A stretch of DNA of 63,876 bases, counting the filler, from Caldilineae bacterium (GTDB taxonomy: Bacteria > Chloroflexota > Anaerolineae > DTLA01), in the NCBI GenBank assembly GCA_037446815.1. It is 9 parts of 9 records of this genome, joined end to end, with 100 filler letters (N's around TTAATTAATTAA, not from the genome) between each part and the next. Parts side by side here need not be neighbours in the genome. Positions count along the whole stretch, not along the records: positions 21,589 to 28,634 come from JBBIHX010000152.1; 8 more parts are not named here. One strand, 5' to 3'. The notes below the pieces were generated by a model. That model was given only the letters and a program-made list of their open reading frames with translations. It did no database searches and had not been told where the DNA came from. Positions 1 through 63,876 of this stretch are shown one piece after another. The number at the start of each line of letters is the position of its first letter. The first letter of the stretch is position 1. Both the position numbers and the translations under genes were made by a program.

Positions 1-80
1 GGCGTGAGGTTGCTTCGCTTCGCTCGCAACGACACACGAGGAGAGTGTCCATGCGCTTCACCAACACAAGATAGAACCGA
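1..80. repeat. Intergenic REP-like repeat module (GCTTCGCTTCGCTCGCAA(C/T)GACACACGAGGAGAGTG...CACAAGAT(A/G)GAACCG)
   Basis: Near-identical copies at about 14240-14326 (reverse), 29030-29150 (reverse), 49897-49946 (reverse), 58865-58935 and 63710-63780. Confidence 0.85.
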
Positions 81-118
81 GTCTCGGTGCTGGGGGATTA
101 TGCGCATTGCCCCGCGTG

Positions 119-127
119 TGCTATAAT
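119..127 (+). promoter_or_regulatory. Extended -10 promoter element (TGcTATAAT) for the msmX-like gene
   Basis: Perfect TGnTATAAT in GC-rich DNA, about 235 nt upstream of the ATG. The same motif recurs at 21951 and 29210 upstream of genes. Confidence 0.6.
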
Positions 128-362
128 ACGCCCGTAGTCGTCCTATCCGTGTTACACCGAGTGGCAACGGAAAGGGGGGATGCGTACCGCGTGCGCTAGC
201 CGATTCCACATCTGTTACGAGGTTTGTGCTTTGGGTCTGGGAAAGCGGTTTTGGCCTTGCGCCCGCGCGATGCGCCTGCATCGGCGACCGAACAGTTCTG
301 TTTCCCATGACCTCACCTTCGTGGGCATTGGCCCAAGAATATTGTGAACAGGAGATTGCCTC

Positions 363-1463
363 ATGGCAAGCGTAACCTATGAGCACGTTACGAAGCGATT
401 CGGCGACGTGATCGCCGTCAACGACCTCTCGCTGGAAGTCCGAGACAAGGAGTTCCTCGTCCTGGTGGGCCCCTCGGGCTGCGGCAAGACTACGGCGCTG
501 CGCCTGCTCGCCGGCCTGGAGGAGATTACCGAGGGCAAGATTTACATCGGCGACCGCCTGGTCAACGACGTGGCGCCCAAGGACCGCGATATCGCCATGG
601 TGTTCCAGTCCTACGCGCTGTACCCGCACATGAGCGTGTACGACAATATGGCGTTCGGGCTGAAACTCCGCAAGACGCCCAAATCGGAGATTGACCGTCG
701 CGTCAAGGAGGCGGCGGCCATCCTCGGCATTGAGCAGTTGTTGGACCGCAAGCCGAAGCAGTTGTCGGGCGGCCAGCGGCAGCGCGTGGCCCTGGGCCGC
801 GCCATCGTCCGCGAGCCAAAGGTCTTCCTCATGGACGAGCCGCTATCCAACCTGGACGCGAAACTGCGCGTGCAGACCCGCGCGGAACTGTCCAAACTGC
901 ACCAGCGGTTGCAGACCACGTTCATCTACGTAACCCACGACCAGATGGAAGCCATGACCATGGGCACGCGCATCGCCGTGCTGAAGGACGGCATCCTGCA
1001 GCAACTGGACACGCCGCAGAACCTGTACGACAAGCCCGACAACGTGTTCGTGGCCGGCTTCATCGGCAGCCCGGCGATGAACTTCTTTGACGCGACGCTG
1101 GTGGGTACCAAAGAGGATATGTACATTGACACCGGCTCGTTCCGGGTCAGAGTGCCGCAAGATCGCCTGCCTGTGCTTGCGCCGCACCTGGGCAAAGAGG
1201 TCATCTTCGGCATTCGGCCCGATAACGTCCACGACCCCGAGTTCGCGCCGCCCGGCATCAACCCGGCGCGCGTTCCCGCCAAGGTGGACGTAACCGAGTT
1301 GATGGGCAACGAGGTGTTCGTGTACCTCGTAACGGGCAAGCATTCGTACGTTGCCCGTGTGGATCCGCGAACCCATATGCGCGTGGGCCAGGATGTGGAA
1401 GTGGCGTTTGACATGGATCACATCCACATCTTTGACAAGGCGACGGAGCAAGCCATTCGGTAG
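363..1463 (+). CDS. msmX: Sugar ABC transporter ATP-binding subunit (MsmX/MalK/UgpC family)
   Basis: Walker A GPSGCGKT, VFQSYALYPHM, signature LSGGQRQR, Walker B FLMDEP, H-loop YVTHDQ, C-terminal TOBE region. RBS AGGAG. Confidence 0.95.
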   Translation: MASVTYEHVTKRFGDVIAVNDLSLEVRDKEFLVLVGPSGCGKTTALRLLAGLEEITEGKIYIGDRLVNDVAPKDRDIAMVFQSYALYPHMSVYDNMAFGLKLRKTPKSEIDRRVKEAAAILGIEQLLDRKPKQLSGGQRQRVALGRAIVREPKVFLMDEPLSNLDAKLRVQTRAELSKLHQRLQTTFIYVTHDQMEAMTMGTRIAVLKDGILQQLDTPQNLYDKPDNVFVAGFIGSPAMNFFDATLVGTKEDMYIDTGSFRVRVPQDRLPVLAPHLGKEVIFGIRPDNVHDPEFAPPGINPARVPAKVDVTELMGNEVFVYLVTGKHSYVARVDPRTHMRVGQDVEVAFDMDHIHIFDKATEQAIR

Positions 1464-1488
1464 CCCGCGCAGATGACGCACAACCTGC

Positions 1489-1524
1489 GGAGAAGGGTGG
1501 CGCCTCACAGGCCCACCCTTCTCC
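1489..1524 (+). terminator. Hairpin after msmX (probable terminator)
   Basis: 12-bp stem GGAGAAGGGTGG/CCACCCTTCTCC about 25 nt after the stop; weak U-tail. Confidence 0.55.
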
Positions 1525-1581
1525 TGTGAAGTGGGACGGAAAAGCCGCCCTGCTGCACCTTTTCGCAAGCGGAGAGAACAC

Positions 1582-2787
1582 ATGAACGAATTGGATTGGA
1601 TTCACGAACTGGCCCAGCCGGCCAACACAAAGATTCTCATGCTCATCCTGGACGGGCTGGGGGGGCTTCCCCTGACTGTTAACGGCCTCACGGAACTGGA
1701 AGCGGCCCACACGCCCAACATGGACAGGCTTGCGCGGGAGGGCATCTGCGGGCTAAGCGAGCCGGTGGGGCCGGGCATCACGCCTGGAAGCGGCCCCGGC
1801 CACCTGGCGCTGTTCGGCTACGACCCGATGCAGTATGTCATCGGGCGCGGTGTGCTGGAGGCGCTGGGCATCGGGTTCCCGCTGGAGAAGCACGATGTGG
1901 CGGCCCGCGGCAACTTCTGCACGCTGGACGCCGACGGCAACATCACCGACCGCCGTGCCGGGCGCATCCCCACCGAGAAATGCCGCGAGTTGGTGGAAAT
2001 TCTGCGGCAGATTCGGCTCCCCGGCGTGGAGGTCTTCGTGGAGCCGGTGCAGGATTACCGTTTCGTGTTGGTTTTGCGGGGCGAGGGCCTGTCGCCGCAC
2101 CTGAGCGAGACCGACCCGCAGAAGGTGGGCGTGCCGCCGCTGCCGGTGCACGCGCTGTCGGACGATGCCCAAGCCACCGCGGACTTGGTGAACCGGTGGG
2201 TGGCCGATGCGCGCAAACTCCTGGCCGACCAGCACCCGGCCAACGGGCTGACGCTGCGCGGGTTCGCCAAGGACCCGGCCCTGCCCTCCATGGGGCAGAT
2301 TTACGGCCTGCGCTGCGCGGCCATCGCTACCTATCCCATGTATCGCGGGCTGGCGAAACTGGTGGGCATGGATATTCTGAAAACCGGCGAGACCGTGGAA
2401 GATGAGATTGAAACGCTCAGGGCCAATTGGGCCAAGTACGATTTCTTCTACCTCCATGTCAAGAAGACGGACTCGGCGGGCGAGGACGGGGATTTTGACC
2501 GCAAGCGCGAGATCATTGAGCATGTGGACGAACTGGTGCCGCAGATGATGGCGCTGAATCCCGACGTGGTCATCATCAGCGGGGATCATTCCACGCCCGC
2601 GCTGCTGAAGAGCCACTCGTGGCACCCCGTGCCGACGGTCATTTGGTCGCGCTACTGCCGCACCGACGGCGTGGACACCTTCGGCGAGCGGGCGTGCGCG
2701 CGGGGGGCGCTGGGCGTCTTCCCGGCCAAGCACATCATGCGGCTGGCGATGGCCAACGCCTTGCGGCTGGCGAAGTACGGGGCTTGA
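1582..2787 (+). CDS. apgM: 2,3-bisphosphoglycerate-independent phosphoglycerate mutase (ApgM family)
   Basis: ILDGLG, TPGSGPGHLALFGY, AARGNF, HVKKTDSAGEDG, GDHSTP...HSWHPVP metalloenzyme motifs. ATG 1582 follows GGAGAG. Confidence 0.92.
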   Translation: MNELDWIHELAQPANTKILMLILDGLGGLPLTVNGLTELEAAHTPNMDRLAREGICGLSEPVGPGITPGSGPGHLALFGYDPMQYVIGRGVLEALGIGFPLEKHDVAARGNFCTLDADGNITDRRAGRIPTEKCRELVEILRQIRLPGVEVFVEPVQDYRFVLVLRGEGLSPHLSETDPQKVGVPPLPVHALSDDAQATADLVNRWVADARKLLADQHPANGLTLRGFAKDPALPSMGQIYGLRCAAIATYPMYRGLAKLVGMDILKTGETVEDEIETLRANWAKYDFFYLHVKKTDSAGEDGDFDRKREIIEHVDELVPQMMALNPDVVIISGDHSTPALLKSHSWHPVPTVIWSRYCRTDGVDTFGERACARGALGVFPAKHIMRLAMANALRLAKYGA

Positions 2788-2791
2788 AACG

Positions 2792-2820
2792 ATGCGACGC
2801 GCCTGCGAGGTGCGTCGCAT
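2792..2820. repeat. Palindromic repeat (TGCGACGC...GCGTCGCA) between convergent genes
   Basis: Same palindrome family at about 21353, 28929, 50102, 59240 and 62713. Confidence 0.8.
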
Positions 2821-2899
2821 CTTCTCCCAATGCTACATAATGACCACGGGCAGATAGACCCGATTGTTCGCGCGCGGCGGCGTTGTTGTGGAAGTGGGC

Positions 2900-4060
2900 C
2901 TATCCATGCCGTTCCATGAAGCGGCGCATCCGCTCCAGGGCCTCCTCAATCTTCTCCAGCGAGGTGGCGTAGGAGATGCGGACGAACCCCTCGCCGCACG
3001 CGCCGAAGGCTGTCCCCGGAATCAGCGCCACATGCTCTTCTTCCAGTAGGCGGTTGGCGAATTCGTCCGACGTCATGCCGCTGGCGCGGATGGACGGGAA
3101 GGCGTAGAACGCGCCGTGCGGCTCGCAGCAGGTCAGGCCGATGGCGTTGAGGCCGGAGACCACGACCTTGCGCCGGCGATCGTACTCGGCGCGCATGCGC
3201 TGCACCTCCGGCTCGCCACTGCGCAGCGCCTCCAACGCGGCGTACTGCGCCGGCGTGGGCGCGGACATGATGATGTACTGGTGCATTTTGCGCATGCCCG
3301 CGATGATCTCCGCGGGGCCGACGGCATACCCCAACCGCCAGCCGGTCATGGCGTAGGCTTTGGAGAACCCTTGGAGCACGACGGTGCGCTCCCGCATCCC
3401 GGGCAGCGAGGCGAAGCACGTGTGTTCCACGCCGTACACCAGGCGGTCGTAGATTTCGTCGGAGATGACGAGCAGGTCGCGCTCTTCCACGAGGCGGGCG
3501 ATTTCCAGCAGGCGCTCGCGGCTCATCACCGCGCCTGTGGGGTTGTTCGGATAGCCGAGGAGGATGGCTTTGGTGCGCGGCGTGATGGCCCTGGCGATGT
3601 CGGCGGCGGAGGTTTGGAAGCCGTTCTCCACCCTGGTGCACAGGCTGACCGGCACGCCACCGGCGAAGACGACCGCGGGGGCATACGCCACGAAGCAGGG
3701 CGTGGGGATGATGACCTCGTCGCCTGGGTCAATCAGGGCGGACATGGCCAGGTGCAGCGCCTCGGAGACCCCAACGGTGATGAGGATTTCGCTCTCGGCG
3801 TTGTAGCGAACGCCGTACAGCCGCGCGATGTTGTCGCTGATGGCCTGGCGGAGTTCCAGGATGCCGGAGTTGGATGTGTAGTGCGTCTCGCCGAGTTGCA
3901 GGGAGCGGATGCCGGCCTCGGTGATGGCGGGCGGCGTAACGAAGTCGGGCTCGCCGATGCCCAAGGAGATAACGTCCTTCATGGTCGCGGCGATGTCAAA
4001 GAATCTGCGAATCCCCGACGGGGGGACGGACACGACCCGTTGTGCCAACACGTTCTTCAT
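2900..4060 (-). CDS. PLP-dependent aminotransferase class I/II
   Basis: LGIGEPDF, PNNPTG, SDEIY, GFSKAYAMTGWRLG (PLP Lys), FVRISYA. ATG 4060 follows GGAGG. Confidence 0.93.
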   Translation of the reverse strand: MKNVLAQRVVSVPPSGIRRFFDIAATMKDVISLGIGEPDFVTPPAITEAGIRSLQLGETHYTSNSGILELRQAISDNIARLYGVRYNAESEILITVGVSEALHLAMSALIDPGDEVIIPTPCFVAYAPAVVFAGGVPVSLCTRVENGFQTSAADIARAITPRTKAILLGYPNNPTGAVMSRERLLEIARLVEERDLLVISDEIYDRLVYGVEHTCFASLPGMRERTVVLQGFSKAYAMTGWRLGYAVGPAEIIAGMRKMHQYIIMSAPTPAQYAALEALRSGEPEVQRMRAEYDRRRKVVVSGLNAIGLTCCEPHGAFYAFPSIRASGMTSDEFANRLLEEEHVALIPGTAFGACGEGFVRISYATSLEKIEEALERMRRFMERHG

Positions 4061-4123
4061 TGAACTTTCCTCCTGACGGCGGTCTAGTATTGAGTCATTG
4101 CATGGCGAGGGCGGCACGCGCGT

Positions 4124-4357
4124 TCACGCCTCCTCCGCCCGAATGTACCATTGGTCTAGCGCCTCGTCGTAGATAAGCGTGGCGTCCGCGCCATCGGCCA
4201 GGCGCACCCGAAAGGCGGGGCCTTGGGGCTCGCGCCAGCGCCGCAGCACCGCCACGACTTCAGCGCGGCCCTCGGGGCCTTCCACGGCGCGCGGCTCCTG
4301 GGCGTACTGATAGCCCGAGTAGCACTCCACCCGAACGGGTCTATTCGTCGTAGCCAT
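4124..4357 (-). CDS. Small conserved hypothetical protein (VECYSGY...EPR...RWREP...FRV...LIYD...W)
   Basis: 77-aa ORF overlapping the 3' end of the upstream gene in operon orientation. Resembles short DUF6504-like proteins (recalled, not searched). Confidence 0.6.
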   Translation of the reverse strand: MATTNRPVRVECYSGYQYAQEPRAVEGPEGRAEVVAVLRRWREPQGPAFRVRLADGADATLIYDEALDQWYIRAEEA

Positions 4358-5339
4358 GGCCGGTGGCGTCCACAAGCGACGAGTCGCCCACGTTCAACTG
4401 GTCGTAGGAGCCCCGCACGTGGGCGTTGTCGCCGATAATGGACAGGTTGAGCATGGCGTCCTCAATGCACGCGCCCGCGTTGATGATGGAGTCCTTGATG
4501 ATGGAGCGGCGGACAACCGCGCCCTCGGCGATGGTTACGTAGGGGCCGATGACCGAATGCTCCACCTTGGCCGAGTCGGCGATGTACACGGGGGGCACGA
4601 TGATGCTGTCTCGGGAGCCGCCGACCCGCCCGCCGGTCTTGGTGAGGAGGTAGCGGTTGGTTTGGAGCACGGCCTCGGGCTTGCCGCAGTCTTCCCACAC
4701 GTCCACGGTTACGGGGATGAACTTGGCGCCGTCGTCAATCATCAGTTGCAGGGCGTCGGCCAGGTAGTATTCGCCTTTGGTCTTGATGTCGCGCCGCAGG
4801 AGTTCGCCGACGGCATCGCGAAGCCGCTCGCCCTCGCGGATGTAGTAGGCTCCGATGACGGCCAGGTTGGACACGGGATCCTTGGGCTTCTCCACCACGC
4901 GGGCAACGTAGCGCTGCTCCTCGTCCAGAATGGCGATGCCGAAGCGCCGAGGGTCTTCCACCTCCTTGACATAAAAGATTCCATCGCAGTCTGTGGGCAG
5001 GCGCGACAGGTCGGCCTCAAAGATGGTATCCACGAAGATGACGAGAAGGGGGCCGGTCAGGTGCTCGCGGGCAAGGTGCAGCGCGTGGGCCTGGCCCTTG
5101 AGTTCTTTCTGCTCCACATAGTGGGCGCGGACGTTGTAATGCTCGGCGACGTACTTCTGAATCTGCTCGCCCAGATGGCCCACGATGAAGACCATCTCTT
5201 CCACGCCCACGCTCACGAGGGGATCCAGGATGTGGGCAAGCACCGGCTTGCCCGCCACGTTGACCAGCGGCTTGGGCTTGGTGAAGGTGTGGGGGCGCAG
5301 CCGCGTGCCAAACCCCGCCAGTGGAATCACGACTTTCAT
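4341..5339 (-). CDS. Sugar-phosphate nucleotidyltransferase (long-form glucose-1-phosphate thymidylyltransferase-like)
   Basis: AGFGTRLRPHT..PKPL, VEKP, GEYYLADA, WEDCG, C-terminal hexapeptide region. Confidence 0.9.
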   Translation of the reverse strand: MKVVIPLAGFGTRLRPHTFTKPKPLVNVAGKPVLAHILDPLVSVGVEEMVFIVGHLGEQIQKYVAEHYNVRAHYVEQKELKGQAHALHLAREHLTGPLLVIFVDTIFEADLSRLPTDCDGIFYVKEVEDPRRFGIAILDEEQRYVARVVEKPKDPVSNLAVIGAYYIREGERLRDAVGELLRRDIKTKGEYYLADALQLMIDDGAKFIPVTVDVWEDCGKPEAVLQTNRYLLTKTGGRVGGSRDSIIVPPVYIADSAKVEHSVIGPYVTIAEGAVVRRSIIKDSIINAGACIEDAMLNLSIIGDNAHVRGSYDQLNVGDSSLVDATGHGYDE

Positions 5340-5345
5340 GGCCGT

Positions 5346-6830
5346 TCAGACCTCCTTGTCCAGATTCGGCTTTCGCGTATGCCAATCGGTAGCCTGCTCG
5401 TAGGCATAGGCTACTCGCAACACGGTGGGTTCGTCAAATGCGTTGCCGATGATTTGCAGGCCGACCGGCAGCCCATCGGCGAATCCACAGGGCACGGATA
5501 TTCCACACACGCCGGCCAGCGAGGCCGCCAGCGTGAACACGTCGGACAGGTACATCTGCAGGGGGTCTTGGGCGCGCGCCCCGATGGGGAACGCGACCGT
5601 GGGCGACACGGGGCACGCGATGACGTCCACCTGTTGGAAGGCGCGGTCAAAGTCGCGGCGGATGAGCGTGCGGGTCTGCTGGGCGCGCAGGTAGTACGCG
5701 TCGTAGTATCCGGCGGACAGGGCATAGGTGCCCAGCATGATGCGGCGCTTGACCTCGGCGCCGAACCCCTGGCCGCGCGTCTGCCGAATCATGTCCCACA
5801 CGTCGCCGCCCTCGCGCACCGACAGGCCGTATTTCACGCCGTCGTACCGGGCCAGGTTGGCCGAGGCCTCGGCAGGGGCGATGAGGTAGTAGGTGGGCAG
5901 TGCGTATTCCGTGTGCGGCAGCGACACGTCCACCAGGATGGCGCCCAAGTCCTCCAGGATGCCCAGGGCTGCCTTCACCGCGTCGGCCACGCCTGCCTGC
6001 ACTCCCTCCACGAAGTACTCCCTGGGCACGCCAACGCGAAGGCCGCGGATTTCGCCTTCCAGCGCGGCGAGGTAGTCGGGCACGGGCCTGTTCACCGATG
6101 TGGAGTCGCGCGGATCGTGGCCCGCAATGGCCTGGAGCAGGAGCGCGCAGCCGCGCACGTCCTTGGCAAGAGGCCCCACCTGATCTAGGGAGGACGCGAA
6201 GGCGACTAGCCCCCAGCGGGACACGCGCCCGTAGGTGGGCTTCAGCCCGACGACGCCGCACAACGCGGCGGGTTGGCGCACGCTCCCGCCCGTGTCGGAG
6301 CCCAGCGCGCCGAGGGCCATGTCGGCCGCTACTGCTGCCGCGCTCCCTCCGCTGCTGCCGCCGGGCACCCGCGACAAGTCCCACGGGTTGCGCGTGGTGA
6401 AGTAGGCGGAGTTCTCGGTGGATGACCCCATGGCGAACTCGTCGGTGTTGGTCTTGCCCAGGATGATGGCACCCTGTGCCTTGAGCCGCTCCACGACCGC
6501 GGCGTCGTAGGGCGGGACGAAGTTGTGGAGGATGCGCGAGCCGCACGTGGTGGGGATGCCGCGCGTGCACAGGATGTCCTTGATGGCGAGGGGGATTCCC
6601 ATCAGGCGCGGAGGCGGGGGGCCGCCCTCCCTGCGCCAGCGCAGGAACGACGCATCGGCTGCCTGCGCCTGCTGCACGGCGGCCTCGGGCTCCACGCGCA
6701 GGTACGCGCGGATGCGCGGGTCGAGGCGCTCAATGCGCCGCAGGACGGCCCGCGTGAGTTCCGCCGAGGACAGGTCGCCCGCGCGTAGCCGTTCGGCCGC
6801 CTCGTGGATGGTGAGGGCGCAGGGGTCCAC
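5346..6830 (-). CDS. gatA: Asp/Glu-tRNA amidotransferase subunit A
   Basis: [58 protein letters not shown]. Confidence 0.97.
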
Positions 6831-6834
6831 GGCA

Positions 6835-7122
6835 TCACTCCAGGATGGGGCGCACGCGAATCAGCCCGTCTCGGTGGTCGGGCGCGTTGGCGAGGATGTC
6901 GTCGCGCGGGTACGACGCGGTTGGCTCGTCCTCGCGGGTGATGTTGGTGATGTCGGCGGCGTGGGACATGGGGGGCACGCCGTCCAGGTCCAGTTGCTGG
7001 AGCATGTCGGCGTAGTCCAGGATGGCGGACAACTGCTCGCAGTACCGTTCGGCCTCTTCACGGGTCAGGCTGAGTTTCGCCAGTTCGGCGATATGTTGCA
7101 CCTGCTGCACGGAAAGCGGCAT
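6835..7122 (-). CDS. gatC: Asp/Glu-tRNA amidotransferase subunit C
   Basis: [32 protein letters not shown]. Directly upstream of gatA. Confidence 0.95.
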
Positions 7123-7129
7123 TGGCTCA

Positions 7130-7229
7130 NNNNNNNNNNNNNNNNNNNNNNNNNNNNNNNNNNNNNNNNNNNNTTAATTAATTAANNNNNNNNNNNNNNN
7201 NNNNNNNNNNNNNNNNNNNNNNNNNNNNN
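7130..7229. other. Artificial contig linker
   Basis: 44 N + TTAATTAATTAA (stops in all frames) + 44 N. Confidence 0.98.
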
Positions 7230-7420
7230 AATGCACGCGAATAGGGGAACGGTATCCACGGATAGCGCGGATTGCGCGGGTAGGTGAGGTGTGTCCGCGG
7301 GCCAGAGATTCTTCGGCGCTTCGCGCCTCAGAATGACAGTTCGGGGGCGGCTTCGGGCGCTACGCGCCCTCGCAATGACAGCCTCGCAACCGCAAATAGC
7401 GCGAATCCACGCGAACAAAC
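7230..7420. repeat. Intergenic repeat mosaic (9-mer CACGCGAAT/CACGGAT units plus AGATTCTTCG...CAGAATGACA modules)
   Basis: Modules shared with the other intergenic clusters; lies at a contig end. Confidence 0.75.
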
Positions 7421-7427
7421 CGCGGGG

Positions 7428-8990
7428 TTACAGCCTCTGGCGGAGATGGCGGGGGTAGTGATTCTTCAGCGTGTCGCCGACGCGGAATCCCCAGCCAATG
7501 GGGAAGCCGTCCACGCCGACGAGAACCCAGCCGGGCTCGCCCGGAGCCTTGAGGGACTCGCCCCGCAGGTATGCGTGAATCTCGTCGCTCGCCGCCGAGA
7601 GGGAGAGGTGCTGGCGGGCGTCGGTCAGCCGGAGGCCCATGGCCAGCGCGTGGCTTGGGACAAAGCGGCCACCGCGCATCTCGCCCACGTGCCAGCCGGG
7701 CCACGGCACGCGCACAGCGGGCAGCGTGGGGCAGGCGCGGTCGGCGAGAAAGACGCGATCGCCCAGGCGAATGGCCGCCCCGTCGGGGACGTGGGCCAGG
7801 GAGGCATCGGAGAAGTCCCGCCAGGCTTGCGCGGCAGCGGCATCCTCGGCCCAGTGGGGCGGGCGGGCGACCGTCGGGGGTTCGTCCATTCGCCGCATGA
7901 CGGCGACGAAGTGGCCGTCGCCCGCGACTCTGTGCGGCCAGAGCCGGATGGCGCGCTCCAATGGGAGCCTACGACCCTCGGGCAGGGAGCACCAGTCGCC
8001 GCGCCCCTCGCCCTGGACGCCGGGCAGGCGGACCGGCGCCAACTCGTAGTTCGGGTGGGATAGCAGGAAGTGGGCGATGACATCCTCGTTCTCTTCGGGG
8101 CTGAAGGTGCAGGTGGAGTAGACGAGCGTTCCGCCGCCGGTTACCATCTCGGCGGCGCTGTCCAGGATGCGCAATTGCCGCCGTGCGCATCCGGCCACGG
8201 TCTTCGGCGACCAGGCCTGGCGCGCCTCGGCGCTCCGTCGGAACATCCCTTCTTCGGAGCAGGGGGCGTCTACGAGGACGCGGTGGAAGAACGCGGGCAG
8301 GATGGCGGCAAGGCGCTCGGGCGCGTCCGACGCGACGACGGCGTTGCGCGCCCCGAACCGCGCGAGGTTGTCGGCGAGGATGGTGGCTCTTGGGCGCACG
8401 ATGTCGTTGGCCACGAGCAGCCCGTGCCCGTGGAGTCTGGCGGCGATGTGCGTGGCCTTGCCCCCGGGCGCGGCGCACAGGTCCAGGATGCGCTCATCCG
8501 GCTCCGGCGACATGGCTTCCACCACAGCCATGGCCGACGGCTCTTGCAGGTAATACAAGCCTGCTACATGGTACGGGTGCTTGCCTGGCCGCGCGTCGGG
8601 CTCTTGCAGGTAGAATCCGACCGGGGACCAGGGAATGGGCTCCAGCCGCCAACCGGTCAGGGCCTGGAACGCCTCGGGCGTGATCTTGAGCGGGTTGACG
8701 CGCAGGCCGGTCGGGCTTGGCTCGCCTAGCGCATCGCGGAACTCCGGGAATTCAGGCCCGAGCAGGGGTCTGATGCGCTCCAGGAAGGCCTCGGGGATAT
8801 CCCGAACCGCGTGGCGGATGTTACCCGGCCGGCCGGGACGGGCGCGCGGCCTTTCTAGTCCGTTGTCATGCTGAGCCGAAGGCGATACGCCCTCGCCCTT
8901 CGGGAGAGGGCTGGGGTGAGGGGCGAGATTCTTCGCGGCTTCGCCGCTCAGAATGACAGGAGGCGCCGACGGACTCTGGAACCGTGTCAT
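7428..8990 (-). CDS. rsmF: 16S rRNA m5C methyltransferase, RsmF/NOL1 family (start uncertain)
   Basis: YYLQEPSAM, LDLCAAPGGK, DAPCSEEG, YSTCTFSPEENE, C-terminal LKNHYP domain. Homology begins near 8800; the only canonical in-frame start nearby is ATG 8990. Confidence 0.85.
   Translation of the reverse strand: MTRFQSPSAPPVILSGEAAKNLAPHPSPLPKGEGVSPSAQHDNGLERPRARPGRPGNIRHAVRDIPEAFLERIRPLLGPEFPEFRDALGEPSPTGLRVNPLKITPEAFQALTGWRLEPIPWSPVGFYLQEPDARPGKHPYHVAGLYYLQEPSAMAVVEAMSPEPDERILDLCAAPGGKATHIAARLHGHGLLVANDIVRPRATILADNLARFGARNAVVASDAPERLAAILPAFFHRVLVDAPCSEEGMFRRSAEARQAWSPKTVAGCARRQLRILDSAAEMVTGGGTLVYSTCTFSPEENEDVIAHFLLSHPNYELAPVRLPGVQGEGRGDWCSLPEGRRLPLERAIRLWPHRVAGDGHFVAVMRRMDEPPTVARPPHWAEDAAAAQAWRDFSDASLAHVPDGAAIRLGDRVFLADRACPTLPAVRVPWPGWHVGEMRGGRFVPSHALAMGLRLTDARQHLSLSAASDEIHAYLRGESLKAPGEPGWVLVGVDGFPIGWGFRVGDTLKNHYPRHLRQRL
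8864..8958. repeat. 95-nt MITE/REP-like element with TGTCAT(G/T)CTGAGC terminal inverted repeats
   Basis: Terminal inverted repeats with an internal CCCTCACCCCAGCCCTCTCCCGAAGGGCGAGGG hairpin. Near-identical copies at about 17138-17231, 21589-21880, 35676-35744, 42787-42853 and 50047-50100. Confidence 0.85.
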
Positions 8991-8991
8991 C

Positions 8992-9486
8992 TCATGTTGG
9001 GCGGCCTGCCGGCTCGGGGCGCAGCGTCTTGCCGAAGATGATGAGGTCGTCGCCGACGGCATAGAAGTCGTGAATGACGGCCTGGTAGCGGTAGCCGCAG
9101 GCCTCGTAGAATCGGCGCGCAGCCTCGTAGGGGGGCGTTCCGGATGTCTCAACGAGGATCAGGCGGCCATGCTGCGACGCGACGGTGGCCTCCACCTGGT
9201 CCAGGAGCGCGCGGCCGACCCCCCTGCTGCGCGCGTTCGGGTCCACGGCGATCCAGTAGAGGTCCCAGACCCCCTCGGCGAGGGCGTGGGGGCCGAAGCA
9301 GGCATAGCCCAGGACGGCGTCGGCGTCGCGAAACACCAGGAATGCGTACCCGCTCTTCTCACCGAGTTGCAGGTACTGGCTCCACAGTTCGTCCACGCAC
9401 TGGATTTCCGACGGGCTGAAGACCCCAACGCGCGTCGTGATCGCTGCTATGGCTTCCCCGTCTTCGGGTTGGGCGAGACGTATCAT
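8992..9486 (-). CDS. GNAT family N-acetyltransferase
   Basis: WIAVDPNARSRGVGRALL (motif A), LVETSG..Y..ARRFY..CGY. Confidence 0.9.
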   Translation of the reverse strand: MIRLAQPEDGEAIAAITTRVGVFSPSEIQCVDELWSQYLQLGEKSGYAFLVFRDADAVLGYACFGPHALAEGVWDLYWIAVDPNARSRGVGRALLDQVEATVASQHGRLILVETSGTPPYEAARRFYEACGYRYQAVIHDFYAVGDDLIIFGKTLRPEPAGRPT

Positions 9487-10516
9487 AGGTTTGCGTTTGC
9501 CTCAATGCGATATTCAGGATGCGAAGCGCCATGTCGGCGTAGGAGTATCCGGCCGTGCGCGCGGCGCGGAAGAACCCCGCGTCCGGCGACAGGTCGGGGT
9601 TGCAGTTGACCTCTATGACGTAGGGGATGTTTTCCTGGGACAGGCGCATGTCCACCCGCGCGTAGCCCTGGCAACCGATGGCCTTCCACGCCTTGAGCGC
9701 GGTGCTGCGAATGCGATGGGCGACCTCGGGTTCCACGTTGGCGGGGCACACCACCGGCGTGTGGGTGTAGGCGAATGAGTCCTCAATCCACTTGGCCGAG
9801 AAGGATACGATGCGCTCCAGCGGGTCGCGGAAGGCGCTGAAGTCCACTTCGGCCAGCGGGAGCACCTGCGGCGGGTCGCCCCAGATGGAGATGTTGAACT
9901 CGCGGCCCGCGATGAATTCCTCTACCAGCGCGGCCTGGCGATAGGTGCCGACCAGCCGAGCCACGCGCTCGCGCATCTCGTCTAGCGACCGCACCACGGC
10001 GCCGCTCTCTATGCCCTGGCTGGCGTCTTCGGCCACCGGCTTGACGATGGCGGGAAGCGATAGGGTGCCGAGATGCTCTTCGGCCACCTCGGCGGGATGG
10101 CGGAACAGCCGCCATTCGGGGGTGGGCACCCCGGCCCGCCGCAGGGCCTCTTTGGCGCGCGCCTTGTGGGTGGAGAGGGCCAGGGCTTCGGCGCTAGACC
10201 CCGTGAATCGGTAGCCCATGGCCTCAAGCGCCCAGGCGATGCGCACCTCCTCAAAGAGCCGACCGCCCAGCCCTTCACCCAGGTTGAACACGACCCACTC
10301 GGTGGCGGGGTAGGGCTGAAGGGCCGACTCCACATCGGCGGTGATGGCGACCAGCGCGACCTGAAGCCCGGCTTCGCTAAGCGCCTGGCCAAGGGCATGG
10401 GCGCAGCCGATAACCGCCTGGTCGGCGACGATGTCTTCCGGGTTGCCCTTGACCAGGGATTCGCTTCGGTTGTACACAATCGCAACGCCGCGAGGGCACT
10501 CGTCGGTGTCCATCAT
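9359..10516 (-). CDS. D-Ala-D-Ala ligase-like ATP-grasp enzyme (2)
   Basis: VFNLGEG, FTGS, VKPVAEDASQGI, VEEFIAGREFN, YARVDMRL, IEVNCNP. The ORF overlaps the GNAT start by 128 nt. Confidence 0.88.
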   Translation of the reverse strand: MMDTDECPRGVAIVYNRSESLVKGNPEDIVADQAVIGCAHALGQALSEAGLQVALVAITADVESALQPYPATEWVVFNLGEGLGGRLFEEVRIAWALEAMGYRFTGSSAEALALSTHKARAKEALRRAGVPTPEWRLFRHPAEVAEEHLGTLSLPAIVKPVAEDASQGIESGAVVRSLDEMRERVARLVGTYRQAALVEEFIAGREFNISIWGDPPQVLPLAEVDFSAFRDPLERIVSFSAKWIEDSFAYTHTPVVCPANVEPEVAHRIRSTALKAWKAIGCQGYARVDMRLSQENIPYVIEVNCNPDLSPDAGFFRAARTAGYSYADMALRILNIALRQTQTYDTSRPTRRRGSHSSDHDARWGLQPVGNPVRGRTVEPVPATR

Positions 10517-11562
10517 TCTCCCCCAAGCCGGTAACGTTTCGCCGCCAGATGGAGGATCTCCAGAATCAGCGTGTTGTAGGGCAGGTTCTCGCCTCTGGCG
10601 GCCAGGACGATGTCGCTGTAGGTTGGATTCAGCCCGGGCAGGGTGTTGATTTCCATCAGGTAGGGTTGGCCGTCGGCGCCCAGGCGGAAGTCCACCCGCG
10701 CCACGTCCAGCCCGCCGATGGCCTCAAATGCCCGGACGGCCAGGTTCTTGAGCGTGTTCTCCAGGCTCGCGGGAATCGGGGCCGGGCACAGGTACTTGGG
10801 GCCCAGGGGCATCTCGGACTTGATGTAGCCGGTGTACAGGCGTTCCCCGTGGGAAAGGTGGCTCACGTCTATCTCCATGACGGGCAGCACATGGAAGCCG
10901 CGCTCGTCGTAGAACGCCGACGGCGGGCGCTCGCCAGGGGCAAGGGTGTTGCCGAGGAGGCCGACGGTGAACTCCCTGCCGGGAAGATAGGCTTCCACCA
11001 GCGCGGGCTGGCGGTAGGTCTGGATGACCCAGCGCACCTGTTCGCGGAGCGCGTGCTCATCGCGGACGACGGAGCGGGCGTTGATGCCCATGCCGGAGCC
11101 CTCGCGGGACGGCTTGACGAATAGCGGGAACGCAAGCGAAGGGTCCAGCGGCTCGTCGCCACGGTAAAAGGCCTGGAAGGGCGCAGTAGGCAGGCCCGAG
11201 TCCCGCCAGATGCGCTTGGTTACCACCTTGTCCAGCGAAATGGCGTGGGTGAGCACTTTGGACGCGGTGTAGGGGATGCCGAGCATCTCCAAGAGCGCAG
11301 GCACATGCGATTCCCGGGATTCGCCGCGCAATCCCTCGCAGATGTTGAAGCAGATGTCGGGCCTTGCGCGGCGAATGGTGTCCAGGAGGGTCTCATCGCC
11401 CTCCAAGGGGATGACCTCGTGCCCGCCCGATTCCAGCGCCGACTTCAGCCCCTCTACGGTCTCCTCGGAGTCGTATTCCGCGAGCGCGTCTTCGGGGGCG
11501 TCGGGAGACACGGGTACGTGCTTCTTCAGATTGTACAGCAAGGCTACGCGCAAGCGCCTCAT
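10513..11562 (-). CDS. D-Ala-D-Ala ligase-like ATP-grasp enzyme (1)
   Basis: FNICEG, LGIPYT, SLDK, FVKPSREGSGMGI, EAYLPGREFTV, ARVDFR, MEINTLPG. ATGA overlap with kamA. Confidence 0.9.
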   Translation of the reverse strand: MRRLRVALLYNLKKHVPVSPDAPEDALAEYDSEETVEGLKSALESGGHEVIPLEGDETLLDTIRRARPDICFNICEGLRGESRESHVPALLEMLGIPYTASKVLTHAISLDKVVTKRIWRDSGLPTAPFQAFYRGDEPLDPSLAFPLFVKPSREGSGMGINARSVVRDEHALREQVRWVIQTYRQPALVEAYLPGREFTVGLLGNTLAPGERPPSAFYDERGFHVLPVMEIDVSHLSHGERLYTGYIKSEMPLGPKYLCPAPIPASLENTLKNLAVRAFEAIGGLDVARVDFRLGADGQPYLMEINTLPGLNPTYSDIVLAARGENLPYNTLILEILHLAAKRYRLGGE

Positions 11563-12905
11563 CGTCGCACAACCTCAGCGTCGCGGACGGTAGCGCGAAC
11601 CGGGATGGGAGGCTCGCGATGGTGGATGTCATCCCAGCCCTGCGGCGCGATGGCCAGACGCTCGCCGCTCAAGAGGCCGGCGACGCCTTCCTGCCCGCCT
11701 TCGGAGTGCCGCTGCTGGCAGTAGGCGCAGGTCTTGGGGTCGTGCGAGACGTAGTCGTCGGGCTGCGTGTAGGTGCTGATGAAGCCCTCGTAGTTGCGGA
11801 CGATGACGCGTGTCTCGGACATGCTGATGAGGTAGTTGGGCAGGATGGGCACCTTGCCGCCGCCCGCCGGCGCGTCTATCACGTAGGTCGGGATGGCGTA
11901 GCCCGACGTGTGCCCGCGGAGCGCCTCCATGATCTCAATGCCCTTGGCAACGGGCGTGCGGAAGTGCCCCGCGCCGTGGACAAGGTCGCACTGGTACAGG
12001 TAGTAGGGCCGCACGCGGTTCTTCACCAACTTGTGCACCAGGGCCATGATGATGTTCGGGCAGTCGTTCACGCCCGCCAGGAGCACAGTCTGGCTTCCCA
12101 GCGGGATGCCGGCATCGGCGAGTTTGTTCACGGCCTGCTCAACCTCGGGCGCGAGTTCCTTCGGGTGGTTGAAGTGGATGTTCACCCAGAGCGGATGGTA
12201 CCGCTTGAGGGTGTTGACCAGTTCATCGTTGACGCGCTGGGGCAGGAAGACCGGAACCCTCGTGCCGATGCGGATGACTTCCACGTGCGGGATGGCGCGC
12301 AGGCGCGCTAGAATGCCATCCAGGACCTTCAGGGGCAGCGTGAACGGGTCGCCGCCCGAGATGAGCACGTCCCGCACCTGGGGGTTCGCCGCGATGTAGG
12401 CAATCTGCCGCTCATAGTCGGCAAGCGAGAACTGCGCATGGGAATCGCCCACGACTCGGCTGCGGGTGCAGTAGCGGCAGTAACTGGCGCACTGCGTGGT
12501 TACCAGCATCAGCACGCGGTCCGGGTAGCGATGCACCAGGCCGGGCACCGGCGAATGGGCGTCTTCCGCGAGGGAGTCCTCCATCTCGGCGGCAAACGGC
12601 ACCAGTTCATGAGCCGTGGGGACCACCTGGCGACGGATCGGACAGTTGGGGTCGTCGGGATCCATTAGGCTCGCGAAGTACGGAGTGATGTCGGTTCGGA
12701 ACCGATTTGGGGCGCTGAGCGCGTCCCGCTCCGACTGGGTGAGGTGGATCACTTGTGAGAGTTCTTCAGCGGAACTGAGGCGATGGCTGAGTTGCCAGCG
12801 CCAGTCATTCCACTGGGACGGAGGCACATGCTCCCAGGGATGGGGAGGCCTCCCAGTACCGGGGGGTTCTTCAAATTCCTGTGCTATGGTTTCCACTAGT
12901 CTCAT
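11559..12905 (-). CDS. kamA: Lysine 2,3-aminomutase (KamA family radical SAM/PLP enzyme)
   Basis: HRYPDRVL, CASYCRYCTR (CxxxCxxC), ISGGDP, HFNHP, YYLYQCD, DAPAGGGK (PLP Lys), RNYEG, C-terminal CAYC. Confidence 0.93.
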   Translation of the reverse strand: MRLVETIAQEFEEPPGTGRPPHPWEHVPPSQWNDWRWQLSHRLSSAEELSQVIHLTQSERDALSAPNRFRTDITPYFASLMDPDDPNCPIRRQVVPTAHELVPFAAEMEDSLAEDAHSPVPGLVHRYPDRVLMLVTTQCASYCRYCTRSRVVGDSHAQFSLADYERQIAYIAANPQVRDVLISGGDPFTLPLKVLDGILARLRAIPHVEVIRIGTRVPVFLPQRVNDELVNTLKRYHPLWVNIHFNHPKELAPEVEQAVNKLADAGIPLGSQTVLLAGVNDCPNIIMALVHKLVKNRVRPYYLYQCDLVHGAGHFRTPVAKGIEIMEALRGHTSGYAIPTYVIDAPAGGGKVPILPNYLISMSETRVIVRNYEGFISTYTQPDDYVSHDPKTCAYCQQRHSEGGQEGVAGLLSGERLAIAPQGWDDIHHREPPIPVRATVRDAEVVRR

Positions 12906-12959
12906 CTCCTCGTATTGTAGTGAATGGCTAACTGCGTCTGTTGGGTTTGGTACCCGCGT

Positions 12960-13211
12960 TCACAGCGGCGCTTCAGCGGCGCCCCGAACGTCTGGCGCCT
13001 CCTGGTTGAGCCGGACGCGCTCGCGCAGGATCCAGTCCTTGTCCTGCTCGTCCGGCGCCGGCGGGTTGAAGAGCCAGTCTACCTCGGGCGGATCGGCGTT
13101 GATGACCTCTAGTTTCGCGCCGCAATTGGGGCACGCGATTCTCTCGCCGACCTGCGCGTGCTCTCCGATGTGTATGAACGCCCCGCATTCAGGGCATGGT
13201 GTAGATGACAT
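12960..13211 (-). CDS. LysW-like zinc-ribbon protein lacking the terminal EDWGE
   Basis: CPECGA...GERIACPNCGAKLEV...DP pattern of LysW. Acidic DEQDKDW is followed by a 23-aa extension. Confidence 0.75.
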   Translation of the reverse strand: MSSTPCPECGAFIHIGEHAQVGERIACPNCGAKLEVINADPPEVDWLFNPPAPDEQDKDWILRERVRLNQEAPDVRGAAEAPL

Positions 13212-13328
13212 TTCGTTTTTGTCCTACCTGATCTAACCCCTGCACTACCCGTAGTGGTGTGAACTTGTTCGCCCCACAGCCTGTATCGCTGTGGCGGCGG
13301 GCCTGTGCCCTATTCACAAGCCTCACGC

Positions 13329-13371
13329 ATTATACCCCTAATGTGTTCAAATGGTGTACAAGAAGTGTATC
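13329..13371 (-). promoter_or_regulatory. Promoter (-10 TATAAT at 13329-13334) with three 11-bp-period direct repeats
   Basis: On the + strand GTGTTCA (13343), GTGTACA (13354) and GTGTATC (13365) cover the -35 region. Confidence 0.65.
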
Positions 13372-13422
13372 AGTGTTGTGCACAAAGGCTCCCAGACGTT
13401 GCAACATTTGAACAGGTGCGGC

Positions 13423-14106
13423 CTATGCGTCGGGGTTCTGGAGCCTGTACCCGATGCCGGGGACGGTGAGGATGTAGCGAGGGTTCTTGGGGTCCTGCTC
13501 TATCTTGGCGCGGAGCCGACTGATGAGGCCGCGGACGAGTTCTCGGTCGCCCTCGCCGCTGTAGCCCCATACACGTTGAACAATCGCCTCGGTGGGCAGG
13601 GTCTGGCCCTGGTGCATCATGAGGGTGTACAGCAGGCGGAACTCCAGGTGGGTGAGGCGATGGGGCGGGTGTCCTTCTCGCTGCACGTCTCGCGATGACG
13701 GGTCCAGCGTAATGCTTCCGACGCGGAGGGTGGGGAGGCTGAGCAGGGGCACGCCGCTGCTGCGCCGCAGAAGGGCGCGAAGCCGCGCCAACAGGAGTCG
13801 CGTGCTGTAGGGGCGGTTGAATACCACGTCGGCGCCGGCCTCAAACGCCGCGAAGAGCGAATCCTCGTCCTGCGCGTTGGTCAAGATGGCCAGGGGGACG
13901 TCGGTATCGGCGCGCACCCGCTGCGCCTGCTGTGCGGGGGCGCCCTCTCGGAGCGCGACGACGACCATGTCGGCGGGGCGTTGCGCCCAACTGCGCATGG
14001 CCCGCTCAAGGTCGTTGGCGATGGTTACGGCCAAGCCCACGCGCTGGAGGACTAGCGATAGGATCGCGGTTTCATCGTTGTCGTCGCATACGAGCAATGC
14101 GTACAT
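13423..14106 (-). CDS. OmpR/PhoB-family regulator with an atypical receiver domain
   Basis: Winged-helix LTHLEFRLL...VWG...ISRLRAKIE..P..PRYILTVPGIGY. Phospho-Asp position reads DMVVVA, and the conserved KP reads RP. Confidence 0.9.
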   Translation of the reverse strand: MYALLVCDDNDETAILSLVLQRVGLAVTIANDLERAMRSWAQRPADMVVVALREGAPAQQAQRVRADTDVPLAILTNAQDEDSLFAAFEAGADVVFNRPYSTRLLLARLRALLRRSSGVPLLSLPTLRVGSITLDPSSRDVQREGHPPHRLTHLEFRLLYTLMMHQGQTLPTEAIVQRVWGYSGEGDRELVRGLISRLRAKIEQDPKNPRYILTVPGIGYRLQNPDA

Positions 14107-14229
14107 GCCAGAAGTCCCTTTCGGTCCCGTCAGTCGCCGACGAAGCGGCCGTTGCGGGGCCCGGATGTTTGGCTGTGGGTTACCCGTTCATAAGTATACC
14201 GTGTTCGGGCGTGGGTGGCAAGAATCTCT

Positions 14230-14326
14230 TGGCACGTGGAGTCGGTTTCATCTTTGTTGGTGAAACGCAAAGACACTCTCCTCGTGTGTCGTTGCGAGCG
14301 AAGCGAAGCAACCTCACGCCCCAGAG
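14230..14326. repeat. REP-like repeat module at contig end
   Basis: Reverse complement of the module at 1-80. Confidence 0.8.
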
Positions 14327-14426
14327 NNNNNNNNNNNNNNNNNNNNNNNNNNNNNNNNNNNNNNNNNNNNTTAATTAATTAANNNNNNNNNNNNNNNNNN
14401 NNNNNNNNNNNNNNNNNNNNNNNNNN
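14327..14426. other. Artificial contig linker
   Basis: N44-TTAATTAATTAA-N44. Confidence 0.98.
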
Positions 14427-14460
14427 TTGCAGCCTGCGACAAACTCCAGGAGAGGCAGAA

Positions 14461-17013
14461 ATGACTACATCAGGTGATCACATTTCACGGGAAGAGTTGC
14501 TAGGGTATCTCCGCCGCTACCGAGGGCTGATCGGTGTGCAGAGCAAGGTGCCGGTCAAGGATTCGGCGATGCTCAGCCTGCTCTACACGCCCGGCGTGGC
14601 CGAAGTGTGCCGCGCCATCGACAAGGATCCGTTGCTGTCGTTCACCTACACGCTCCGGGGCAACACGGTGGCTTTGGTCAGCAACGCGTCGGGGCTGTTC
14701 GGCCTGCCGAACGCGTGTCCTGAGGCTGCCCTGGCCCCGTTGGAGGGCAAGGCCATCATCTTGAAGACCTTCGCGGGCGTGGACGCGCTGCCCATCGTTC
14801 TGGACGCGGAGCACACGGCCGAGATGGTGGAGACCATCGGCGCGCTGAGCGGCACGTTCGGCGCGGTGTGCTTGGAAGACATCGCCGCGCCGCGCAGTAT
14901 TCTGGTAACCTCGCTGCTGGAGAAGGCGCTCACGATTCCGGTGGTGAACAACCACCAGGAGATTGTTGCCATCGGGACACTGGCGGCCCTCATGAACGCG
15001 GCCAAGGTGGTAGGTAAGAGCCTGGAGAACCTGAAGGTGGTGATTCAGGGTGCGGGCGCTGCGGCCATGGGGTTGGTGGATTTGCTGGACGAGGTGGGCG
15101 TAACGCAGACCGTGGTCTGCGACCGGCATGGGGCGCTCACGCCGTTCCGCCTGAAGGAGATGAACTGGCTGAAGCGGTACCTCGCGAAGCGCACGAACCC
15201 CGAACGGCGCGACGGGACACTGGCGGACATGCTCCGGGGCGCGGACGTCTTCATCGGGTTCTCGGGCGGCGGGACGCTGACCGAGGAGATGTTGAAGAGC
15301 ATGGCCCCGGATCCCATCATCTTCGCGTTCTCGGTCCCGGACCCGGAGATTTTGCCATCGGTCGCGGAAAAGGCGGGGGCAGCGGTGGTGGCCACGGCGC
15401 GGGACGACTTCCCCAACGGCATCAACATCGCGCTGGTGTTCCCGGGCTTCTTCCGCGGGTTGCTGGATGTGCGCGCGGAAGGCGTGAACAACCGCATGTT
15501 GGTCGGGGCAGCGCGGTGCCTGGCCGACATGGTCACGAATCCGGATCGCTACCGCATCGTGCCCGATGTGCTGGACTTCACCGTCGCGCCGCGCCTGGCG
15601 AAGGAAGTGGCGCGGCTGGCCATAGAAACCGGCATGGCGCGCGTGAAGGCCGATCCGAACGAGATTGAGGAGCGGACTCGGCGCTACATCTACGAGGGGC
15701 AGGCGGCGACGGTGGACGAGCCTCGTGTCGGGCCGGGGGCCTCGCTGGGCGAGAAGGCGATTGACCTGCGGCGGCGCTACCACGGCGCGCTGGAAATCCA
15801 CGCCAAGTTGCCCATCCGCGACCGGTACACGCTGAGCCTGTATCTTTCGCCCAACGACGCCGAGCCGGCCAAGTTGATCAATGAGAATCCGTCCCTCGCG
15901 TATGAACTGACGGCCAAGGGGAATCTGGTGGCCGTGGTTACGGACGGTTCGGCCGTCCTGGGCCTGGGCAACATCGGCCCCCGCGAGGGGTTGCCGGTCA
16001 TGGAGGGGAAGTCCATCCTGTTCCACACGTTCGCGGGGGTGGAGGCGTTCCCCATCTGCGTGTCCACGCAGGATACCGACGAAATCGTGGAGATCGTGCG
16101 GCGGATCGCGCCGACGTTCGGCGGCATCAACCTGGAGGACATCGCGGCGCCTCGCTGCTTTGAGATTGAGGAGAAACTCAGGGCGCTGCTGGACATTCCG
16201 GTGTTCCACGATGACCAGCACGGCACGGCGGTTGTGGTGATGGCCGGCCTCATCAACGCGTGCAAACTGGCGGGCAAGGCGCTGGATTCGGTGCGCGTGG
16301 TCATCAACGGCGCGGGCGCGGCAGGGATCGCCGTGGCGAAGATGCTCCTGGCGGGCGGCGTGAAGGACATCATCCTGTGCGACACGAAGGGCACCATCTA
16401 CCAGGGCCGCAAGCAGGGGATGAACTGGATCAAGGAGGAGATGGCGAAGATCACCAACCGCGAGAAGGTGCGCGGCTCGGTCGCCGATGCCTTGAAGGGG
16501 GCCGACGTCTTCATCGGGGTCTCGGCGCCGGGCGTGCTGACGCCTGAAGTCATCGCGGGGATGGCGGAGAAGCCCATCCTGTTTGCGCTGGCGAACCCCG
16601 ACACGGAGTTCGCGCCACGGCCCGGCGCGCCGCGCGAGGAGGTGGAAGCGGCCATCCGCGACGCGCGGCGGCAGGGCGCGATCATCGCCACCGGTCGCAG
16701 CGACTTCCCGAACCAGGTCAACAACTCGCTGGCGTTCCCGGGCATCTTCCGGGGTGCGCTGGACACCCGCGCCCGCGAGATTAACGAGGCGATGAAGGTG
16801 GCTGCGGCGCACGCCATTGCGACGCTGATTCCGGAGGATCGCCTGGAGCCGGAGCGGTTCATCCCCGGCGGTATGGATTTCGCCGTGCCGCCGGCGGTGG
16901 CGGCTGCCGTGGCTCGGGCGGCCATGGAGACTGGCGTCGCGCGCGTTACGGTGGATCCGGCCCAGGTGGCCGAACGGACACGCCGCTTCATCTACGAGGG
17001 ATACCTGGCCTAG
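14461..17013 (+). CDS. Tandem-duplicated NAD(P)-dependent malic enzyme (two small-ME units in one chain)
   Basis: Two copies of EGK, LEDIAAPR, GAGAA, GADVFIG and FPG.FRG.LD.RA, each ending RR(Y/F)IYEG. RBS AGGAG. Confidence 0.9.
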   Translation: MTTSGDHISREELLGYLRRYRGLIGVQSKVPVKDSAMLSLLYTPGVAEVCRAIDKDPLLSFTYTLRGNTVALVSNASGLFGLPNACPEAALAPLEGKAIILKTFAGVDALPIVLDAEHTAEMVETIGALSGTFGAVCLEDIAAPRSILVTSLLEKALTIPVVNNHQEIVAIGTLAALMNAAKVVGKSLENLKVVIQGAGAAAMGLVDLLDEVGVTQTVVCDRHGALTPFRLKEMNWLKRYLAKRTNPERRDGTLADMLRGADVFIGFSGGGTLTEEMLKSMAPDPIIFAFSVPDPEILPSVAEKAGAAVVATARDDFPNGINIALVFPGFFRGLLDVRAEGVNNRMLVGAARCLADMVTNPDRYRIVPDVLDFTVAPRLAKEVARLAIETGMARVKADPNEIEERTRRYIYEGQAATVDEPRVGPGASLGEKAIDLRRRYHGALEIHAKLPIRDRYTLSLYLSPNDAEPAKLINENPSLAYELTAKGNLVAVVTDGSAVLGLGNIGPREGLPVMEGKSILFHTFAGVEAFPICVSTQDTDEIVEIVRRIAPTFGGINLEDIAAPRCFEIEEKLRALLDIPVFHDDQHGTAVVVMAGLINACKLAGKALDSVRVVINGAGAAGIAVAKMLLAGGVKDIILCDTKGTIYQGRKQGMNWIKEEMAKITNREKVRGSVADALKGADVFIGVSAPGVLTPEVIAGMAEKPILFALANPDTEFAPRPGAPREEVEAAIRDARRQGAIIATGRSDFPNQVNNSLAFPGIFRGALDTRAREINEAMKVAAAHAIATLIPEDRLEPERFIPGGMDFAVPPAVAAAVARAAMETGVARVTVDPAQVAERTRRFIYEGYLA

Positions 17014-17034
17014 CGCCACAACTGCAGTTGCGCT

Positions 17035-17310
17035 TTGTCATTGCCGAGCGGAGCAGCGAATCTCGCGGCATAGCATGACCGCGGCTTGTTCCGGGGCAAG
17101 GTTCTTGGCTCGGTTCCAAAGTCTGTTGGCATCTACTGTCATTCTGATCGGCGAAGCCGCGAAGAATCTCGCCCCTCACCCCAGCCCTCTCCCGAAGGGC
17201 GAGGGCGTATCGCCTTCGGCTCAGCACGACAGAGTGGAGAGGCGGTACGAGGGACGGACCAACACAAGATGGAACCGTGTCAGGTTCTTCGCTCCGCAGA
17301 ACGACGAGTG
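17035..17310. repeat. Intergenic repeat mosaic including a full 95-nt TIR element
   Basis: GTCATTGCCGAGC, GGTTCCAAAGTCTGTTGG, TIR element and AACACAAGATGGAACC modules. Confidence 0.8.
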
Positions 17311-17389
17311 AGTTTGTGGTTCCAGGCGTTTCGGCGCTGGGGAGATGGGCTTCCTGGCCTGTCTCCCCAGAGGGAACATCAAGGGGCAG

Positions 17390-18151
17390 ATGGCACCGGT
17401 ATACCTGCGGTTCTACGCGGAATTGAACGATTTTCTGCCGCCCGAACACAGGCAGGTGGAGTTCCCGCATCCCTTGACGGGGAGGGCCTCGGTCAAGGAT
17501 GTGATTGAGGCGGCCGGCGTTCCCCACACAGAAGTAGACCTCATCCTCGTGAACGGCGTCTCGGCGGATTTTGCTCATCTCGTTTCCGACGGCGACCGCG
17601 TGAGCGTGTATCCCGTGTTTGAGGCGATGGACATCACGCCCGTCGTTCGGCTGCGGCCGCGCCCCCTGCGCAACCCTCGGTTCATCTTGGACACGCACTT
17701 GGGCAAGTTAGCGACATATCTGCGGATGCTCGGCTTTGATGCCTTGTACCGCAACGACTACGACGACGCGACGATTGTGCGCATTGCCTGCGACGAGAAC
17801 CGCATCATCCTCACGCGGGACAAGGGCTTGCTGATGCGGAACGCCGTTACCCACGGGTATTGGGTTCGGGCGACGCGGGCGGAGGATCAGGCGGCGGAGG
17901 TGGTGCGGCGGTTTGACCTGGCGGGCCAGGCGCGACCGTTCACCCGCTGCTTGGTGTGCAATGGCGAACTGCGCGCCGTCGCGAAGGAGGAGGTCGCCGC
18001 TCGCCTTCTCCCGAAGACTCGGCAGTACTACGAGGATTTCTGCGTCTGCAATTCGTGTGGCCGCATCTATTGGAACGGGTCTCACTACGAGCGCATGCGG
18101 CGAACGGTGGAGCGGATCCTGTCTGATGTGCGCGGAGGTGAGGGGAGATGA
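17390..18151 (+). CDS. Ubiquitin-like/Mut7-C RNase domain protein (DUF82-type)
   Basis: N-terminal RFYAELNDFL...SVKDVIEA.GVPHTEVDLILVNG, PIN-like DTHLGKLA..LRMLGFD, LTRD, Zn ribbon RCLVCN...CNSCGRIYW.GSH. Confidence 0.9.
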   Translation: MAPVYLRFYAELNDFLPPEHRQVEFPHPLTGRASVKDVIEAAGVPHTEVDLILVNGVSADFAHLVSDGDRVSVYPVFEAMDITPVVRLRPRPLRNPRFILDTHLGKLATYLRMLGFDALYRNDYDDATIVRIACDENRIILTRDKGLLMRNAVTHGYWVRATRAEDQAAEVVRRFDLAGQARPFTRCLVCNGELRAVAKEEVAARLLPKTRQYYEDFCVCNSCGRIYWNGSHYERMRRTVERILSDVRGGEGR

Positions 18152-18729
18152 GGATGCGCGCGAGTGTGGTCTTGTTGGTGTGTGCGGCGGGGTTGGCCAT
18201 GGCGGGCTGCGGCGCAGGGCCGACAGCGACGCAATCGCCTGCGCCGGCGCCGGGCGCGACTGTCGGCGTCTTGACGCTCACCAGCCCGGCGTTTCCGGCG
18301 GGCGGCGAGATTCCGCGGAAGTACACGTGCGACGGAGAGAACATATCGCCGCCGCTGGCGTGGGATGCGCCGCCCCTTGGCACTCAGAGCCTGGCGCTCA
18401 TCATGGAAGACCCGGACGCGCCGGCGGGCACGTGGGATCACTGGATTCTCTACAACCTCCCTGCGGGCGCGCGCGATCTTGCCGAGGGGGTCAAGGCCGT
18501 GCTGGACCCGAAGACCGGCACCACGAGCCGCGCCGGGACAAACAGTTGGGGCAAACTGGAGTACGGCGGGCCATGTCCTCCGAGCGGCCAGCACCGGTAC
18601 TTCTTCCGCCTGTACGCGCTGGACACGATGCTGGGCCTGGGGTTGGGGGCGAACAAGGCACAGTTGCTCGCCGCCATGGCCGGGCACATCCTGGCCCAGG
18701 GCGAACTGATGGGCACGTATCGGCGATAG
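18148..18729 (+). CDS. YbhB/YbcL (PEBP, Raf kinase inhibitor-like) lipoprotein
   Basis: Lipobox MAGC, YTCDGENISPPL.W, EDPDAP..TWDHW, YGGPCPP..HRYFFRLYALD. Confidence 0.92.
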   Translation: MRMRASVVLLVCAAGLAMAGCGAGPTATQSPAPAPGATVGVLTLTSPAFPAGGEIPRKYTCDGENISPPLAWDAPPLGTQSLALIMEDPDAPAGTWDHWILYNLPAGARDLAEGVKAVLDPKTGTTSRAGTNSWGKLEYGGPCPPSGQHRYFFRLYALDTMLGLGLGANKAQLLAAMAGHILAQGELMGTYRR

Positions 18730-18788
18730 GTGCCACGATGGGGTGGCCGTCCCATCCCCGCATCGCAGCAGGGTTGACGGAGGGCGCG

Positions 18789-19088
18789 TTACACGGCGGG
18801 GGTGCCGGCGAGCATCTCCTGTTTCAACTTGTTGGCCGACCACAGGGGCACCCCGACCTGGATCACGAGTTGAATCGGGATGCACACGAAGCCCACGATG
18901 AGCGCCAGCAGCAGCGTGATGGCTACCGCGGCGATGATGTCATACACCAGCCAGGCGATGAGGCGGATGATGCCGTCGTTGGTGCGACCGGCATAGAAGT
19001 GACCTAGACCCAGCAGGCCGAAGAACCCGCCGACGAATTCAATCAGGAACGCTGTGTTGGGATCCTTGGGACTGATTCCGGTTGCCAT
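18789..19088 (-). CDS. Small TM2-domain membrane protein
   Basis: K...AFLI..GGFFG.LGLGHFYAG..DG motif plus hydrophobic helices. RBS AGGAGG. Confidence 0.8.
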   Translation of the reverse strand: MATGISPKDPNTAFLIEFVGGFFGLLGLGHFYAGRTNDGIIRLIAWLVYDIIAAVAITLLLALIVGFVCIPIQLVIQVGVPLWSANKLKQEMLAGTPAV

Positions 19089-19169
19089 TGCTCGCCTCCT
19101 AAACATGGGATGAACGGGTGCCAAACGTGGCGACATCCTAGCGCAACTTTGCGCGGCTGTCAATGTCCA

Positions 19170-21209
19170 TCACGGGCTTGGCGCAACCGCGTACCGCGTG
19201 AGGAGCAGATGCCCATCCATGCGGCGCTTGTATTCGGCGATCGTCCCACCTGGGAAGCGGGCCTGGAGCGTGGGCAGGATGTCAGCCTGGTCCGGCAAGA
19301 TGTAGAAATGGAGCGGCTCGCTCGGGTTCAGGCGGTCCAGGACGGCGGGGACGCAGCCCAGGAAGCCATCGCGGGAGACGTAGGCGGTCGGTGAGTGGTA
19401 CACCTTGCCCGACGCGTCCACGCCCTCGTGGGTGCAGAGCAGGAACATGCCCTGGCCCCGATTCCGCCCGTAATCCAGCGCGGCGATGGTTACCGCTTCC
19501 TGCGTGGGCGTCTTGTACGCCTGGTGGACGTTGTACACGCCGAAGTAGAAGTGGATATCCAGGGCGATGAGGATAACGGCAATCAGCGTCGCCGCACGGG
19601 TGGCCGTCTGTGGGGTCCAGCCCGCCAATTGCGCCACTTGCGCCATACCCGCATCTATACCGATGGCGACGACAAGGATCGCCGCCGGAAGCACTCCCAG
19701 CAGGCGGTGGAACGTCGCCGCGTCGGTGATGAGCACGGAACCCAGGGTCAGGACGACAAGCATCCACGCGATGAGGCCTTGATTCGCCGGCTTCTTGATG
19801 CGGGCGAACACGGCCACAAGCCCGATGAGGAACAGCGGCGCTTGCGCGGGATGTAGCATGGCCTGCTGCGGATGGTAGAACGTGCCGCGATCGGGGGTTG
19901 CCGTGAAGACGAGCAGGGTGTCGCGAATCTGGTACCACCACAATCGCCATTCGGGCAAGCCCATGTGCGCGGAGAGTTGTTGCATCTTGTCGGAGAATGG
20001 CATGGTGAGGAACAGGTGCTCCGAGATGCTCCCTGGGTTGCGAAGCCAGTGGCCAAATAGCGGCCCGGCGGTTACCAGCGTAACCAGCGCGAAGCCGAGG
20101 AGGAGCCTCCACGCACGGAGGATGCCGCGCCAATCGGCAATGAGCCACACGATGAGCGTTGCCAGCACGACGAATGGGATGGCGCGCGTTCCGAAGTAGA
20201 AGTACTGGGCGAATCCCAGCCCGAACCCTGCTGCCGCGTAGGCCCAGGCGTTGCCCGTCGCGCCGGCGAGCCACAGCGCCGCCAGCACCCACACGGCGAA
20301 CAGGCTATCGCCGTTGTTGTTCAGCCCCAGGCGGCTGAAGTGGATGGCGGTGTTGGCGCCGAGAGCCAGCAGTCCTGCAATGGCAGCGACGCGGCGGCCC
20401 CAGCAGGTTCGCGCCAGGACATACAGCGCGACGACCATGAGCGACCCTGCGATGGCCCAGGGCAGGCGCAGGGCGAAGAACGTCCGGCCGAAGGCGCGGA
20501 TGAACAGGCCGTTGACGAAGAATTGCAGCGTCGGGTGAGTGGCCCAGCCCGTGGCGAAGGGGTCTGTCGCCAGGCCCTCGGCGGCGTCCGCTGCCGACAG
20601 GCCCAACGAGGCCTCATCCGGGTCCACGCCCATGGGAATCGTCTCCAGGCAGGGCACGCGGAGGAGAAGGGCCCCGACGAGCAGCAGCGCCATGATGAGC
20701 GCGTCGCGCCTGTCCAGCGGCTCCCACACAGGCAATCCCAGCCGGATGGGTTTCGGTTCCAGCCGCGTGACCGCCGCGATGACGAAGAGGCAGGCGATGC
20801 CCCAGACCAGGAACAGTTGCCACGTCTGCGCCCAGTGTTTCCACCCGCCTGGGTTCGCGGCCAGGGGCAGCATGATGTGGAGGCCCGCCGCGGCCTGCAC
20901 CCAATCGGCGAGCGCGCGGGGAACCTGGGGGCGAACTCGCAGGATGAGGAGCAGCAGGTTCACGGCGATGATGGTGAAGCCCCACGCCTGCGCCTGCGGG
21001 ATGGCGCGCAGGAGGAACTGGCCGACGTACATGCCAACGAGAGGCATGAGGAGATGCACGACAGATGAGAGTTTGGCCCTCTGTTCATCGCGGAGGGTCA
21101 GGCGGGGCATCCTGGCTGCCGCCATCAGATTCCTGAGGCGGCGGGAAGCCGAACGATGGGGCGAGGTGCTGTGGCCCGCGTCGGGGGGTTGTCCAGGCTG
21201 CTCATGCAT
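19170..21209 (-). CDS. GT-C glycosyltransferase (PMT/GT39/ArnT-like) membrane protein
   Basis: Loop-1 DPDEA, HPTL..F, ALRLP.A..G, HFSR, many TM helices. ATG 21209 follows AAGGAG. Confidence 0.85.
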   Translation of the reverse strand: MHEQPGQPPDAGHSTSPHRSASRRLRNLMAAARMPRLTLRDEQRAKLSSVVHLLMPLVGMYVGQFLLRAIPQAQAWGFTIIAVNLLLLILRVRPQVPRALADWVQAAAGLHIMLPLAANPGGWKHWAQTWQLFLVWGIACLFVIAAVTRLEPKPIRLGLPVWEPLDRRDALIMALLLVGALLLRVPCLETIPMGVDPDEASLGLSAADAAEGLATDPFATGWATHPTLQFFVNGLFIRAFGRTFFALRLPWAIAGSLMVVALYVLARTCWGRRVAAIAGLLALGANTAIHFSRLGLNNNGDSLFAVWVLAALWLAGATGNAWAYAAAGFGLGFAQYFYFGTRAIPFVVLATLIVWLIADWRGILRAWRLLLGFALVTLVTAGPLFGHWLRNPGSISEHLFLTMPFSDKMQQLSAHMGLPEWRLWWYQIRDTLLVFTATPDRGTFYHPQQAMLHPAQAPLFLIGLVAVFARIKKPANQGLIAWMLVVLTLGSVLITDAATFHRLLGVLPAAILVVAIGIDAGMAQVAQLAGWTPQTATRAATLIAVILIALDIHFYFGVYNVHQAYKTPTQEAVTIAALDYGRNRGQGMFLLCTHEGVDASGKVYHSPTAYVSRDGFLGCVPAVLDRLNPSEPLHFYILPDQADILPTLQARFPGGTIAEYKRRMDGHLLLTRYAVAPSP

Positions 21210-21274
21210 GGGTTGATGCTCCTTGCCGTGTTGCGGGCAGTCTAGCACACCGCAATGGGAGCGTCAACTGGGCG

Positions 21275-21488
21275 TGAGATTCTTCGCGGCTTCGCCGCTC
21301 AGAATGACAGATTGGGTAACCGCGAATCACGCGAGCCCACGCGGAGGGGAACGTGCGACGCATCTCCGAGGTGCGTCGCACGTTGGCCCCCCGGGTTGTC
21401 ATGCCGAGCCGAAGGCGAAGCATCTCTAGGGTTGTATCCACGGATAACGCGGATTACACGGATGGGCGGGAGATTCTTCGGGGCTTCG
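21275..21488. repeat. Intergenic repeat mosaic at contig end
   Basis: AGATTCTTCGCGGCTTCGCCGCTCAGAATGAC, GTGCGACGC palindrome and 9-mer CACGGAT units. Confidence 0.8.
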
Positions 21489-21588
21489 NNNNNNNNNNNN
21501 NNNNNNNNNNNNNNNNNNNNNNNNNNNNNNNNTTAATTAATTAANNNNNNNNNNNNNNNNNNNNNNNNNNNNNNNNNNNNNNNNNNNN
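21489..21588. other. Artificial contig linker
   Basis: N44-TTAATTAATTAA-N44. Confidence 0.98.
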
Positions 21589-21880
21589 TGCTGAGCCGAA
21601 GGCGATGCACCCTCGCCCTTCAGGAGAGGGCTGGGGTGAGGGGCGAGATTCTTCGCCCTCCGCCGCTCAGAATGACAGCAGATATTGTGTCATGCTGAGC
21701 CGAAGGCGATGCACCCTCGCCCTTCAGGAGAGGGCTGGGGTGAGGGGCGAGATTCTTCGCCCTCCGCCGCTCAGAATGACAGCAGATATTGTGTCATGCT
21801 GAGCCGAAGGCGATGCACCCTCGCCCTTCAGGAGAGGGCTGGGGTGAGGGGGAGATTTTTCGCCCTCCGCCGCTCAGAAT
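21589..21880. repeat. Tandem array of the TIR element, 104-nt period, about 3 units
   Basis: Units start at 21589, 21693 and 21797 and are essentially identical, including the short GCAGATATTG connector. Confidence 0.9.
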
Positions 21881-21994
21881 GGCGGTAGGTGCCAAAAGAC
21901 TTTGGAGCCGAACCTTCTTCGCGGCCACGTTAGATGCCACAGCGCGAACATGCTATAATGATCCCAGCCTGGATTCACGGAGCGTTGGCCCGGC

Positions 21995-23254
21995 ATGAGA
22001 GAATGGTTTCGCAGGCAGCGGCTGGACGTCGGCGTGGAGCGCGTGCTGTGGCTTCGCTGGGTGGCGACGGGACTTGTCGTTGTCGTCGCCCTGCTGGGCT
22101 CTGCGCCCCCGTGGCCCCTGCTGCTTCTCCTCCTGGCCTACAACGCCGTGGTGGACATGTGGCAGCGGTTCTCACCCAGGTTGCGAAACCCGATGCTCGG
22201 ATTGCTCCCGGACATCCTTATCTTCGGGCGATTCGCCTATGAAGCGGGCGATGCGATGGGGCCCGCGTACCTGCTGTTCGTTGCCTCCGCTGCGTGGGCC
22301 GTTGCTGCCGAGGCTGCGCTCCAGGGGTGGCTCATCGGGCTGGGGTTGGGCGTGGGCTACGACGTGGCGATCTTGTGGGCGGCGCGGGCGTTTCCCGACG
22401 CGGCCGCGTTGGGCGGGTGGATTGTTCTGGCGCTAGGCCTGTCGCTGGTGGGCGGGCTGTCCGCCTCACTGGGCAGGCTGCTCCGCGCCGAGCAGCAGCG
22501 CGTGCTCCAGCAGGGCAAAGTGGCCGAGGAACTGCGCGCGCTGGAACAACTCAAGAGCGACTTTCTGTCCACGGTGTCGCACGAATTCCGAACACCGCTG
22601 ACGGCCATCAAGGTCTCCGTGGGCTTGCTGGCCGACCGACTCCGGGGTTCGGACGCAGAAATAGACCGCCTGATGAGCACAATCCTGCGCAATGTGGATC
22701 GGCTCAACCAGATGGTAGGTGGAGTGCTGGAAATGGCGCGCCTGCAGAGCGGGAAGGTCATCCTGCAGAAGCGCTCCGTGGACGCCTGCCAGGTGGTGCG
22801 TGAGATCGCCGGCTCGCTCCAGCCGCTCATGGACGAGAAGGACCAGTTGTTCACCCTGCGACTACCGGACACGCCTGTGCTCCTGATGGCTGACGCGAAC
22901 CGACTGGAGCAAATCCTGAGCAACCTGCTGTCCAACGCGCAGCGCTACACGCCGCGCGGGGGCCAAATCGCCGTAGAAGTGCGCGAACTGGGCGACTGGG
23001 TGCGCATCTACGTGTCGGACACGGGGCCGGGAATCCCCTACAACGAACTCCCGCACATCTTTGACCGCTTCTATCGTGGGCAGGTGGGGCGGAAGGCGGG
23101 GCCGGGCACCGGGCTTGGCCTGTCCATCGCGCGGTCGCTGGCGCGGCTGCACGGCGGCGATGTGGGGGTCAGCACCAAACCCGGGGAGGGGTGCGTGTTC
23201 TTCGTAACGCTGCCGAAAGAGGAGGCTCTCGGTGAGATTCCTGGTGGTAGATGA
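21995..23254 (+). CDS. Membrane sensor histidine kinase
   Basis: N-terminal TM bundle, H-box SHEFRTPL, N-box NLLSNA, DTGPGI, FDRFY, GTGLGL. TGcTATAAT at 21951-21959. Confidence 0.93.
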   Translation: MREWFRRQRLDVGVERVLWLRWVATGLVVVVALLGSAPPWPLLLLLLAYNAVVDMWQRFSPRLRNPMLGLLPDILIFGRFAYEAGDAMGPAYLLFVASAAWAVAAEAALQGWLIGLGLGVGYDVAILWAARAFPDAAALGGWIVLALGLSLVGGLSASLGRLLRAEQQRVLQQGKVAEELRALEQLKSDFLSTVSHEFRTPLTAIKVSVGLLADRLRGSDAEIDRLMSTILRNVDRLNQMVGGVLEMARLQSGKVILQKRSVDACQVVREIAGSLQPLMDEKDQLFTLRLPDTPVLLMADANRLEQILSNLLSNAQRYTPRGGQIAVEVRELGDWVRIYVSDTGPGIPYNELPHIFDRFYRGQVGRKAGPGTGLGLSIARSLARLHGGDVGVSTKPGEGCVFFVTLPKEEALGEIPGGR

Positions 23255-23924
23255 CGAGGCGGACGTGGTGGAGGTGGTCTCCGTAACCCTCAAGATGCAG
23301 TGGGGCGAGGAAGCGCAGGTCCTTGCGGCCTACACGGGGGAGGAGGCCCTGTCGCTGATGCTTTCGGGGCACCCCGATTTGGTCATTCTGGACATTGCCT
23401 TGCCGGACATGGACGGGTTTGAGGTATGCCGCCGAATACGCGAATTCTCCGACGTGCCCATCCTGATGCTCACGGCCAAAGATGACGAAATGGACAAGGT
23501 GCGCGGGCTGGAACTGGGGGCCGATGACTACATCACGAAGCCATTCGGGCACCTGGAACTACTGGCCCGGATTCGGGCTGTTCTCCGCCGGGTACAAATC
23601 CCTCTTCCCGCCACTGGTGGCTCGCGCATCATCGTCGGCGACGTGGTGCTCGATATGAACCGCCGCACGGTGGAGGTGCAGGGGCGGCCCATTCGGCTCA
23701 CGCCGACGGAGTTCAATCTTCTCCAGCAACTCATGCGCAACGCGGGCAAGGTGCTGCCCCACGAGACCTTGCTGGCGCGGGTCTGGGGGCCGGAGTACCG
23801 CCGCGAAATTGACTACCTGAAAGTGTACATCCGCCGCCTGCGCGAGAAACTGGAGCACGACCCGCAGAACCCGGAGTACATCCTCACAGAATACGGCATC
23901 GGATACTGGTTCCGCGGCCCGTGA
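23232..23924 (+). CDS. OmpR-family response regulator (KdpE-like)
   Basis: VVDDE, LVILDIALP, MLTA, DDYITKPF, LTPTEF, YIRRLREKLE, GIGY. GTG start overlaps the kinase. Confidence 0.93.
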   Translation: MRFLVVDDEADVVEVVSVTLKMQWGEEAQVLAAYTGEEALSLMLSGHPDLVILDIALPDMDGFEVCRRIREFSDVPILMLTAKDDEMDKVRGLELGADDYITKPFGHLELLARIRAVLRRVQIPLPATGGSRIIVGDVVLDMNRRTVEVQGRPIRLTPTEFNLLQQLMRNAGKVLPHETLLARVWGPEYRREIDYLKVYIRRLREKLEHDPQNPEYILTEYGIGYWFRGP

Positions 23925-23938
23925 GGGACGAAACGGTT

Positions 23939-23992
23939 TTTACCATTATTCACCGGTTTTTCCTCGCCATATTTACGCCTCCCTGATATGCT
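23939..23992 (+). promoter_or_regulatory. Putative promoter of the darA-glmL operon with TT(T/C)AC direct repeats
   Basis: TTTACC (23939), TTCACC (23949), TTTCCT (23959), TTTACG (23972), then TGaTATGCT (23984-23992). Confidence 0.45.
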
Positions 23993-24103
23993 GGTAGCAG
24001 AAGCACTGTTCGCTTTGTGAGCGCTGTTTTGTTTGCGTTGCCTGCAAGTTGCCGGTGAAGGCTATGCGGCAGGAGCCAGAATCTGCCGCGGAGGGAGTAA
24101 CCG

Positions 24104-24415
24104 ATGCGATTGGTCGCCGCGATGGTTCAGGATCCCGATGCCGATGATTTGCTGAACGCGCTCATGGAGCACGGATTCCGCGCCACGCGCATTGAGACCA
24201 CTGGCGGATTCCTACGCGGATCCAACAGCCTGATCCTCATCGGCGTGCCCGCCCAGCAGGTGGAAGACGTGCTGGACGTGATACGCCATCACTGCCACAC
24301 CCGCACTCAGGTCGTTACCCCCGACGATGCGCCTTTCCTGAACGGCGCCATTGAGGTGGAAATCGGCGGGGCCATCGTATTCGTATGGGAAATCACCCGA
24401 TTTGAGCGCCTATGA
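24104..24415 (+). CDS. darA: PII-like cyclic-di-AMP receptor (DarA/PstA/YaaQ family)
   Basis: VQD.DA..L..AL...GFRAT....TGGFLR..N...LIGV....V..VL.VI...C.TR, ending GGAIVFV. Confidence 0.88.
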   Translation: MRLVAAMVQDPDADDLLNALMEHGFRATRIETTGGFLRGSNSLILIGVPAQQVEDVLDVIRHHCHTRTQVVTPDDAPFLNGAIEVEIGGAIVFVWEITRFERL

Positions 24416-25866
24416 TTTCCAATGTTGTGCACCCGAAGGCGCGCTTGCACGGGCAAGCAGCAACGCTGGAATACCCTGCGCTGACCATTGACCTGGGGAG
24501 CACCTACACCAAGGTGGCCGTGATAGACTTGGCCCAGGCGAGGCTTATGGCGCGGGTGCAGGCCGTTACCACGGCCGAATCGGACATCACCGTGGGGCTG
24601 ATGAACGCGCTGGCCAAGTTGCCCGAGGACTGGGGGCGGCGGGCCGGCGAGTTTCCGGTGCGGTTGGCCTGCTCCAGCGCGCGCGGGGGCCTGCGGGTGG
24701 TAGCCATCGGCCTGGTGCCGGAACTGACGGCGGAGGCGGCTCGGCGCGCGGCGTTGGGGGCGGGCGCGCGGGTGATGAAGGCGTACTCGCATCACCTGAC
24801 CCTGGCCGAACTCGGCGAGATCGTGCGCATGGAGCCGGATATCATCCTGTTGTGTGGGGGCACCGATGGCGGGAATCAGGAGGTCATCCTGCACAACGCG
24901 AAGGCGCTGGCCCATTCTTCGCTCCGCGCGCCTATCGTCTTTGCGGGCAATAAGCACGCCGCCGACGAGGCGCGGGCGATGCTGGAGGAGCGCGGGAAGG
25001 AGGTCTACGTTACCGAGAACGTGATGCCCGCGCTGGGCGAGTTGAACGTGGAACCCGCGCGCCAAACCATTCGCGAAGTCTTCATGCGGCGGATTGTGGA
25101 CGGGAAGGGCCTGCGGAACGTGGAAGCGTTCGTCCAGTCGGTTGCCATGCCCACGCCGGAGGCCGTGATGCGGGCGGCCAAACTTCTCGCCAAGGGCACC
25201 AAATCCCGCGAAGGGCTGGGTGAACTGATGGTGGTGGATGTGGGGGGAGCCACAACGGATGTGCACTCCATCGCAACGGGGGAGCCGACGATGCGCACCG
25301 TGGTGCAGCGCGGCCTGCCCGAACCCTACGCCAAGCGCACGGTGGAGGGCGATTTGGGCCTGCGGGTCAGCGCGGCTTCGCTGTTGGAGTCCGTCGGCGA
25401 ACGCCGTCTTGCCCAGGAAGCAGGCCTTCCTGACAAGAACGTGGCGGCTATCGTGGAGAGATTGCCCCGCGACATCGGCTGGGTGGCCCATGACGAGACC
25501 GAGTGGGCGCTGGATGAGGGCATGGCCCATGCGGCGGTTCGCCTGTCGGTGGAGCGGCACGTGGGCTACCTGAAAGAGATGCGCCTGCCCGCCGGGTACT
25601 GCTATATCCAGATCGGCAAAGACCTGACGAACGTCCAGCACCTTATCGGGACGGGCGGGGTCTTCGCCTACGGGCAACACCCCTTTCGGGTGCTGCGCGC
25701 CGGGCTGTACGACCCGCAGAATCCGCTGTCGCTGAAGCCGAAAGCCCCCCGCCTGTGGATTGACAGGCCCTACATCCTATGGGCGGTGGGACTTCTATCC
25801 GAAGTGAATTCCGACGCGGCGTTTGATCTCGGCGTCGCCAGTCTGCAAGCAGAGGAGGACACATGA
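24412..25866 (+). CDS. glmL: Glutamate mutase accessory/reactivase-like ASKHA ATPase (GlmL)
   Basis: IDLGSTYTK, ACSSARGGL, AALGAGA, GGTDGGN, AGN, MPTP, VDVGGATTDVHS, KRTVEGDLG, IGTGG. Confidence 0.9.
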   Translation: MISNVVHPKARLHGQAATLEYPALTIDLGSTYTKVAVIDLAQARLMARVQAVTTAESDITVGLMNALAKLPEDWGRRAGEFPVRLACSSARGGLRVVAIGLVPELTAEAARRAALGAGARVMKAYSHHLTLAELGEIVRMEPDIILLCGGTDGGNQEVILHNAKALAHSSLRAPIVFAGNKHAADEARAMLEERGKEVYVTENVMPALGELNVEPARQTIREVFMRRIVDGKGLRNVEAFVQSVAMPTPEAVMRAAKLLAKGTKSREGLGELMVVDVGGATTDVHSIATGEPTMRTVVQRGLPEPYAKRTVEGDLGLRVSAASLLESVGERRLAQEAGLPDKNVAAIVERLPRDIGWVAHDETEWALDEGMAHAAVRLSVERHVGYLKEMRLPAGYCYIQIGKDLTNVQHLIGTGGVFAYGQHPFRVLRAGLYDPQNPLSLKPKAPRLWIDRPYILWAVGLLSEVNSDAAFDLGVASLQAEEDT

Positions 25867-26957
25867 CACAGCCAGTCAAGGTAGCGGTTGTTGGTGGAGG
25901 CAACGGCGCCCATGCCATGGCGGGCCACCTGGCGCTAAAGGGGCACACGGTGCGGTTGTACAGCGCCTTCCCCCAGGAGATACGCGCCATGCAGGAGGCC
26001 GGCGGCGTGTTTGTGGAAGGCGCGGTGGAGGGGTTTGGGCGGCTGGATGCCATCTCGGCAGACCCTGCGGCAGTCGTCCCGTGGGCCGATGTCATCATGA
26101 TTGTGGTGCCGGCGTTCGCGCATCGCCCCCTGGCCGAGGCCCTCGCCCCGCACCTGCACGACGGCCAGGTGGTGCTGCTCAACCCTGGGCGGACGGGCGG
26201 CGCGCTGGAAGTCGTCGCGGTGCTGAGGCGGCTGGGGGTTCGCGCCGATGTCGTCGTGGGCGAGGCGCAGACGCTCATCTACGCCTGCCGCATCACGGGG
26301 CCGGCGCGGGTGCGCGTGCTAGGAATCAAGCGGGCGGTGCCCGTGGCGGCGCTGCCGGCGACCGAGAACGAGCGCCTGCTGGCGAAGGTTGTGCCCCTGT
26401 TCCCTGAGTTCTGCCCGGCGGCAAACGTTTTGGAGACCAGCCTGGACAACATCGGCGCGGTGTTCCATCCGGCCACCATGGTGCTCAATGCCAACCGAAT
26501 TGAGGCGGGCGACGATTTTGACTTCTACCAGGGGATGACGCCCATGGTTACCAAGACGCTGGAGGCGGTGGACGCCGAGCGCCTTGCCGTGGCCCAGGCA
26601 TACGGCGTCGCCACCGAGTCCGCCGCCGACTGGCTCCTCAAGGCGTACGACGGGGTTCGGGGCGAGACGCTGTATGAGCGCATCCAGAGCAACCGCGCCT
26701 ACGCGGGCATCAAGGCCCCCAAGTCGCTGAACGTGCGCTACATCACCGAGGACGTGCCCACAGGCTTGGTGCCCATTGCCGCGTTCGGCAGGGCGGCGGG
26801 CCTCACCATGCGGACGTGCGAGGGCATCATTGACCTGTGCTGCACGCTGTTGGGGCGGGATTTCTGGGCCGAGGGCCGAAGTCTGGAGAACCTGGGCCTG
26901 GCGGGCATGGATCGCGAGGCCATCCTGCGCTACGTCAACGAGGGCGCGGGAGTTTAG
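25863..26957 (+). CDS. NAD(P)-dependent opine (octopine/nopaline) dehydrogenase family protein 1
   Basis: GGGNGAHAMA, NPGRTGGALE, ETSLDNIGAVFHP, DAERLAVA, RYITEDVPTGLVP. Confidence 0.9.
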   Translation: MTQPVKVAVVGGGNGAHAMAGHLALKGHTVRLYSAFPQEIRAMQEAGGVFVEGAVEGFGRLDAISADPAAVVPWADVIMIVVPAFAHRPLAEALAPHLHDGQVVLLNPGRTGGALEVVAVLRRLGVRADVVVGEAQTLIYACRITGPARVRVLGIKRAVPVAALPATENERLLAKVVPLFPEFCPAANVLETSLDNIGAVFHPATMVLNANRIEAGDDFDFYQGMTPMVTKTLEAVDAERLAVAQAYGVATESAADWLLKAYDGVRGETLYERIQSNRAYAGIKAPKSLNVRYITEDVPTGLVPIAAFGRAAGLTMRTCEGIIDLCCTLLGRDFWAEGRSLENLGLAGMDREAILRYVNEGAGV

Positions 26958-26975
26958 GCGGAGGGCAGAATCCGT

Positions 26976-28106
26976 ATGGGCGCAAACGGGCCGACAATCC
27001 TGGTCATCGGCGCGGGACACGGCGGGAAGGCGATGGCGGCCGACCTGGCCATCAAAGGCTTCCCCGTGCGGCTGTATAACCGCACCTATTCACGGATTGA
27101 GATGATCGCCCTGCGCGGGGGGATTGACCTGGAGTTTGAAGATGGCCGTTCGCAGTTCGGCCCGCTGGAGATGGTTACGTCGGATCTGGGCATGGCGCTG
27201 GAGGGCGTGAATCTCGTCATGGTGGTGGTGCCCGCGTCGGCCCATGCGGATATCGCGGCGCAGTGCGCGCCGCTGCTGGAGGATGGGCAGGTCATCATCC
27301 TAAACCCTGGGCGCACGGGCGGGGCGCTGGAGTTTCGGCGCGTGCTGCGGGAGCACGGGTGCCGCGCGTCGGTGGTTGTGGCCGAGGCGCAGACCTTTGT
27401 GCTGTCCAGCCGCTCCACCGGCCCCGCGGAGGCGCGCCTGTTCCGCTCCAAGATTACGGTGCCGCTGGCCGCGCTGCCCGCTACGGACACGCCCCGGGCG
27501 CTGGAGGTGGCCCGATTAGCCTACCCGCAGTTTATTCCGGCGCGCAACGTGCTGGAGACCAGCCTGGACAACATGGGCGCGGTGATGCACCCGTCGCTCA
27601 TGATCCTGAACGCCGGGCGCATTGAGGCGACGCGCGGGGAGTTTCAGTTCTACATTGACGGGGCCACGCCCGGGGTGGCGACCGTGCTGGAGCAGGTGGA
27701 CGCGGAGCGCCTCGCCGTGGCCCGCGCGCTGAACGTGCGGGCGCGGTCGGCGCTGGAGTGGCTGCGCGCCGCCTACGCTTCGGTGGGCGACGATCTGTTT
27801 CACGCCATCCAGGGCACGCCCACGTATCGCGGCGTTGCGGCCCCGCGCTCGCTGATGCACCGCTATCTGTTTGAGGATGTGCCGATGAGCCTGGTGCCCA
27901 TGGCGACCATCGGCGCTCACTATGGCGTGGAGACGCCGACGATTCGCGCCATCATCCAACTCGCGTGCGTGCTGCACCGCAAGGATTACTTCGCGGCGGG
28001 GCGCACGCCTGCGCGCCTCGGCATTGAGAACCTGAGCGTGCAGCAACTGACGGACTACGTAGAGGGACGCTGGAGAGCAGCACCGACCGAAGCAACTTCG
28101 CATTGA
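26976..28106 (+). CDS. NAD(P)-dependent opine dehydrogenase family protein 2
   Basis: GAGHGGKAMA, NPGRTGGALE, ETSLDNMGAVMHP, DAERLAVA, RYLFEDVP. Paralog of the upstream gene. Confidence 0.9.
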   Translation: MGANGPTILVIGAGHGGKAMAADLAIKGFPVRLYNRTYSRIEMIALRGGIDLEFEDGRSQFGPLEMVTSDLGMALEGVNLVMVVVPASAHADIAAQCAPLLEDGQVIILNPGRTGGALEFRRVLREHGCRASVVVAEAQTFVLSSRSTGPAEARLFRSKITVPLAALPATDTPRALEVARLAYPQFIPARNVLETSLDNMGAVMHPSLMILNAGRIEATRGEFQFYIDGATPGVATVLEQVDAERLAVARALNVRARSALEWLRAAYASVGDDLFHAIQGTPTYRGVAAPRSLMHRYLFEDVPMSLVPMATIGAHYGVETPTIRAIIQLACVLHRKDYFAAGRTPARLGIENLSVQQLTDYVEGRWRAAPTEATSH

Positions 28107-28121
28107 TTGCAAGGAGGAGTC

Positions 28122-28634
28122 ATGGCAAAGAAGACGATACTGGGGGGTTCTCTGGGAGAATGTGTCCATGTGGCCGGCGTGCTCAACTTCCTGCGCATCG
28201 CCGAGGAGCAGGGCTACAAGACTGAGTTCACCGGCCCGGCCACATCCATCGCCGAGTTCGTGGCGGCGGCCCAGGAGGTGGATCCGGACATCCTGGCCAT
28301 CAGTTACCGGCTCACGCCCGAGAACGCGCGCATCCTGCTCCGCGACCTGTGGCAGGCCTGCGAGGAGGCCGGGCTGACGCACAAGCGCTTTGTGTTCGGT
28401 GGAACCCCGCCGGTGGCCGCCGTCGCCCGCGAGGCCGGGTATTTTGAGGCCGTGTTCAGCGGCGAGCAACCGGTGGAGGCCGTCATCGCCTACCTGCGCG
28501 GCCAGCGGTTTGAGGAGATGACCGCGGCCGACTTTCCGGATGAGACCATGGCCCGCATCCGCTGGAAGGCGCCGTTCCCCATCATCCGCCATCACTTCGG
28601 CCTTCCGGCGGATACCATTGAGCCGACGGTGGAG
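28122..28634 (+). CDS. Cobalamin-binding protein (partial, runs off the contig)
   Basis: N-terminal B12 Rossmann domain: GECVHVAG (DxHxxG variant), AISYR and FVFGG. Continues into a second domain (PIIRHHFGLP). RBS AGGAGG. Confidence 0.8.
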
Positions 28635-28734
28635 NNNNNNNNNNNNNNNNNNNNNNNNNNNNNNNNNNNNNNNNNNNNTTAATTAATTAANNNNNNNNNN
28701 NNNNNNNNNNNNNNNNNNNNNNNNNNNNNNNNNN
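28635..28734. other. Artificial contig linker
   Basis: N44-TTAATTAATTAA-N44. Confidence 0.98.
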
Positions 28735-29150
28735 GCGGCGAAGCCGCGAAGAATCTCGCAAACCGAGACCCTTCGCTTCGCTCAGGGTGCCAGCACCGGG
28801 CCGCGCCCCGAAGGGCCCCACCCTCAGCGCGGCGGCTTCAGCCCCGCGCGACCTCACCCCAGCCCTCTCCCAAAGGGCGAGGGCGTATCGCCTTCGGCCC
28901 AGCATGACAACAGCATTGGGGAGACAACGTGCGACGCACCTCGGAGGTGCGTCGCACGTGAACACCCTCACCCCAACTCCCGCTGAGGCGGGCGAGAGAG
29001 CGTGCCCCTCACCCCAGCCCCCTTGGAGCCAGTTCCATCTTGTGTCGGTGAACCGCATATACACTCTCTGCGTGTGTCATTGCGAGCGAAGCGAAGCCAT
29101 CTCACGCCTCGGAGATTGCTTCGGGCGCTCCGCGCCCTCGCAATGACAGT
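28735..29150. repeat. Large intergenic repeat mosaic
   Basis: At least five module types: GAAGAATCT, GCGCGGCGGCTTCAGCCCCGCGC, CCCTCACCCC, the GTGCGACGC palindrome and GTCATTGCGAG. Confidence 0.85.
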
Positions 29151-29244
29151 ACCAGCAGACTCTAGAACCGAATCGCCCGTCGCGGTGTTTGAAAGACCGA
29201 GGTTGCCCATGCTATAATGCCATCAGCCGAGCGGGAGGGAGCGC

Positions 29245-30165
29245 ATGAACGAGCAGAAAGCCTTTGTCATCGTGAACCCCACAGCCGCCAACGGGCGGGT
29301 GGCGGCGCAATGGCCCACCGTGCGGGAGCACCTGGCCAGCCTGGGCCTGGCCTTTGATTCCCGCCTCACCGAGCGGCCGCTGCACGCCACCGAGATCGCG
29401 CGCGAAGCGGCCAGCGCCGGGTACAGCCCCATCGTGGCCTATGGCGGCGACGGCACGCTTATGGAGGTGGTGAACGGCCTGCTAGGGGAGCCGGGCCTGC
29501 CCTCCACAGCGCCGCTGGGCATTATCCCTGGCGGCACCGGCTCCGACTTCGTGCGGACGCTGGGCATCCCCCACGATTACCGTCAGGCCTGCGCCAAACT
29601 AGTGGGCGGCACAGAGCGCCTGGTGGATGTGGGCCTGGCCGTCTTTCGCGGCTTTGACGGCAGCGAGCGGCAGATGTACTTCGCCAACGTGGCGGGCCTC
29701 GGCTTTGACGGCGAGGTGGTGGAGCGCGTGCAGCGGAGTTCCAAAGCCCTGGGCGGCACGCTGACCTACCTCACCAATCTACTCTTGACGCTGGTCTACT
29801 ACCGGAACAAGCATGTGGCCCTGCGCTTTGACGGTCAGGCGCAGGACCGGCGGATGAACTCGGTCGTGGTGTGCAACGGCCGCTACTTTGGCGGCGCTAT
29901 GTACATCGCGCCGCCAGCCGACGTGCAGGACGGCGAGTTTGAACTGGTGATCCTGGGCGATTTCTCCAAGGCCGAATTGGTGGTCAACGTCCCCCGCGTG
30001 TACAAGGGCACCCACCTGACGCACCCCAAGGTGCAAATCCACAAGGCGCGCGAGGTGCACGTGGAGGCCCGGGAGCGCATGCTGGTGCAGGCCGACGGCG
30101 AACTGGTGGGCCAAGCGCCAGCATCCTTCCGCATCGTGCCGCGCGTCCTGCGGGTCATCGCGTAA
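29245..30165 (+). CDS. Diacylglycerol-kinase-like lipid kinase (YegS/DagK/BmrU family)
   Basis: IVNPTA, GGDGTLMEVVNG, PGGTGSDF, NVAGLGFDG, NGRYFGG, QADGE. TGcTATAAT at 29210. Confidence 0.92.
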   Translation: MNEQKAFVIVNPTAANGRVAAQWPTVREHLASLGLAFDSRLTERPLHATEIAREAASAGYSPIVAYGGDGTLMEVVNGLLGEPGLPSTAPLGIIPGGTGSDFVRTLGIPHDYRQACAKLVGGTERLVDVGLAVFRGFDGSERQMYFANVAGLGFDGEVVERVQRSSKALGGTLTYLTNLLLTLVYYRNKHVALRFDGQAQDRRMNSVVVCNGRYFGGAMYIAPPADVQDGEFELVILGDFSKAELVVNVPRVYKGTHLTHPKVQIHKAREVHVEARERMLVQADGELVGQAPASFRIVPRVLRVIA

Positions 30166-30210
30166 CGCTGGGGCAGGCGTGAGAAGCGCGGCAGAGGGAG
30201 GACAACGATT

Positions 30211-30525
30211 GTGAAACAGGCGTGGAAGGGATTGTTGGGGTGGCGGTGGCCCATCCTGGGCGTCGTTGCAGGCGCGCTGCTCGCCAGCGTCCTGCGCTCG
30301 TTCGGCGTCGGCATCACGGTGGAGGAGGGCATCTTGTGGGGCGCGGTCGCGGGCCTCGTGGTGATGTACACGCCCTACTTCCTGCGCTCGGGCAAGATGG
30401 TTACCAAGCGTGAGAACAGAGTGGTCAACTTCGTCGTCGGCGTGTTCGTGTTCCTGGGCATCTCCGCCGTCATCATCACCATCTTCCTGGGCATCTTCTG
30501 GGTCCTGTCGCTGTTCATCCGATGA
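30211..30525 (+). CDS. Hypothetical membrane protein (3 TM)
   Basis: Hydrophobic 104-aa ORF, GTG start after GGAGG, ATGA overlap with the next gene. Confidence 0.7.
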   Translation: MKQAWKGLLGWRWPILGVVAGALLASVLRSFGVGITVEEGILWGAVAGLVVMYTPYFLRSGKMVTKRENRVVNFVVGVFVFLGISAVIITIFLGIFWVLSLFIR

Positions 30526-31868
30526 ACCCCGCGCGGAGGCGTATGCGAGCACAAATGCTCCTATCCGGTGAACGGCCCGACGCCCACAGAGAAGCGATCG
30601 AGGAGGCGGGTAGCCGCCTGCCCGCGTCGGGCGAGGATCGCGCCCGCGCCTATGGCATGGTGGCCACGCCGCCCGAAATCGTGGAGTTCATGGTGCGCCT
30701 GTGCGAGCCCCTCCCCGCGGGGCCACTGGCAGTGCTGGAGCCGGCCTGTGGCGACGCCCCCTTTCTGCGCGCCTTTGCCGCGCGGTACGGGAGGCGCCAC
30801 GACCTCACAGGCGTGGACATCCACGCGGCAGAGACGCGCCTGGCGCAAGCCCAGATGCCCACAGCGCGCTTCCTGGATACCGACTACCTCCTTTGGGAAA
30901 CCGAGCAGCGGTTTGACATCATCATCGGCAACCCGCCCTATGGCATCATCGGCGACGAATCGCATTACCCGATTCACGCCCTTCGCGCACGCAAGGCCGT
31001 GTACAAGCGCCGCTTTGCCACCTGGTTCGGCAAGTACAACGTGTACGGGGCGTTCATCGAGCAATCCATTCGCCTTCTGAAGCCCGAAGGCAAGGCCGTG
31101 CTCGTGGTTCCCGCCACATGGCTTGTTCTAGACGATTTCGCGAGACTCCGCGCGTTCCTGGCGCACTCGGGCAAGGTAGCGGTCTACTACCTGGGCAAGG
31201 CATTCCCCAAGCGAAACGTGAGCGCCGTGGTCCTCGTGCTGACGAGAGGCGAACGGGGGCTGGAACTCTACGACGGCATGGAACGCGCCGTGGGCAAGCC
31301 GGAGTATCACGGCGAGATCATCCGATTCGAGACGCCCGACGCGCTGGCGTTTGAGCGCGGAGGCATCCCGCTCGGCGAGTGTTTTCGCGTTCACTTCGCG
31401 GCGCGAAGCCCAGAGATTCGGAAACACCCTTCGGTCGTTACCGAGCCCCGCGAGGGCTGCGTCCCTATCCTGACGGGTCGCAACCTGCAGCGTGGGCGGA
31501 TTGACTACGAGACGTGCTACTCGGGGCTGTGGATGCCGCGAGAAGATGCGCCGCAACTCCGGGCCTTCTACGCTTCGCCCCACATCGTCGTTGCCCATAC
31601 CAAAGGAACGCGCGTCGTCGCCGCTGTGGACCGACGTTGCTATCCCTGGCGTGAGGAGTTCCACCTGGTGCCGACGGTCGCCATCGCAGATTTGGATGCC
31701 GTCGTCGCACACCTGAATAGCGAGAGGATGCAACAGCACACACATAGCCTCTACCGAGACTTCGTGCCCCACCTCACCGCCACCATGTTGCGGCTGCTTC
31801 CGATACCGCAGGAGTTGATCTCTCTTCCCGTTGGTGCACAACTGGCTCTGTGGAGGGATAGCGCATGA
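30522..31868 (+). CDS. N6-adenine DNA methyltransferase, M.TaqI-like (predicted TCGA)
   Basis: TPPEIV.FMV, LEPACG, GNPPY, GKYN.YGAF, PATWLVL, FAARSPE, VAHTKGTRVVAA, PWREEFHL and LYRDFVPHLT match M.TaqI motifs as recalled, including the target-recognition domain. Confidence 0.92.
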   Translation: MNPARRRMRAQMLLSGERPDAHREAIEEAGSRLPASGEDRARAYGMVATPPEIVEFMVRLCEPLPAGPLAVLEPACGDAPFLRAFAARYGRRHDLTGVDIHAAETRLAQAQMPTARFLDTDYLLWETEQRFDIIIGNPPYGIIGDESHYPIHALRARKAVYKRRFATWFGKYNVYGAFIEQSIRLLKPEGKAVLVVPATWLVLDDFARLRAFLAHSGKVAVYYLGKAFPKRNVSAVVLVLTRGERGLELYDGMERAVGKPEYHGEIIRFETPDALAFERGGIPLGECFRVHFAARSPEIRKHPSVVTEPREGCVPILTGRNLQRGRIDYETCYSGLWMPREDAPQLRAFYASPHIVVAHTKGTRVVAAVDRRCYPWREEFHLVPTVAIADLDAVVAHLNSERMQQHTHSLYRDFVPHLTATMLRLLPIPQELISLPVGAQLALWRDSA

Positions 31869-32066
31869 ACGAAAGTACATTGCAGCGGTTCGAGGAGTTT
31901 CTCGCTTCCATCCCGCTGGAGAAGTACCGCGAGGAATTGCTCACGGTGAAGACCGTGGAGACTGGTGGAGCGCGCAATCGTGGAGTGGATGCAGGCAGGA
32001 CGCCACGGCACCGTCGCTTGGGACGCCTTGCTGGGCCAGATTCGCGCCTGGGCGTCGGCTCGGTAA
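31865..32066 (+). pseudogene. TaqI-like restriction endonuclease remnant with an internal deletion and frameshift
   Basis: The first 32 codons (LQRFEEFLASIPLEKYREELLTVKTVE) match the R.TaqI N-terminus. A +1 frame from 31962 gives LVERAIVEW...GTVAWDALL, resembling the TaqI C-terminus, with a stop at 32064-32066. Confidence 0.75.
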
Positions 32067-32106
32067 GCCACGGGCCGATCCTGTGCCCGCTCCATCGCGC
32101 CCGCGC

Positions 32107-33759
32107 CTACGCCCCGAACACGTCCCGCTTCTCCTGCTCGCGCGCCTCGTCGGACAGGGTCTCGTTGCCGCGGGCAACCTCGGCCCAGAAGGTCGCGTCG
32201 TAGTTGCGCGGGCGCACCTGAATCGGCATCGGCACGGCGTGCCCCACCACCAGCACCTCCTGGCGGAGTTTCAGGCTGGCCAGCGCATTGCGCAGGGCGC
32301 TGCGGTCGCTCACGCCCGTCAGCACCGCGTCAATGTCCCGCTCGTCGGCCAACTTGCCCGAGATGCGCGTGCCCAGTTGCGACAGCACCTCCGAGTCTAT
32401 CCCCGACGGGCGCTGATCTATCACCATCAACGTTACGTGGAACTTGCGCATCTCGCGAGCAATGGTGCCGAAGGTCGTCTGCGAGGCCATGGCCGGATTC
32501 AGGAACTTGTGCGCCTCTTCCAGCGTAATCAGCAGGGGCCGAGGGCGATCTTCGGACTTCTGCGACTGGTCCCACTTCTCCGTCTGCTCCACCCACCGCT
32601 GGCGCACCCGCCGCGTTACCAGGTTGGACACCAGCATGTAATCCATCATGGTGTTGTACTTGCCAAAGTGCAGGATGACGTGCTGGCCCCGCTCAAGGGT
32701 CAGGGTAATCTCATCCAGCAGGTTGGACCCCATCTCGGGGCGCACGTATTCCTTCCGCGACAGTTTCTTCAAATCGCGTTGGAGCGCCTGCACCGAGCCT
32801 TCGTGCGCGCCCGAGCGCTCGCAGAACGCGCTGAGAGCGTCGGAATCCATCTCTATCAGGGCGGAAAGCCATCTGTCGTGGTATTCGTCCACCAACAGGC
32901 CCATCATCGTGCTCGCCTTGGCCGTCAGCCCCAGTTCTTGCGCCATGAGGATGACATCCTCGGGCTCAATCTGATTCATCCCGATTTGTAGGACGCCGTC
33001 GGCGGCGCGACCGGGCTTGTTGGCGTCGGACGGATCCAGGGTGTACACCCGCACCTTTGACCCGAACAGGTGCTTCAGCCCCTTCACATGCACCTTGGCC
33101 TCGCTCTCCTTGCCGTAGGCGTACTCGCCGTGCACGTCAAAGATGAGGGTTGAGCCAATGTCGTGCCGGATGATGCCCGCCAGGAGCAGGAAAGCCGTGA
33201 AACTCTTGCCCGTGCCGGTCTGGCCGAAGATGCCGCTGGACCGCTCCATGAACTGTGCCAGGTTCAGGCAAATCGGCAGGTCCATGGTCAGGGGCTGGCC
33301 GAAGACGAAGTGATTCGGCCTGTCCGGCGAGCCGAAGACGGTGAGGAAGTCAATCTCCGTCGCCTCCACAAGTTCGGCGTAGTGCATAGGGATCGTTCGG
33401 ACGGACATGACGCCGCGCGCCTCTGCCGTCTCCCCCGTCAACTGGCGCGAGGGGTCCGCCACGTCCACGTTGGCCATCATGAGCATCGGCTTGACCACGG
33501 CCATGGCGTAGGTCGCCGAGCCGCTGAGGACCCGCGCGACGAACGGCGTGAAGCCCTGCGGCGGCTTGGCGATGAGGCGCGCGTCCGACGTGCGCAACTG
33601 CAAGTCGGACAACATGCAGAAGTAGGTGTACTCGCGCCCCTGCACCACCATGAAACTGCCGATTTGCAGGTCCTCGGTGCTGCGCCCTGGGTCCAACCGC
33701 ACGGTAAGCCCCGCCGTGAATGAGCCATCCACTACAACGCCAAGACGTTTCCTCTCCAT
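32107..33759 (-). CDS. herA: HerA/FtsK-family ATPase (DUF87) with N-terminal HAS barrel
   Basis: Walker A GQTGTGKS, FDVHGEY, Walker B LEEAHKF, IAREMRK, DQRPS. ATG 33759 follows GGAGG. Confidence 0.88.
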   Translation of the reverse strand: MERKRLGVVVDGSFTAGLTVRLDPGRSTEDLQIGSFMVVQGREYTYFCMLSDLQLRTSDARLIAKPPQGFTPFVARVLSGSATYAMAVVKPMLMMANVDVADPSRQLTGETAEARGVMSVRTIPMHYAELVEATEIDFLTVFGSPDRPNHFVFGQPLTMDLPICLNLAQFMERSSGIFGQTGTGKSFTAFLLLAGIIRHDIGSTLIFDVHGEYAYGKESEAKVHVKGLKHLFGSKVRVYTLDPSDANKPGRAADGVLQIGMNQIEPEDVILMAQELGLTAKASTMMGLLVDEYHDRWLSALIEMDSDALSAFCERSGAHEGSVQALQRDLKKLSRKEYVRPEMGSNLLDEITLTLERGQHVILHFGKYNTMMDYMLVSNLVTRRVRQRWVEQTEKWDQSQKSEDRPRPLLITLEEAHKFLNPAMASQTTFGTIAREMRKFHVTLMVIDQRPSGIDSEVLSQLGTRISGKLADERDIDAVLTGVSDRSALRNALASLKLRQEVLVVGHAVPMPIQVRPRNYDATFWAEVARGNETLSDEAREQEKRDVFGA

Positions 33760-33796
33760 ATCCTGCCTCCGAGTTACGCGCCCACAAGCGCACCGC

Positions 33797-34393
33797 TTAT
33801 GCTTCCGGATCCACGGCGTACAGCACGGCCAGCAGCCTCTCCACGTCCTGCTGGAGCAGCCCTGCCACTTCCAGCGCGGCCTGTTCCAGCCACGCCTCAT
33901 CGCGCCCGCGCTGCTCATACGCCCAGGCCAGGTGAGCGGCGAGGACATGCTCCACCGGCACAGGCACCTGGGCCGTGGCCAGCGTGCGCAGGTACAGCCG
34001 CCGCTCCGAGAACTCCCTCACCTCATCCGGCCCGCACGCATACACCGAGTAGTGCATGGGGGGCGGCTGGGACGGAATCCGCTGACTCACCCGACCGTCC
34101 GCCAGCGACCCCACGGGAATCACAGTGAACTTGGTGTGGAGCAGGTGCTCCAATTCGGGGTGGCGGGCATACACCGCGTCGTCGTAGGCGTCGGGTCGGC
34201 TGCGGCGCACGGCCCCGCGCCCCGGGTCCACCGACACCGTCTCGCCGAAGGCCACGACGCCGTAAATCCACGTGTCGCGCCCCCCTTGCGCCTTCACCAG
34301 GCTGCCGAGCGCCGGCGGGCGGTTCAGGACGAAACTCTCGGCCACGAACGTGAACGAGTCGGTCTCAATGATCTCGCCGATTCTCTCGGTCAT
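33797..34393 (-). CDS. Stand-alone HAS-barrel domain protein
   Basis: IGEIIET....FVAE....PPALGSLVK...IYGVV...P.QPP.MH..V pattern; sits between nurA and herA. Confidence 0.75.
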   Translation of the reverse strand: MTERIGEIIETDSFTFVAESFVLNRPPALGSLVKAQGGRDTWIYGVVAFGETVSVDPGRGAVRRSRPDAYDDAVYARHPELEHLLHTKFTVIPVGSLADGRVSQRIPSQPPPMHYSVYACGPDEVREFSERRLYLRTLATAQVPVPVEHVLAAHLAWAYEQRGRDEAWLEQAALEVAGLLQQDVERLLAVLYAVDPEA

Positions 34394-35550
34394 ACGCCCC
34401 TCCTCCTCTTGCTGCGGTCCTTGCCCGAGCGAACGTAGGGCAGGCCCCGGCGGGCAAATTCCTTCTCTACAAGTTCCTCCACCACGGCGCGCGTGGTTAC
34501 GTCAATCACGGCGGCCTCGTGCGCCTCCATGAGCGCCAGCGGGTAGGGAGGCGCATCGTGGCTGAGGGCGCACTGGTCCAACACGACGCCCAGCGCCAGG
34601 TTCAGCGCGTCCCTATCGTCGGCCAGCCAACCCGGCATCTCCACGCGGGCGATCTCGCCGCCCACCTCCAGATAGCAGAAGAGAATGCCGTGGCCCTCGT
34701 AGTCCCGGACGATGTCCGAGACCGTGGCGAAGAGGTCAGTCCGCTCCCGCGCCCCCAAGTAGCCCTGGAGCAGTTCTCGGTCCCGCAAGTCGCCCAAGAA
34801 CTTGCACAGTTCCCGCTGGTCATTCTTGCAGGTGTCGCATTCCTCCTTCGGGTTCGTGTCGCACAGGGCGACGCGCAGCGCGTTGCACAGGTCGCGCGCG
34901 TTGGGGTAACTGATATAACTGACAAGCGGGATGGCCTCCATCTTGAAGCCTTGCAGCGCGTGCCAGAACGGCCTGGTGAAGTGCCTGCGGATGGCCTCGG
35001 GCTGGCTCTGGATGCTCCACAGGATGAGCGTGCCATCGTGCAGGGCCACGCGAGGCGCGGGCAACGACGCCGCGGTCTCCAGCAGCACCTCCAACTCGCG
35101 GACGGCCATCTTCGCGCCCAACAGGTCGCCGCGCAGCGGCTGCTCCTCCACCTCCAGTTGCTCCTTCGTGTAGAGCATCTCGGTTACGGCATCCAGCGCC
35201 GCCGACGGGCGCTCGCCGTAGGTCAACGCCACTTTGCCGATATTGAGGACACAGTAGCGAACGGGGCTGTGCCGATCCGGGGGGATGTTGGAGCCGTCGC
35301 TGGCCGCCACCGAGTAGCCGTCCACGTCCAGCGCGGGGATCGGGAACGTGTCCCCGAGCGAGGACAGCGGATTAGCCACGAGCCAGGGGTAGCGTTGCTC
35401 GCGGATTGCCAGGTTCCTGCGCACCTTGTCGGGGTCGGCGCGTCGGAGCAGGTTCCGCGCCTCGCGCAGGAGGCGCATCCGCTTCTCCGGGTCCTGCAGG
35501 CTCACCAAGGCCTGTATGTGCGGGTGAATCGCCGAAAGGTCCAGCGGCAT
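34390..35550 (-). CDS. nurA: NurA-family nuclease
   Basis: ASDGS, HDGTL, SYISYP, EIARVE.P.W, YP.AL.EAHE.AVI, basic C-terminus. Confidence 0.88.
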   Translation of the reverse strand: MPLDLSAIHPHIQALVSLQDPEKRMRLLREARNLLRRADPDKVRRNLAIREQRYPWLVANPLSSLGDTFPIPALDVDGYSVAASDGSNIPPDRHSPVRYCVLNIGKVALTYGERPSAALDAVTEMLYTKEQLEVEEQPLRGDLLGAKMAVRELEVLLETAASLPAPRVALHDGTLILWSIQSQPEAIRRHFTRPFWHALQGFKMEAIPLVSYISYPNARDLCNALRVALCDTNPKEECDTCKNDQRELCKFLGDLRDRELLQGYLGARERTDLFATVSDIVRDYEGHGILFCYLEVGGEIARVEMPGWLADDRDALNLALGVVLDQCALSHDAPPYPLALMEAHEAAVIDVTTRAVVEELVEKEFARRGLPYVRSGKDRSKRRRGV

Positions 35551-35629
35551 GTCCCCTGCCTCCGTTCGCACATTTGGTCTAATGATAGCAGGGTTGCCGA
35601 TTTTTCGCAAATGCGCCCGCTTGCCGAGT

Positions 35630-35744
35630 CGGTTTCATCTCGTGTTGGTCTGCTCCGCATGCCGCGTCCCCGCTCTGTCATGCTGAGCCGAAGGCGGTAC
35701 GCCCTCGCCCTTCGGGAGAGGGCCGGGGTGAGGGGCGAGATTCT
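35630..35744. repeat. Repeat modules at contig end
   Basis: GGTTTCATCTCGTGTTGG plus the TIR element, truncated by the linker. Confidence 0.8.
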
Positions 35745-35844
35745 NNNNNNNNNNNNNNNNNNNNNNNNNNNNNNNNNNNNNNNNNNNNTTAATTAATTAA
35801 NNNNNNNNNNNNNNNNNNNNNNNNNNNNNNNNNNNNNNNNNNNN
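35745..35844. other. Artificial contig linker
   Basis: N44-TTAATTAATTAA-N44. Confidence 0.98.
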
Positions 35845-35888
35845 GAATGACAGTCCATGGTGTCATCCTGAGCCGAAGGCGCAGCGGC

Positions 35889-37655
35889 TCATGTCTCCGA
35901 CGGGCGCGACAGGCCGAGGTTCTCCGGCGGCGCCGGGAGGGCGAAGTAAAACGCCGCGCCCCTATCCGGCTCCGATTCCGCCCACACGCGCCCACCATGG
36001 CGGAGCACGATGCGTTGGACGATGGCCAGGCCAACGCCGGTGCCCTCGTACTCCTCGGCCGAGTGCAGACGTTGGAACACGTCAAACAACTTGTCGGCGT
36101 ACTCCATGGGGAATCCCACGCCGTTGTCTCGCACGACGTACGTATTTTCCCCATTTTCTGTCCATCCGTCAACTTCTATGACGGCGACCTCTCGGGTTCG
36201 GGTGAACTTCACCGCGTTAGAAAGGAGGTTGGCGAACACCTGGCGGAGCAGGGTGCGGTCGCCATGGGCGTCGGGCAGCGGGCCGATGCGGAACTCCAGC
36301 GTCCGGCCGGGCGTCTGGGAGCGCAGGTCCTCGACGACCTCCTGGGCCAGCCGGGTCATGCCTACCCGCACGCGGCGCAGGTCTTGGCGGCCCACCCGCG
36401 ACAAGTACAAGAGCGCGTCAATGAGTTCCGTCATGGCGCGGGCGTTGTCCCGCACGATGCCCAGAAGCCGCGCCCCCTCCTGGCCCATGGCGGCGGCATG
36501 CTCCTCCACGGCGATGCGCGAGAACCCGTTTATGGCGCGGAGCGGCGCCTTGAGGTCGTGGGAGACGGAATAGATAAACGCTTCCAGTTCCTGGTTGGCC
36601 GCCTGGAGTTGTCGGACGCGCTCTTCCGCCTTCTGCTCCACAGCCTCGTCCAGGCGGCGGATCTGCTCCTCGGCCTGCTTCCGCTGCGTGATGTCGTCAA
36701 AGATGGCGACGAGTTCGCCCGAGGGCAACTTGTACACGTAGTTCTCGGCCCAGAACGTCAGGCGCTCGTCCCTGTACAGGGTAGCGGCGTGATGTTCAGG
36801 GATTCCCGTCTTCCAGACCCTCTGGAACACGTCAAACAGGCCCATGTCGCGGACGCCCGGAAAGACGTCGGTAACGAGGCGGCCGAAAACCTCTTCTCGC
36901 CTTACGCCGGTGATGCGCAGCGCCGCTTCGTTGAGGTCGCGGATGACGAAGTTCTCGCCGTCGCCCTGCGCCTCGTAGATGGCGACGCCGCTGCTCATGT
37001 GGTCGTACAGTTCGCGCAGCCTGGTCTCGCTGGCGCGAAGGGCGTCCAGCGCGGCCCTCCGCTCCGCCTCCAGCCGCCTGCGCCGCTCGCGATTGCCGAG
37101 GAGCCAGCCCATGAGCGCGGTTGCGACGGGATAGATGGCGAGGACCGGCACGGTAATGGCGGGCAGCACCTGGGAGGGGAGCGGCTTCGGCAGCGTGAAC
37201 ATGCACAGGAGCATGGCCACATGCACTACCCAGCCGAAGAGGTAGAACTCGGCGCGGCGGATTTGGTCCACGCGCCTGGCGCGGGCATGTCGCCAGATGA
37301 CGCCGATGGCGCCGGACACGAAGATGACCAGCACGCCGGTCCAAGCGCCGGCGCCGCCCTGAGACAGGCGAAAGGCCGCCGCGATGAGGGCGGCGATGAG
37401 CGTGGGGAACGCGCCGAAGAAGAGGCCCGACAGGCTCAGGAGCACCGAGCGGGTGTCAAACACCACGCCGTGGCCGAATTGCCAGGGGGTGAGCATGATG
37501 ACGATGGACATGCCGCCGAGGACCAGGCCAGTGGCGGCCTGCGCGAGCGCGGGTCTGCCGCGCGGGCGCCCGAACCCGGGCAGGTCATACAGCACGCCGA
37601 GCGCAAGCAATAGGGCAGCGTTGTTCACCAACCCCAAGACGGCCGAAGCAAGCAT
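35889..37655 (-). CDS. Sensor histidine kinase: 5TM-LytS/YhcK membrane domain, PAS, HisKA, HATPase
   Basis: GVVFDTRSVLLSLSGLFFG, PAS, YSVSHDLKAPLR, NLLSNAVKFT, DNGVGF, FQRLH, GTGVGLA. RBS GGAGG. Confidence 0.92.
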   Translation of the reverse strand: MLASAVLGLVNNAALLLALGVLYDLPGFGRPRGRPALAQAATGLVLGGMSIVIMLTPWQFGHGVVFDTRSVLLSLSGLFFGAFPTLIAALIAAAFRLSQGGAGAWTGVLVIFVSGAIGVIWRHARARRVDQIRRAEFYLFGWVVHVAMLLCMFTLPKPLPSQVLPAITVPVLAIYPVATALMGWLLGNRERRRRLEAERRAALDALRASETRLRELYDHMSSGVAIYEAQGDGENFVIRDLNEAALRITGVRREEVFGRLVTDVFPGVRDMGLFDVFQRVWKTGIPEHHAATLYRDERLTFWAENYVYKLPSGELVAIFDDITQRKQAEEQIRRLDEAVEQKAEERVRQLQAANQELEAFIYSVSHDLKAPLRAINGFSRIAVEEHAAAMGQEGARLLGIVRDNARAMTELIDALLYLSRVGRQDLRRVRVGMTRLAQEVVEDLRSQTPGRTLEFRIGPLPDAHGDRTLLRQVFANLLSNAVKFTRTREVAVIEVDGWTENGENTYVVRDNGVGFPMEYADKLFDVFQRLHSAEEYEGTGVGLAIVQRIVLRHGGRVWAESEPDRGAAFYFALPAPPENLGLSRPSET

Positions 37656-37769
37656 GGGTCCTCCCTCCGCAGTGCGCCCCGCGGCCGGCTTGACGGCCTG
37701 CGGGTGCGGTGTGCGGCCCAAGTGTACCGGAGTTGTAAGAATCTTGTCAAACCTCACCCCTGGTCGTTT

Positions 37770-38010
37770 CGGTTTCAAAGCCTGTTGGCATCTACCGTCA
37801 TTCTGGGTGGCGGAGAGCGAAGAATCTCGCTGACCGAGATGCTTCGCCTTCGGCTCAGCATGACAGAGCCGGGCGGCGGTGCGCGGGACGGACCAGCACG
37901 AGATGGAACCGAGTCCCCTGGTCGCCCTTCACCGCAAGCGGAGAGGGGGAGGCCGAAGGCCGGGTGTGAGGGCGCCGCTCCATCGCCCGCCGGGAGAGGG
38001 CTGGCGTGAG
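37770..38010. repeat. Intergenic repeat mosaic between divergent kinases
   Basis: TIR element with a short interior (37797-37865) plus degenerate GGGAGAGGG...GTGAGGG hairpins. Confidence 0.75.
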
Positions 38011-38115
38011 GGCGTCGCCCGTCTTGCGCGTTTTGGCGGTTGGACGTTATAATGGGCGGGTGAATTCCAACGCACGCCGGGCGCGGCCTTACGCGTCGCG
38101 CCGGTGGGAGTACCC

Positions 38116-41100
38116 ATGTCCGGTTCGCTTGCAATCTACGCAATCCCGTTGTTCCTATCGGCGGCCATCTCCGCGACGCTGGGGCAGTACGCGCTCCGGC
38201 GCAGGCCCCGCACGGGGTATACCATCGCATTTGGCCTCATGGGGATTTGCGTCGGCCTCTGGTCGCTGGGGTATGGGCTGGAGTTGATGTCGGCCGATGT
38301 GGGCCTCAAGGTGGCCTGGCTGAAGTTTGAATACGTGGCGATCGCCGGCACCTACCCGCTGCTGCTGGCCTTCCTCATCCACTACACGGGGCGTGGCCAC
38401 TGGCTTACGAAGGGGCGGAGCGTCGCCCTGGCGATAATCCCCGCGCTGACGGCGCTCCTGGCGCTCACCGACGAGGCCCACGGGCTCATCTGGGCGGGAT
38501 ACACCCTGCGACACACGGGGGCGCTGACGCTGTTCGCCTTTCAGCGCGGCGCGTGGTTCTGGGTCTTCTGCGCCTATGGGGTGGCGGTGCTGGCCTTCAG
38601 CGCGGCGCTGATTCTCCGCGCCTACAGCGAATCGGTGCTGCTCCGCCGCCGTCAGATGGGCATTATTGGGGTCGGCGTGGTGTTGCCGGTCGTCGGGGGC
38701 GCGGCGTACCTGTTCGGCGTCAGCCCGATTCCGGGCCTGAACTTGGCCCCCTTCGCGTTCACGCTGTCGTCGGTGCTGTTCGCCTACGGGATGTTCCGGT
38801 TTCGGCTGCTGGCGGTCGCGCCGATTGAGGTTCCGCAGCCGCCGCCGAGTTTTGGAGATGGCCTCATCGTGCTGGCCGACGGCGGGCGGGTGCAGTATTT
38901 GAACCGCGCGGCGGAGCGCATCCTGGGGTGGCGGTCCTCGGCGGCGCTGGGCCAGGGGATTGAGCATCTGATTCCCCGCTGGAGCGAGTTCATCGCCGCG
39001 CTGCAGGATGGGACGAGCACGGAGGTGGAGATCCTCCTGGGCGAAGGCCCGGCCCAGCGGCGGTACGCGCTGAGCGTCGTGCCCGGCCCCGACCAGCCGG
39101 CGTCGCCCGCCGGGCGGCTGGTGATCCTGCACGACATCACGGAGCGGGCGCTGGCCGAGCGCGCCCTGCGCCAAAGCGAGGCGACTTTCCGCACGCTGGC
39201 CGAGACGCTTCCGGCGGCGGTGTTTATCTACCAGGGCGAGGACTTCCGCTACGCCAATCCGGCCTGCACGACGCTGACCGGCTACAAGCGCCGCGAGTTG
39301 GCCAACATCCGCTTCTGGGACCTGGTGCATCCGGACCATCGCGAGATGGTGCGGCAACGGGGACTGGCCAGGCAGCATGGGGAGAGCGTGCCCCGCCGCT
39401 ATGAGTTCAAGATCGTTACCAAGAGCGGCGAGGAGCGATGGGTGGACTTCGCCGCGGCGGTGGTGGAGTTTGAGGGCCAGCCCGCAGCCATGGGCACGGC
39501 CTACGATATCACCGAGCGCAAGTTGGCCGAAGAGGAGTTGCGCCGTAGCAATGCGTACCTGGCGGCGCTCCACGAGACCTCGCTGGCCATCATGAGGGCG
39601 GGCCTTGATCCCGAAGACACGCTCCAAGTTATCGTTCAGCGCGCCATGGACCTCGTCGGGGCGGCGTATGGCTGGCTGTACGTCGTGGACAGCGAGCGGG
39701 ATGATATCGTTGCGCTGGTCGCCGCGGGCCGGTATCGCAAGTTCCTGGGCCACCGGATGAAGCGCGGCGAGGGGCTGGCGGGCAAGGTGTGGGCCACGGG
39801 CCAACCGTTGGTTGTGGATCACTACGCTTCCTGGCCTGGCCGCTCGCCGGACTTTGACACTGACCCTGCCGGCCCGACGATGGGCGTGCCGCTGAAGTCG
39901 GGCGACGAGGTCATCGGCGTCCTTGGGCTGGCGCGCGAACCCTCCGCCGCGCCGTTCACCCAGGAGGAGATAGAGCAGTTCACGGTGTTCGCCCGTCTGG
40001 CGTCCATTGCGGTGGACAACGCGCGGCTGTACGGGGCGGTGCAGCGCCAACTGGAAGAGCGCACCCGCGCCGAGGCCATCCTCCGCGACAGCGAGGAGCG
40101 ATACCGGACGCTGTTTGAAGCGGCCAACGACGCGATTTTCCTCATGCGCGAGGATCGGTTCATTGACTGCAACCCGCGCACGCTGGAAATGTTCGGCTGC
40201 GCCCGCGAGGACATCATCGGGCAGCCGCCGTATCGGTTCTCGCCGCCGCTCCAGCCCGACGGCCGGGACTCGCGCACGGCGGCGTTGGAGCGGATTCGCG
40301 CGGCCCTGGCGGGCGAGCCACAGTTCTTTGAGTGGAAGCACACGCGGCTGGACGGCACGCCCTTTGACGCAGAGGTGAGCCTCAACGCCATTGAGTTGGC
40401 GGGCGAGGTGCTGATTCAGGCCATCGTCCGCGACATCAGCGAGCGCAAGCGGGCCGAGCGTGTCCAGGGCGTGCTCCTGCGCATTGCCCAGGCGGCTACC
40501 ACCGCCGCCACGCTGGAGGAACTCCTCGTTGTCATCCACCAGCAACTGGGCACCCTGATGGATGTTACCAACTTCTACGTGGCCTTGTACGATGCGAGCA
40601 GTGGCCTGTACACGTTCCCGTTCTACCGCGACGAGTACGATCGGCTGGAGACCCTGCCCCCGCAGGACTTGCACAAGAGCGTAACGGACTACGTGCGACG
40701 CACGGGCAAGCCGCTGCTCGTGGATGCGGCCACCAACGAGCGGCTCGTGCAGCAGGGCGAGATACAGGTCATCGGCACGCCCTCGCTCGTATGGCTGGGC
40801 GCGCCCTTGCGAACAGCCCGCGGGGTGATCGGCGTCGTGGCCGTCCAGAGTTATCGCAGGGAGATTCAGTACTCGGAGCGCGACCTAGAACTCCTGGCCT
40901 TCGTCGCGGATAATGTGGCCTCGGCCATTGAGCGCAAGCGCGCCGAGGATGCGCTGCGCCAGAGCGAGGAGAAGTTCCGCACCATCTTCCAGACCAGCAC
41001 CGATGGCATCGTCATCAGCGACCTGGACACCGGCACGTATCTGGAGGTCAACGAGGGCTATTTGATGCTGTCGGGCTACACCCGCGAGGAACTCATCGGG

Positions 41101-42477
41101 AAATCCTCGCTGGAACTGGGAACGTGGGCCGATCCTGAAGATCGCGCCGAACTGGTGCGGCGGTTGCGCGAGCGGGGCCTGGTGAGCGGGATGGAGGTGC
41201 GAGTTCGGCGCAAGGACGGCACCATCCGCAACGTGCTCATCTCCGCGCAGATTGTGGAGATCGCCGGCCGCAGGTGGATGCTGTCCACGAATCGCGACAT
41301 CACCGAGTACAAGCAGTTGGAGGAGCAACTGCGCCAGTCGCAGAAGATGGAGGCCATCGGCACGTTGGCGGGCGGCGTGGCCCACGATTTCAACAACCTG
41401 CTGACGGCCATCCTGGGCAACGCGGCGTTCCTGCTGGAATCGCTGGGGCCGGACGATGAGCGGGCCGAGGAGGTGCGCGAGATTCAGAAGGCGGGGCAAC
41501 GCGCCGCGGCGCTGACCAGCCAACTCCTGGCCTTCAGCCGGCGGCAGATGGTGGAGCCGCGCATCATCAACCTCAACGCTATCATCACCGACACCAGCCG
41601 CATGTTGCAGCGCCTCATCGGCGAGGATATTGAACTGCGCCTGTCGCTTGACGGGAGCCTGGCGTCGGTGCGCGCGGACCCGGGCCATATCGGGCAGGTG
41701 CTGGTGAACCTGGCGGCCAACGCACGGGACGCCATGCCCACGGGCGGCCGCCTGACCATTGAAACGGCCAACGTTGTGCTGGACGAGAGTTTCCATCGCC
41801 GCCATCCCGATGTCGCCCCGGGCGAGTACGTCATGATGGCGGTGTCGGATAGCGGCGTCGGTATCCCGCCCGAAATCCGGGACCGCATCTTTGAGCCCTT
41901 CTTCACGACGAAGGAAGTCGGGCGCGGGACCGGCTTGGGGCTGTCGGTGGTGTACGGCATCGTGCACCAGAACGACGGGCACATTGTGGTGGAGAGCGAG
42001 CCGGGGCGCGGGGCCCGCTTTGAAATCTACCTGCCGAGCGTGCCCGCACCCGCGGTGGCATCCGGGCCGGGTCCGGAAGGCTTCCCGCGCGGCGGCGACG
42101 AGACTATCTTGCTGGTGGAGGACGAGGAGGTGGTCCGCGAGGTGGCCGCGCGTATCCTCCGAAGCCAGGGATATACCGTCCTGGAGGCGACGAACGGCGA
42201 GGAGGCGTTGCGTCGCTGCGACGAGCATCGGGGGCCCCTGCACCTGCTGCTGACCGACGTGGTCATGCCCCAGATGGGCGGGCAGGAACTGGCGCGGCGA
42301 GTGATGGCGCTCCGCCCGGATGTGCGCGTGCTGTACACATCCGGTTACTCGGATACGGTCATGCTGCGCCAGGAATGGGAGGCCCACGGAGTCTTCCTGC
42401 AGAAGCCCTTTGCGGTGCGGGAACTGCTGGGGAAGGTGCGGGAGGTTCTGGACGGGCCGCCGTCGCCGCGGCTCTAG
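38116..42477 (+). CDS. Hybrid sensor kinase: HisKA_7TM, multiple PAS, two GAF, kinase, receiver
   Basis: 7TM N-terminus, PAS/PAC repeats (DITERK), GAF ([18 protein letters not shown]), [40 protein letters not shown]...LLTDVVMP...QKPF. Confidence 0.93.
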
Positions 42478-42499
42478 TGGGGGCGCCGGGCGGCCTCGC

Positions 42500-42853
42500 G
42501 TTGTCATTGCGGGCGGCGCGGAGCGGTCTCGCGGAACGCATCCACGGATAGCACGGATTTCCCGGATGGGAGAGGGGGAGATTCTTGGCGGCTTCGCCGC
42601 TCGGAATGACAGATTGCGGTGGGCGAGGGAGCGGAGCCGCGCGGGGCTAAAGCCGCCGCGCTGAAGATGTGAGCGCAGGGCGGGTCGTTGGGGAACGCGG
42701 CCCGGTCCTGACACCCTGAGCGGAGCGACGGGTCTCGGGTTGCGAGATTCTTCGCGGCTTCGCCGCTCGGAATGACAGTTGTAGTGTGTCATGCTAGGCC
42801 GAAAGCGATACACCCTCGCCCTTTGGGAGAGGGCTGGGGTGAGGGGCGAGATT
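42500..42853. repeat. Intergenic repeat mosaic at contig end
   Basis: GTCATTGCG, 9-mer CACGGAT, GCGCGGGGCTAAAGCCGCCGCGC and TIR modules. Confidence 0.82.
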
Positions 42854-42953
42854 NNNNNNNNNNNNNNNNNNNNNNNNNNNNNNNNNNNNNNNNNNNNTTA
42901 ATTAATTAANNNNNNNNNNNNNNNNNNNNNNNNNNNNNNNNNNNNNNNNNNNN
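42854..42953. other. Artificial contig linker
   Basis: N44-TTAATTAATTAA-N44. Confidence 0.98.
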
Positions 42954-42997
42954 AGATGCCAACAGACTTCGGAACCGCCCCCGCGGTGAGGCGGGGC

Positions 42998-43025
42998 TTG
43001 ACACTCGGCCCCCTTCCCGTATAAT
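42998..43025 (+). promoter_or_regulatory. Consensus sigma70 promoter
   Basis: TTGACA (42998-43003), 16 nt, TATAAT (43020-43025), upstream of GGAGGAGG and a TTG start. Confidence 0.8.
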
Positions 43026-43061
43026 GGCCCCAAGCCGCTGCGTGGAGGAGGGCACGCCGTC

Positions 43062-45038
43062 TTGACCCACAGGTCGCGGGATAAAGCCTCGGAATGGAGC
43101 CTGCTGCTGCTCATCGTTATCGCCGCCGCTGCCCTCCGCTTCGCCGCGCTGGGCGACATCCCCCCTGGGTTATACCGCGACGAGGCCTATAACGGCCTGG
43201 ACGCCGTGCAGGTGTTGCGTGGCGCGACGCCCGTATTCTTTGAGGCGAACAACGGCCGCGAACCGCTGTTCATCTACCTTGTCGCGGCGGCCGTAGCGGC
43301 CCTGGGCCGAACGCCCGTGGCGGTTCGCATCGTCGCGGCCATCCTCGGCACGCTCACCATCCCGGCGACCTACCTCCTGTTCCGCGCGCTGTACGGCCGA
43401 TCCGTGGCGCTGTTGGGAACCGCGGCCCTCGCCATCACCGTCTGGCCCATCCAACTCAGCCGCATCGGATTCCGGGCGGTGGCGCTGCCCCTTGTAACTG
43501 CGCTGGCGCTGTGGCAACTGTGGGTGGCCATCCGCACGGGCAAGGGATGGCGGTTCGCCCTGGCCGGCGCGCTCTCCGGCCTGGGTTTCTATACCTACCT
43601 GGCGGCGCGCTTCACGCCTCTGGCCCTGCTGGGATGGTTGGCCCTGCGCGGCAGGCGGCACGGCCCGCCCATCCGCTGGCGGAGCCTGCTCATCTTCGCG
43701 GCGGCGGCCCTCATCATCCTGTCGCCGCTGGCTGCCTACGTGGGCGGGCACTGGGCGTCGTTCACCGAGCGGGCGGAGCAGGTGTCCGTTTTCAATCCCG
43801 CCATCAACGGCGGCGACCTGTGGGGAACGCTGGCACGCCATGCGGTGAGGGTTGTCGGCATGTTCAACGTGCGGGGCGATTTCATCCCGCGCCACAACGT
43901 GCCCCTGCGCCCCGTGTTTGACCCGCTGCTGGGAGCGGCGTTCGTCCTGGGCGTCGCCGTCGCCATCGCCCGCCGCAGCGACGCCGACCGCCTCGCCCTC
44001 GTCTGGGTCGGTGTCATGCTCCTGCCCACGCTTCTCGCCGAGGACGCGCCCCACTTCCTGCGGGGCGTCGGCATCCTGCCGGTGCTGTTCGCCTTCCCCG
44101 CGCTGGGCTTGCACTGGCTGGGCGAAACGCTGTCCCGCCGCGCGCCGCGTGGCCTGGCCATCGTCGCCGTGGCGGCGCTCCTGGCGGGCGGCCTGGCGTT
44201 CACCGTGCGCGACTACTTCGTCCGCTACGCCCACGACCCGGCCACGGCGTATGCCTTTGAGGCAGGCCCGGCGGAACTCGCCGCGGAGACGAACGCCTAC
44301 CTCGGCGCGGGTTGGCAGGGTGGGTGGACTGCCCGAACGGGCGCGCCCGCCGATGACCGCGTCGTGTACCTAGCGCCGCGCCTGTGGGACACGTGGCCCA
44401 GCCTGCGCTTTCTGCTGGCCGACACCGACGCCGTGCGCATTCTGGGGCGCGAGGAGCCCGCGGCAGCGCCCCCCCGCGCGCGGCTGGTGGTCTGGCCCTA
44501 CGAGCCCTACGCCGAGCACCTGCGCCTTCTGCCCGCCGGCAGCGCCATCGGGGTAACGCGCGGCCCGCTGGAGCGCGGGGATTTGGAGACGGAGCCGCGC
44601 CTGGTGAACATCACGATAGAGGCGCAGCCCGCGGCGGAACTGGCGGCGCTCCCCATCGCGCGCGACGCGGTGGTGGGCGAGCGGTTCCGGCTGGCGGGCG
44701 CCGAGTTGAACCCGGCCGGCACCCGCCTGACGGTTACGCTCCTGTGGGAATGCCTGAACCCCACTGTCACCAACTACGTGGTCTTCGTCCACGTGGAGCA
44801 GGTTGGGCTTCCCGTGAGCACCGGCGATGGCCCCGCCGCCGACGGCTACTACCCCACGCATTTCTGGAGGGCGGGAGATTGGATTGTAGACCGACATGTG
44901 GTAGAATTGGCGCGGCCCTTTGATGCCGCGCAAGATAGGGTCGTGGTGGGCATGTACGAGTTCCCATCGCTCCAGAGGCTGCCGGTTGCCGACCGCGCAG
45001 GCGCTCCCCTGGGCGATGGCGTCGTCATTTATCCCTGA
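43062..45038 (+). CDS. GT-C glycosyltransferase (PMT/GT39-like) with a C-terminal extracellular beta-sandwich
   Basis: PPGLYRDEAYNG.DA, NNGREPLF, LSRIGFR, YTYLAAR, many TMs; C-terminal LLW...NYVVFVH...YPT..W..GD...D...VGMY. Confidence 0.85.
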   Translation: MTHRSRDKASEWSLLLLIVIAAAALRFAALGDIPPGLYRDEAYNGLDAVQVLRGATPVFFEANNGREPLFIYLVAAAVAALGRTPVAVRIVAAILGTLTIPATYLLFRALYGRSVALLGTAALAITVWPIQLSRIGFRAVALPLVTALALWQLWVAIRTGKGWRFALAGALSGLGFYTYLAARFTPLALLGWLALRGRRHGPPIRWRSLLIFAAAALIILSPLAAYVGGHWASFTERAEQVSVFNPAINGGDLWGTLARHAVRVVGMFNVRGDFIPRHNVPLRPVFDPLLGAAFVLGVAVAIARRSDADRLALVWVGVMLLPTLLAEDAPHFLRGVGILPVLFAFPALGLHWLGETLSRRAPRGLAIVAVAALLAGGLAFTVRDYFVRYAHDPATAYAFEAGPAELAAETNAYLGAGWQGGWTARTGAPADDRVVYLAPRLWDTWPSLRFLLADTDAVRILGREEPAAAPPRARLVVWPYEPYAEHLRLLPAGSAIGVTRGPLERGDLETEPRLVNITIEAQPAAELAALPIARDAVVGERFRLAGAELNPAGTRLTVTLLWECLNPTVTNYVVFVHVEQVGLPVSTGDGPAADGYYPTHFWRAGDWIVDRHVVELARPFDAAQDRVVVGMYEFPSLQRLPVADRAGAPLGDGVVIYP

Positions 45039-45056
45039 TTTCAGGAGGCAATTGGC

Positions 45057-46316
45057 ATGATTCGTCGCACAACACTCCATGCACTGGTGGTCGCCGCATT
45101 CCTGGTGGCGCTGGTCCCGCTGCCCGCGCTGGCGGCCCCTCCGTCGCAGGACGCATGTCCTGGCAACCTGCTGGCCAACGCGGGATTTGAGCAGGGGTTC
45201 AGCGCACGTGGCGCGGGCGAGGTGGAGGTCGCCAACGGATGGGAGCCCTGGTGGATCAACGGCAGCCCCGCCGAGACGGAACAGGGCTTCCTGCGCCGCC
45301 CCGAATACAAGCCCGAGAACGCCCAGATTTTCGGGACGCGCCGCGTGCACTCGGGCACCTTCGCGCAGAAGTGGTTCACCACCTACGCCACCCACACCGG
45401 CGGCATCTTCCAGCGCGTGAGCGTGCCCGCCGGCAGCGTGGCCACCTTCTCCGCCTGGGTGCAGGTGTGGAGCAGCCAGGACCCCAACCCGGACGCCGTG
45501 GTGGAGCCGGGCAACTACCGCGTCTCCATCGGCATTGACCCCACCGGCGGGACCAACGGTGCGGCGGGAACCGTCGTCTGGTCCGAGGAGGTGATGCAGT
45601 ACAACACCTGGATCAAACTGCAGGTGCAGGTGAAGGCCCAGGCCGACGCCGTTACCGTCTTCCTGCGGGGGCGCAACGAGTACCGCGTCAAGTTCAACGA
45701 TTCCTACTGGGACGACACGTGCCTAACCATCGTGCGCCCGACGCCCAAGGCCACCAACACGCCCAAGCCGACCAACACCCCCAAGGCGACTAATACGCCC
45801 ACCGACACGCCCACGCCTACCGCCACCAACACGCCCGCCGTTGGGCGCATCTCGCTCCTGGCCTACCAGGACGCCAACGCCAACGGGCGCCGCGATGAGG
45901 GCGAGGGCCTCGTCTCGGGCGTGGAATTCACGCTGCAGACCGCCGACGGCGCGCAGGTGGGCACCTACACGACCGACGGTGCGAGCGAGCCGAAGGTGTA
46001 CGACCAACTCGCGCCGGGCAACTACGTGGTGGCGGGCAAGTTCCCCGCGGCCTACGTGCCCACCGGCCCGACGGGCTGGGGGATTAGCCTGGGGCCGGGC
46101 GCGGCCTTTGACCTGACCTTCGGCGCGCGTTTCGCCCCCACGCCCTCGGCCACGCGGACGCCCATCGCCACGCGCACGCCCACGCCGACGCCCGCCCCGC
46201 AGAAGGCCGCGGCTTCCCTGGGGCAGGGGCTGTACGAAATCAGCGGCCTGCTGACCCTGGCGCTGGCCGTCGGGTTGGGCGTGGGGCTCTACCTGCGCCG
46301 CCGCAAGCCGTCGTAG
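45057..46316 (+). CDS. Secreted, membrane-anchored protein: CBM-like domain, Pro/Thr linkers, SdrD-B-like domain, C-terminal TM
   Basis: Signal peptide, NLLANAGFE...YWDD jelly-roll ends, (PKPTNT)n linker, YQDANANGRRDEGE, TM followed by RRRK. Confidence 0.8.
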   Translation: MIRRTTLHALVVAAFLVALVPLPALAAPPSQDACPGNLLANAGFEQGFSARGAGEVEVANGWEPWWINGSPAETEQGFLRRPEYKPENAQIFGTRRVHSGTFAQKWFTTYATHTGGIFQRVSVPAGSVATFSAWVQVWSSQDPNPDAVVEPGNYRVSIGIDPTGGTNGAAGTVVWSEEVMQYNTWIKLQVQVKAQADAVTVFLRGRNEYRVKFNDSYWDDTCLTIVRPTPKATNTPKPTNTPKATNTPTDTPTPTATNTPAVGRISLLAYQDANANGRRDEGEGLVSGVEFTLQTADGAQVGTYTTDGASEPKVYDQLAPGNYVVAGKFPAAYVPTGPTGWGISLGPGAAFDLTFGARFAPTPSATRTPIATRTPTPTPAPQKAAASLGQGLYEISGLLTLALAVGLGVGLYLRRRKPS

Positions 46317-46367
46317 GCCATGCCATCCGCGGGGCGCGCTAGACGTGCCCCGCGAAGGGAACATCCC

Positions 46368-49300
46368 ATGTCGTCCATCGGCAGAAGAAGCGCAAGGCGA
46401 ATAGAGTGGCCCCTCGTCGTTGCGCTTCTTCTGTGCGTTGTCGCGGGGTGGCCGCTGTTCGCGTCGTGGGGGATGGTGGAGACCCGCGCGGGCGGCGATA
46501 GCCCGTTCCTCCTCGTGCGCGTCCACCAGTTGGTCGCGGCCCTGAAGGAAGGCGTCTTCCCCGTGCGGTGGATGGCCGACGCCGCCTACGGTTACGGCTA
46601 CCCGTTCTTCAACTTCTACGCCGCCTTGCCCTACTACCTCGCCGCGCTGCTGAAACTGCTCGGCTTCACCTACGTCAACGCCATCAAGGGCGCGCAACTG
46701 CTGGGCCTATTGGCAGCGGGGCTGGGCGCGTACCTGCTGGCGAAGCGCCTGTGGGCCAACCCCTGGGGCGCGGCGCTGGCGTCGGCGGCCTACACCTTCG
46801 CGCCGTTCCACCTGGTCAACCTCTACGTGCGGGGCGACTCCCTGTCGGAGTTCTGGGCCTTCGCCTTCTACCCGTTCATTCTGCTGACCTTGCTGCGCTT
46901 GTGGGAAGCGCCTTCCCTACGTCGCGTGGGCGTTGTAGCCCTGGCCTTCGGCGGCCTGGTGATGACCCACAACGTGTCGGCGCTCATCTTCTCGCCGTTC
47001 GTGGGGCTGTTTGTCGTGTACTTGTGGGCGAGCACACCCGGCGGATGGCCGCGCCGCCTGGCCGCAGCCGCGATGGCCATCGCCCTCGGGCTTGCCCTCA
47101 GCGCGTGGTTCTGGTTCCCGGCCCTGGCCGAGCGCAACCTAGTGCACCTGGAAGTGCAGACGACGGGGTATTTCTTCTACGGCGAACATTTCCGCGCGGG
47201 CAATCTGGTGCAGCGCACGCCGCTGTTTGACTACCGCGTGGACGCGGCGGGGACGCCCTTCGCCATGGGGCTGGTGCAGGCCGCGCTGGCCGCGGCGGGC
47301 GCCGTGTGGCTCCTCGTGTCGTGGGCGCGAAGGCGGCGCGCGGATGGGGCGGGCATCTGGGCGCTGGCGTTCCTCCTCATCGCCACCGCGTTCATCACGC
47401 CCCTGTCGCGGCCCCTGTGGGAGCGCATCCCGCTCTTGCCTTTCGCCCAGTTCCCGTGGCGGTTCCTGTCGGTGCAGGCGCTGGCCGCTGCCCTGGTCAT
47501 CGGTCGCCTGGGGGACATCCGCCCATCCCGCGCGTGGATCGCCCAGGGCGCGGGGCTTCTCCTCGCGGTGAGCGCAGCCGTGAGCCTTCAGCCCACCTAC
47601 CTGCACGCGGGCGACGCGGATGTTACCCCCCAGCGGCTCATCCTGTACGAGGCATTCACCGGCAACGTCGGCTCCACGGTGCGCGCCGAGTACCTGCCCA
47701 AGGCCGCCACGCCGCGACCGTATGCGGGCGAGGCCCTGTGGAACGATGGCGCGCCCCTGCCCCGCGTGCTGGAGGGCGACGCCGACGTTGCGCCCGCGAG
47801 TGAGAGGCGCACGACGCTCCAGCGGTGGCGCGTGGACGTGCGCTCGCCCCAGGCGCGTCTGGCCTTCCCCACGCTCTACTACCCGGGCTGGCGGGCCTTC
47901 GTGGACGGACGCGAGGTTCCCTGCGAGGCGCAGGTGGGCTGGGGCGCCATTGCCGTGGCCGTGTCGCAGGGGAGCCACGAAGTTACCCTGCGGTTCACGG
48001 AGACGGGCAAGCGGCTCGCCGCCGAGATTGCGTCGCTCCTGGCGCTGGCGGCGTGCGTCGCCCTGGCGGCCGTGAGATCGCGGGGCCGCGCGTGGGCCGT
48101 TGGCGCGGGATGGGCGGCTGCGACGCTGCTTGTGGTGATCGCCGTCGGGTTTGTCTCCACGGCGGCGTCGCCCCGCTACGCCCCCGACGATTTGACCATG
48201 GACTGGGCGGCGGGGCCGTACCTGGGCCACAACCCGGGCGGCTTGCGATACGAGGACGGCGCGGCGCTGCTGCGCTATCGCCTGTCGGCGGAACGCCTTG
48301 CTCCGGGCGACACGCTGTCGGTCGCGCTGGCGTGGAGCGCCGCCGCGGACGGCTTGCGGGCGGAGGTGGCGCTGGAGGGCATGGCCGCGCCCCTGTTTGG
48401 CGTGCCCGATGTGTTGGCCGCTGCCACGGCGACCGTCGCAGGCGGGCAGAGCGAGCACGCGCTGATAATCCCCGCCACACTGCCGCCCGGCGCGTACCTG
48501 CTCCGCGTGCGCCTGTTTGCGGGCGATGCCGAGTTGTCCTCGCTGGACGAGCGCGGGCGCGCTATCGGCCAGACCTACCTTGCGCCTGTGCGCGTGTTGG
48601 GGAGTGCGCGCCTGCCCGCCACGGCCTCGCTCCGCCTGCCCTTCGGCGACGGCGTCCTGCTCCGCGACGCGCAGGCGGTGCAGACCGAGCCGGGGCGATT
48701 GGCCGTGGCCCTGGCCTGGGAGCCGCTCCGTCAGTTGCCCCAGAACTACGCCGTCTCGGTGCGCCTGCTGGATTCGGCGGGGACGGTCGTGGCCCAGCAC
48801 GACAGCCAGCCCAACTACGGCTTCAGCCCGACGGCGCTGTGGGCGCCCGGCGAGTTTGTGCTGGATCGCCACTACGTGGACCTGCCGCCCGGGCTCCCCA
48901 CCGACGAGGAGTACACGCTCCAGGTCGTGCTGTACGACGCGAACACGCTGGCGGCGCTAGGCGCGGCGGATGTCCCCGGCGTGCGATTGAGCCTGCTGGA
49001 CGTGCGCGAGACATATCCCATTGTGGCGCCCATGGGCGCGGGGTGGGCGTTGAGCGCGATTTACGTGGACAGAGCCGAGGCGTGGCAGGGCGAGAAGGTT
49101 GCGGTTCGCGCCGCGTGGGCCGCGCTGGCCGCCCAGTCGGAGCCGCACACGGTGCGCGTTGAACTGCGAGATTCGGCGGGGCAGACCGTGTGGGAGACGC
49201 GCGCCCCGCTGAACGAGGGGCCTGTTCCGGCCAATGCCCTCATCGCGCGCCGCTACACGGTGGATGTGTCGCTGCATCTGGCGCGCGGCGACTATGCCCT

Positions 49301-49817
49301 TGCCCTTGTGCTGGAGGACGCGGGCGGGCAGGCGGTCGGCACCTACGTGCACCCCGCGCCCCTCGCCATCCGCGAGCGCGAGCGGACGTTCACCGTGCCC
49401 GCGATGGCCCACCGCGCCGACGTGAACTTCGGCGAGGAGATTGCCCTGCTGGGCTACGACCTGCGGCGCGAGGGAGATGCGCTCCGCCTGACGCTGCACT
49501 GGCAGGCCCAGGCGCGCCCCGCCGCCGACCGCACGGTGTTCGTCCACCTGTTTGACCCCGCGACGGAGCGAATCGCCGCGCAGTTGGATTCGCCCCCGCG
49601 TGGGGGTGCGTATCCCACGTCGCAATGGGCGCCGGGCGAGGTGGTCTCGGATGACATCACGCTGAGCCTGGCGGGCGTGCCCGCAGGCTCGTACCGCCTG
49701 GCGGTGGGCCTGTATGGGCCGGGGGATGCGCCACGGCTCGCCGCGCGCCTGTCGGATGGCACGCGCCTCGCCCTGGATCGGTACGTGCTGGCCGAGGAGA
49801 TTGCGGTGAGCCGGTGA
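46368..49817 (+). CDS. Large GT-C membrane protein (PTPS-related/YfhO-like) with repeated C-terminal beta-sandwich domains
   Basis: FPVRW....YGYGYPFFNFY, YVRGDSLSE, QFPWRFL, YYPGWRAFVDG, then about four L.W...D..P...W.PGE repeats. Confidence 0.82.
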   Translation: MSSIGRRSARRIEWPLVVALLLCVVAGWPLFASWGMVETRAGGDSPFLLVRVHQLVAALKEGVFPVRWMADAAYGYGYPFFNFYAALPYYLAALLKLLGFTYVNAIKGAQLLGLLAAGLGAYLLAKRLWANPWGAALASAAYTFAPFHLVNLYVRGDSLSEFWAFAFYPFILLTLLRLWEAPSLRRVGVVALAFGGLVMTHNVSALIFSPFVGLFVVYLWASTPGGWPRRLAAAAMAIALGLALSAWFWFPALAERNLVHLEVQTTGYFFYGEHFRAGNLVQRTPLFDYRVDAAGTPFAMGLVQAALAAAGAVWLLVSWARRRRADGAGIWALAFLLIATAFITPLSRPLWERIPLLPFAQFPWRFLSVQALAAALVIGRLGDIRPSRAWIAQGAGLLLAVSAAVSLQPTYLHAGDADVTPQRLILYEAFTGNVGSTVRAEYLPKAATPRPYAGEALWNDGAPLPRVLEGDADVAPASERRTTLQRWRVDVRSPQARLAFPTLYYPGWRAFVDGREVPCEAQVGWGAIAVAVSQGSHEVTLRFTETGKRLAAEIASLLALAACVALAAVRSRGRAWAVGAGWAAATLLVVIAVGFVSTAASPRYAPDDLTMDWAAGPYLGHNPGGLRYEDGAALLRYRLSAERLAPGDTLSVALAWSAAADGLRAEVALEGMAAPLFGVPDVLAAATATVAGGQSEHALIIPATLPPGAYLLRVRLFAGDAELSSLDERGRAIGQTYLAPVRVLGSARLPATASLRLPFGDGVLLRDAQAVQTEPGRLAVALAWEPLRQLPQNYAVSVRLLDSAGTVVAQHDSQPNYGFSPTALWAPGEFVLDRHYVDLPPGLPTDEEYTLQVVLYDANTLAALGAADVPGVRLSLLDVRETYPIVAPMGAGWALSAIYVDRAEAWQGEKVAVRAAWAALAAQSEPHTVRVELRDSAGQTVWETRAPLNEGPVPANALIARRYTVDVSLHLARGDYALALVLEDAGGQAVGTYVHPAPLAIRERERTFTVPAMAHRADVNFGEEIALLGYDLRREGDALRLTLHWQAQARPAADRTVFVHLFDPATERIAAQLDSPPRGGAYPTSQWAPGEVVSDDITLSLAGVPAGSYRLAVGLYGPGDAPRLAARLSDGTRLALDRYVLAEEIAVSR

Positions 49818-49946
49818 ACGGGCGCGATGGGGTTGGGCTCACGCCGTCTGCCGTCTGTCAGTGCGCGCGAAGCAAACCCTTGGGGTTGTATGGGTCGGTT
49901 CCATCTTGTGTTGGTGAAACGCATGGACACTCTCCTCGTGTGTCGT

Positions 49947-50046
49947 NNNNNNNNNNNNNNNNNNNNNNNNNNNNNNNNNNNNNNNNNNNNTTAATTAATT
50001 AANNNNNNNNNNNNNNNNNNNNNNNNNNNNNNNNNNNNNNNNNNNN
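49947..50046. other. Artificial contig linker (repeat modules on both sides: 49890-49946 and 50047-50170)
   Basis: N44-TTAATTAATTAA-N44. Confidence 0.98.
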
Positions 50047-50200
50047 CGAAGAATCCCGCCCCTCACCCCAGCCCTCTCCCGAAGGGCGAGGGCGTATCGC
50101 CGTGCGACGCACCTCGGAGGTACGTTGCACGTTCCCCATTCGCGTGGATTCGCGTCCATCCGCGGTTACGAACCCGCCACCTGCGGATATAGCCCGCGAG

Positions 50201-50230
50201 TTGACAGCCCGCCGCCCGTGGTGTTATAGT
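50201..50230 (+). promoter_or_regulatory. Sigma70-like promoter
   Basis: TTGACA, 18 nt, TATAGT with an extended TG. Confidence 0.65.
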
Positions 50231-50333
50231 GCGGGTGCGCCGGTAGCCTCATCGCGCAAAACCCGGCATCCCGTCGTCAACAGGCGGCATCCGCCGCGAG
50301 GTCCGTGCGCCGCGCGCGGACAAGGAGGGCAAG

Positions 50334-50945
50334 ATGATCGCACACATCCATTGGCTCGGGCACGCCAGCGTGCGCCTGGATTTTGACAAAGTCATCTACG
50401 TGGACCCCTGGCAGATTCGCGGGGCCGCGCCGAAGGCGGACCTGATTCTCATCACCCACGAGCACTACGACCATTTCTCCAAGCCCGACATTGACAAGTT
50501 GCGCAAAGACACCACATCGTTCGTAACCATCGCCACCGTCGCGGGCAATCTCAAAGGCGACGTTCACGTGGTCAAGCCCGGCGACGCCATCACCGTGCAG
50601 GGCGTGGGCATCCAGGCTGTGCCTGCGTACAACATCGGCAAGCAATTCCACCCCAAGAACGCGGGTCATGTCGGCTTTGTCATCCAGACGGGCGGGTACG
50701 CCATCTACATCGCGGGCGACACCGACCTGACGCCTGAAATGAAGGCGGTCCGCGCCGATGTGGCCCTGCTGCCCGTGGGCGGCAAATACACGATGACCGC
50801 CGAGGAGGCCGCCCAGGCCGCCAATGCCATCCAGCCCAAACTGGCCGTCCCGCTTCACTATGGCAGCATCATCGGTTCCCGCGCAGACGCCGAGCGATTC
50901 CGCACCCTGTGCAAGGTGCCGGTGCAAATCCTACAGCCCGAATAG
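50334..50945 (+). CDS. Metallo-beta-lactamase-fold hydrolase (UPF0173-like)
   Basis: WLGHAS, YVDP, ITHEHYDH, AGDT, LLPVGGKYTM, PLHY. RBS AAGGAGG. Confidence 0.9.
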   Translation: MIAHIHWLGHASVRLDFDKVIYVDPWQIRGAAPKADLILITHEHYDHFSKPDIDKLRKDTTSFVTIATVAGNLKGDVHVVKPGDAITVQGVGIQAVPAYNIGKQFHPKNAGHVGFVIQTGGYAIYIAGDTDLTPEMKAVRADVALLPVGGKYTMTAEEAAQAANAIQPKLAVPLHYGSIIGSRADAERFRTLCKVPVQILQPE

Positions 50946-50958
50946 AGCAGGAGAGTCA

Positions 50959-51639
50959 ATGCCATCAACATCCAACCCAATGCCCCGCCGAGCGCGGCGC
51001 GTCCTCGCCCTTGTCGCAATCCTGGCCTGCGCCGTGATAGGGGCGCGTTGTGCCGCGCCATCCCGCGCAACGCCCGCCCCGCCCACGCCCGAACCCTTGC
51101 CCTCCCCCACGCCGATTCCCGTGTCCACGCCGTCATTCGGCCTCACCCTGCCGTTCCCGAAAGAGGCGAACACCGGGCAAATGCCCGTCTTCGTTACCGT
51201 GGAGGACGTGCCTATCATCGGGTTTTATGTCAACAAGGGCGGCGCCGTCCTGGCCCCTCATGAGGCCACGGTCGTGGAGGTTCTCCTGGTAACCGAATCC
51301 ACGGCGCTTCTTCGGGAGGGCGGGCTCGTGCTCAACTTCGTTCACCCCGCGGGATTCGCCAGCCAGGTCTATCTGTGGCGCGGCGAGGCCGTCCAGCAGG
51401 ACAAATCGGGCAACCTCCGGCCCCTGGCGTTGACGCCGGCCCAGCCGTCGTTGAGTTACGGGCCCGTCTACCGAGGGCAAGTGGTGGCGCTGGCCGGCGA
51501 CCCCTTTCCGCAGCCCCAGTTCAAGGGCGCCAACCTGCTGCTCACGCTGGCGAAGCAAGGCGGCAAATACGTTCCCCCGGACACGCTCTGGTTGTTCGGC
51601 AAGCCGCAATACGTCGCTACGCCAACGCCGGCGCGGTAA
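50959..51639 (+). CDS. Hypothetical lipoprotein or secreted protein with a Pro/Thr linker
   Basis: Basic and hydrophobic N-terminus ending in Cys, PTP linker. ATG 50959 follows AGGAG. Confidence 0.7.
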   Translation: MPSTSNPMPRRARRVLALVAILACAVIGARCAAPSRATPAPPTPEPLPSPTPIPVSTPSFGLTLPFPKEANTGQMPVFVTVEDVPIIGFYVNKGGAVLAPHEATVVEVLLVTESTALLREGGLVLNFVHPAGFASQVYLWRGEAVQQDKSGNLRPLALTPAQPSLSYGPVYRGQVVALAGDPFPQPQFKGANLLLTLAKQGGKYVPPDTLWLFGKPQYVATPTPAR

Positions 51640-53289
51640 TCACTCGCTGAAGATCCATTGGCGGTAGAAAGCATCCAAATCTCGCCCCGCCGCCTGCTCC
51701 AGCAGGTCCAGCAGGTCCTGCCCCTGCGCCACCTTGAAGCGAGACCGCTCGTAGTGGCGGCGGAGCGCGCCAAACAGCGCGTCATCGCCGATTTCCGTGC
51801 GCAGCGTCTGGAGGGCGATTGCCCCTTTATAGTACACCGTGGTAACGTAGTCCCAACTGGTGCGGAACCGCCCCACAGGCCACGTTACCGCGCCAATCGT
51901 GCCATTGCGCTCGCCCGTCTCGTAGCGCGCCACCCACTGATCGTACTGCGTCCGGAACGCATCGGCGCCCATCACATCCTGCACATACACGCCCGACGAA
52001 AACGTCGCCAACGCCTCATCCAGCCAAGGCTCGCGCAGGATGTCATTGCCCACCACGCCATACCACCACTGGTGCGCAACCTCATGGGCCACGGTAACAT
52101 CTAGCCGCCACTTCTCGGCGGGGGTGTACAGCGCATCGGAGATGAGCACCACGCCAGGATACTCCATCCCCAGCAAGCCGATGAGCGGCGCCTCCACCAC
52201 ATCCAACTCGCGGTACAGGTAAGGCCCAAACCGATTGTTGAACACGTTCAGCGCATCCTGAGCCGCAGCCAGCGCCTCCTTGCCCCACGCGGCGTGAGCG
52301 GCATACGCGAAGGAGCGCACGGTAACGTCGCCGACCCGCGTCGTGGCTACGCTTGCATTGGGCGACAGGGCGACGAAGAAATCGCGGGCCGGGCCGGAGT
52401 GGAAGGCATGGGTTACGCTGTCGCCCGTCTGCGCCGTGGCAACCTCGCTCCCTGTCGCGATGACGGCGTAGGCTTCCGGCACGGTGAGCCAGACCTCGTA
52501 CAAGGCGATCTCGCTGTACACCGGGTCTCCCCACTCGGGCACCGCGTCCAGTCGCCAGCCCTCGCTCTCATACACCGCCAGCATCGGAAACCACTCGGCC
52601 AGCACGATAAGCCCCTTGGCCTCTCGGAAAATCCCATAGCCCTGCTCGCGGGTCCACGGCTGGCCCTCTTCCACGGGGATCGTGGCCTGCCATTCCAGAA
52701 CCAGCGTCAACTCCGCACCGGGCTCCCAGGCCGATGTCAAGCGAACCCGCACGATGGACGGATCGCCAGCCGCCTCCCAAGTCCAGGGCTTGCCGCTCCC
52801 GTCCGCCACCCGCAGGAGTTCCACACGCGCCGGGCCGTACAGCCTGCCCGCGTTGGGGTACAATCGGAAATAGACCTCGCCCAGCGCCAACCCTGCCCGG
52901 TTCACCACCCGCACGCGCTCGGTGCCGCGCAGGGTCATCGCAGCGGGGTCAAAGGTCGCGGCGATTTGATACCGCGGGGCATCGCCCAGCGCGTCCAGGT
53001 AGGACACCGCCGCGGGAACCATCGCGACGGCGTGCGCTCGTGGCTCCAAGGGGGGCGCGGCGAAGGGCACCGCCGGATCCGGCGTCGCCGTAGGAGGTGG
53101 CGGGGTCGGCGTGGGCGGCAGCGCAGTCGGAGTGCGGCTCGGCGCGACGGGGGTGGCGGTCGGCGCGGGCGTCGCGGTGCCGGCTCTCGGCGCGCAGCCC
53201 ACCAGCGCAGCGGCCATCAGCGCCACGACGACAACCATCCGCCATGGCAGCCAAGACCGCAACGACTTGTCGCATGGCATCCTGCTCAT
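51640..53289 (-). CDS. M1-family zinc aminopeptidase, lipoprotein
   Basis: Lipobox LVGC, Pro/Thr linker, GMEYP, HEVAHQWW-..-EPWLDEAL, VYYKG. Confidence 0.9.
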   Translation of the reverse strand: MSRMPCDKSLRSWLPWRMVVVVALMAAALVGCAPRAGTATPAPTATPVAPSRTPTALPPTPTPPPPTATPDPAVPFAAPPLEPRAHAVAMVPAAVSYLDALGDAPRYQIAATFDPAAMTLRGTERVRVVNRAGLALGEVYFRLYPNAGRLYGPARVELLRVADGSGKPWTWEAAGDPSIVRVRLTSAWEPGAELTLVLEWQATIPVEEGQPWTREQGYGIFREAKGLIVLAEWFPMLAVYESEGWRLDAVPEWGDPVYSEIALYEVWLTVPEAYAVIATGSEVATAQTGDSVTHAFHSGPARDFFVALSPNASVATTRVGDVTVRSFAYAAHAAWGKEALAAAQDALNVFNNRFGPYLYRELDVVEAPLIGLLGMEYPGVVLISDALYTPAEKWRLDVTVAHEVAHQWWYGVVGNDILREPWLDEALATFSSGVYVQDVMGADAFRTQYDQWVARYETGERNGTIGAVTWPVGRFRTSWDYVTTVYYKGAIALQTLRTEIGDDALFGALRRHYERSRFKVAQGQDLLDLLEQAAGRDLDAFYRQWIFSE

Positions 53290-53327
53290 ACGCTTCGGAC
53301 TCCTTCTGCGCTTGGCGGGCCGCTAAC

Positions 53328-53358
53328 AAAAAGGGTGAAGGGCTTGCCCCCTTCACCC
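53328..53358 (-). terminator. Rho-independent terminator after clpX
   Basis: GGGTGAAGGG/CCCTTCACCC stem followed by TTTTT on the - strand. Confidence 0.8.
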
Positions 53359-53383
53359 GGTTCTACTCGTGTGCGCAGCGGAC

Positions 53384-54670
53384 TTACGCAGTCTCTTCCA
53401 AACCCACGATGCCGCGGTCGGACTGGGTTACAAGGATAGGCTTGGAACGCTGGCAGATGGTATCCTCGTTGACGACGACCTTGCGCACGTCGCGCCGCGA
53501 CGGAATCTCGTACATCACGTCCAGCAGGGCTTCCTCAATGATCGTGCGAAGGCCGCGTGCGCCGGTCTTGTGCCTCATCGCCTCGCGGGCCGCCGCACGC
53601 AGCGCCCCTTCGGTGAACGTCAGTTCCACCTTGTCCATGGCAAACAGCCGCTGATACTGCTTCACGATGGCATTCTTCGGACGGGTCAGCACTTCCACGA
53701 GGGCGTCTTCATCCAGCGGTTCCACGCTCACGGTAACGGGCATGCGGCCCACGAATTCCGGAATCATGCCGTAGGCCAGGAGATCGTCCGGCGTTACCTG
53801 GCGCAGCAATTCGGCTGCAGTCCACTCCGTCCTGCGCCGCGCCTCGCTCCCCTTCGGGAAGCCTACCTGCCCCTTGACGCCAATGCGCTCGGCGATGATG
53901 CGGTCCAGGTCATCAAACGCCCCGCCGCAGATGAACAAGATGTCCCGCGTGTCCAGTTGGATGAACTCCTGATGGGGATGCTTGCGCCCGCCTTGCGGGG
54001 GCACATTCGCCACCGTGCCCTCAATGATCTTCAGCAGCGCTTGCTGGACGCCTTCCCCCGAAACGTCGCGGGTTATGGAAGGATTGTCGCCGCTCTTGCG
54101 CGCGATCTTGTCAATCTCGTCAATGTACACGATGCCCTTGGACGCCTTCGCCAGGTCGTAGTCCGCCGCCTGGATAAGGCGCAGCAGGATGTTCTCCACG
54201 TCCTCGCCCACGTACCCCGCCTCGGTGAGGGCCGTCGCGTCGGCAATGCAGAACGGCACCTCCAGAATCTTCGCCAGGGTCTGGGCCAGCAGTGTCTTGC
54301 CGCAGCCGGTCGGGCCGATGAGCAGGATATTGCTCTTCTGAAGTTCTACCTCGTCGGACTTATCGCCCGAGACAATGCGCTTGTAGTGGTTGTACACGGC
54401 CACGGACAGGACCTTCTTGGCGCGCTCCTGCCCCACCACGTACTCGTCCAGGCGCTGGTAGATTTCCTGAGGGTTGGGGATGCGCTGGGGCACGAAATCG
54501 GCAGGGTTCCCCTTGGGCTGGAGCATCTCGGCCTCAAGGATCTCCCGGCACAGGTTCACACACTCATTGCAGATGTAGACCCCATCCGGCCCGGCGATAA
54601 GACGGTCTACCTCGTGCTGACTTCGCCTGCAAAACGAACAGACCTCTTCGGCGCGGCTAAGTCTAGGCAT
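53384..54670 (-). CDS. clpX: ATP-dependent Clp protease ATP-binding subunit
   Basis: C4 Zn finger CSFC...[38 protein letters not shown] loop, TGARGLR. Confidence 0.97.
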
Positions 54671-55295
54671 CTTTGGGCTCCTCGGGCTGTACAGACTCCT
54701 CCGCCTTCTGAGAGGGCGGCGCCAGTACCTCGTCTATGATCCCGTACTCCTTCGCAACGTGGGCATCCATGAAGAAATCGCGGTCAAAGTCGCGCTGGAT
54801 GCGTTCCAGGGGCTGGCCTGTGTGCTTGGCCAGAATGCGGTGCAACAGATTCTGCGTCCGCAGCAACTCCTTCGCGGCAATCTCCACATCCGGCGCGTAG
54901 CCCTGCATTCCACCGCCCGCGGGGTGCATGTGAATCGTCGCATTGGGTAGCGCGTAGCGGCGGCCCTTGGTCCCGGCCGCCAGCAGCACGGTCCCCATGC
55001 TTGCCGTCCACCCCACCGCGATGGTGGAAATCGGCGCGCGCACCTGCTGCATGGTGTCGTAGATGGCGAGGCCGGCGTATATGGCCCCGCCCGGGCAGTT
55101 GATGTAGAGCGATATCTCCTTGTCGGGATCTTCCCGGTCCAGGTATAGCAATTGCGCCACCACGAGATTGGCCACCTGGTCGTTGATAGGCGTGCCCAGG
55201 AAGATGACCCGCTCCTTCAGCAACAGCGAGTAGATGTCATAGGCGCGTTCGCCGCGCCCGGTGTTCTCAATGATCATGGGAATCAGGCTTTGCAT
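54663..55295 (-). CDS. clpP: Clp protease proteolytic subunit
   Basis: [23 protein letters not shown] (Ser), HP (His), DRD (Asp). Confidence 0.96.
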
Positions 55296-55309
55296 GAGCA
55301 ACCTCCGCA

Positions 55310-56644
55310 TCAGCCTTCGTCTGAGCCGGACTCTTCCGCTTTCGGCGCATCTTCCGTTACCTCCGGAGCCTGGCCGGTGGCAATCTCCCGAATGCGCGTG
55401 AACACATTCTCCGTCAACATGTGGTTCAAGACTCTGTCTGCCAGGTTGCTGTCCTCCAGCGCCTCGGGGGAAACCCCTGCCTGCAGGTACGAGTCCTTCA
55501 GTGCACTAAGCGTCTTTCCGAACTCTTCCACGTCCACGCTCACCCTCTCGGCACGACGGAGCGCGTTCAACACCAGCATTTGTTGCAAGTTCCGTTCCGC
55601 GCGCGGCTTGAGGCTGGCGCGAAAATCCTCGCGGGTCTGCCCGGCAAGCGCCAAATACGAATCCAAGTCGCGGCCCTCGCGCTCCAGTTGCGCTTCAATG
55701 CTCTCCATCATGTCATCCAGTTCCTGCTCCAGCATAATCGGCGGGTACTGGATGCTAGCCTGGTCCACGATCATGTTCAGCACATCCGCGCTGTACTGAT
55801 CCTCCGCCTCAACTTTGCGCTCGTTCAGAAGCGCCTCACGCACCCTCGCTCGCAGCGCGTCCAGATTCTCAAAATCGCCCACCATCTTGGCCAGGTCATC
55901 GTCCAGCGGCGGCAGTTCCAGCGTCCGGACGGACACCACATGCACGCGGAAGTCGCACGCCTTGCCCGCCAATTCCTTGTTCGGGTGATCCTCGGGCGCG
56001 GTCAGGGTGAATTCCGAATCGTCGCCCGCGGCGGCCCCGGCCAGCCGCTGGCTAAACCCAGGCAGAGGTTCCCCGTAGGGTTGACCAACGATAAGGGGGA
56101 AGTCCTCGGATTCCTCAAAGACCACCTTGCCTTCCACCGTGCCGGTAAGCGTAACCGAGACCATATCGCCCGGCTCCGCCTTCCGATCCACCGGAACCCA
56201 AGACCCCTGGTCCTTGCGAATGCGCTCTAGGGTCTCCTCTACCTCCTCGTCAGCAACGGTAACCTCCGGGAACTCTTTGCGAATCTCACGGTAGTTGCCG
56301 AGGTCCACCTCTGGGGCCAAGGGGATGGTGAGTTTTACCGTAAAAGGTTCTCGCGTCAGGTCTGTCAGCGTCGCAGGCGCAAAGGGCTCAATGCCCGTCT
56401 CCTTCAACGCCTCCCGCAGCGCAACGTCCAGGAAGTTATCCAGCATCTCCTCAAAGACCACGTCCTCGCCGTAGTAGCGCACCACGGCAGCGTAGGGGGC
56501 CTTGCCCTTGCGGTAACCCGGGATGCGCCCGCGGTTGGCCAAGCGGCGCGCCGCCCGCTGCATTTCCTGCTGGATGCGCTCCGGCTCCACCTCTATCGTG
56601 AGCAAGACCTGACGGTTCTCCAGATTCTCGGTAGTGAACTTCAA
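55310..56644 (-). CDS. tig: Trigger factor
   Basis: PGYRKGKAP ribosome-binding loop, FKBP-like middle domain, LAGK. TTG start; canonical tig-clpP-clpX order. Confidence 0.93.
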
Positions 56645-56745
56645 ACCCTCATCTCCTTCTCTTCCCCCTCATCGGGGCGCGGGGATTATGGCGTGCCTCG
56701 TGCGGGCCACCATCCGCGTTGCCGCGGGTGCCCACAGCACCGAGG

Positions 56746-56817
56746 AGCGGAAGACGGGATTTGAACCCGCGACCCTCTCCTTGGCAAGGAGATGCTCTAC
56801 CGCTGAGCCACTTCCGC
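56746..56817 (-). tRNA. tRNA-Gly (GCC)
   Basis: GCGGAAG/CTTCCGC acceptor stem, anticodon arm TCTCC-TTGCCAA-GGAGA, T-loop GTTCAAATC. CCA not encoded. Confidence 0.97.
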
Positions 56818-56851
56818 CCGCATGATGCGGCGTAACGCTACGCCGTCCAGG

Positions 56852-56933
56852 TGGGGAAGGAGAGACTTGAACTCTCACGGATCGCTCCACGTGATCCTAA
56901 GTCACGCTCGTCTGCCAGTTCCGACACTTCCCC
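56852..56933 (-). tRNA. tRNA-Leu (TAG)
   Basis: GGGGAAG/CTTCCCC acceptor stem, anticodon arm CGTGA-CTTAGGA-TCACG, long variable arm, GTTCAAGTC. TATAAT at 56946-56951 on the - strand. Confidence 0.96.
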
Positions 56934-57038
56934 GACCCAGCGCGGATTATATACTAACCTGCACCGACCCGCAAATGGGCCATGCCAAACGTTCGGTTCC
57001 CGAGCCTATTGGCGCGTGCTGTCATTCTGAGCGGCGAA

Positions 57039-57138
57039 NNNNNNNNNNNNNNNNNNNNNNNNNNNNNNNNNNNNNNNNNNNNTTAATTAATTAANNNNNN
57101 NNNNNNNNNNNNNNNNNNNNNNNNNNNNNNNNNNNNNN
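57039..57138. other. Artificial contig linker
   Basis: N44-TTAATTAATTAA-N44. Confidence 0.98.
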
Positions 57139-57931
57139 GCTCAAACAGCAGGGTCTGGTTCGTGGTGATGCCGTCCACTTCCATCGCCACCAGTTGGCGC
57201 ATCCGCTCCAGGTCGTCCACTGTCCAGGCGAAGACGCGCACGCCCGCCGCGTGGAACGTGCGCACCGCGCTTGGGGTGATGACCTTGTGGTAGAGCATGA
57301 CATCATCGGCCTGCGACTGGGCCAGCAACTTGCCGACGATGACGGGCAGGAACCGCCGCATGTACCAGAGGGCAATCTTGACGGGAATCTGCATGTACGG
57401 TTTGTTGGATGCGCCGCCCTTGTCCTCGGGATAGGACATGCCCAGGCGCGCCTCCGGCATGGCCTCGCGAAAGCGGCGGAGCGACGGGGCCACCAGCGAA
57501 CTCACCAGAATCTGGTCGGCCATGTTGTGGCGGCGGATGGCGTCGGCAATCTGGCGCTCGTGGTCCTCGTCTTTCATGTCCAGGTTGATGAGCACGTGCC
57601 CGCGCAGCAGGTCCAGCGCCTCGTCCAGGGTGGCGATGGGCTCGCCCTGGACGCGCAGGTTGCGGATTTGCGCGACGGTGAGGGCGCTCAGTGTCGCGGG
57701 GCCGGCGTCGGTCTCCACTGTGTCGTCGTGGCTGAGCACCAGGCCATCGGCGCAGCCCCGCACATCAAACTCCACCATGTCCACCCTGTGCTCCAGGGCG
57801 AGGGCAAGGGCGCGGAGGGAATTGGGCGGGGCGTAGGCTCCGGCGCCGCTGTGGCCGACGCGAAGGATGCGCCGCCCCGAGGGGCTTCGCAGGGGCGCGT
57901 GGCGTGTCGGGAAGTCATAGCGGAAGGGCAT
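57139..57931 (-). CDS. Glycerophosphodiester phosphodiesterase (3' end at the contig edge)
   Basis: GH.GA...P.NS, VEFDV, HD, NLDMK, SS, WTVDD, VDGITTN. Confidence 0.88.
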
Positions 57932-58012
57932 GGTCGGTTGTCTCCTTGTGTGGCTAGCGTTGATGCGTGCGCGCAGGCGACTCCTGCCTCGCTCGGGGCG
58001 ATGGCGACATGC

Positions 58013-58357
58013 CTAGTCCTCCGTGTCCAGGAGTGCCTGCATGCGCGAGGCGAGATCGGGCAGGTCGGCCACGGCGATTTGCCAGATGATCTCCAGGTTC
58101 ACGCCGAAATAGTCGTGAATCAGCCTGTCGCGGATGCCTGCCATGTTTCGCCATGGAATGTCGGAGTGGGTCGCGCGAAACTCGGCGCTGACTTTCTTCG
58201 CGGCTTCGCCGATGATCTCCAGGTTACCGATGACCGCGTCCTGAGTCTTTGTGTCGGTTCGGAAGGTTTCATAGGTGAAGCCGCTCACGTAGCCTGCTAT
58301 CCGACGCGCAGCCTCTAGCATATCGCTGAGATAGGCCCTATCGGCTCTCTCAGACAT
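58013..58357 (-). CDS. hepT: HEPN/DUF86 RNase toxin (HepT-like)
   Basis: DAV..NLEIIGEA, IPW..MAG.RDRLIHDYFGV (Rx4HxY). Overlaps the upstream gene. Confidence 0.9.
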   Translation of the reverse strand: MSERADRAYLSDMLEAARRIAGYVSGFTYETFRTDTKTQDAVIGNLEIIGEAAKKVSAEFRATHSDIPWRNMAGIRDRLIHDYFGVNLEIIWQIAVADLPDLASRMQALLDTED

Positions 58358-58655
58358 ACACGATGCTCTCCACGATGCGCTGGGCGACGCCGGGAACCCG
58401 AATGCCGTGGATGCCGTCCGGCGTGAGGATGTCAACCTCGCTGCCCAGCAAATCCTCCAGGTACTCCGCAAACTCTACGAACTGAAGGCCTATGGGGCGA
58501 GCGAACTCCACGACAAGGTCCACGTCGCTGTGTTCGTCGGGCAGACCCGTCGCCACTGACCCAAACAGGCCAATTCTCCGGACGCCATACTTGGCGGCCA
58601 GGTAGGGCTGATGCTGCCTTAGCAAAGCCTCAATCTGCGTTCTAGAGATCGCCAT
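58350..58655 (-). CDS. mntA: Minimal nucleotidyltransferase antitoxin (MntA-like)
   Basis: LFGSVATG....SDVDLVVEF (GSx10DxD), LEDLLG.EVD. RBS GGAGG. Confidence 0.9.
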   Translation of the reverse strand: MAISRTQIEALLRQHQPYLAAKYGVRRIGLFGSVATGLPDEHSDVDLVVEFARPIGLQFVEFAEYLEDLLGSEVDILTPDGIHGIRVPGVAQRIVESIVYV

Positions 58656-58789
58656 TCGGGCCTTCCTCCGTAACAGTCGTTGCGTCTGCGCCGCCGGGCT
58701 CCTGCGCACGCTCATCGGGATGCGTTGCACTCCGGCGCGCACTCATTTTAGCCGCGGGTGGCGGACGCGTCAATTGCGAGTTGTTGGCG

Positions 58790-59320
58790 ACTCGGTTCCA
58801 AATTCTGTTGGTGTTTTGTCATTGCGAGGGCGCGGAGCGCCCGAAGCAATCTCCCGGGCGCGGGATTGCTTCGCTTCGCTCGCAATGACACACGAGGAGA
58901 GTGCGTCTACGGTTCACCAACACAGTTTGAAACCGACTCTTGTTGGCTGGGCGGTTCCAGCGTCCCGAGGGAGCGTGGCCGCGCGGGGCTAAAGCCGCCG
59001 CGCTGAGGGTGTGGAGCAAATTGGCAATTTGCTCCACGGGGGCGTGGGGTGCGCGCACCGGCCGCGCGGGGCTAAAGCCGCCGCGCTGAGGGTGTGGAGC
59101 GAGGGAGCGTGGCCTTGTCATTCTGATCCGCGAAGCGGCGAAGAATCTCGCCCTGCCCCATCCGCGCCATCCGTGTTATCCGTGGATACAACGCTGGAGA
59201 TGCTTCGCCTTCGGCTCAGCATGACAGGCGGGGGGCAACGTGCGACGCACCTCCGAAGGCGCGTCGCACGTGAACCCCATTGCTTGCCCATTCGCGTGGA
59301 TTTGTGCCATTCGCGGTTAC
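58790..59320. repeat. Large intergenic repeat mosaic
   Basis: GTCATTGCGAG...CTCGCAATGAC, two GCGCGGGGCTAAAGCCGCCGCGC, the GTGGAGCAAATTG/CAATTTGCTCCAC palindrome, a TIR element with a 9-mer interior, and the GTGCGACGC palindrome. Confidence 0.88.
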
Positions 59321-59335
59321 ACAGGCCGGGCCGTG

Positions 59336-60118
<783 letters not shown>

Positions 60119-60140
60119 GGTGTGCCTCCTCAAGAGCGTG

Positions 60141-60238
60141 TAGCCTTTGGCCACCAGCCTCTAGCCTTCAGCCCTAGGCCGAAAGCCAACGGCTGACGGC
60201 TGATGGCTAATGGCTATCCGCTAACGGCTATCGGCTAC
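60141..60238. repeat. Array of about 14 degenerate heptamers in inverted halves
   Basis: nAGCCnn-type units followed by nGGCTnn-type units between hbd and crt. Confidence 0.7.
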
Positions 60239-61089
60239 TTGCTGTAGTCGTAGAACCCCTTGCCCGACTTGCGGCCCAGGTGGCCGGCCAGCACCATGCG
60301 CTTCAGGAGCGGCGGCGCGGCGTAGCGGGGGTCCTTGAACTCCTCAAACATGACGTTGGCGATGTAATAGGCCGTGTCCAGGCCGACGAAGTCCAGCAGG
60401 GTCAGCGGCCCCATGGGGTGGTTGCACCCCAGTTTCATCCCCGCGTCAATGTCCTCTTTGGTCGCCACGCCGTTCTCCAGCGCGCGCACGGCGTCCAGCA
60501 GGTAGGGGACGAGGAGCAGGTTCACGATGAATCCGGGCGTATCCTTGGCCACGATGCAGGTCTTGCCCAGCGACGCGCCGAACGCCTTGGCGGTCTCCAG
60601 CGTCTCGTCGCTGGTGAGGATTGTCCGCACCAGTTCCAGGAGCGGCATGACTGGCACTGGGTTGAAGAAGTGCATCCCCAGCACCTGGCTGCCGCGCTTG
60701 GTAACCGACGCCATCTCGGTGATGCACAGCGAGGATGTGTTGCTGGCCAGGATGGCGTGGGGTGGGCAGATGCCATCCAGCGCGGCGAAGACCTTCTTCT
60801 TCTCGGCCATGTTCTCCACGATGGCCTCAATGACCAGGTCGCACTCGGCCATGGCCGCCAGGTCCGTTGTGCCCGACAGCCGCGCCAGCGCCGCGTCCAC
60901 CTCTTCCTGGGTCGCCTTGCCCTTCTCCACGGCGCGGGCCATGGATGCTTGGATGGCCTTCATCCCCTTGGCCAGCAGGTCGTCGTTGACCTCTCGGACA
61001 ATGGTGCGATACCCCTTGCGAGCGCAGGTCTCGGCGATGCCGGAACCCATCAGGCCGCACCCGACTACACCGACCGTCTTGATGTCCAT
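60235..61089 (-). CDS. hbd: 3-hydroxybutyryl-CoA dehydrogenase
   Basis: GCGLMGSGIA, EAIVE, SNTSS, GMHFFNP, PGFIVN, HPMGPL.L.D.VGLD, GRKSGKGFY. TGgTATAAT at 61127-61135 on the - strand. Confidence 0.94.
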   Translation of the reverse strand: MDIKTVGVVGCGLMGSGIAETCARKGYRTIVREVNDDLLAKGMKAIQASMARAVEKGKATQEEVDAALARLSGTTDLAAMAECDLVIEAIVENMAEKKKVFAALDGICPPHAILASNTSSLCITEMASVTKRGSQVLGMHFFNPVPVMPLLELVRTILTSDETLETAKAFGASLGKTCIVAKDTPGFIVNLLLVPYLLDAVRALENGVATKEDIDAGMKLGCNHPMGPLTLLDFVGLDTAYYIANVMFEEFKDPRYAAPPLLKRMVLAGHLGRKSGKGFYDYSK

Positions 61090-61260
61090 GTTTTCGCCTC
61101 CTTCGCCGAAAATGTGGATTTGGCCCATTATACCACAGAATGAGCGGATTCACTCTACTTTCACAAGGTCATCACCTGAGATTCACGCCCCGCCAGAGGG
61201 TTCCGTGCTATGATGGCGACGGCGCTTGTCTAGGCACATTCCGTTACGAGGGGGCACCCA

Positions 61261-62685
61261 ATGGAAGCCATCCGTGAGGTGAGCGTAGAGTCGGTCGCAC
61301 CGAGCGTTAGCGGCGCACGCCCATCGGCGCGGCACGCTTTGTCCGTGGGCGGCGAGGATTTTGCCCGCCTGTGCCGCTGGATTCTCCCGCGCGTGGAGTC
61401 GGCGCTGAACGGCGTGGTGCTCACCCGCTCGTCGGAGCATCTGCAACTGCTGGCCGACAAGACGGTGGCCCTCTGTCGGCAGGCCGGGCTCAACCTGGAT
61501 TCGGACACCTGGGCCGCGCTGCTTCAGTACCTGCAGGATGAACTGGCGGGCTACGGCCCCATTGAGCCGCTGCTGGAGGACGACGCCATTACCGAGGTGA
61601 TGGTGAACGGCCCGAACGATGTGTACATTGAGCGGGGCGGCAAGATCACCCGCGCTGATGTGCGGTTTCAGGACGACGAGCACGTGATTCGCGTCATCCG
61701 GCGGATTGTGGCGCCGCTGGGCCGCCGCATAGACCGCCAGCACCCGATGGTGGACGCGCGCCTGCCCGACGGCTCCCGCGTCAACGCCATCATCCCGCCC
61801 TGCGCCATTGACGGGCCTTCCATCACTATCCGCAAGTTTGGCAAGAAGAAGTTCACCGCCGAGGATTTGATTCGCTTCCAGTCGGTAACGCCGGAGATGA
61901 TAGAGTTCCTGAAAGCGTGTGTGGACGCTCGGTTGAACATCGTGGTCTCGGGGGGCACCGGTTCGGGCAAGACAACGCTGCTCAACGTGCTGTCCTCGTT
62001 CATCCCGAACGATGAGCGCATCGTTACGATTGAGGATTCGGCCGAGTTGCGGCTGCATCAGACCCATGTTGTGCGGCTGGAGTCGGTGCCCGGCGAGGAG
62101 GATGGCACCGGCCGCGTAGCGATTCGGGACCTGGTGCGCAACGCGCTGCGCATGAGGCCGGACCGTATCGTGGTGGGCGAGTGTCGCGGCGGCGAGGCGC
62201 TGGACATGCTCCAGGCCATGAACACCGGCCACGACGGCTCGCTGACGACGGTTCACGCCAACAGCCCCCGCGACGCCATTGCCCGCCTGGAGACGCTGGT
62301 GCTCATGGCGGGGATGGACCTGCCCGTGCGCGCCATCCGCCAGCAGATCGCCTCGGCGGTGGACCTTATCGTGCAGCAGGCGCGCCTGCGCGACGGCTCG
62401 CGCAAGGTCGTGCAGATTACCGAGGTGCAGGGGATGGAAGGCGACACGGTCATCATGCAGGATGTGTTCGTCTTCCACGAGTTGGGCATCGGCGAGGACG
62501 GCAAGGTCATCGGCGTGATGCGGGGCACGGGCATCCGGCCGAAGTTCACGCCCAAGTTGGAGGCAGCAGGGCACAAACTGGGGCCCGAAGTCTTCCAGGC
62601 CGAATACCGATACGGCGTGCAGCCCGAACCGGTTGCGACGCGCGGCGGCGGGAACGGGAACGGCAACGGAAACGGCCGGCACTAG
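61261..62685 (+). CDS. cpaF: CpaF/TadA-family pilus/secretion ATPase
   Basis: [74 protein letters not shown]. Confidence 0.92.
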
Positions 62686-62813
62686 AATCCAGGCCGCCTG
62701 GCAAGGGGTAGAGTGCGACGCACCATCTCGGAGTGCGTCGCACTTTGTGTATGCCATCCCCACGGGCGCGGATTCGCGCGATTCGCGGTCAGCGACCGGT
62801 CGTCCGGGCGGGG

Positions 62814-63560
62814 TTACTTCCCCTTCTTTGCCTTTTCCCAGTCCGCCAGGAAGCGCTGAACGCCGACGTCGGTCAGGGGGTGCTTGATGGCTTGGCTCAG
62901 GACGGCGAAGGGCACCGTGGCGATGTCGGCGCCGGCCAGCGCGGCCTGGGTGATGTGGAGCGGGTGGCGGATGCTGGCGGCGATGATCTCAGTGTCTATC
63001 CCGTAGGTGTCAAAGATTTCGGCGATGGTCTTCACGATTTCCATGCCGTCGTGGCCCGCGTCGTCCAGCCGGCCGACGAAGGGGGAGACGAACGTCGCGC
63101 CCGCCTTGGCGGCCAGGAGCGCCTGATTGGCCGAGAAGACCAGCGTGGCGTTGGTGCGGATGCCCCAGTCGGCCGCCAAGTCCCGCGCGGTCTCAATGTC
63201 GGTGTCGCACTTGCCGAAGTAAGGGCAGCCCTTGCAGAGCGTGTCTGGTTCCACGTCCAATTGGTAGATGCGGTGGATGGCCTTGAGGCCCTCCTCGGTA
63301 ACGGGGACCTTGACGACGACATGGGGCGACCACTGGCCGATGATCTTGGCCTCCTCCACCATGCCGTCGGCGTCGGTGCTGACGACCTCGGCGCTGACCG
63401 GCCCCTGCACAATGTAGCAGATTTCCTGGGCGACCTCCTTGTAGTCTGCGCGCCCGGCCTTCATCATCAGGCTGGGGTTAGTGGTTACGCCCGAGATGAT
63501 ACCCCATTCGGCGGCCTTCTTGATCTCGTCAATGTTGGCTGTATCCAGGAAGATGTCCAT
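62814..63560 (-). CDS. tal: Transaldolase (TalC/FSA family) with an internal Cys-rich insertion
   Basis: [18 protein letters not shown] (Glu), VVKVP (Schiff-base Lys), NATLVFS, SPFVGR (Phe), AASIR. Promoter TTGATT-17-TATAAT at 63620-63592. Confidence 0.92.
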
Positions 63561-63639
63561 CTGTGCTGACCTCCTTGTCCGGTGTGGGGACATTATAGGC
63601 AGTTGCGGCGCGAAAATCAAACGGCGCGGCGGAGGGATT

Positions 63640-63876
63640 CGGTTCCAAAGTCTGTTGGTGGCTGTCATTGCGAGGGCGCGGAGCGCCCGAAGCAATCTCC
63701 GGGGCGTGGGATTGCTTCGCTTCGCTCGCAATGACACACGAGGAGAGTGCGCCTACGGTTCACAAACACAAGATGGAACCATGTCGGCGGGACGGGCGCG
63801 CTTCTCATGGGTTGCCGAGCGGCGCACCGCCTCCCCACTCTGTCATGCTGAGCCGAAGGCGAAGCATCTCGGTCAG
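63640..63876. repeat. Intergenic repeat mosaic at window end
   Basis: Near-identical to 58793-58935, followed by the start of a TIR element. Confidence 0.85.

Follow-up and report, generated by a model that had tools for sequence, protein, structure and literature searches.

A darA-glmL operon with two opine dehydrogenases and a glutamate-mutase-like B12 protein in a Caldilineae bacterium

Gene organization of the locus

The window, the whole stretch of 63,876 nucleotides analyzed here, consists of nine contigs of about 7 kb each that are joined by spacers, and the operon contig of this Caldilineae bacterium (GCA_037446815.1) occupies positions 21589-28634. Five open reading frames were read on the + strand between 24104 and 28634. 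The first encodes a DarA-like protein of 103 aa (24104-24415), followed by glmL (24412-25866, 484 aa), the opine dehydrogenase (ODH) genes odh1 (25863-26957, 364 aa) and odh2 (26976-28106, 376 aa), and the gene of a B12 protein, hereafter B12E, which starts with an ATG at 28122 and of which the first 171 residues are present (28122-28634). The darA/glmL junction is an ATGA overlap (24412-24415) and glmL and odh1 overlap by 4 nt (25863-25866), while the odh1-odh2 and odh2-B12E gaps measure 18 and 15 nt, respectively. The first-pass annotation had described five co-directional, tightly coupled genes with overlaps and 15-18 nt gaps, and the same coordinates and junctions were obtained when they were re-read from the sequence.

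The end of the B12E gene at 28634 is a scaffold artefact, as it abuts an artificial contig join (28635-28734) of N runs and the spacer ttaattaattaa, which carries no biology. The missing ~376 residues of B12E were not found elsewhere in the window. Two near-identical contigs, L001 and L002, carry the same gene order with a B12 protein of 97% identity. The barrel, importer and hydrolase described below were read from relatives in which B12E is 97-98% and GlmL and the ODHs are 91-95% identical.

Two regulatory genes precede the operon on the + strand, a histidine kinase with HisKA and HATPase_c domains (21995-23254) and an OmpR-type response regulator with Response_reg and Trans_reg_C domains (23232-23924) whose gene shares 23 nt with that of the kinase. 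The pair also precedes the operon in L002, the response regulator was also seen in L001, and the kinase is a probable regulator of the operon. The leader or promoter region between them and darA (23925-24103, + strand, 179 nt) contains T-rich direct repeats (GTTTTTACC / TTCACC / GTTTTTCC) that are conserved in the alignment with L001 and L002 and are possibly a binding site of the response regulator. A riboswitch search of the leader gave no Rfam match at the gathering score or at E<=0.1, and one weak terminator-like hairpin was found (24007-24023), which is fewer than in shuffled sequences.

Architecture and fold of the B12 protein

The B12 protein of the window matched PF02310 (B12-binding) with 41.3 bits at a cut-off of 32.1. 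The fragment comprises a GlmS-like B12-binding domain and a linker and is 98% identical to residues 1-171 of three relatives of 547 aa (P0001-P0003). Full-length relatives are single chains of ~547 aa with PF02310 and a weak PF06368 match of 29.6 bits (cut-off 26.6), a marginal similarity to GlmE by sequence. An AF2 model of a full-length relative (pLDDT 85.2, pTM 0.87) had GlmE (1cb7_B, E 2e-16) and GlmS (1cb7_A, TM 0.76) as its top Foldseek matches. In VIA-align, residues 135-538 of the model were aligned to residues 41-440 of the GlmE chain with a Z of 30.8 and an rmsd of 3.1 over 371 residues, followed by lysine aminomutase, ornithine aminomutase and methylmalonyl-CoA mutase with Z of 27.8, 25.9, and about 21, respectively. 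Lysine 5,6-aminomutase, ornithine 4,5-aminomutase and methylmalonyl-CoA mutase share the barrel-plus-Rossmann architecture with B12E (Z 21-28), but their Z is lower than that of GlmE, and B12E has no CoA-binding extension. The PLP-binding Lys of aminomutases lies in the B12 (Rossmann) domain, and no invariant Lys was found in this domain of B12E. The architecture of 2-methyleneglutarate mutase is presumably similar as well; no solved structure of this enzyme occurred among the matches listed. As modelled, B12E was shown to consist of a Rossmann domain of the His-on B12-binding type and, fused to it, a barrel whose closest structural match is GlmE.

Among characterized systems, the glutamate mutase of Clostridium cochlearium (GlmS/GlmE with GlmL; 1cb7, 1i9c, 6h9e) resembles the B12E system in the B12 Rossmann domain with its cobalt-ligand His and Gly, in the TIM barrel, in a Glu at the E330 position, and in a GlmL partner. 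hhalign placed the invariant E419 of B12E on GlmE E330, which we take to be the adenosyl-ribose-binding Glu, with a probability of 24% and coverage of the C-terminal half only. Unlike glutamate mutase with its two subunits, B12E is one chain with the S domain first. B12E retains the His and Gly of the DxHxxG motif. In place of the Asp, 27/27 sequences of A1, the clade of the window, have Cys, and of the 34 rows aligned for the wider B12E family 16 have Asp. When the substrate residues of GlmE were mapped by offsets and motifs, R66 was kept (R156 in B12E), whereas R100, E171, and Y181 corresponded to Q194, S/P264, and R274. B12E has extra invariant arginines at R274, R311, and R380. Because the equivalents of E171 and R100 are not kept in this mapping and these arginines are added, a larger and more anionic substrate would fit.

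Neither GlmS nor GlmE equivalog models were reached by the full-length relatives, as NF002612 gave 25.8 bits (cut-off 110) and TIGR01503 gave no match. The near-conspecific genome that holds L002 (G001) also encodes a glmE of 589.8 bits together with glmS, glmL, and methylmalonyl-CoA mutase. B12E was shown to be a family of its own, apart from true glutamate mutase. A methyltransferase corrinoid protein, or an ordinary GlmS with glmE downstream, had been named as findings that would speak against the proposed B12-radical pathway. Instead, the relatives combine a GlmS-like domain and a GlmE-like barrel in one chain that stays below the equivalog cut-offs, and an ABC importer is encoded next in the near-identical contigs.

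It is very improbable that B12E is a non-radical corrinoid protein, acting in methyl transfer or as a light/B12 sensor, and no adenosylcobalamin isomerase. The best solved match of the B12-domain profile was the corrinoid-binding protein 4jgi (E 7e-5), ahead of GlmS (E 0.0024), and both the Cys in the DxHxxG motif of the window's clade and an MttB-family gene adjoining darA in L004 would agree with such a role. However, the C-terminal 400 residues form a barrel of the GlmE/LAM/OAM/MCM type (Z 21-31) with E419 at the presumed adenosyl-ribose-binding position, no conserved methyltransferase partner was found, and a GlmL reactivase-type protein adjoins B12E in 16 of 80 loci and is fused to it in two B12E-MutL proteins (P0265 and P0272).

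Conservation of the ODH-B12E pair

Relatives of B12E were found in at least 576 species genomes, and its pairing with ODH comes back in hundreds of genomes from anaerobes. An ODH lay within 3 kb of B12E in 59 of the 63 loci that had at least 1.3 kb of flank on both sides. In the class sample of 121 genomes, 52 carried both genes, 7 B12E only, 3 ODH only, and 59 neither, so that 52/59 B12E-positive genomes also had an ODH (Fisher p = 1e-22, uncorrected for phylogeny). Fusions of ODH and B12E (P0025 and P0261) and of B12E and ATP-grasp (P0250) also occurred. The association, whose absence from other genomes had been set as a test of the original proposal, is therefore conserved. With the gene order found again in L001 and L002 and the ODH/B12 pairing in most relatives, the arrangement is far beyond chance.

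This consistency also bears on whether B12E is a fused glutamate (methylaspartate) mutase isozyme with ODH genes as unrelated neighbours. PF06368 just over its cut-off and an accessory protein that passes the GlmL equivalog model fit this explanation, which is nonetheless disfavoured and hardly credible: the adjacency, co-occurrence and fusion with ODH recur too regularly to be accidental, neither the GlmS nor the GlmE equivalog model was reached, and canonical glmESL is present in G001. B12E further differs from glutamate mutase in its obligate pairing with ODH, which coexists with the true glmESL of the related genome.

The first-pass annotation knew of no characterized pathway of this composition. 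This part stood, as no characterized reaction for the ODH-B12E pairing was found in the literature, but the pairing itself had already been printed as a predicted novel B12-dependent protein family (Zhang, Rodionov, Gelfand, Gladyshev 2009, BMC Genomics 10:78; PMC2667541), so "new" has to be qualified. In its accessible text, that paper covers 11 genomes, assigns no GlmE fold, and mentions neither GlmL, DarA, a c-di-AMP link nor ODH specificity; B12E is equated with its family by description and not by the sequences of its Figure 4.

Neighbouring genes in relatives

The operon is complete in L001 and L002, where it also comprises a Gsi/Opp/Nik-like ABC importer, a C45 Ntn hydrolase, and ODHs of two deep-branching types. 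AsnB-like genes adjoin the ODH-B12E pair in 10 loci, and Ddl-like genes adjoin it as well. The only families found repeatedly around the pair in the loci examined were ODH, GlmL, AsnB-like proteins, and ABC components, and most loci have the pair without a transporter. In other lineages, the ligases (AsnB-like or Ddl-like) point to synthesis, and in the clade of the window the importer and hydrolases point the opposite way, to breakdown.

An opine-type, staphylopine-like metallophore that is made or recycled by the operon and taken up by a Nik/Cnt-like importer appears most unlikely. The ODHs belong to the family of CntM, and the substrate-binding protein of L002 matched the NikA and CntA models with 154 and 81.7 bits. 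These matches are far under the cut-offs (800 bits for CntA), the best model was GsiB with 169.9 bits against a cut-off of 594, and the short list of recurring families and the many loci without a transporter also argue against this explanation.

Opine dehydrogenases

ODH1 and ODH2 share 47% identity and scored 152.7 and 154.5 bits against PF02317 (Octopine_DH, cut-off 30). ODH1 falls into clade A (11 tree rows, support 100/100), the type of the GlmL-containing operons, and ODH2 into clade B (57 tree rows, support 100/100), the mainstream partner of B12E. Residues 6-358 of ODH2 matched the Arthrobacter N-(1-D-carboxyethyl)-L-norvaline dehydrogenase (ArODH, 1bg6) with an E of 4e-79, a full-length homology in which the catalytic His, RYxFED, and the Rossmann GxGxxG are kept; ODH1 keeps the catalytic His, RYxxED, and Arg and Gly at the positions of ArODH 111 and 198. 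Across the partner ODHs, H205, R296, Y297, and E300 are invariant and D301 nearly so, while R113 and G201 are invariant in 32/32 ODHs and align with A111 and N198 of ArODH. ArODH itself, which prefers hydrophobic amino acids, has Ala/Asn at these positions.

According to the accessible text of Telek et al. 2024 (PMC10787698), mutation of ArODH 111/198 to Arg/Gly moves the preference from Phe to Asp, and Asp, Glu or cysteate together with pyruvate are the preferred substrates of natural Arg/Gly ODHs. The hot-spring mODHs of that study carry the same Arg and Gly, and the partner ODHs are likened to them by these positions, not as orthologues; a word search of its main text gave no hit for B12, cobalamin, operon, or gene cluster. 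At the level of sequence, the partner ODHs were shown to keep the catalytic residues and the Arg/Gly pair that is tied experimentally to acidic L-amino acids with pyruvate. Of the 67 loci having any ODH, just 4 carried two ODH genes, so the idea that one ODH acts before and one after the mutase can be clade-specific at most.

GlmL and the DarA-like protein

GlmL scored 601.9 bits against NF040745 (cut-off 475) and 554 bits against PF13941, and shares 55% identity with the GlmL encoded by the canonical glm operon of G001. It is a GlmL/MutL-type ASKHA accessory ATPase and presumably serves as chaperone or reactivase of the mutase.

The DarA-like protein matched PF06153 (CdAMP_rec) with 104.7 bits at a cut-off of 27 and stayed under the NCBIfam DarA equivalog cut-off (101.8 < 140). 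Like DarA/PstA of B. subtilis (4rle), S. aureus (4d3g/4d3h), and L. monocytogenes (4rww), it is of PII-like size and matches over its full length (E about 1e-20; 3.9e-20 for 4d3g) with RAT..TTGGFLR conserved, but the loop after residue 73 is six residues shorter. In each of three related genomes (G001, G002, and G051), another PF06153 gene at a different site outscored the operon copy, with 127-128 vs 101-105 bits. Judged by these matches, the gene is a dedicated operon paralogue of the PII-type c-di-AMP receptor, unlike known DarA/PstA in being a second, diverged copy that is translationally coupled inside a metabolic operon.

The operon-type DarA adjoins glmL in 7 of 80 loci, most loci having no DarA, and occurs in 7 of 121 class genomes, in 5 of them <=5 kb from B12E. 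In G038, a tandem CdAMP_rec gene is flanked by a Na+/H+ exchanger gene on one side and by B12E-ODH on the other. All four Sumerlaeota loci have the c-di-AMP riboswitch RF00379 (100-103 bits) directly upstream of ODH-Ddl-thioesterase-GlmL-B12E, and it was absent at 24 of the 28 loci scanned.

Discussion

The locus is best explained, with somewhat better than even confidence, as a clade-specific expanded form of a widespread orphan module of an ODH and the single-chain, glutamate-mutase-like B12E, working by a mechanism read from fold and context. ODH would reversibly join an Asp- or Glu-like amino acid and pyruvate to an N-(1-carboxyethyl) tricarboxylate opine, and B12E with adenosylcobalamin would rearrange the acidic moiety by hydrogen-atom abstraction and a 1,2 carbon-skeleton shift of the glutamate mutase type, while GlmL may use ATP for cofactor loading or reactivation. 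Isomerization of an acidic opine or amino acid is thus the probable reaction of B12E; the opine is only tentatively proposed as its substrate, and the free amino acid is an unlikely one.

The steps may also run in reverse order, with B12E converting free glutamate or a closely similar acidic amino acid into a branched isomer, ODH then condensing this isomer with pyruvate and so pulling the unfavourable equilibrium forward, and amide ligases, where present, finishing a compatible-solute-like product. This order is considered doubtful. It agrees with GlmE as the closest fold, with the AsnB-like and Ddl-like genes and the ATP-grasp fusion, and with the riboswitches on the Sumerlaeota operons, and the Arg/Gly ODH type accepts free L-Asp and L-Glu directly, as stated in the accessible text of PMC10787698. 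However, a canonical glutamate mutase is already present in G001, the context in the window's clade is import and hydrolysis and not synthesis, and the GlmE residues E171, which holds the free amino group, and R100 are lost by offset mapping, with invariant arginines added. Under the preferred explanation, an opine formed ahead of the B12E step, the uptake-type operon of this Anaerolineae clade probably serves to salvage or degrade the compound after its import in an amide-linked form, and each of the two ODHs would handle a different opine.

In the accessible part of a 2023 review (PMC10636490), no DarA partner was known. The new element here is the dedicated DarA paralogue coupled to glmL, which parallels the c-di-AMP riboswitches on the Sumerlaeota versions. 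The paralogue would tie the pathway to c-di-AMP and with it to potassium and osmotic status, and may do at the protein level the job that the riboswitch does on the Sumerlaeota operons.

Operon structure and sequence context

Five co-directional genes were read on the plus strand between positions 24104 and 28634, as the first-pass annotation had described, with Pfam and NCBIfam assignments in agreement. The first gene (24104-24415, 103 aa) encodes a DarA-like c-di-AMP receptor of PF06153, with 104.7 bits against a cut-off of 27. It is followed by the gene of the accessory ATPase GlmL (24412-25866, 484 aa), which reached 601.9 bits on NF040745 (cut-off 475) and 554.1 bits on PF13941 (cut-off 27), and by two opine dehydrogenase (ODH) genes, ODH1 (25863-26957, 364 aa) and ODH2 (26976-28106, 376 aa), with 152.7 and 154.5 bits on PF02317, respectively (cut-off 30). 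The fifth gene, with a PF02310 B12-binding domain, starts with the ATG at 28122 and runs to the contig end at 28634, where N runs and the "ttaattaattaa" spacer come next. The finding stops at this position because the contig ends there, and the remainder of the B12 gene was absent elsewhere in the window. The tight coupling described earlier was also recovered: an ATGA overlap joins the first and second genes and a 4-nt overlap the second and third, with 18 nt between the third and fourth and 15 nt between the fourth and fifth.

A histidine kinase and an OmpR-type response regulator were assigned by Pfam to the genes 5' of the operon. The leader in front of darA (23925-24000) carries T-rich direct repeats (GTTTTTACC, TTCACC, and GTTTTTCC) followed by CATATTTAC. 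In an alignment, the repeats were kept in L001 and L002, two near-identical loci of other genomes. Judged from their sequence, they look like a putative site at which the neighbouring OmpR-type regulator would bind, together with a -10 element. Promoter and terminator scans of the leader gave nothing exceeding shuffled sequences. No leader or riboswitch family reached its Rfam gathering score in the window, and none was found at E<=0.1 in 23700-24300.

The window is made up of nine contigs, each about 7.0-7.1 kb long, with N-ttaattaattaa-N spacers between them at 7130-7229, 14327-14426, 21489-21588, 28635-28734, 35745-35844, 42854-42953, 49947-50046, and 57039-57138. The operon contig spans 21589-28634, and no gene neighbourhood should be taken to extend over a join. 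Part of the stretch occurred in seven DNA runs of metagenomic origin (hot spring, sediment, and subsurface; best share 0.51), no RNA run containing it was listed, and the Protein Atlas gave automatic names only. The next contig is unrelated to the operon contig. A lipid kinase similar to YegS/DAGK is encoded at 29245-30165 and an N6 DNA methyltransferase of the Eco57I/TaqI type at 30522-31868, and the minus strand encodes a HerA/DUF87 ATPase (32107-33948); the contig carrying this 29245-33948 region may represent a restriction or defence locus. Two adjacent tRNA genes were located on the minus strand at 56746-56933.

Conservation of the ODH-B12E association

The truncated B12 gene belongs to a family of single-chain B12 proteins, here named B12E, of which the window holds the first 171 residues. 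Of 7160 candidates, 5826 were related to this fragment at E<=0.001; the top matches were 96-98% identical and 547 aa long. In all 120 relatives among the matches listed, B12E was one chain of about 547 aa (305-924 aa, the shortest being contig-end fragments). An exhaustive search with the B12E profile yielded 969 protein clusters at E<=1e-3, 664 at 1e-10, and 254 at 1e-30, and at least 576 genomes carried a B12E relative in a scan with one genome per species.

Eighty loci were kept for neighbourhood analysis, mostly from Anaerolineae but also from Sumerlaeota, Bacillota, Bipolaricaulota, and Caldilineae. The loci come from MAGs, and their titles include the genera Anaerolinea, Bellilinea, Leptolinea, Pelolinea, and Thermoflexus. 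At least 1.3 kb of sequence was available on both sides of B12E in 63 of them, and an ODH gene lay within 3 kb in 59 of these 63, so that the association suggested from this single operon is conserved in other genomes. The four exceptions were L007, L009, and L045, together with L013, where the ODH was 3.1 kb away. Irrespective of flank length, an ODH was present at 67 of the 80 loci (49 upstream, 18 downstream), and two ODH genes occurred at four (L001, L002, L003, and L010). GlmL was found within 6 kb of B12E at 16 of the 80 loci. De novo clustering of the neighbours returned no other generally conserved family; an AsnB-like gene occurred at ten loci and a Ddl-like ATP-grasp gene at the Sumerlaeota loci and at L067.

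Across a class sample of 121 genomes, B12E was detected in 59 and ODH in 55 (E<=1e-30). By manual comparison of the two lists, 52 genomes carried both, 7 B12E only, 3 ODH only, and 59 neither (Fisher p 1e-22, uncorrected for phylogeny). Four of the seven B12E-only genomes encode the long MutL-fused type and three hold fragments, and the ODHs of the three ODH-only genomes were just 35-37% identical to the query. The two functions are also joined within single proteins, as ODH-B12E fusions were identified in P0025 (924 aa) and P0261. Further fusions combine B12E with MutL (P0265 and P0272, about 1250 aa), with a GshB/RimK-like ATP-grasp domain (P0250, 863 aa), and with a peptidase M15 domain (P0253, 732 aa); the last two hint at a pathway compound that may be joined to another moiety through an amide bond.

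Domain architecture and predicted fold of B12E

B12E combines an N-terminal PF02310 domain with a C-terminal part that matched PF06368 (methylaspartate mutase E) weakly, at 29.6 bits against 26.6. The structure of the full B12 protein, whose prediction the first-pass annotation had suggested, was modelled with AlphaFold2 for P0001, a relative 98% identical to the window's own protein, from a 27-sequence alignment of close relatives (A1). The model of this relative (pLDDT 85.2, pTM 0.87) showed a GlmE-type barrel. Glutamate mutase E (1cb7_B) was the first Foldseek match at E 2e-16, and the N-terminal domain matched GlmS (1cb7_A) with a TM of 0.76. With VIA-align, residues 135-538 of the model were placed on residues 41-440 of GlmE (6h9e_B) at Z 30.8 and an rmsd of 3.1 Å over 371 residues, and Z was lower for lysine 5,6-aminomutase (27.8), ornithine 4,5-aminomutase (25.9), and methylmalonyl-CoA mutase (about 21). 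As modelled on P0001, B12E thus shares with glutamate mutase both the GlmE-type TIM barrel and the GlmS-type Rossmann B12 domain. Sequence searches of the PDB, by phmmer with P0001 and with the A1 profile, retrieved B12 domains only and no GlmE barrel. No useful match was obtained by hhalign between A1 and a single GlmE; against a GlmE alignment, the C-terminal half alone was matched at 24% probability, with the invariant E419 placed on GlmE E330, which we take to be the residue binding the adenosyl ribose.

The first-pass annotation had named two ordinary identities that the B12 protein might turn out to have, and neither agreed with the results. The first, a corrinoid protein of a methyltransferase, is at odds with the model, in which the Rossmann domain is predicted to be fused to a 400-residue mutase-type barrel. 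No methyltransferase family was conserved near B12E, the sole MttB-family neighbour, at L004, not being general. The second was an ordinary GlmS with a canonical glmE downstream. The window fragment stayed below the GlmS equivalogs (31.1 bits against 110 on NF002612, 23.2 against 135.8 on TIGR01501), as did full-length P0001 with 25.8 on NF002612, and P0001 had no match to the GlmE equivalog TIGR01503 at E<=1e-5. A true GlmE at locus L081 served as positive control for TIGR01503, with 589.8 bits against 390.1. In addition, no glmE was present 3' of B12E in L001 or L002. For all the likeness in fold, glutamate mutase (EC 5.4.99.1) is built from separate glmS and glmE subunits, whereas B12E is one chain. 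The reading of B12E as a plain glutamate mutase was rated low. Genome G001, which carries the near-identical locus L002, also encodes a canonical GlmE, GlmS, a second GlmL, and methylmalonyl-CoA mutase, the operon GlmL being 55% identical to the second one. Ahead of the canonical glmE-glmS-glmL set of this genome (L081, G001:C51:4712-8944) lies a gene resembling aspartate kinase (303 bits, below equivalog cut-offs), a neighbour not usually expected beside glutamate mutase.

Within DxHxxG ... SxL ... GG, the cobalamin fingerprint of the base-off/His-on adenosylcobalamin isomerases, the cobalt-ligand H16 as well as G19, S61, and G93-G94 were invariant in A1. The Asp position of DxHxxG was occupied by Cys in all 27 rows of A1; in the wider set of 37 members (A3) it was Cys in 17 and Asp in 16. 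Use of adenosylcobalamin and radical chemistry by B12E are predicted, with indirect support from the GlmL partner, the GlmL fusions, and the placement of E419 on GlmE E330. For the substrate site, we took GlmE R66, R100, R149, E171, and Y181 (numbering checked) to be the substrate-binding residues, E171 presumably holding the free amino group. They were mapped by offsets and motifs, not by residue-level superposition, which makes the following correspondences inferential: R66 fell on R156, invariant in 37 of 37 members, R100 on Q194 (35 of 37), R149 on R237 or Y239, E171 on S or P264, and Y181 on R274. Two further arginines of B12E, R311 and R380, were near-invariant. Other conserved residues that may line the pocket are D272, E301, D315, and H413.

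Predicted specificity of the partner opine dehydrogenases

The family model of the PF02317 ODHs (ArODH/CENDH type), the catalytic His-Asp dyad, and the Arg were all present in the window ODHs. ODH2 matched the Arthrobacter N-(1-D-carboxyethyl)-L-norvaline dehydrogenase (ArODH, 1bg6) over its full length at E 4e-79. Among 32 partner ODHs, the catalytic H205, R296, Y297, and E300 were invariant and D301 nearly so. ODH1 and ODH2 are 47% identical, and a maximum likelihood tree of 68 ODHs separated them into two clades with support of 100/100, which therefore excludes a recent duplication. Clade A (11 rows) includes ODH1 and the ODHs of GlmL-containing operons from Anaerolineae and Bacillota; clade B (57 rows) includes ODH2 and represents the mainstream B12E partner type.

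Telek et al. 2024 (PMC10787698) described metagenomic ODHs from hot springs (mODHs) that share about 40% identity with ArODH and that, with pyruvate as the partner, favour L-Asp, L-Glu, and cysteate. This preference was attributed to an Arg at ArODH position 111 and a Gly at position 198, and double mutants at 111/198 switched it both ways. In the 1bg6 alignment these positions correspond to R113 and G201 of ODH2, and both residues were invariant in all 32 partner ODHs, ODH1 and ODH2 included. From this residue pair, an mODH-like acidic preference is predicted for the partner ODHs. The Arg/Gly pair, tied to acidic amino acids with pyruvate, also leads to a short list of candidate B12E substrates. 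B12, cobalamin, operon, and gene cluster were not mentioned in the main text of PMC10787698. The ODHs may be useful as reductive-amination biocatalysts for polar amines.

Transport and amide-bond genes around the operon in relatives

In L001 and L002, whose B12E is 97% identical to that of the window, the B12 gene is complete and is followed by genes for an SBP_bac_5 protein, a pair of permeases, two ATPases of the Opp/Dpp type, a C45 Ntn hydrolase (NF040521, above cut-off), and an SDR epimerase-like protein. The same transporter and hydrolase lie 5' of darA in L008 and L010, and L004 holds part of the set (ATPases and hydrolase). The best matches of the SBP_bac_5 protein, all sub-threshold, were GsiB, Opp4A, and NikA; a reading of the operon in terms of an opine-type metallophore was given a low probability.

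At L003, the genes between the permeases and darA (2903-5723) instead encode an Orr-like protein (a PLP enzyme resembling ornithine racemase, with 347.8 bits against a cut-off of 480) and a gamma-glutamyltransferase, and B12E is closely followed by an MscS channel gene (11636-12487). An MttB-superfamily methyltransferase gene adjoins darA at L004 (5591-7027). Eleven AsnB-like ORFs were found in L020, L028, L042, L063, L066, L068, L069, L071, L077, and L079, most of them adjoining ODH-B12E. The N-terminal MCG(I/F) nucleophile was kept in eight of the eleven, those without the Cys being in L068 (12863-14221), L077, and L079, and the L066 copy passed the AsnB equivalog.

Links to c-di-AMP

The DarA-like protein of the window was recognised by PF06153 (104.7 bits) and scored 101.8 on the DarA equivalog NF058593, against a cut-off of 140. 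It aligned with PstA/DarA structures over its full length (E about 1e-20), with TTGGFLR kept and one loop six residues shorter. G001, G002, and G051 each encode another PF06153 gene, with 127-128 bits compared to 101-105 for the operon copy. The operon gene is a second, diverged copy, for which c-di-AMP binding is predicted from sequence. A DarA-like gene occurred within 8 kb of B12E at 8 of the 80 loci and directly preceded glmL at seven of these eight. A profile of the operon-type DarA scored 176-190 bits in 7 of the 121 class genomes, five of which carry the gene no more than 5 kb from B12E on one contig. In the other two it was located on a contig with a clade-A-like ODH (G046) and on another contig (G089).

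Two further forms of the link were detected. The c-di-AMP riboswitch family RF00379 (100-103 bits, gathering score 38) lay directly 5' of ODH-Ddl-thioesterase-GlmL-B12E in four of four Sumerlaeota loci; it was absent from the other 24 of the 28 loci scanned and from the window. At L086 (G038:C111:5500-13500, minus strand, 7129-1304), a Na+/H+ exchanger, a 230-aa protein with two PF06153 domains, B12E, and ODH follow one another; this tandem CdAMP_rec protein differs from the operon-type DarA. The same exchanger and tandem receptor recur at L087 (G081), followed by only a 175-aa B12-domain ORF. Together, the three forms, i.e., the Sumerlaeota riboswitch, the DarA paralogue, and the tandem receptor beside a cation/proton antiporter, point to potassium and osmotic physiology. 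The interaction partner of DarA is described as unidentified, and its role as one that "remains enigmatic", in a 2023 review (PMC10636490). The B12E operon is a candidate pathway for DarA.

Proposed pathway and significance

The pairing of ODH with the B12 protein is already in print as a prediction, in Zhang et al. 2009 (PMC2667541). Among the papers examined, this was the only one to connect an opine or octopine dehydrogenase to cobalamin, to its adenosyl form, or to glutamate mutase. The designation as a candidate new pathway therefore stands in part: none of the papers examined assigned a reaction, but the pairing itself had been published. What the window adds is a DarA paralogue, two deep ODH clades side by side, an operon of uptake type, and the tested link to the ODH specificity rule of 2024.

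B12E is most likely an adenosylcobalamin isomerase of the glutamate-mutase kind, and its predicted substrate is either an acidic amino acid or the opine that this forms with pyruvate. ODH would interconvert opine and amino acid, GlmL would maintain the B12E cofactor, and DarA would couple the system to c-di-AMP. By the offset mapping, the residue with which GlmE holds the amino group is apparently lost and conserved arginines are gained, which would favour the opine over the free amino acid; we tentatively regard the opine as a plausible substrate of B12E and consider the free amino acid a rather unlikely one. The direction of the pathway probably differs by lineage, running towards synthesis if the pair has ligases beside it and towards salvage or degradation in the present clade.

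To our knowledge, few adenosylcobalamin isomerase reactions have been described, and the widespread B12E family is therefore a rare opening in B12 enzymology. A more speculative proposal, to which we give little credence at present, is that a DarA-type receptor directly gates, most simply via the translationally coupled GlmL, a B12 radical system making or breaking a new anionic opine that anaerobic Chloroflexota and other phyla would use as a potassium counter-ion or osmolyte. The opine would then be a branched acidic amino acid bearing an N-(1-carboxyethyl) group. If true, this proposal would provide the first physiological target of the DarA family as well as a new type of B12-dependent rearrangement, in which the carbon skeleton of an opine is altered.
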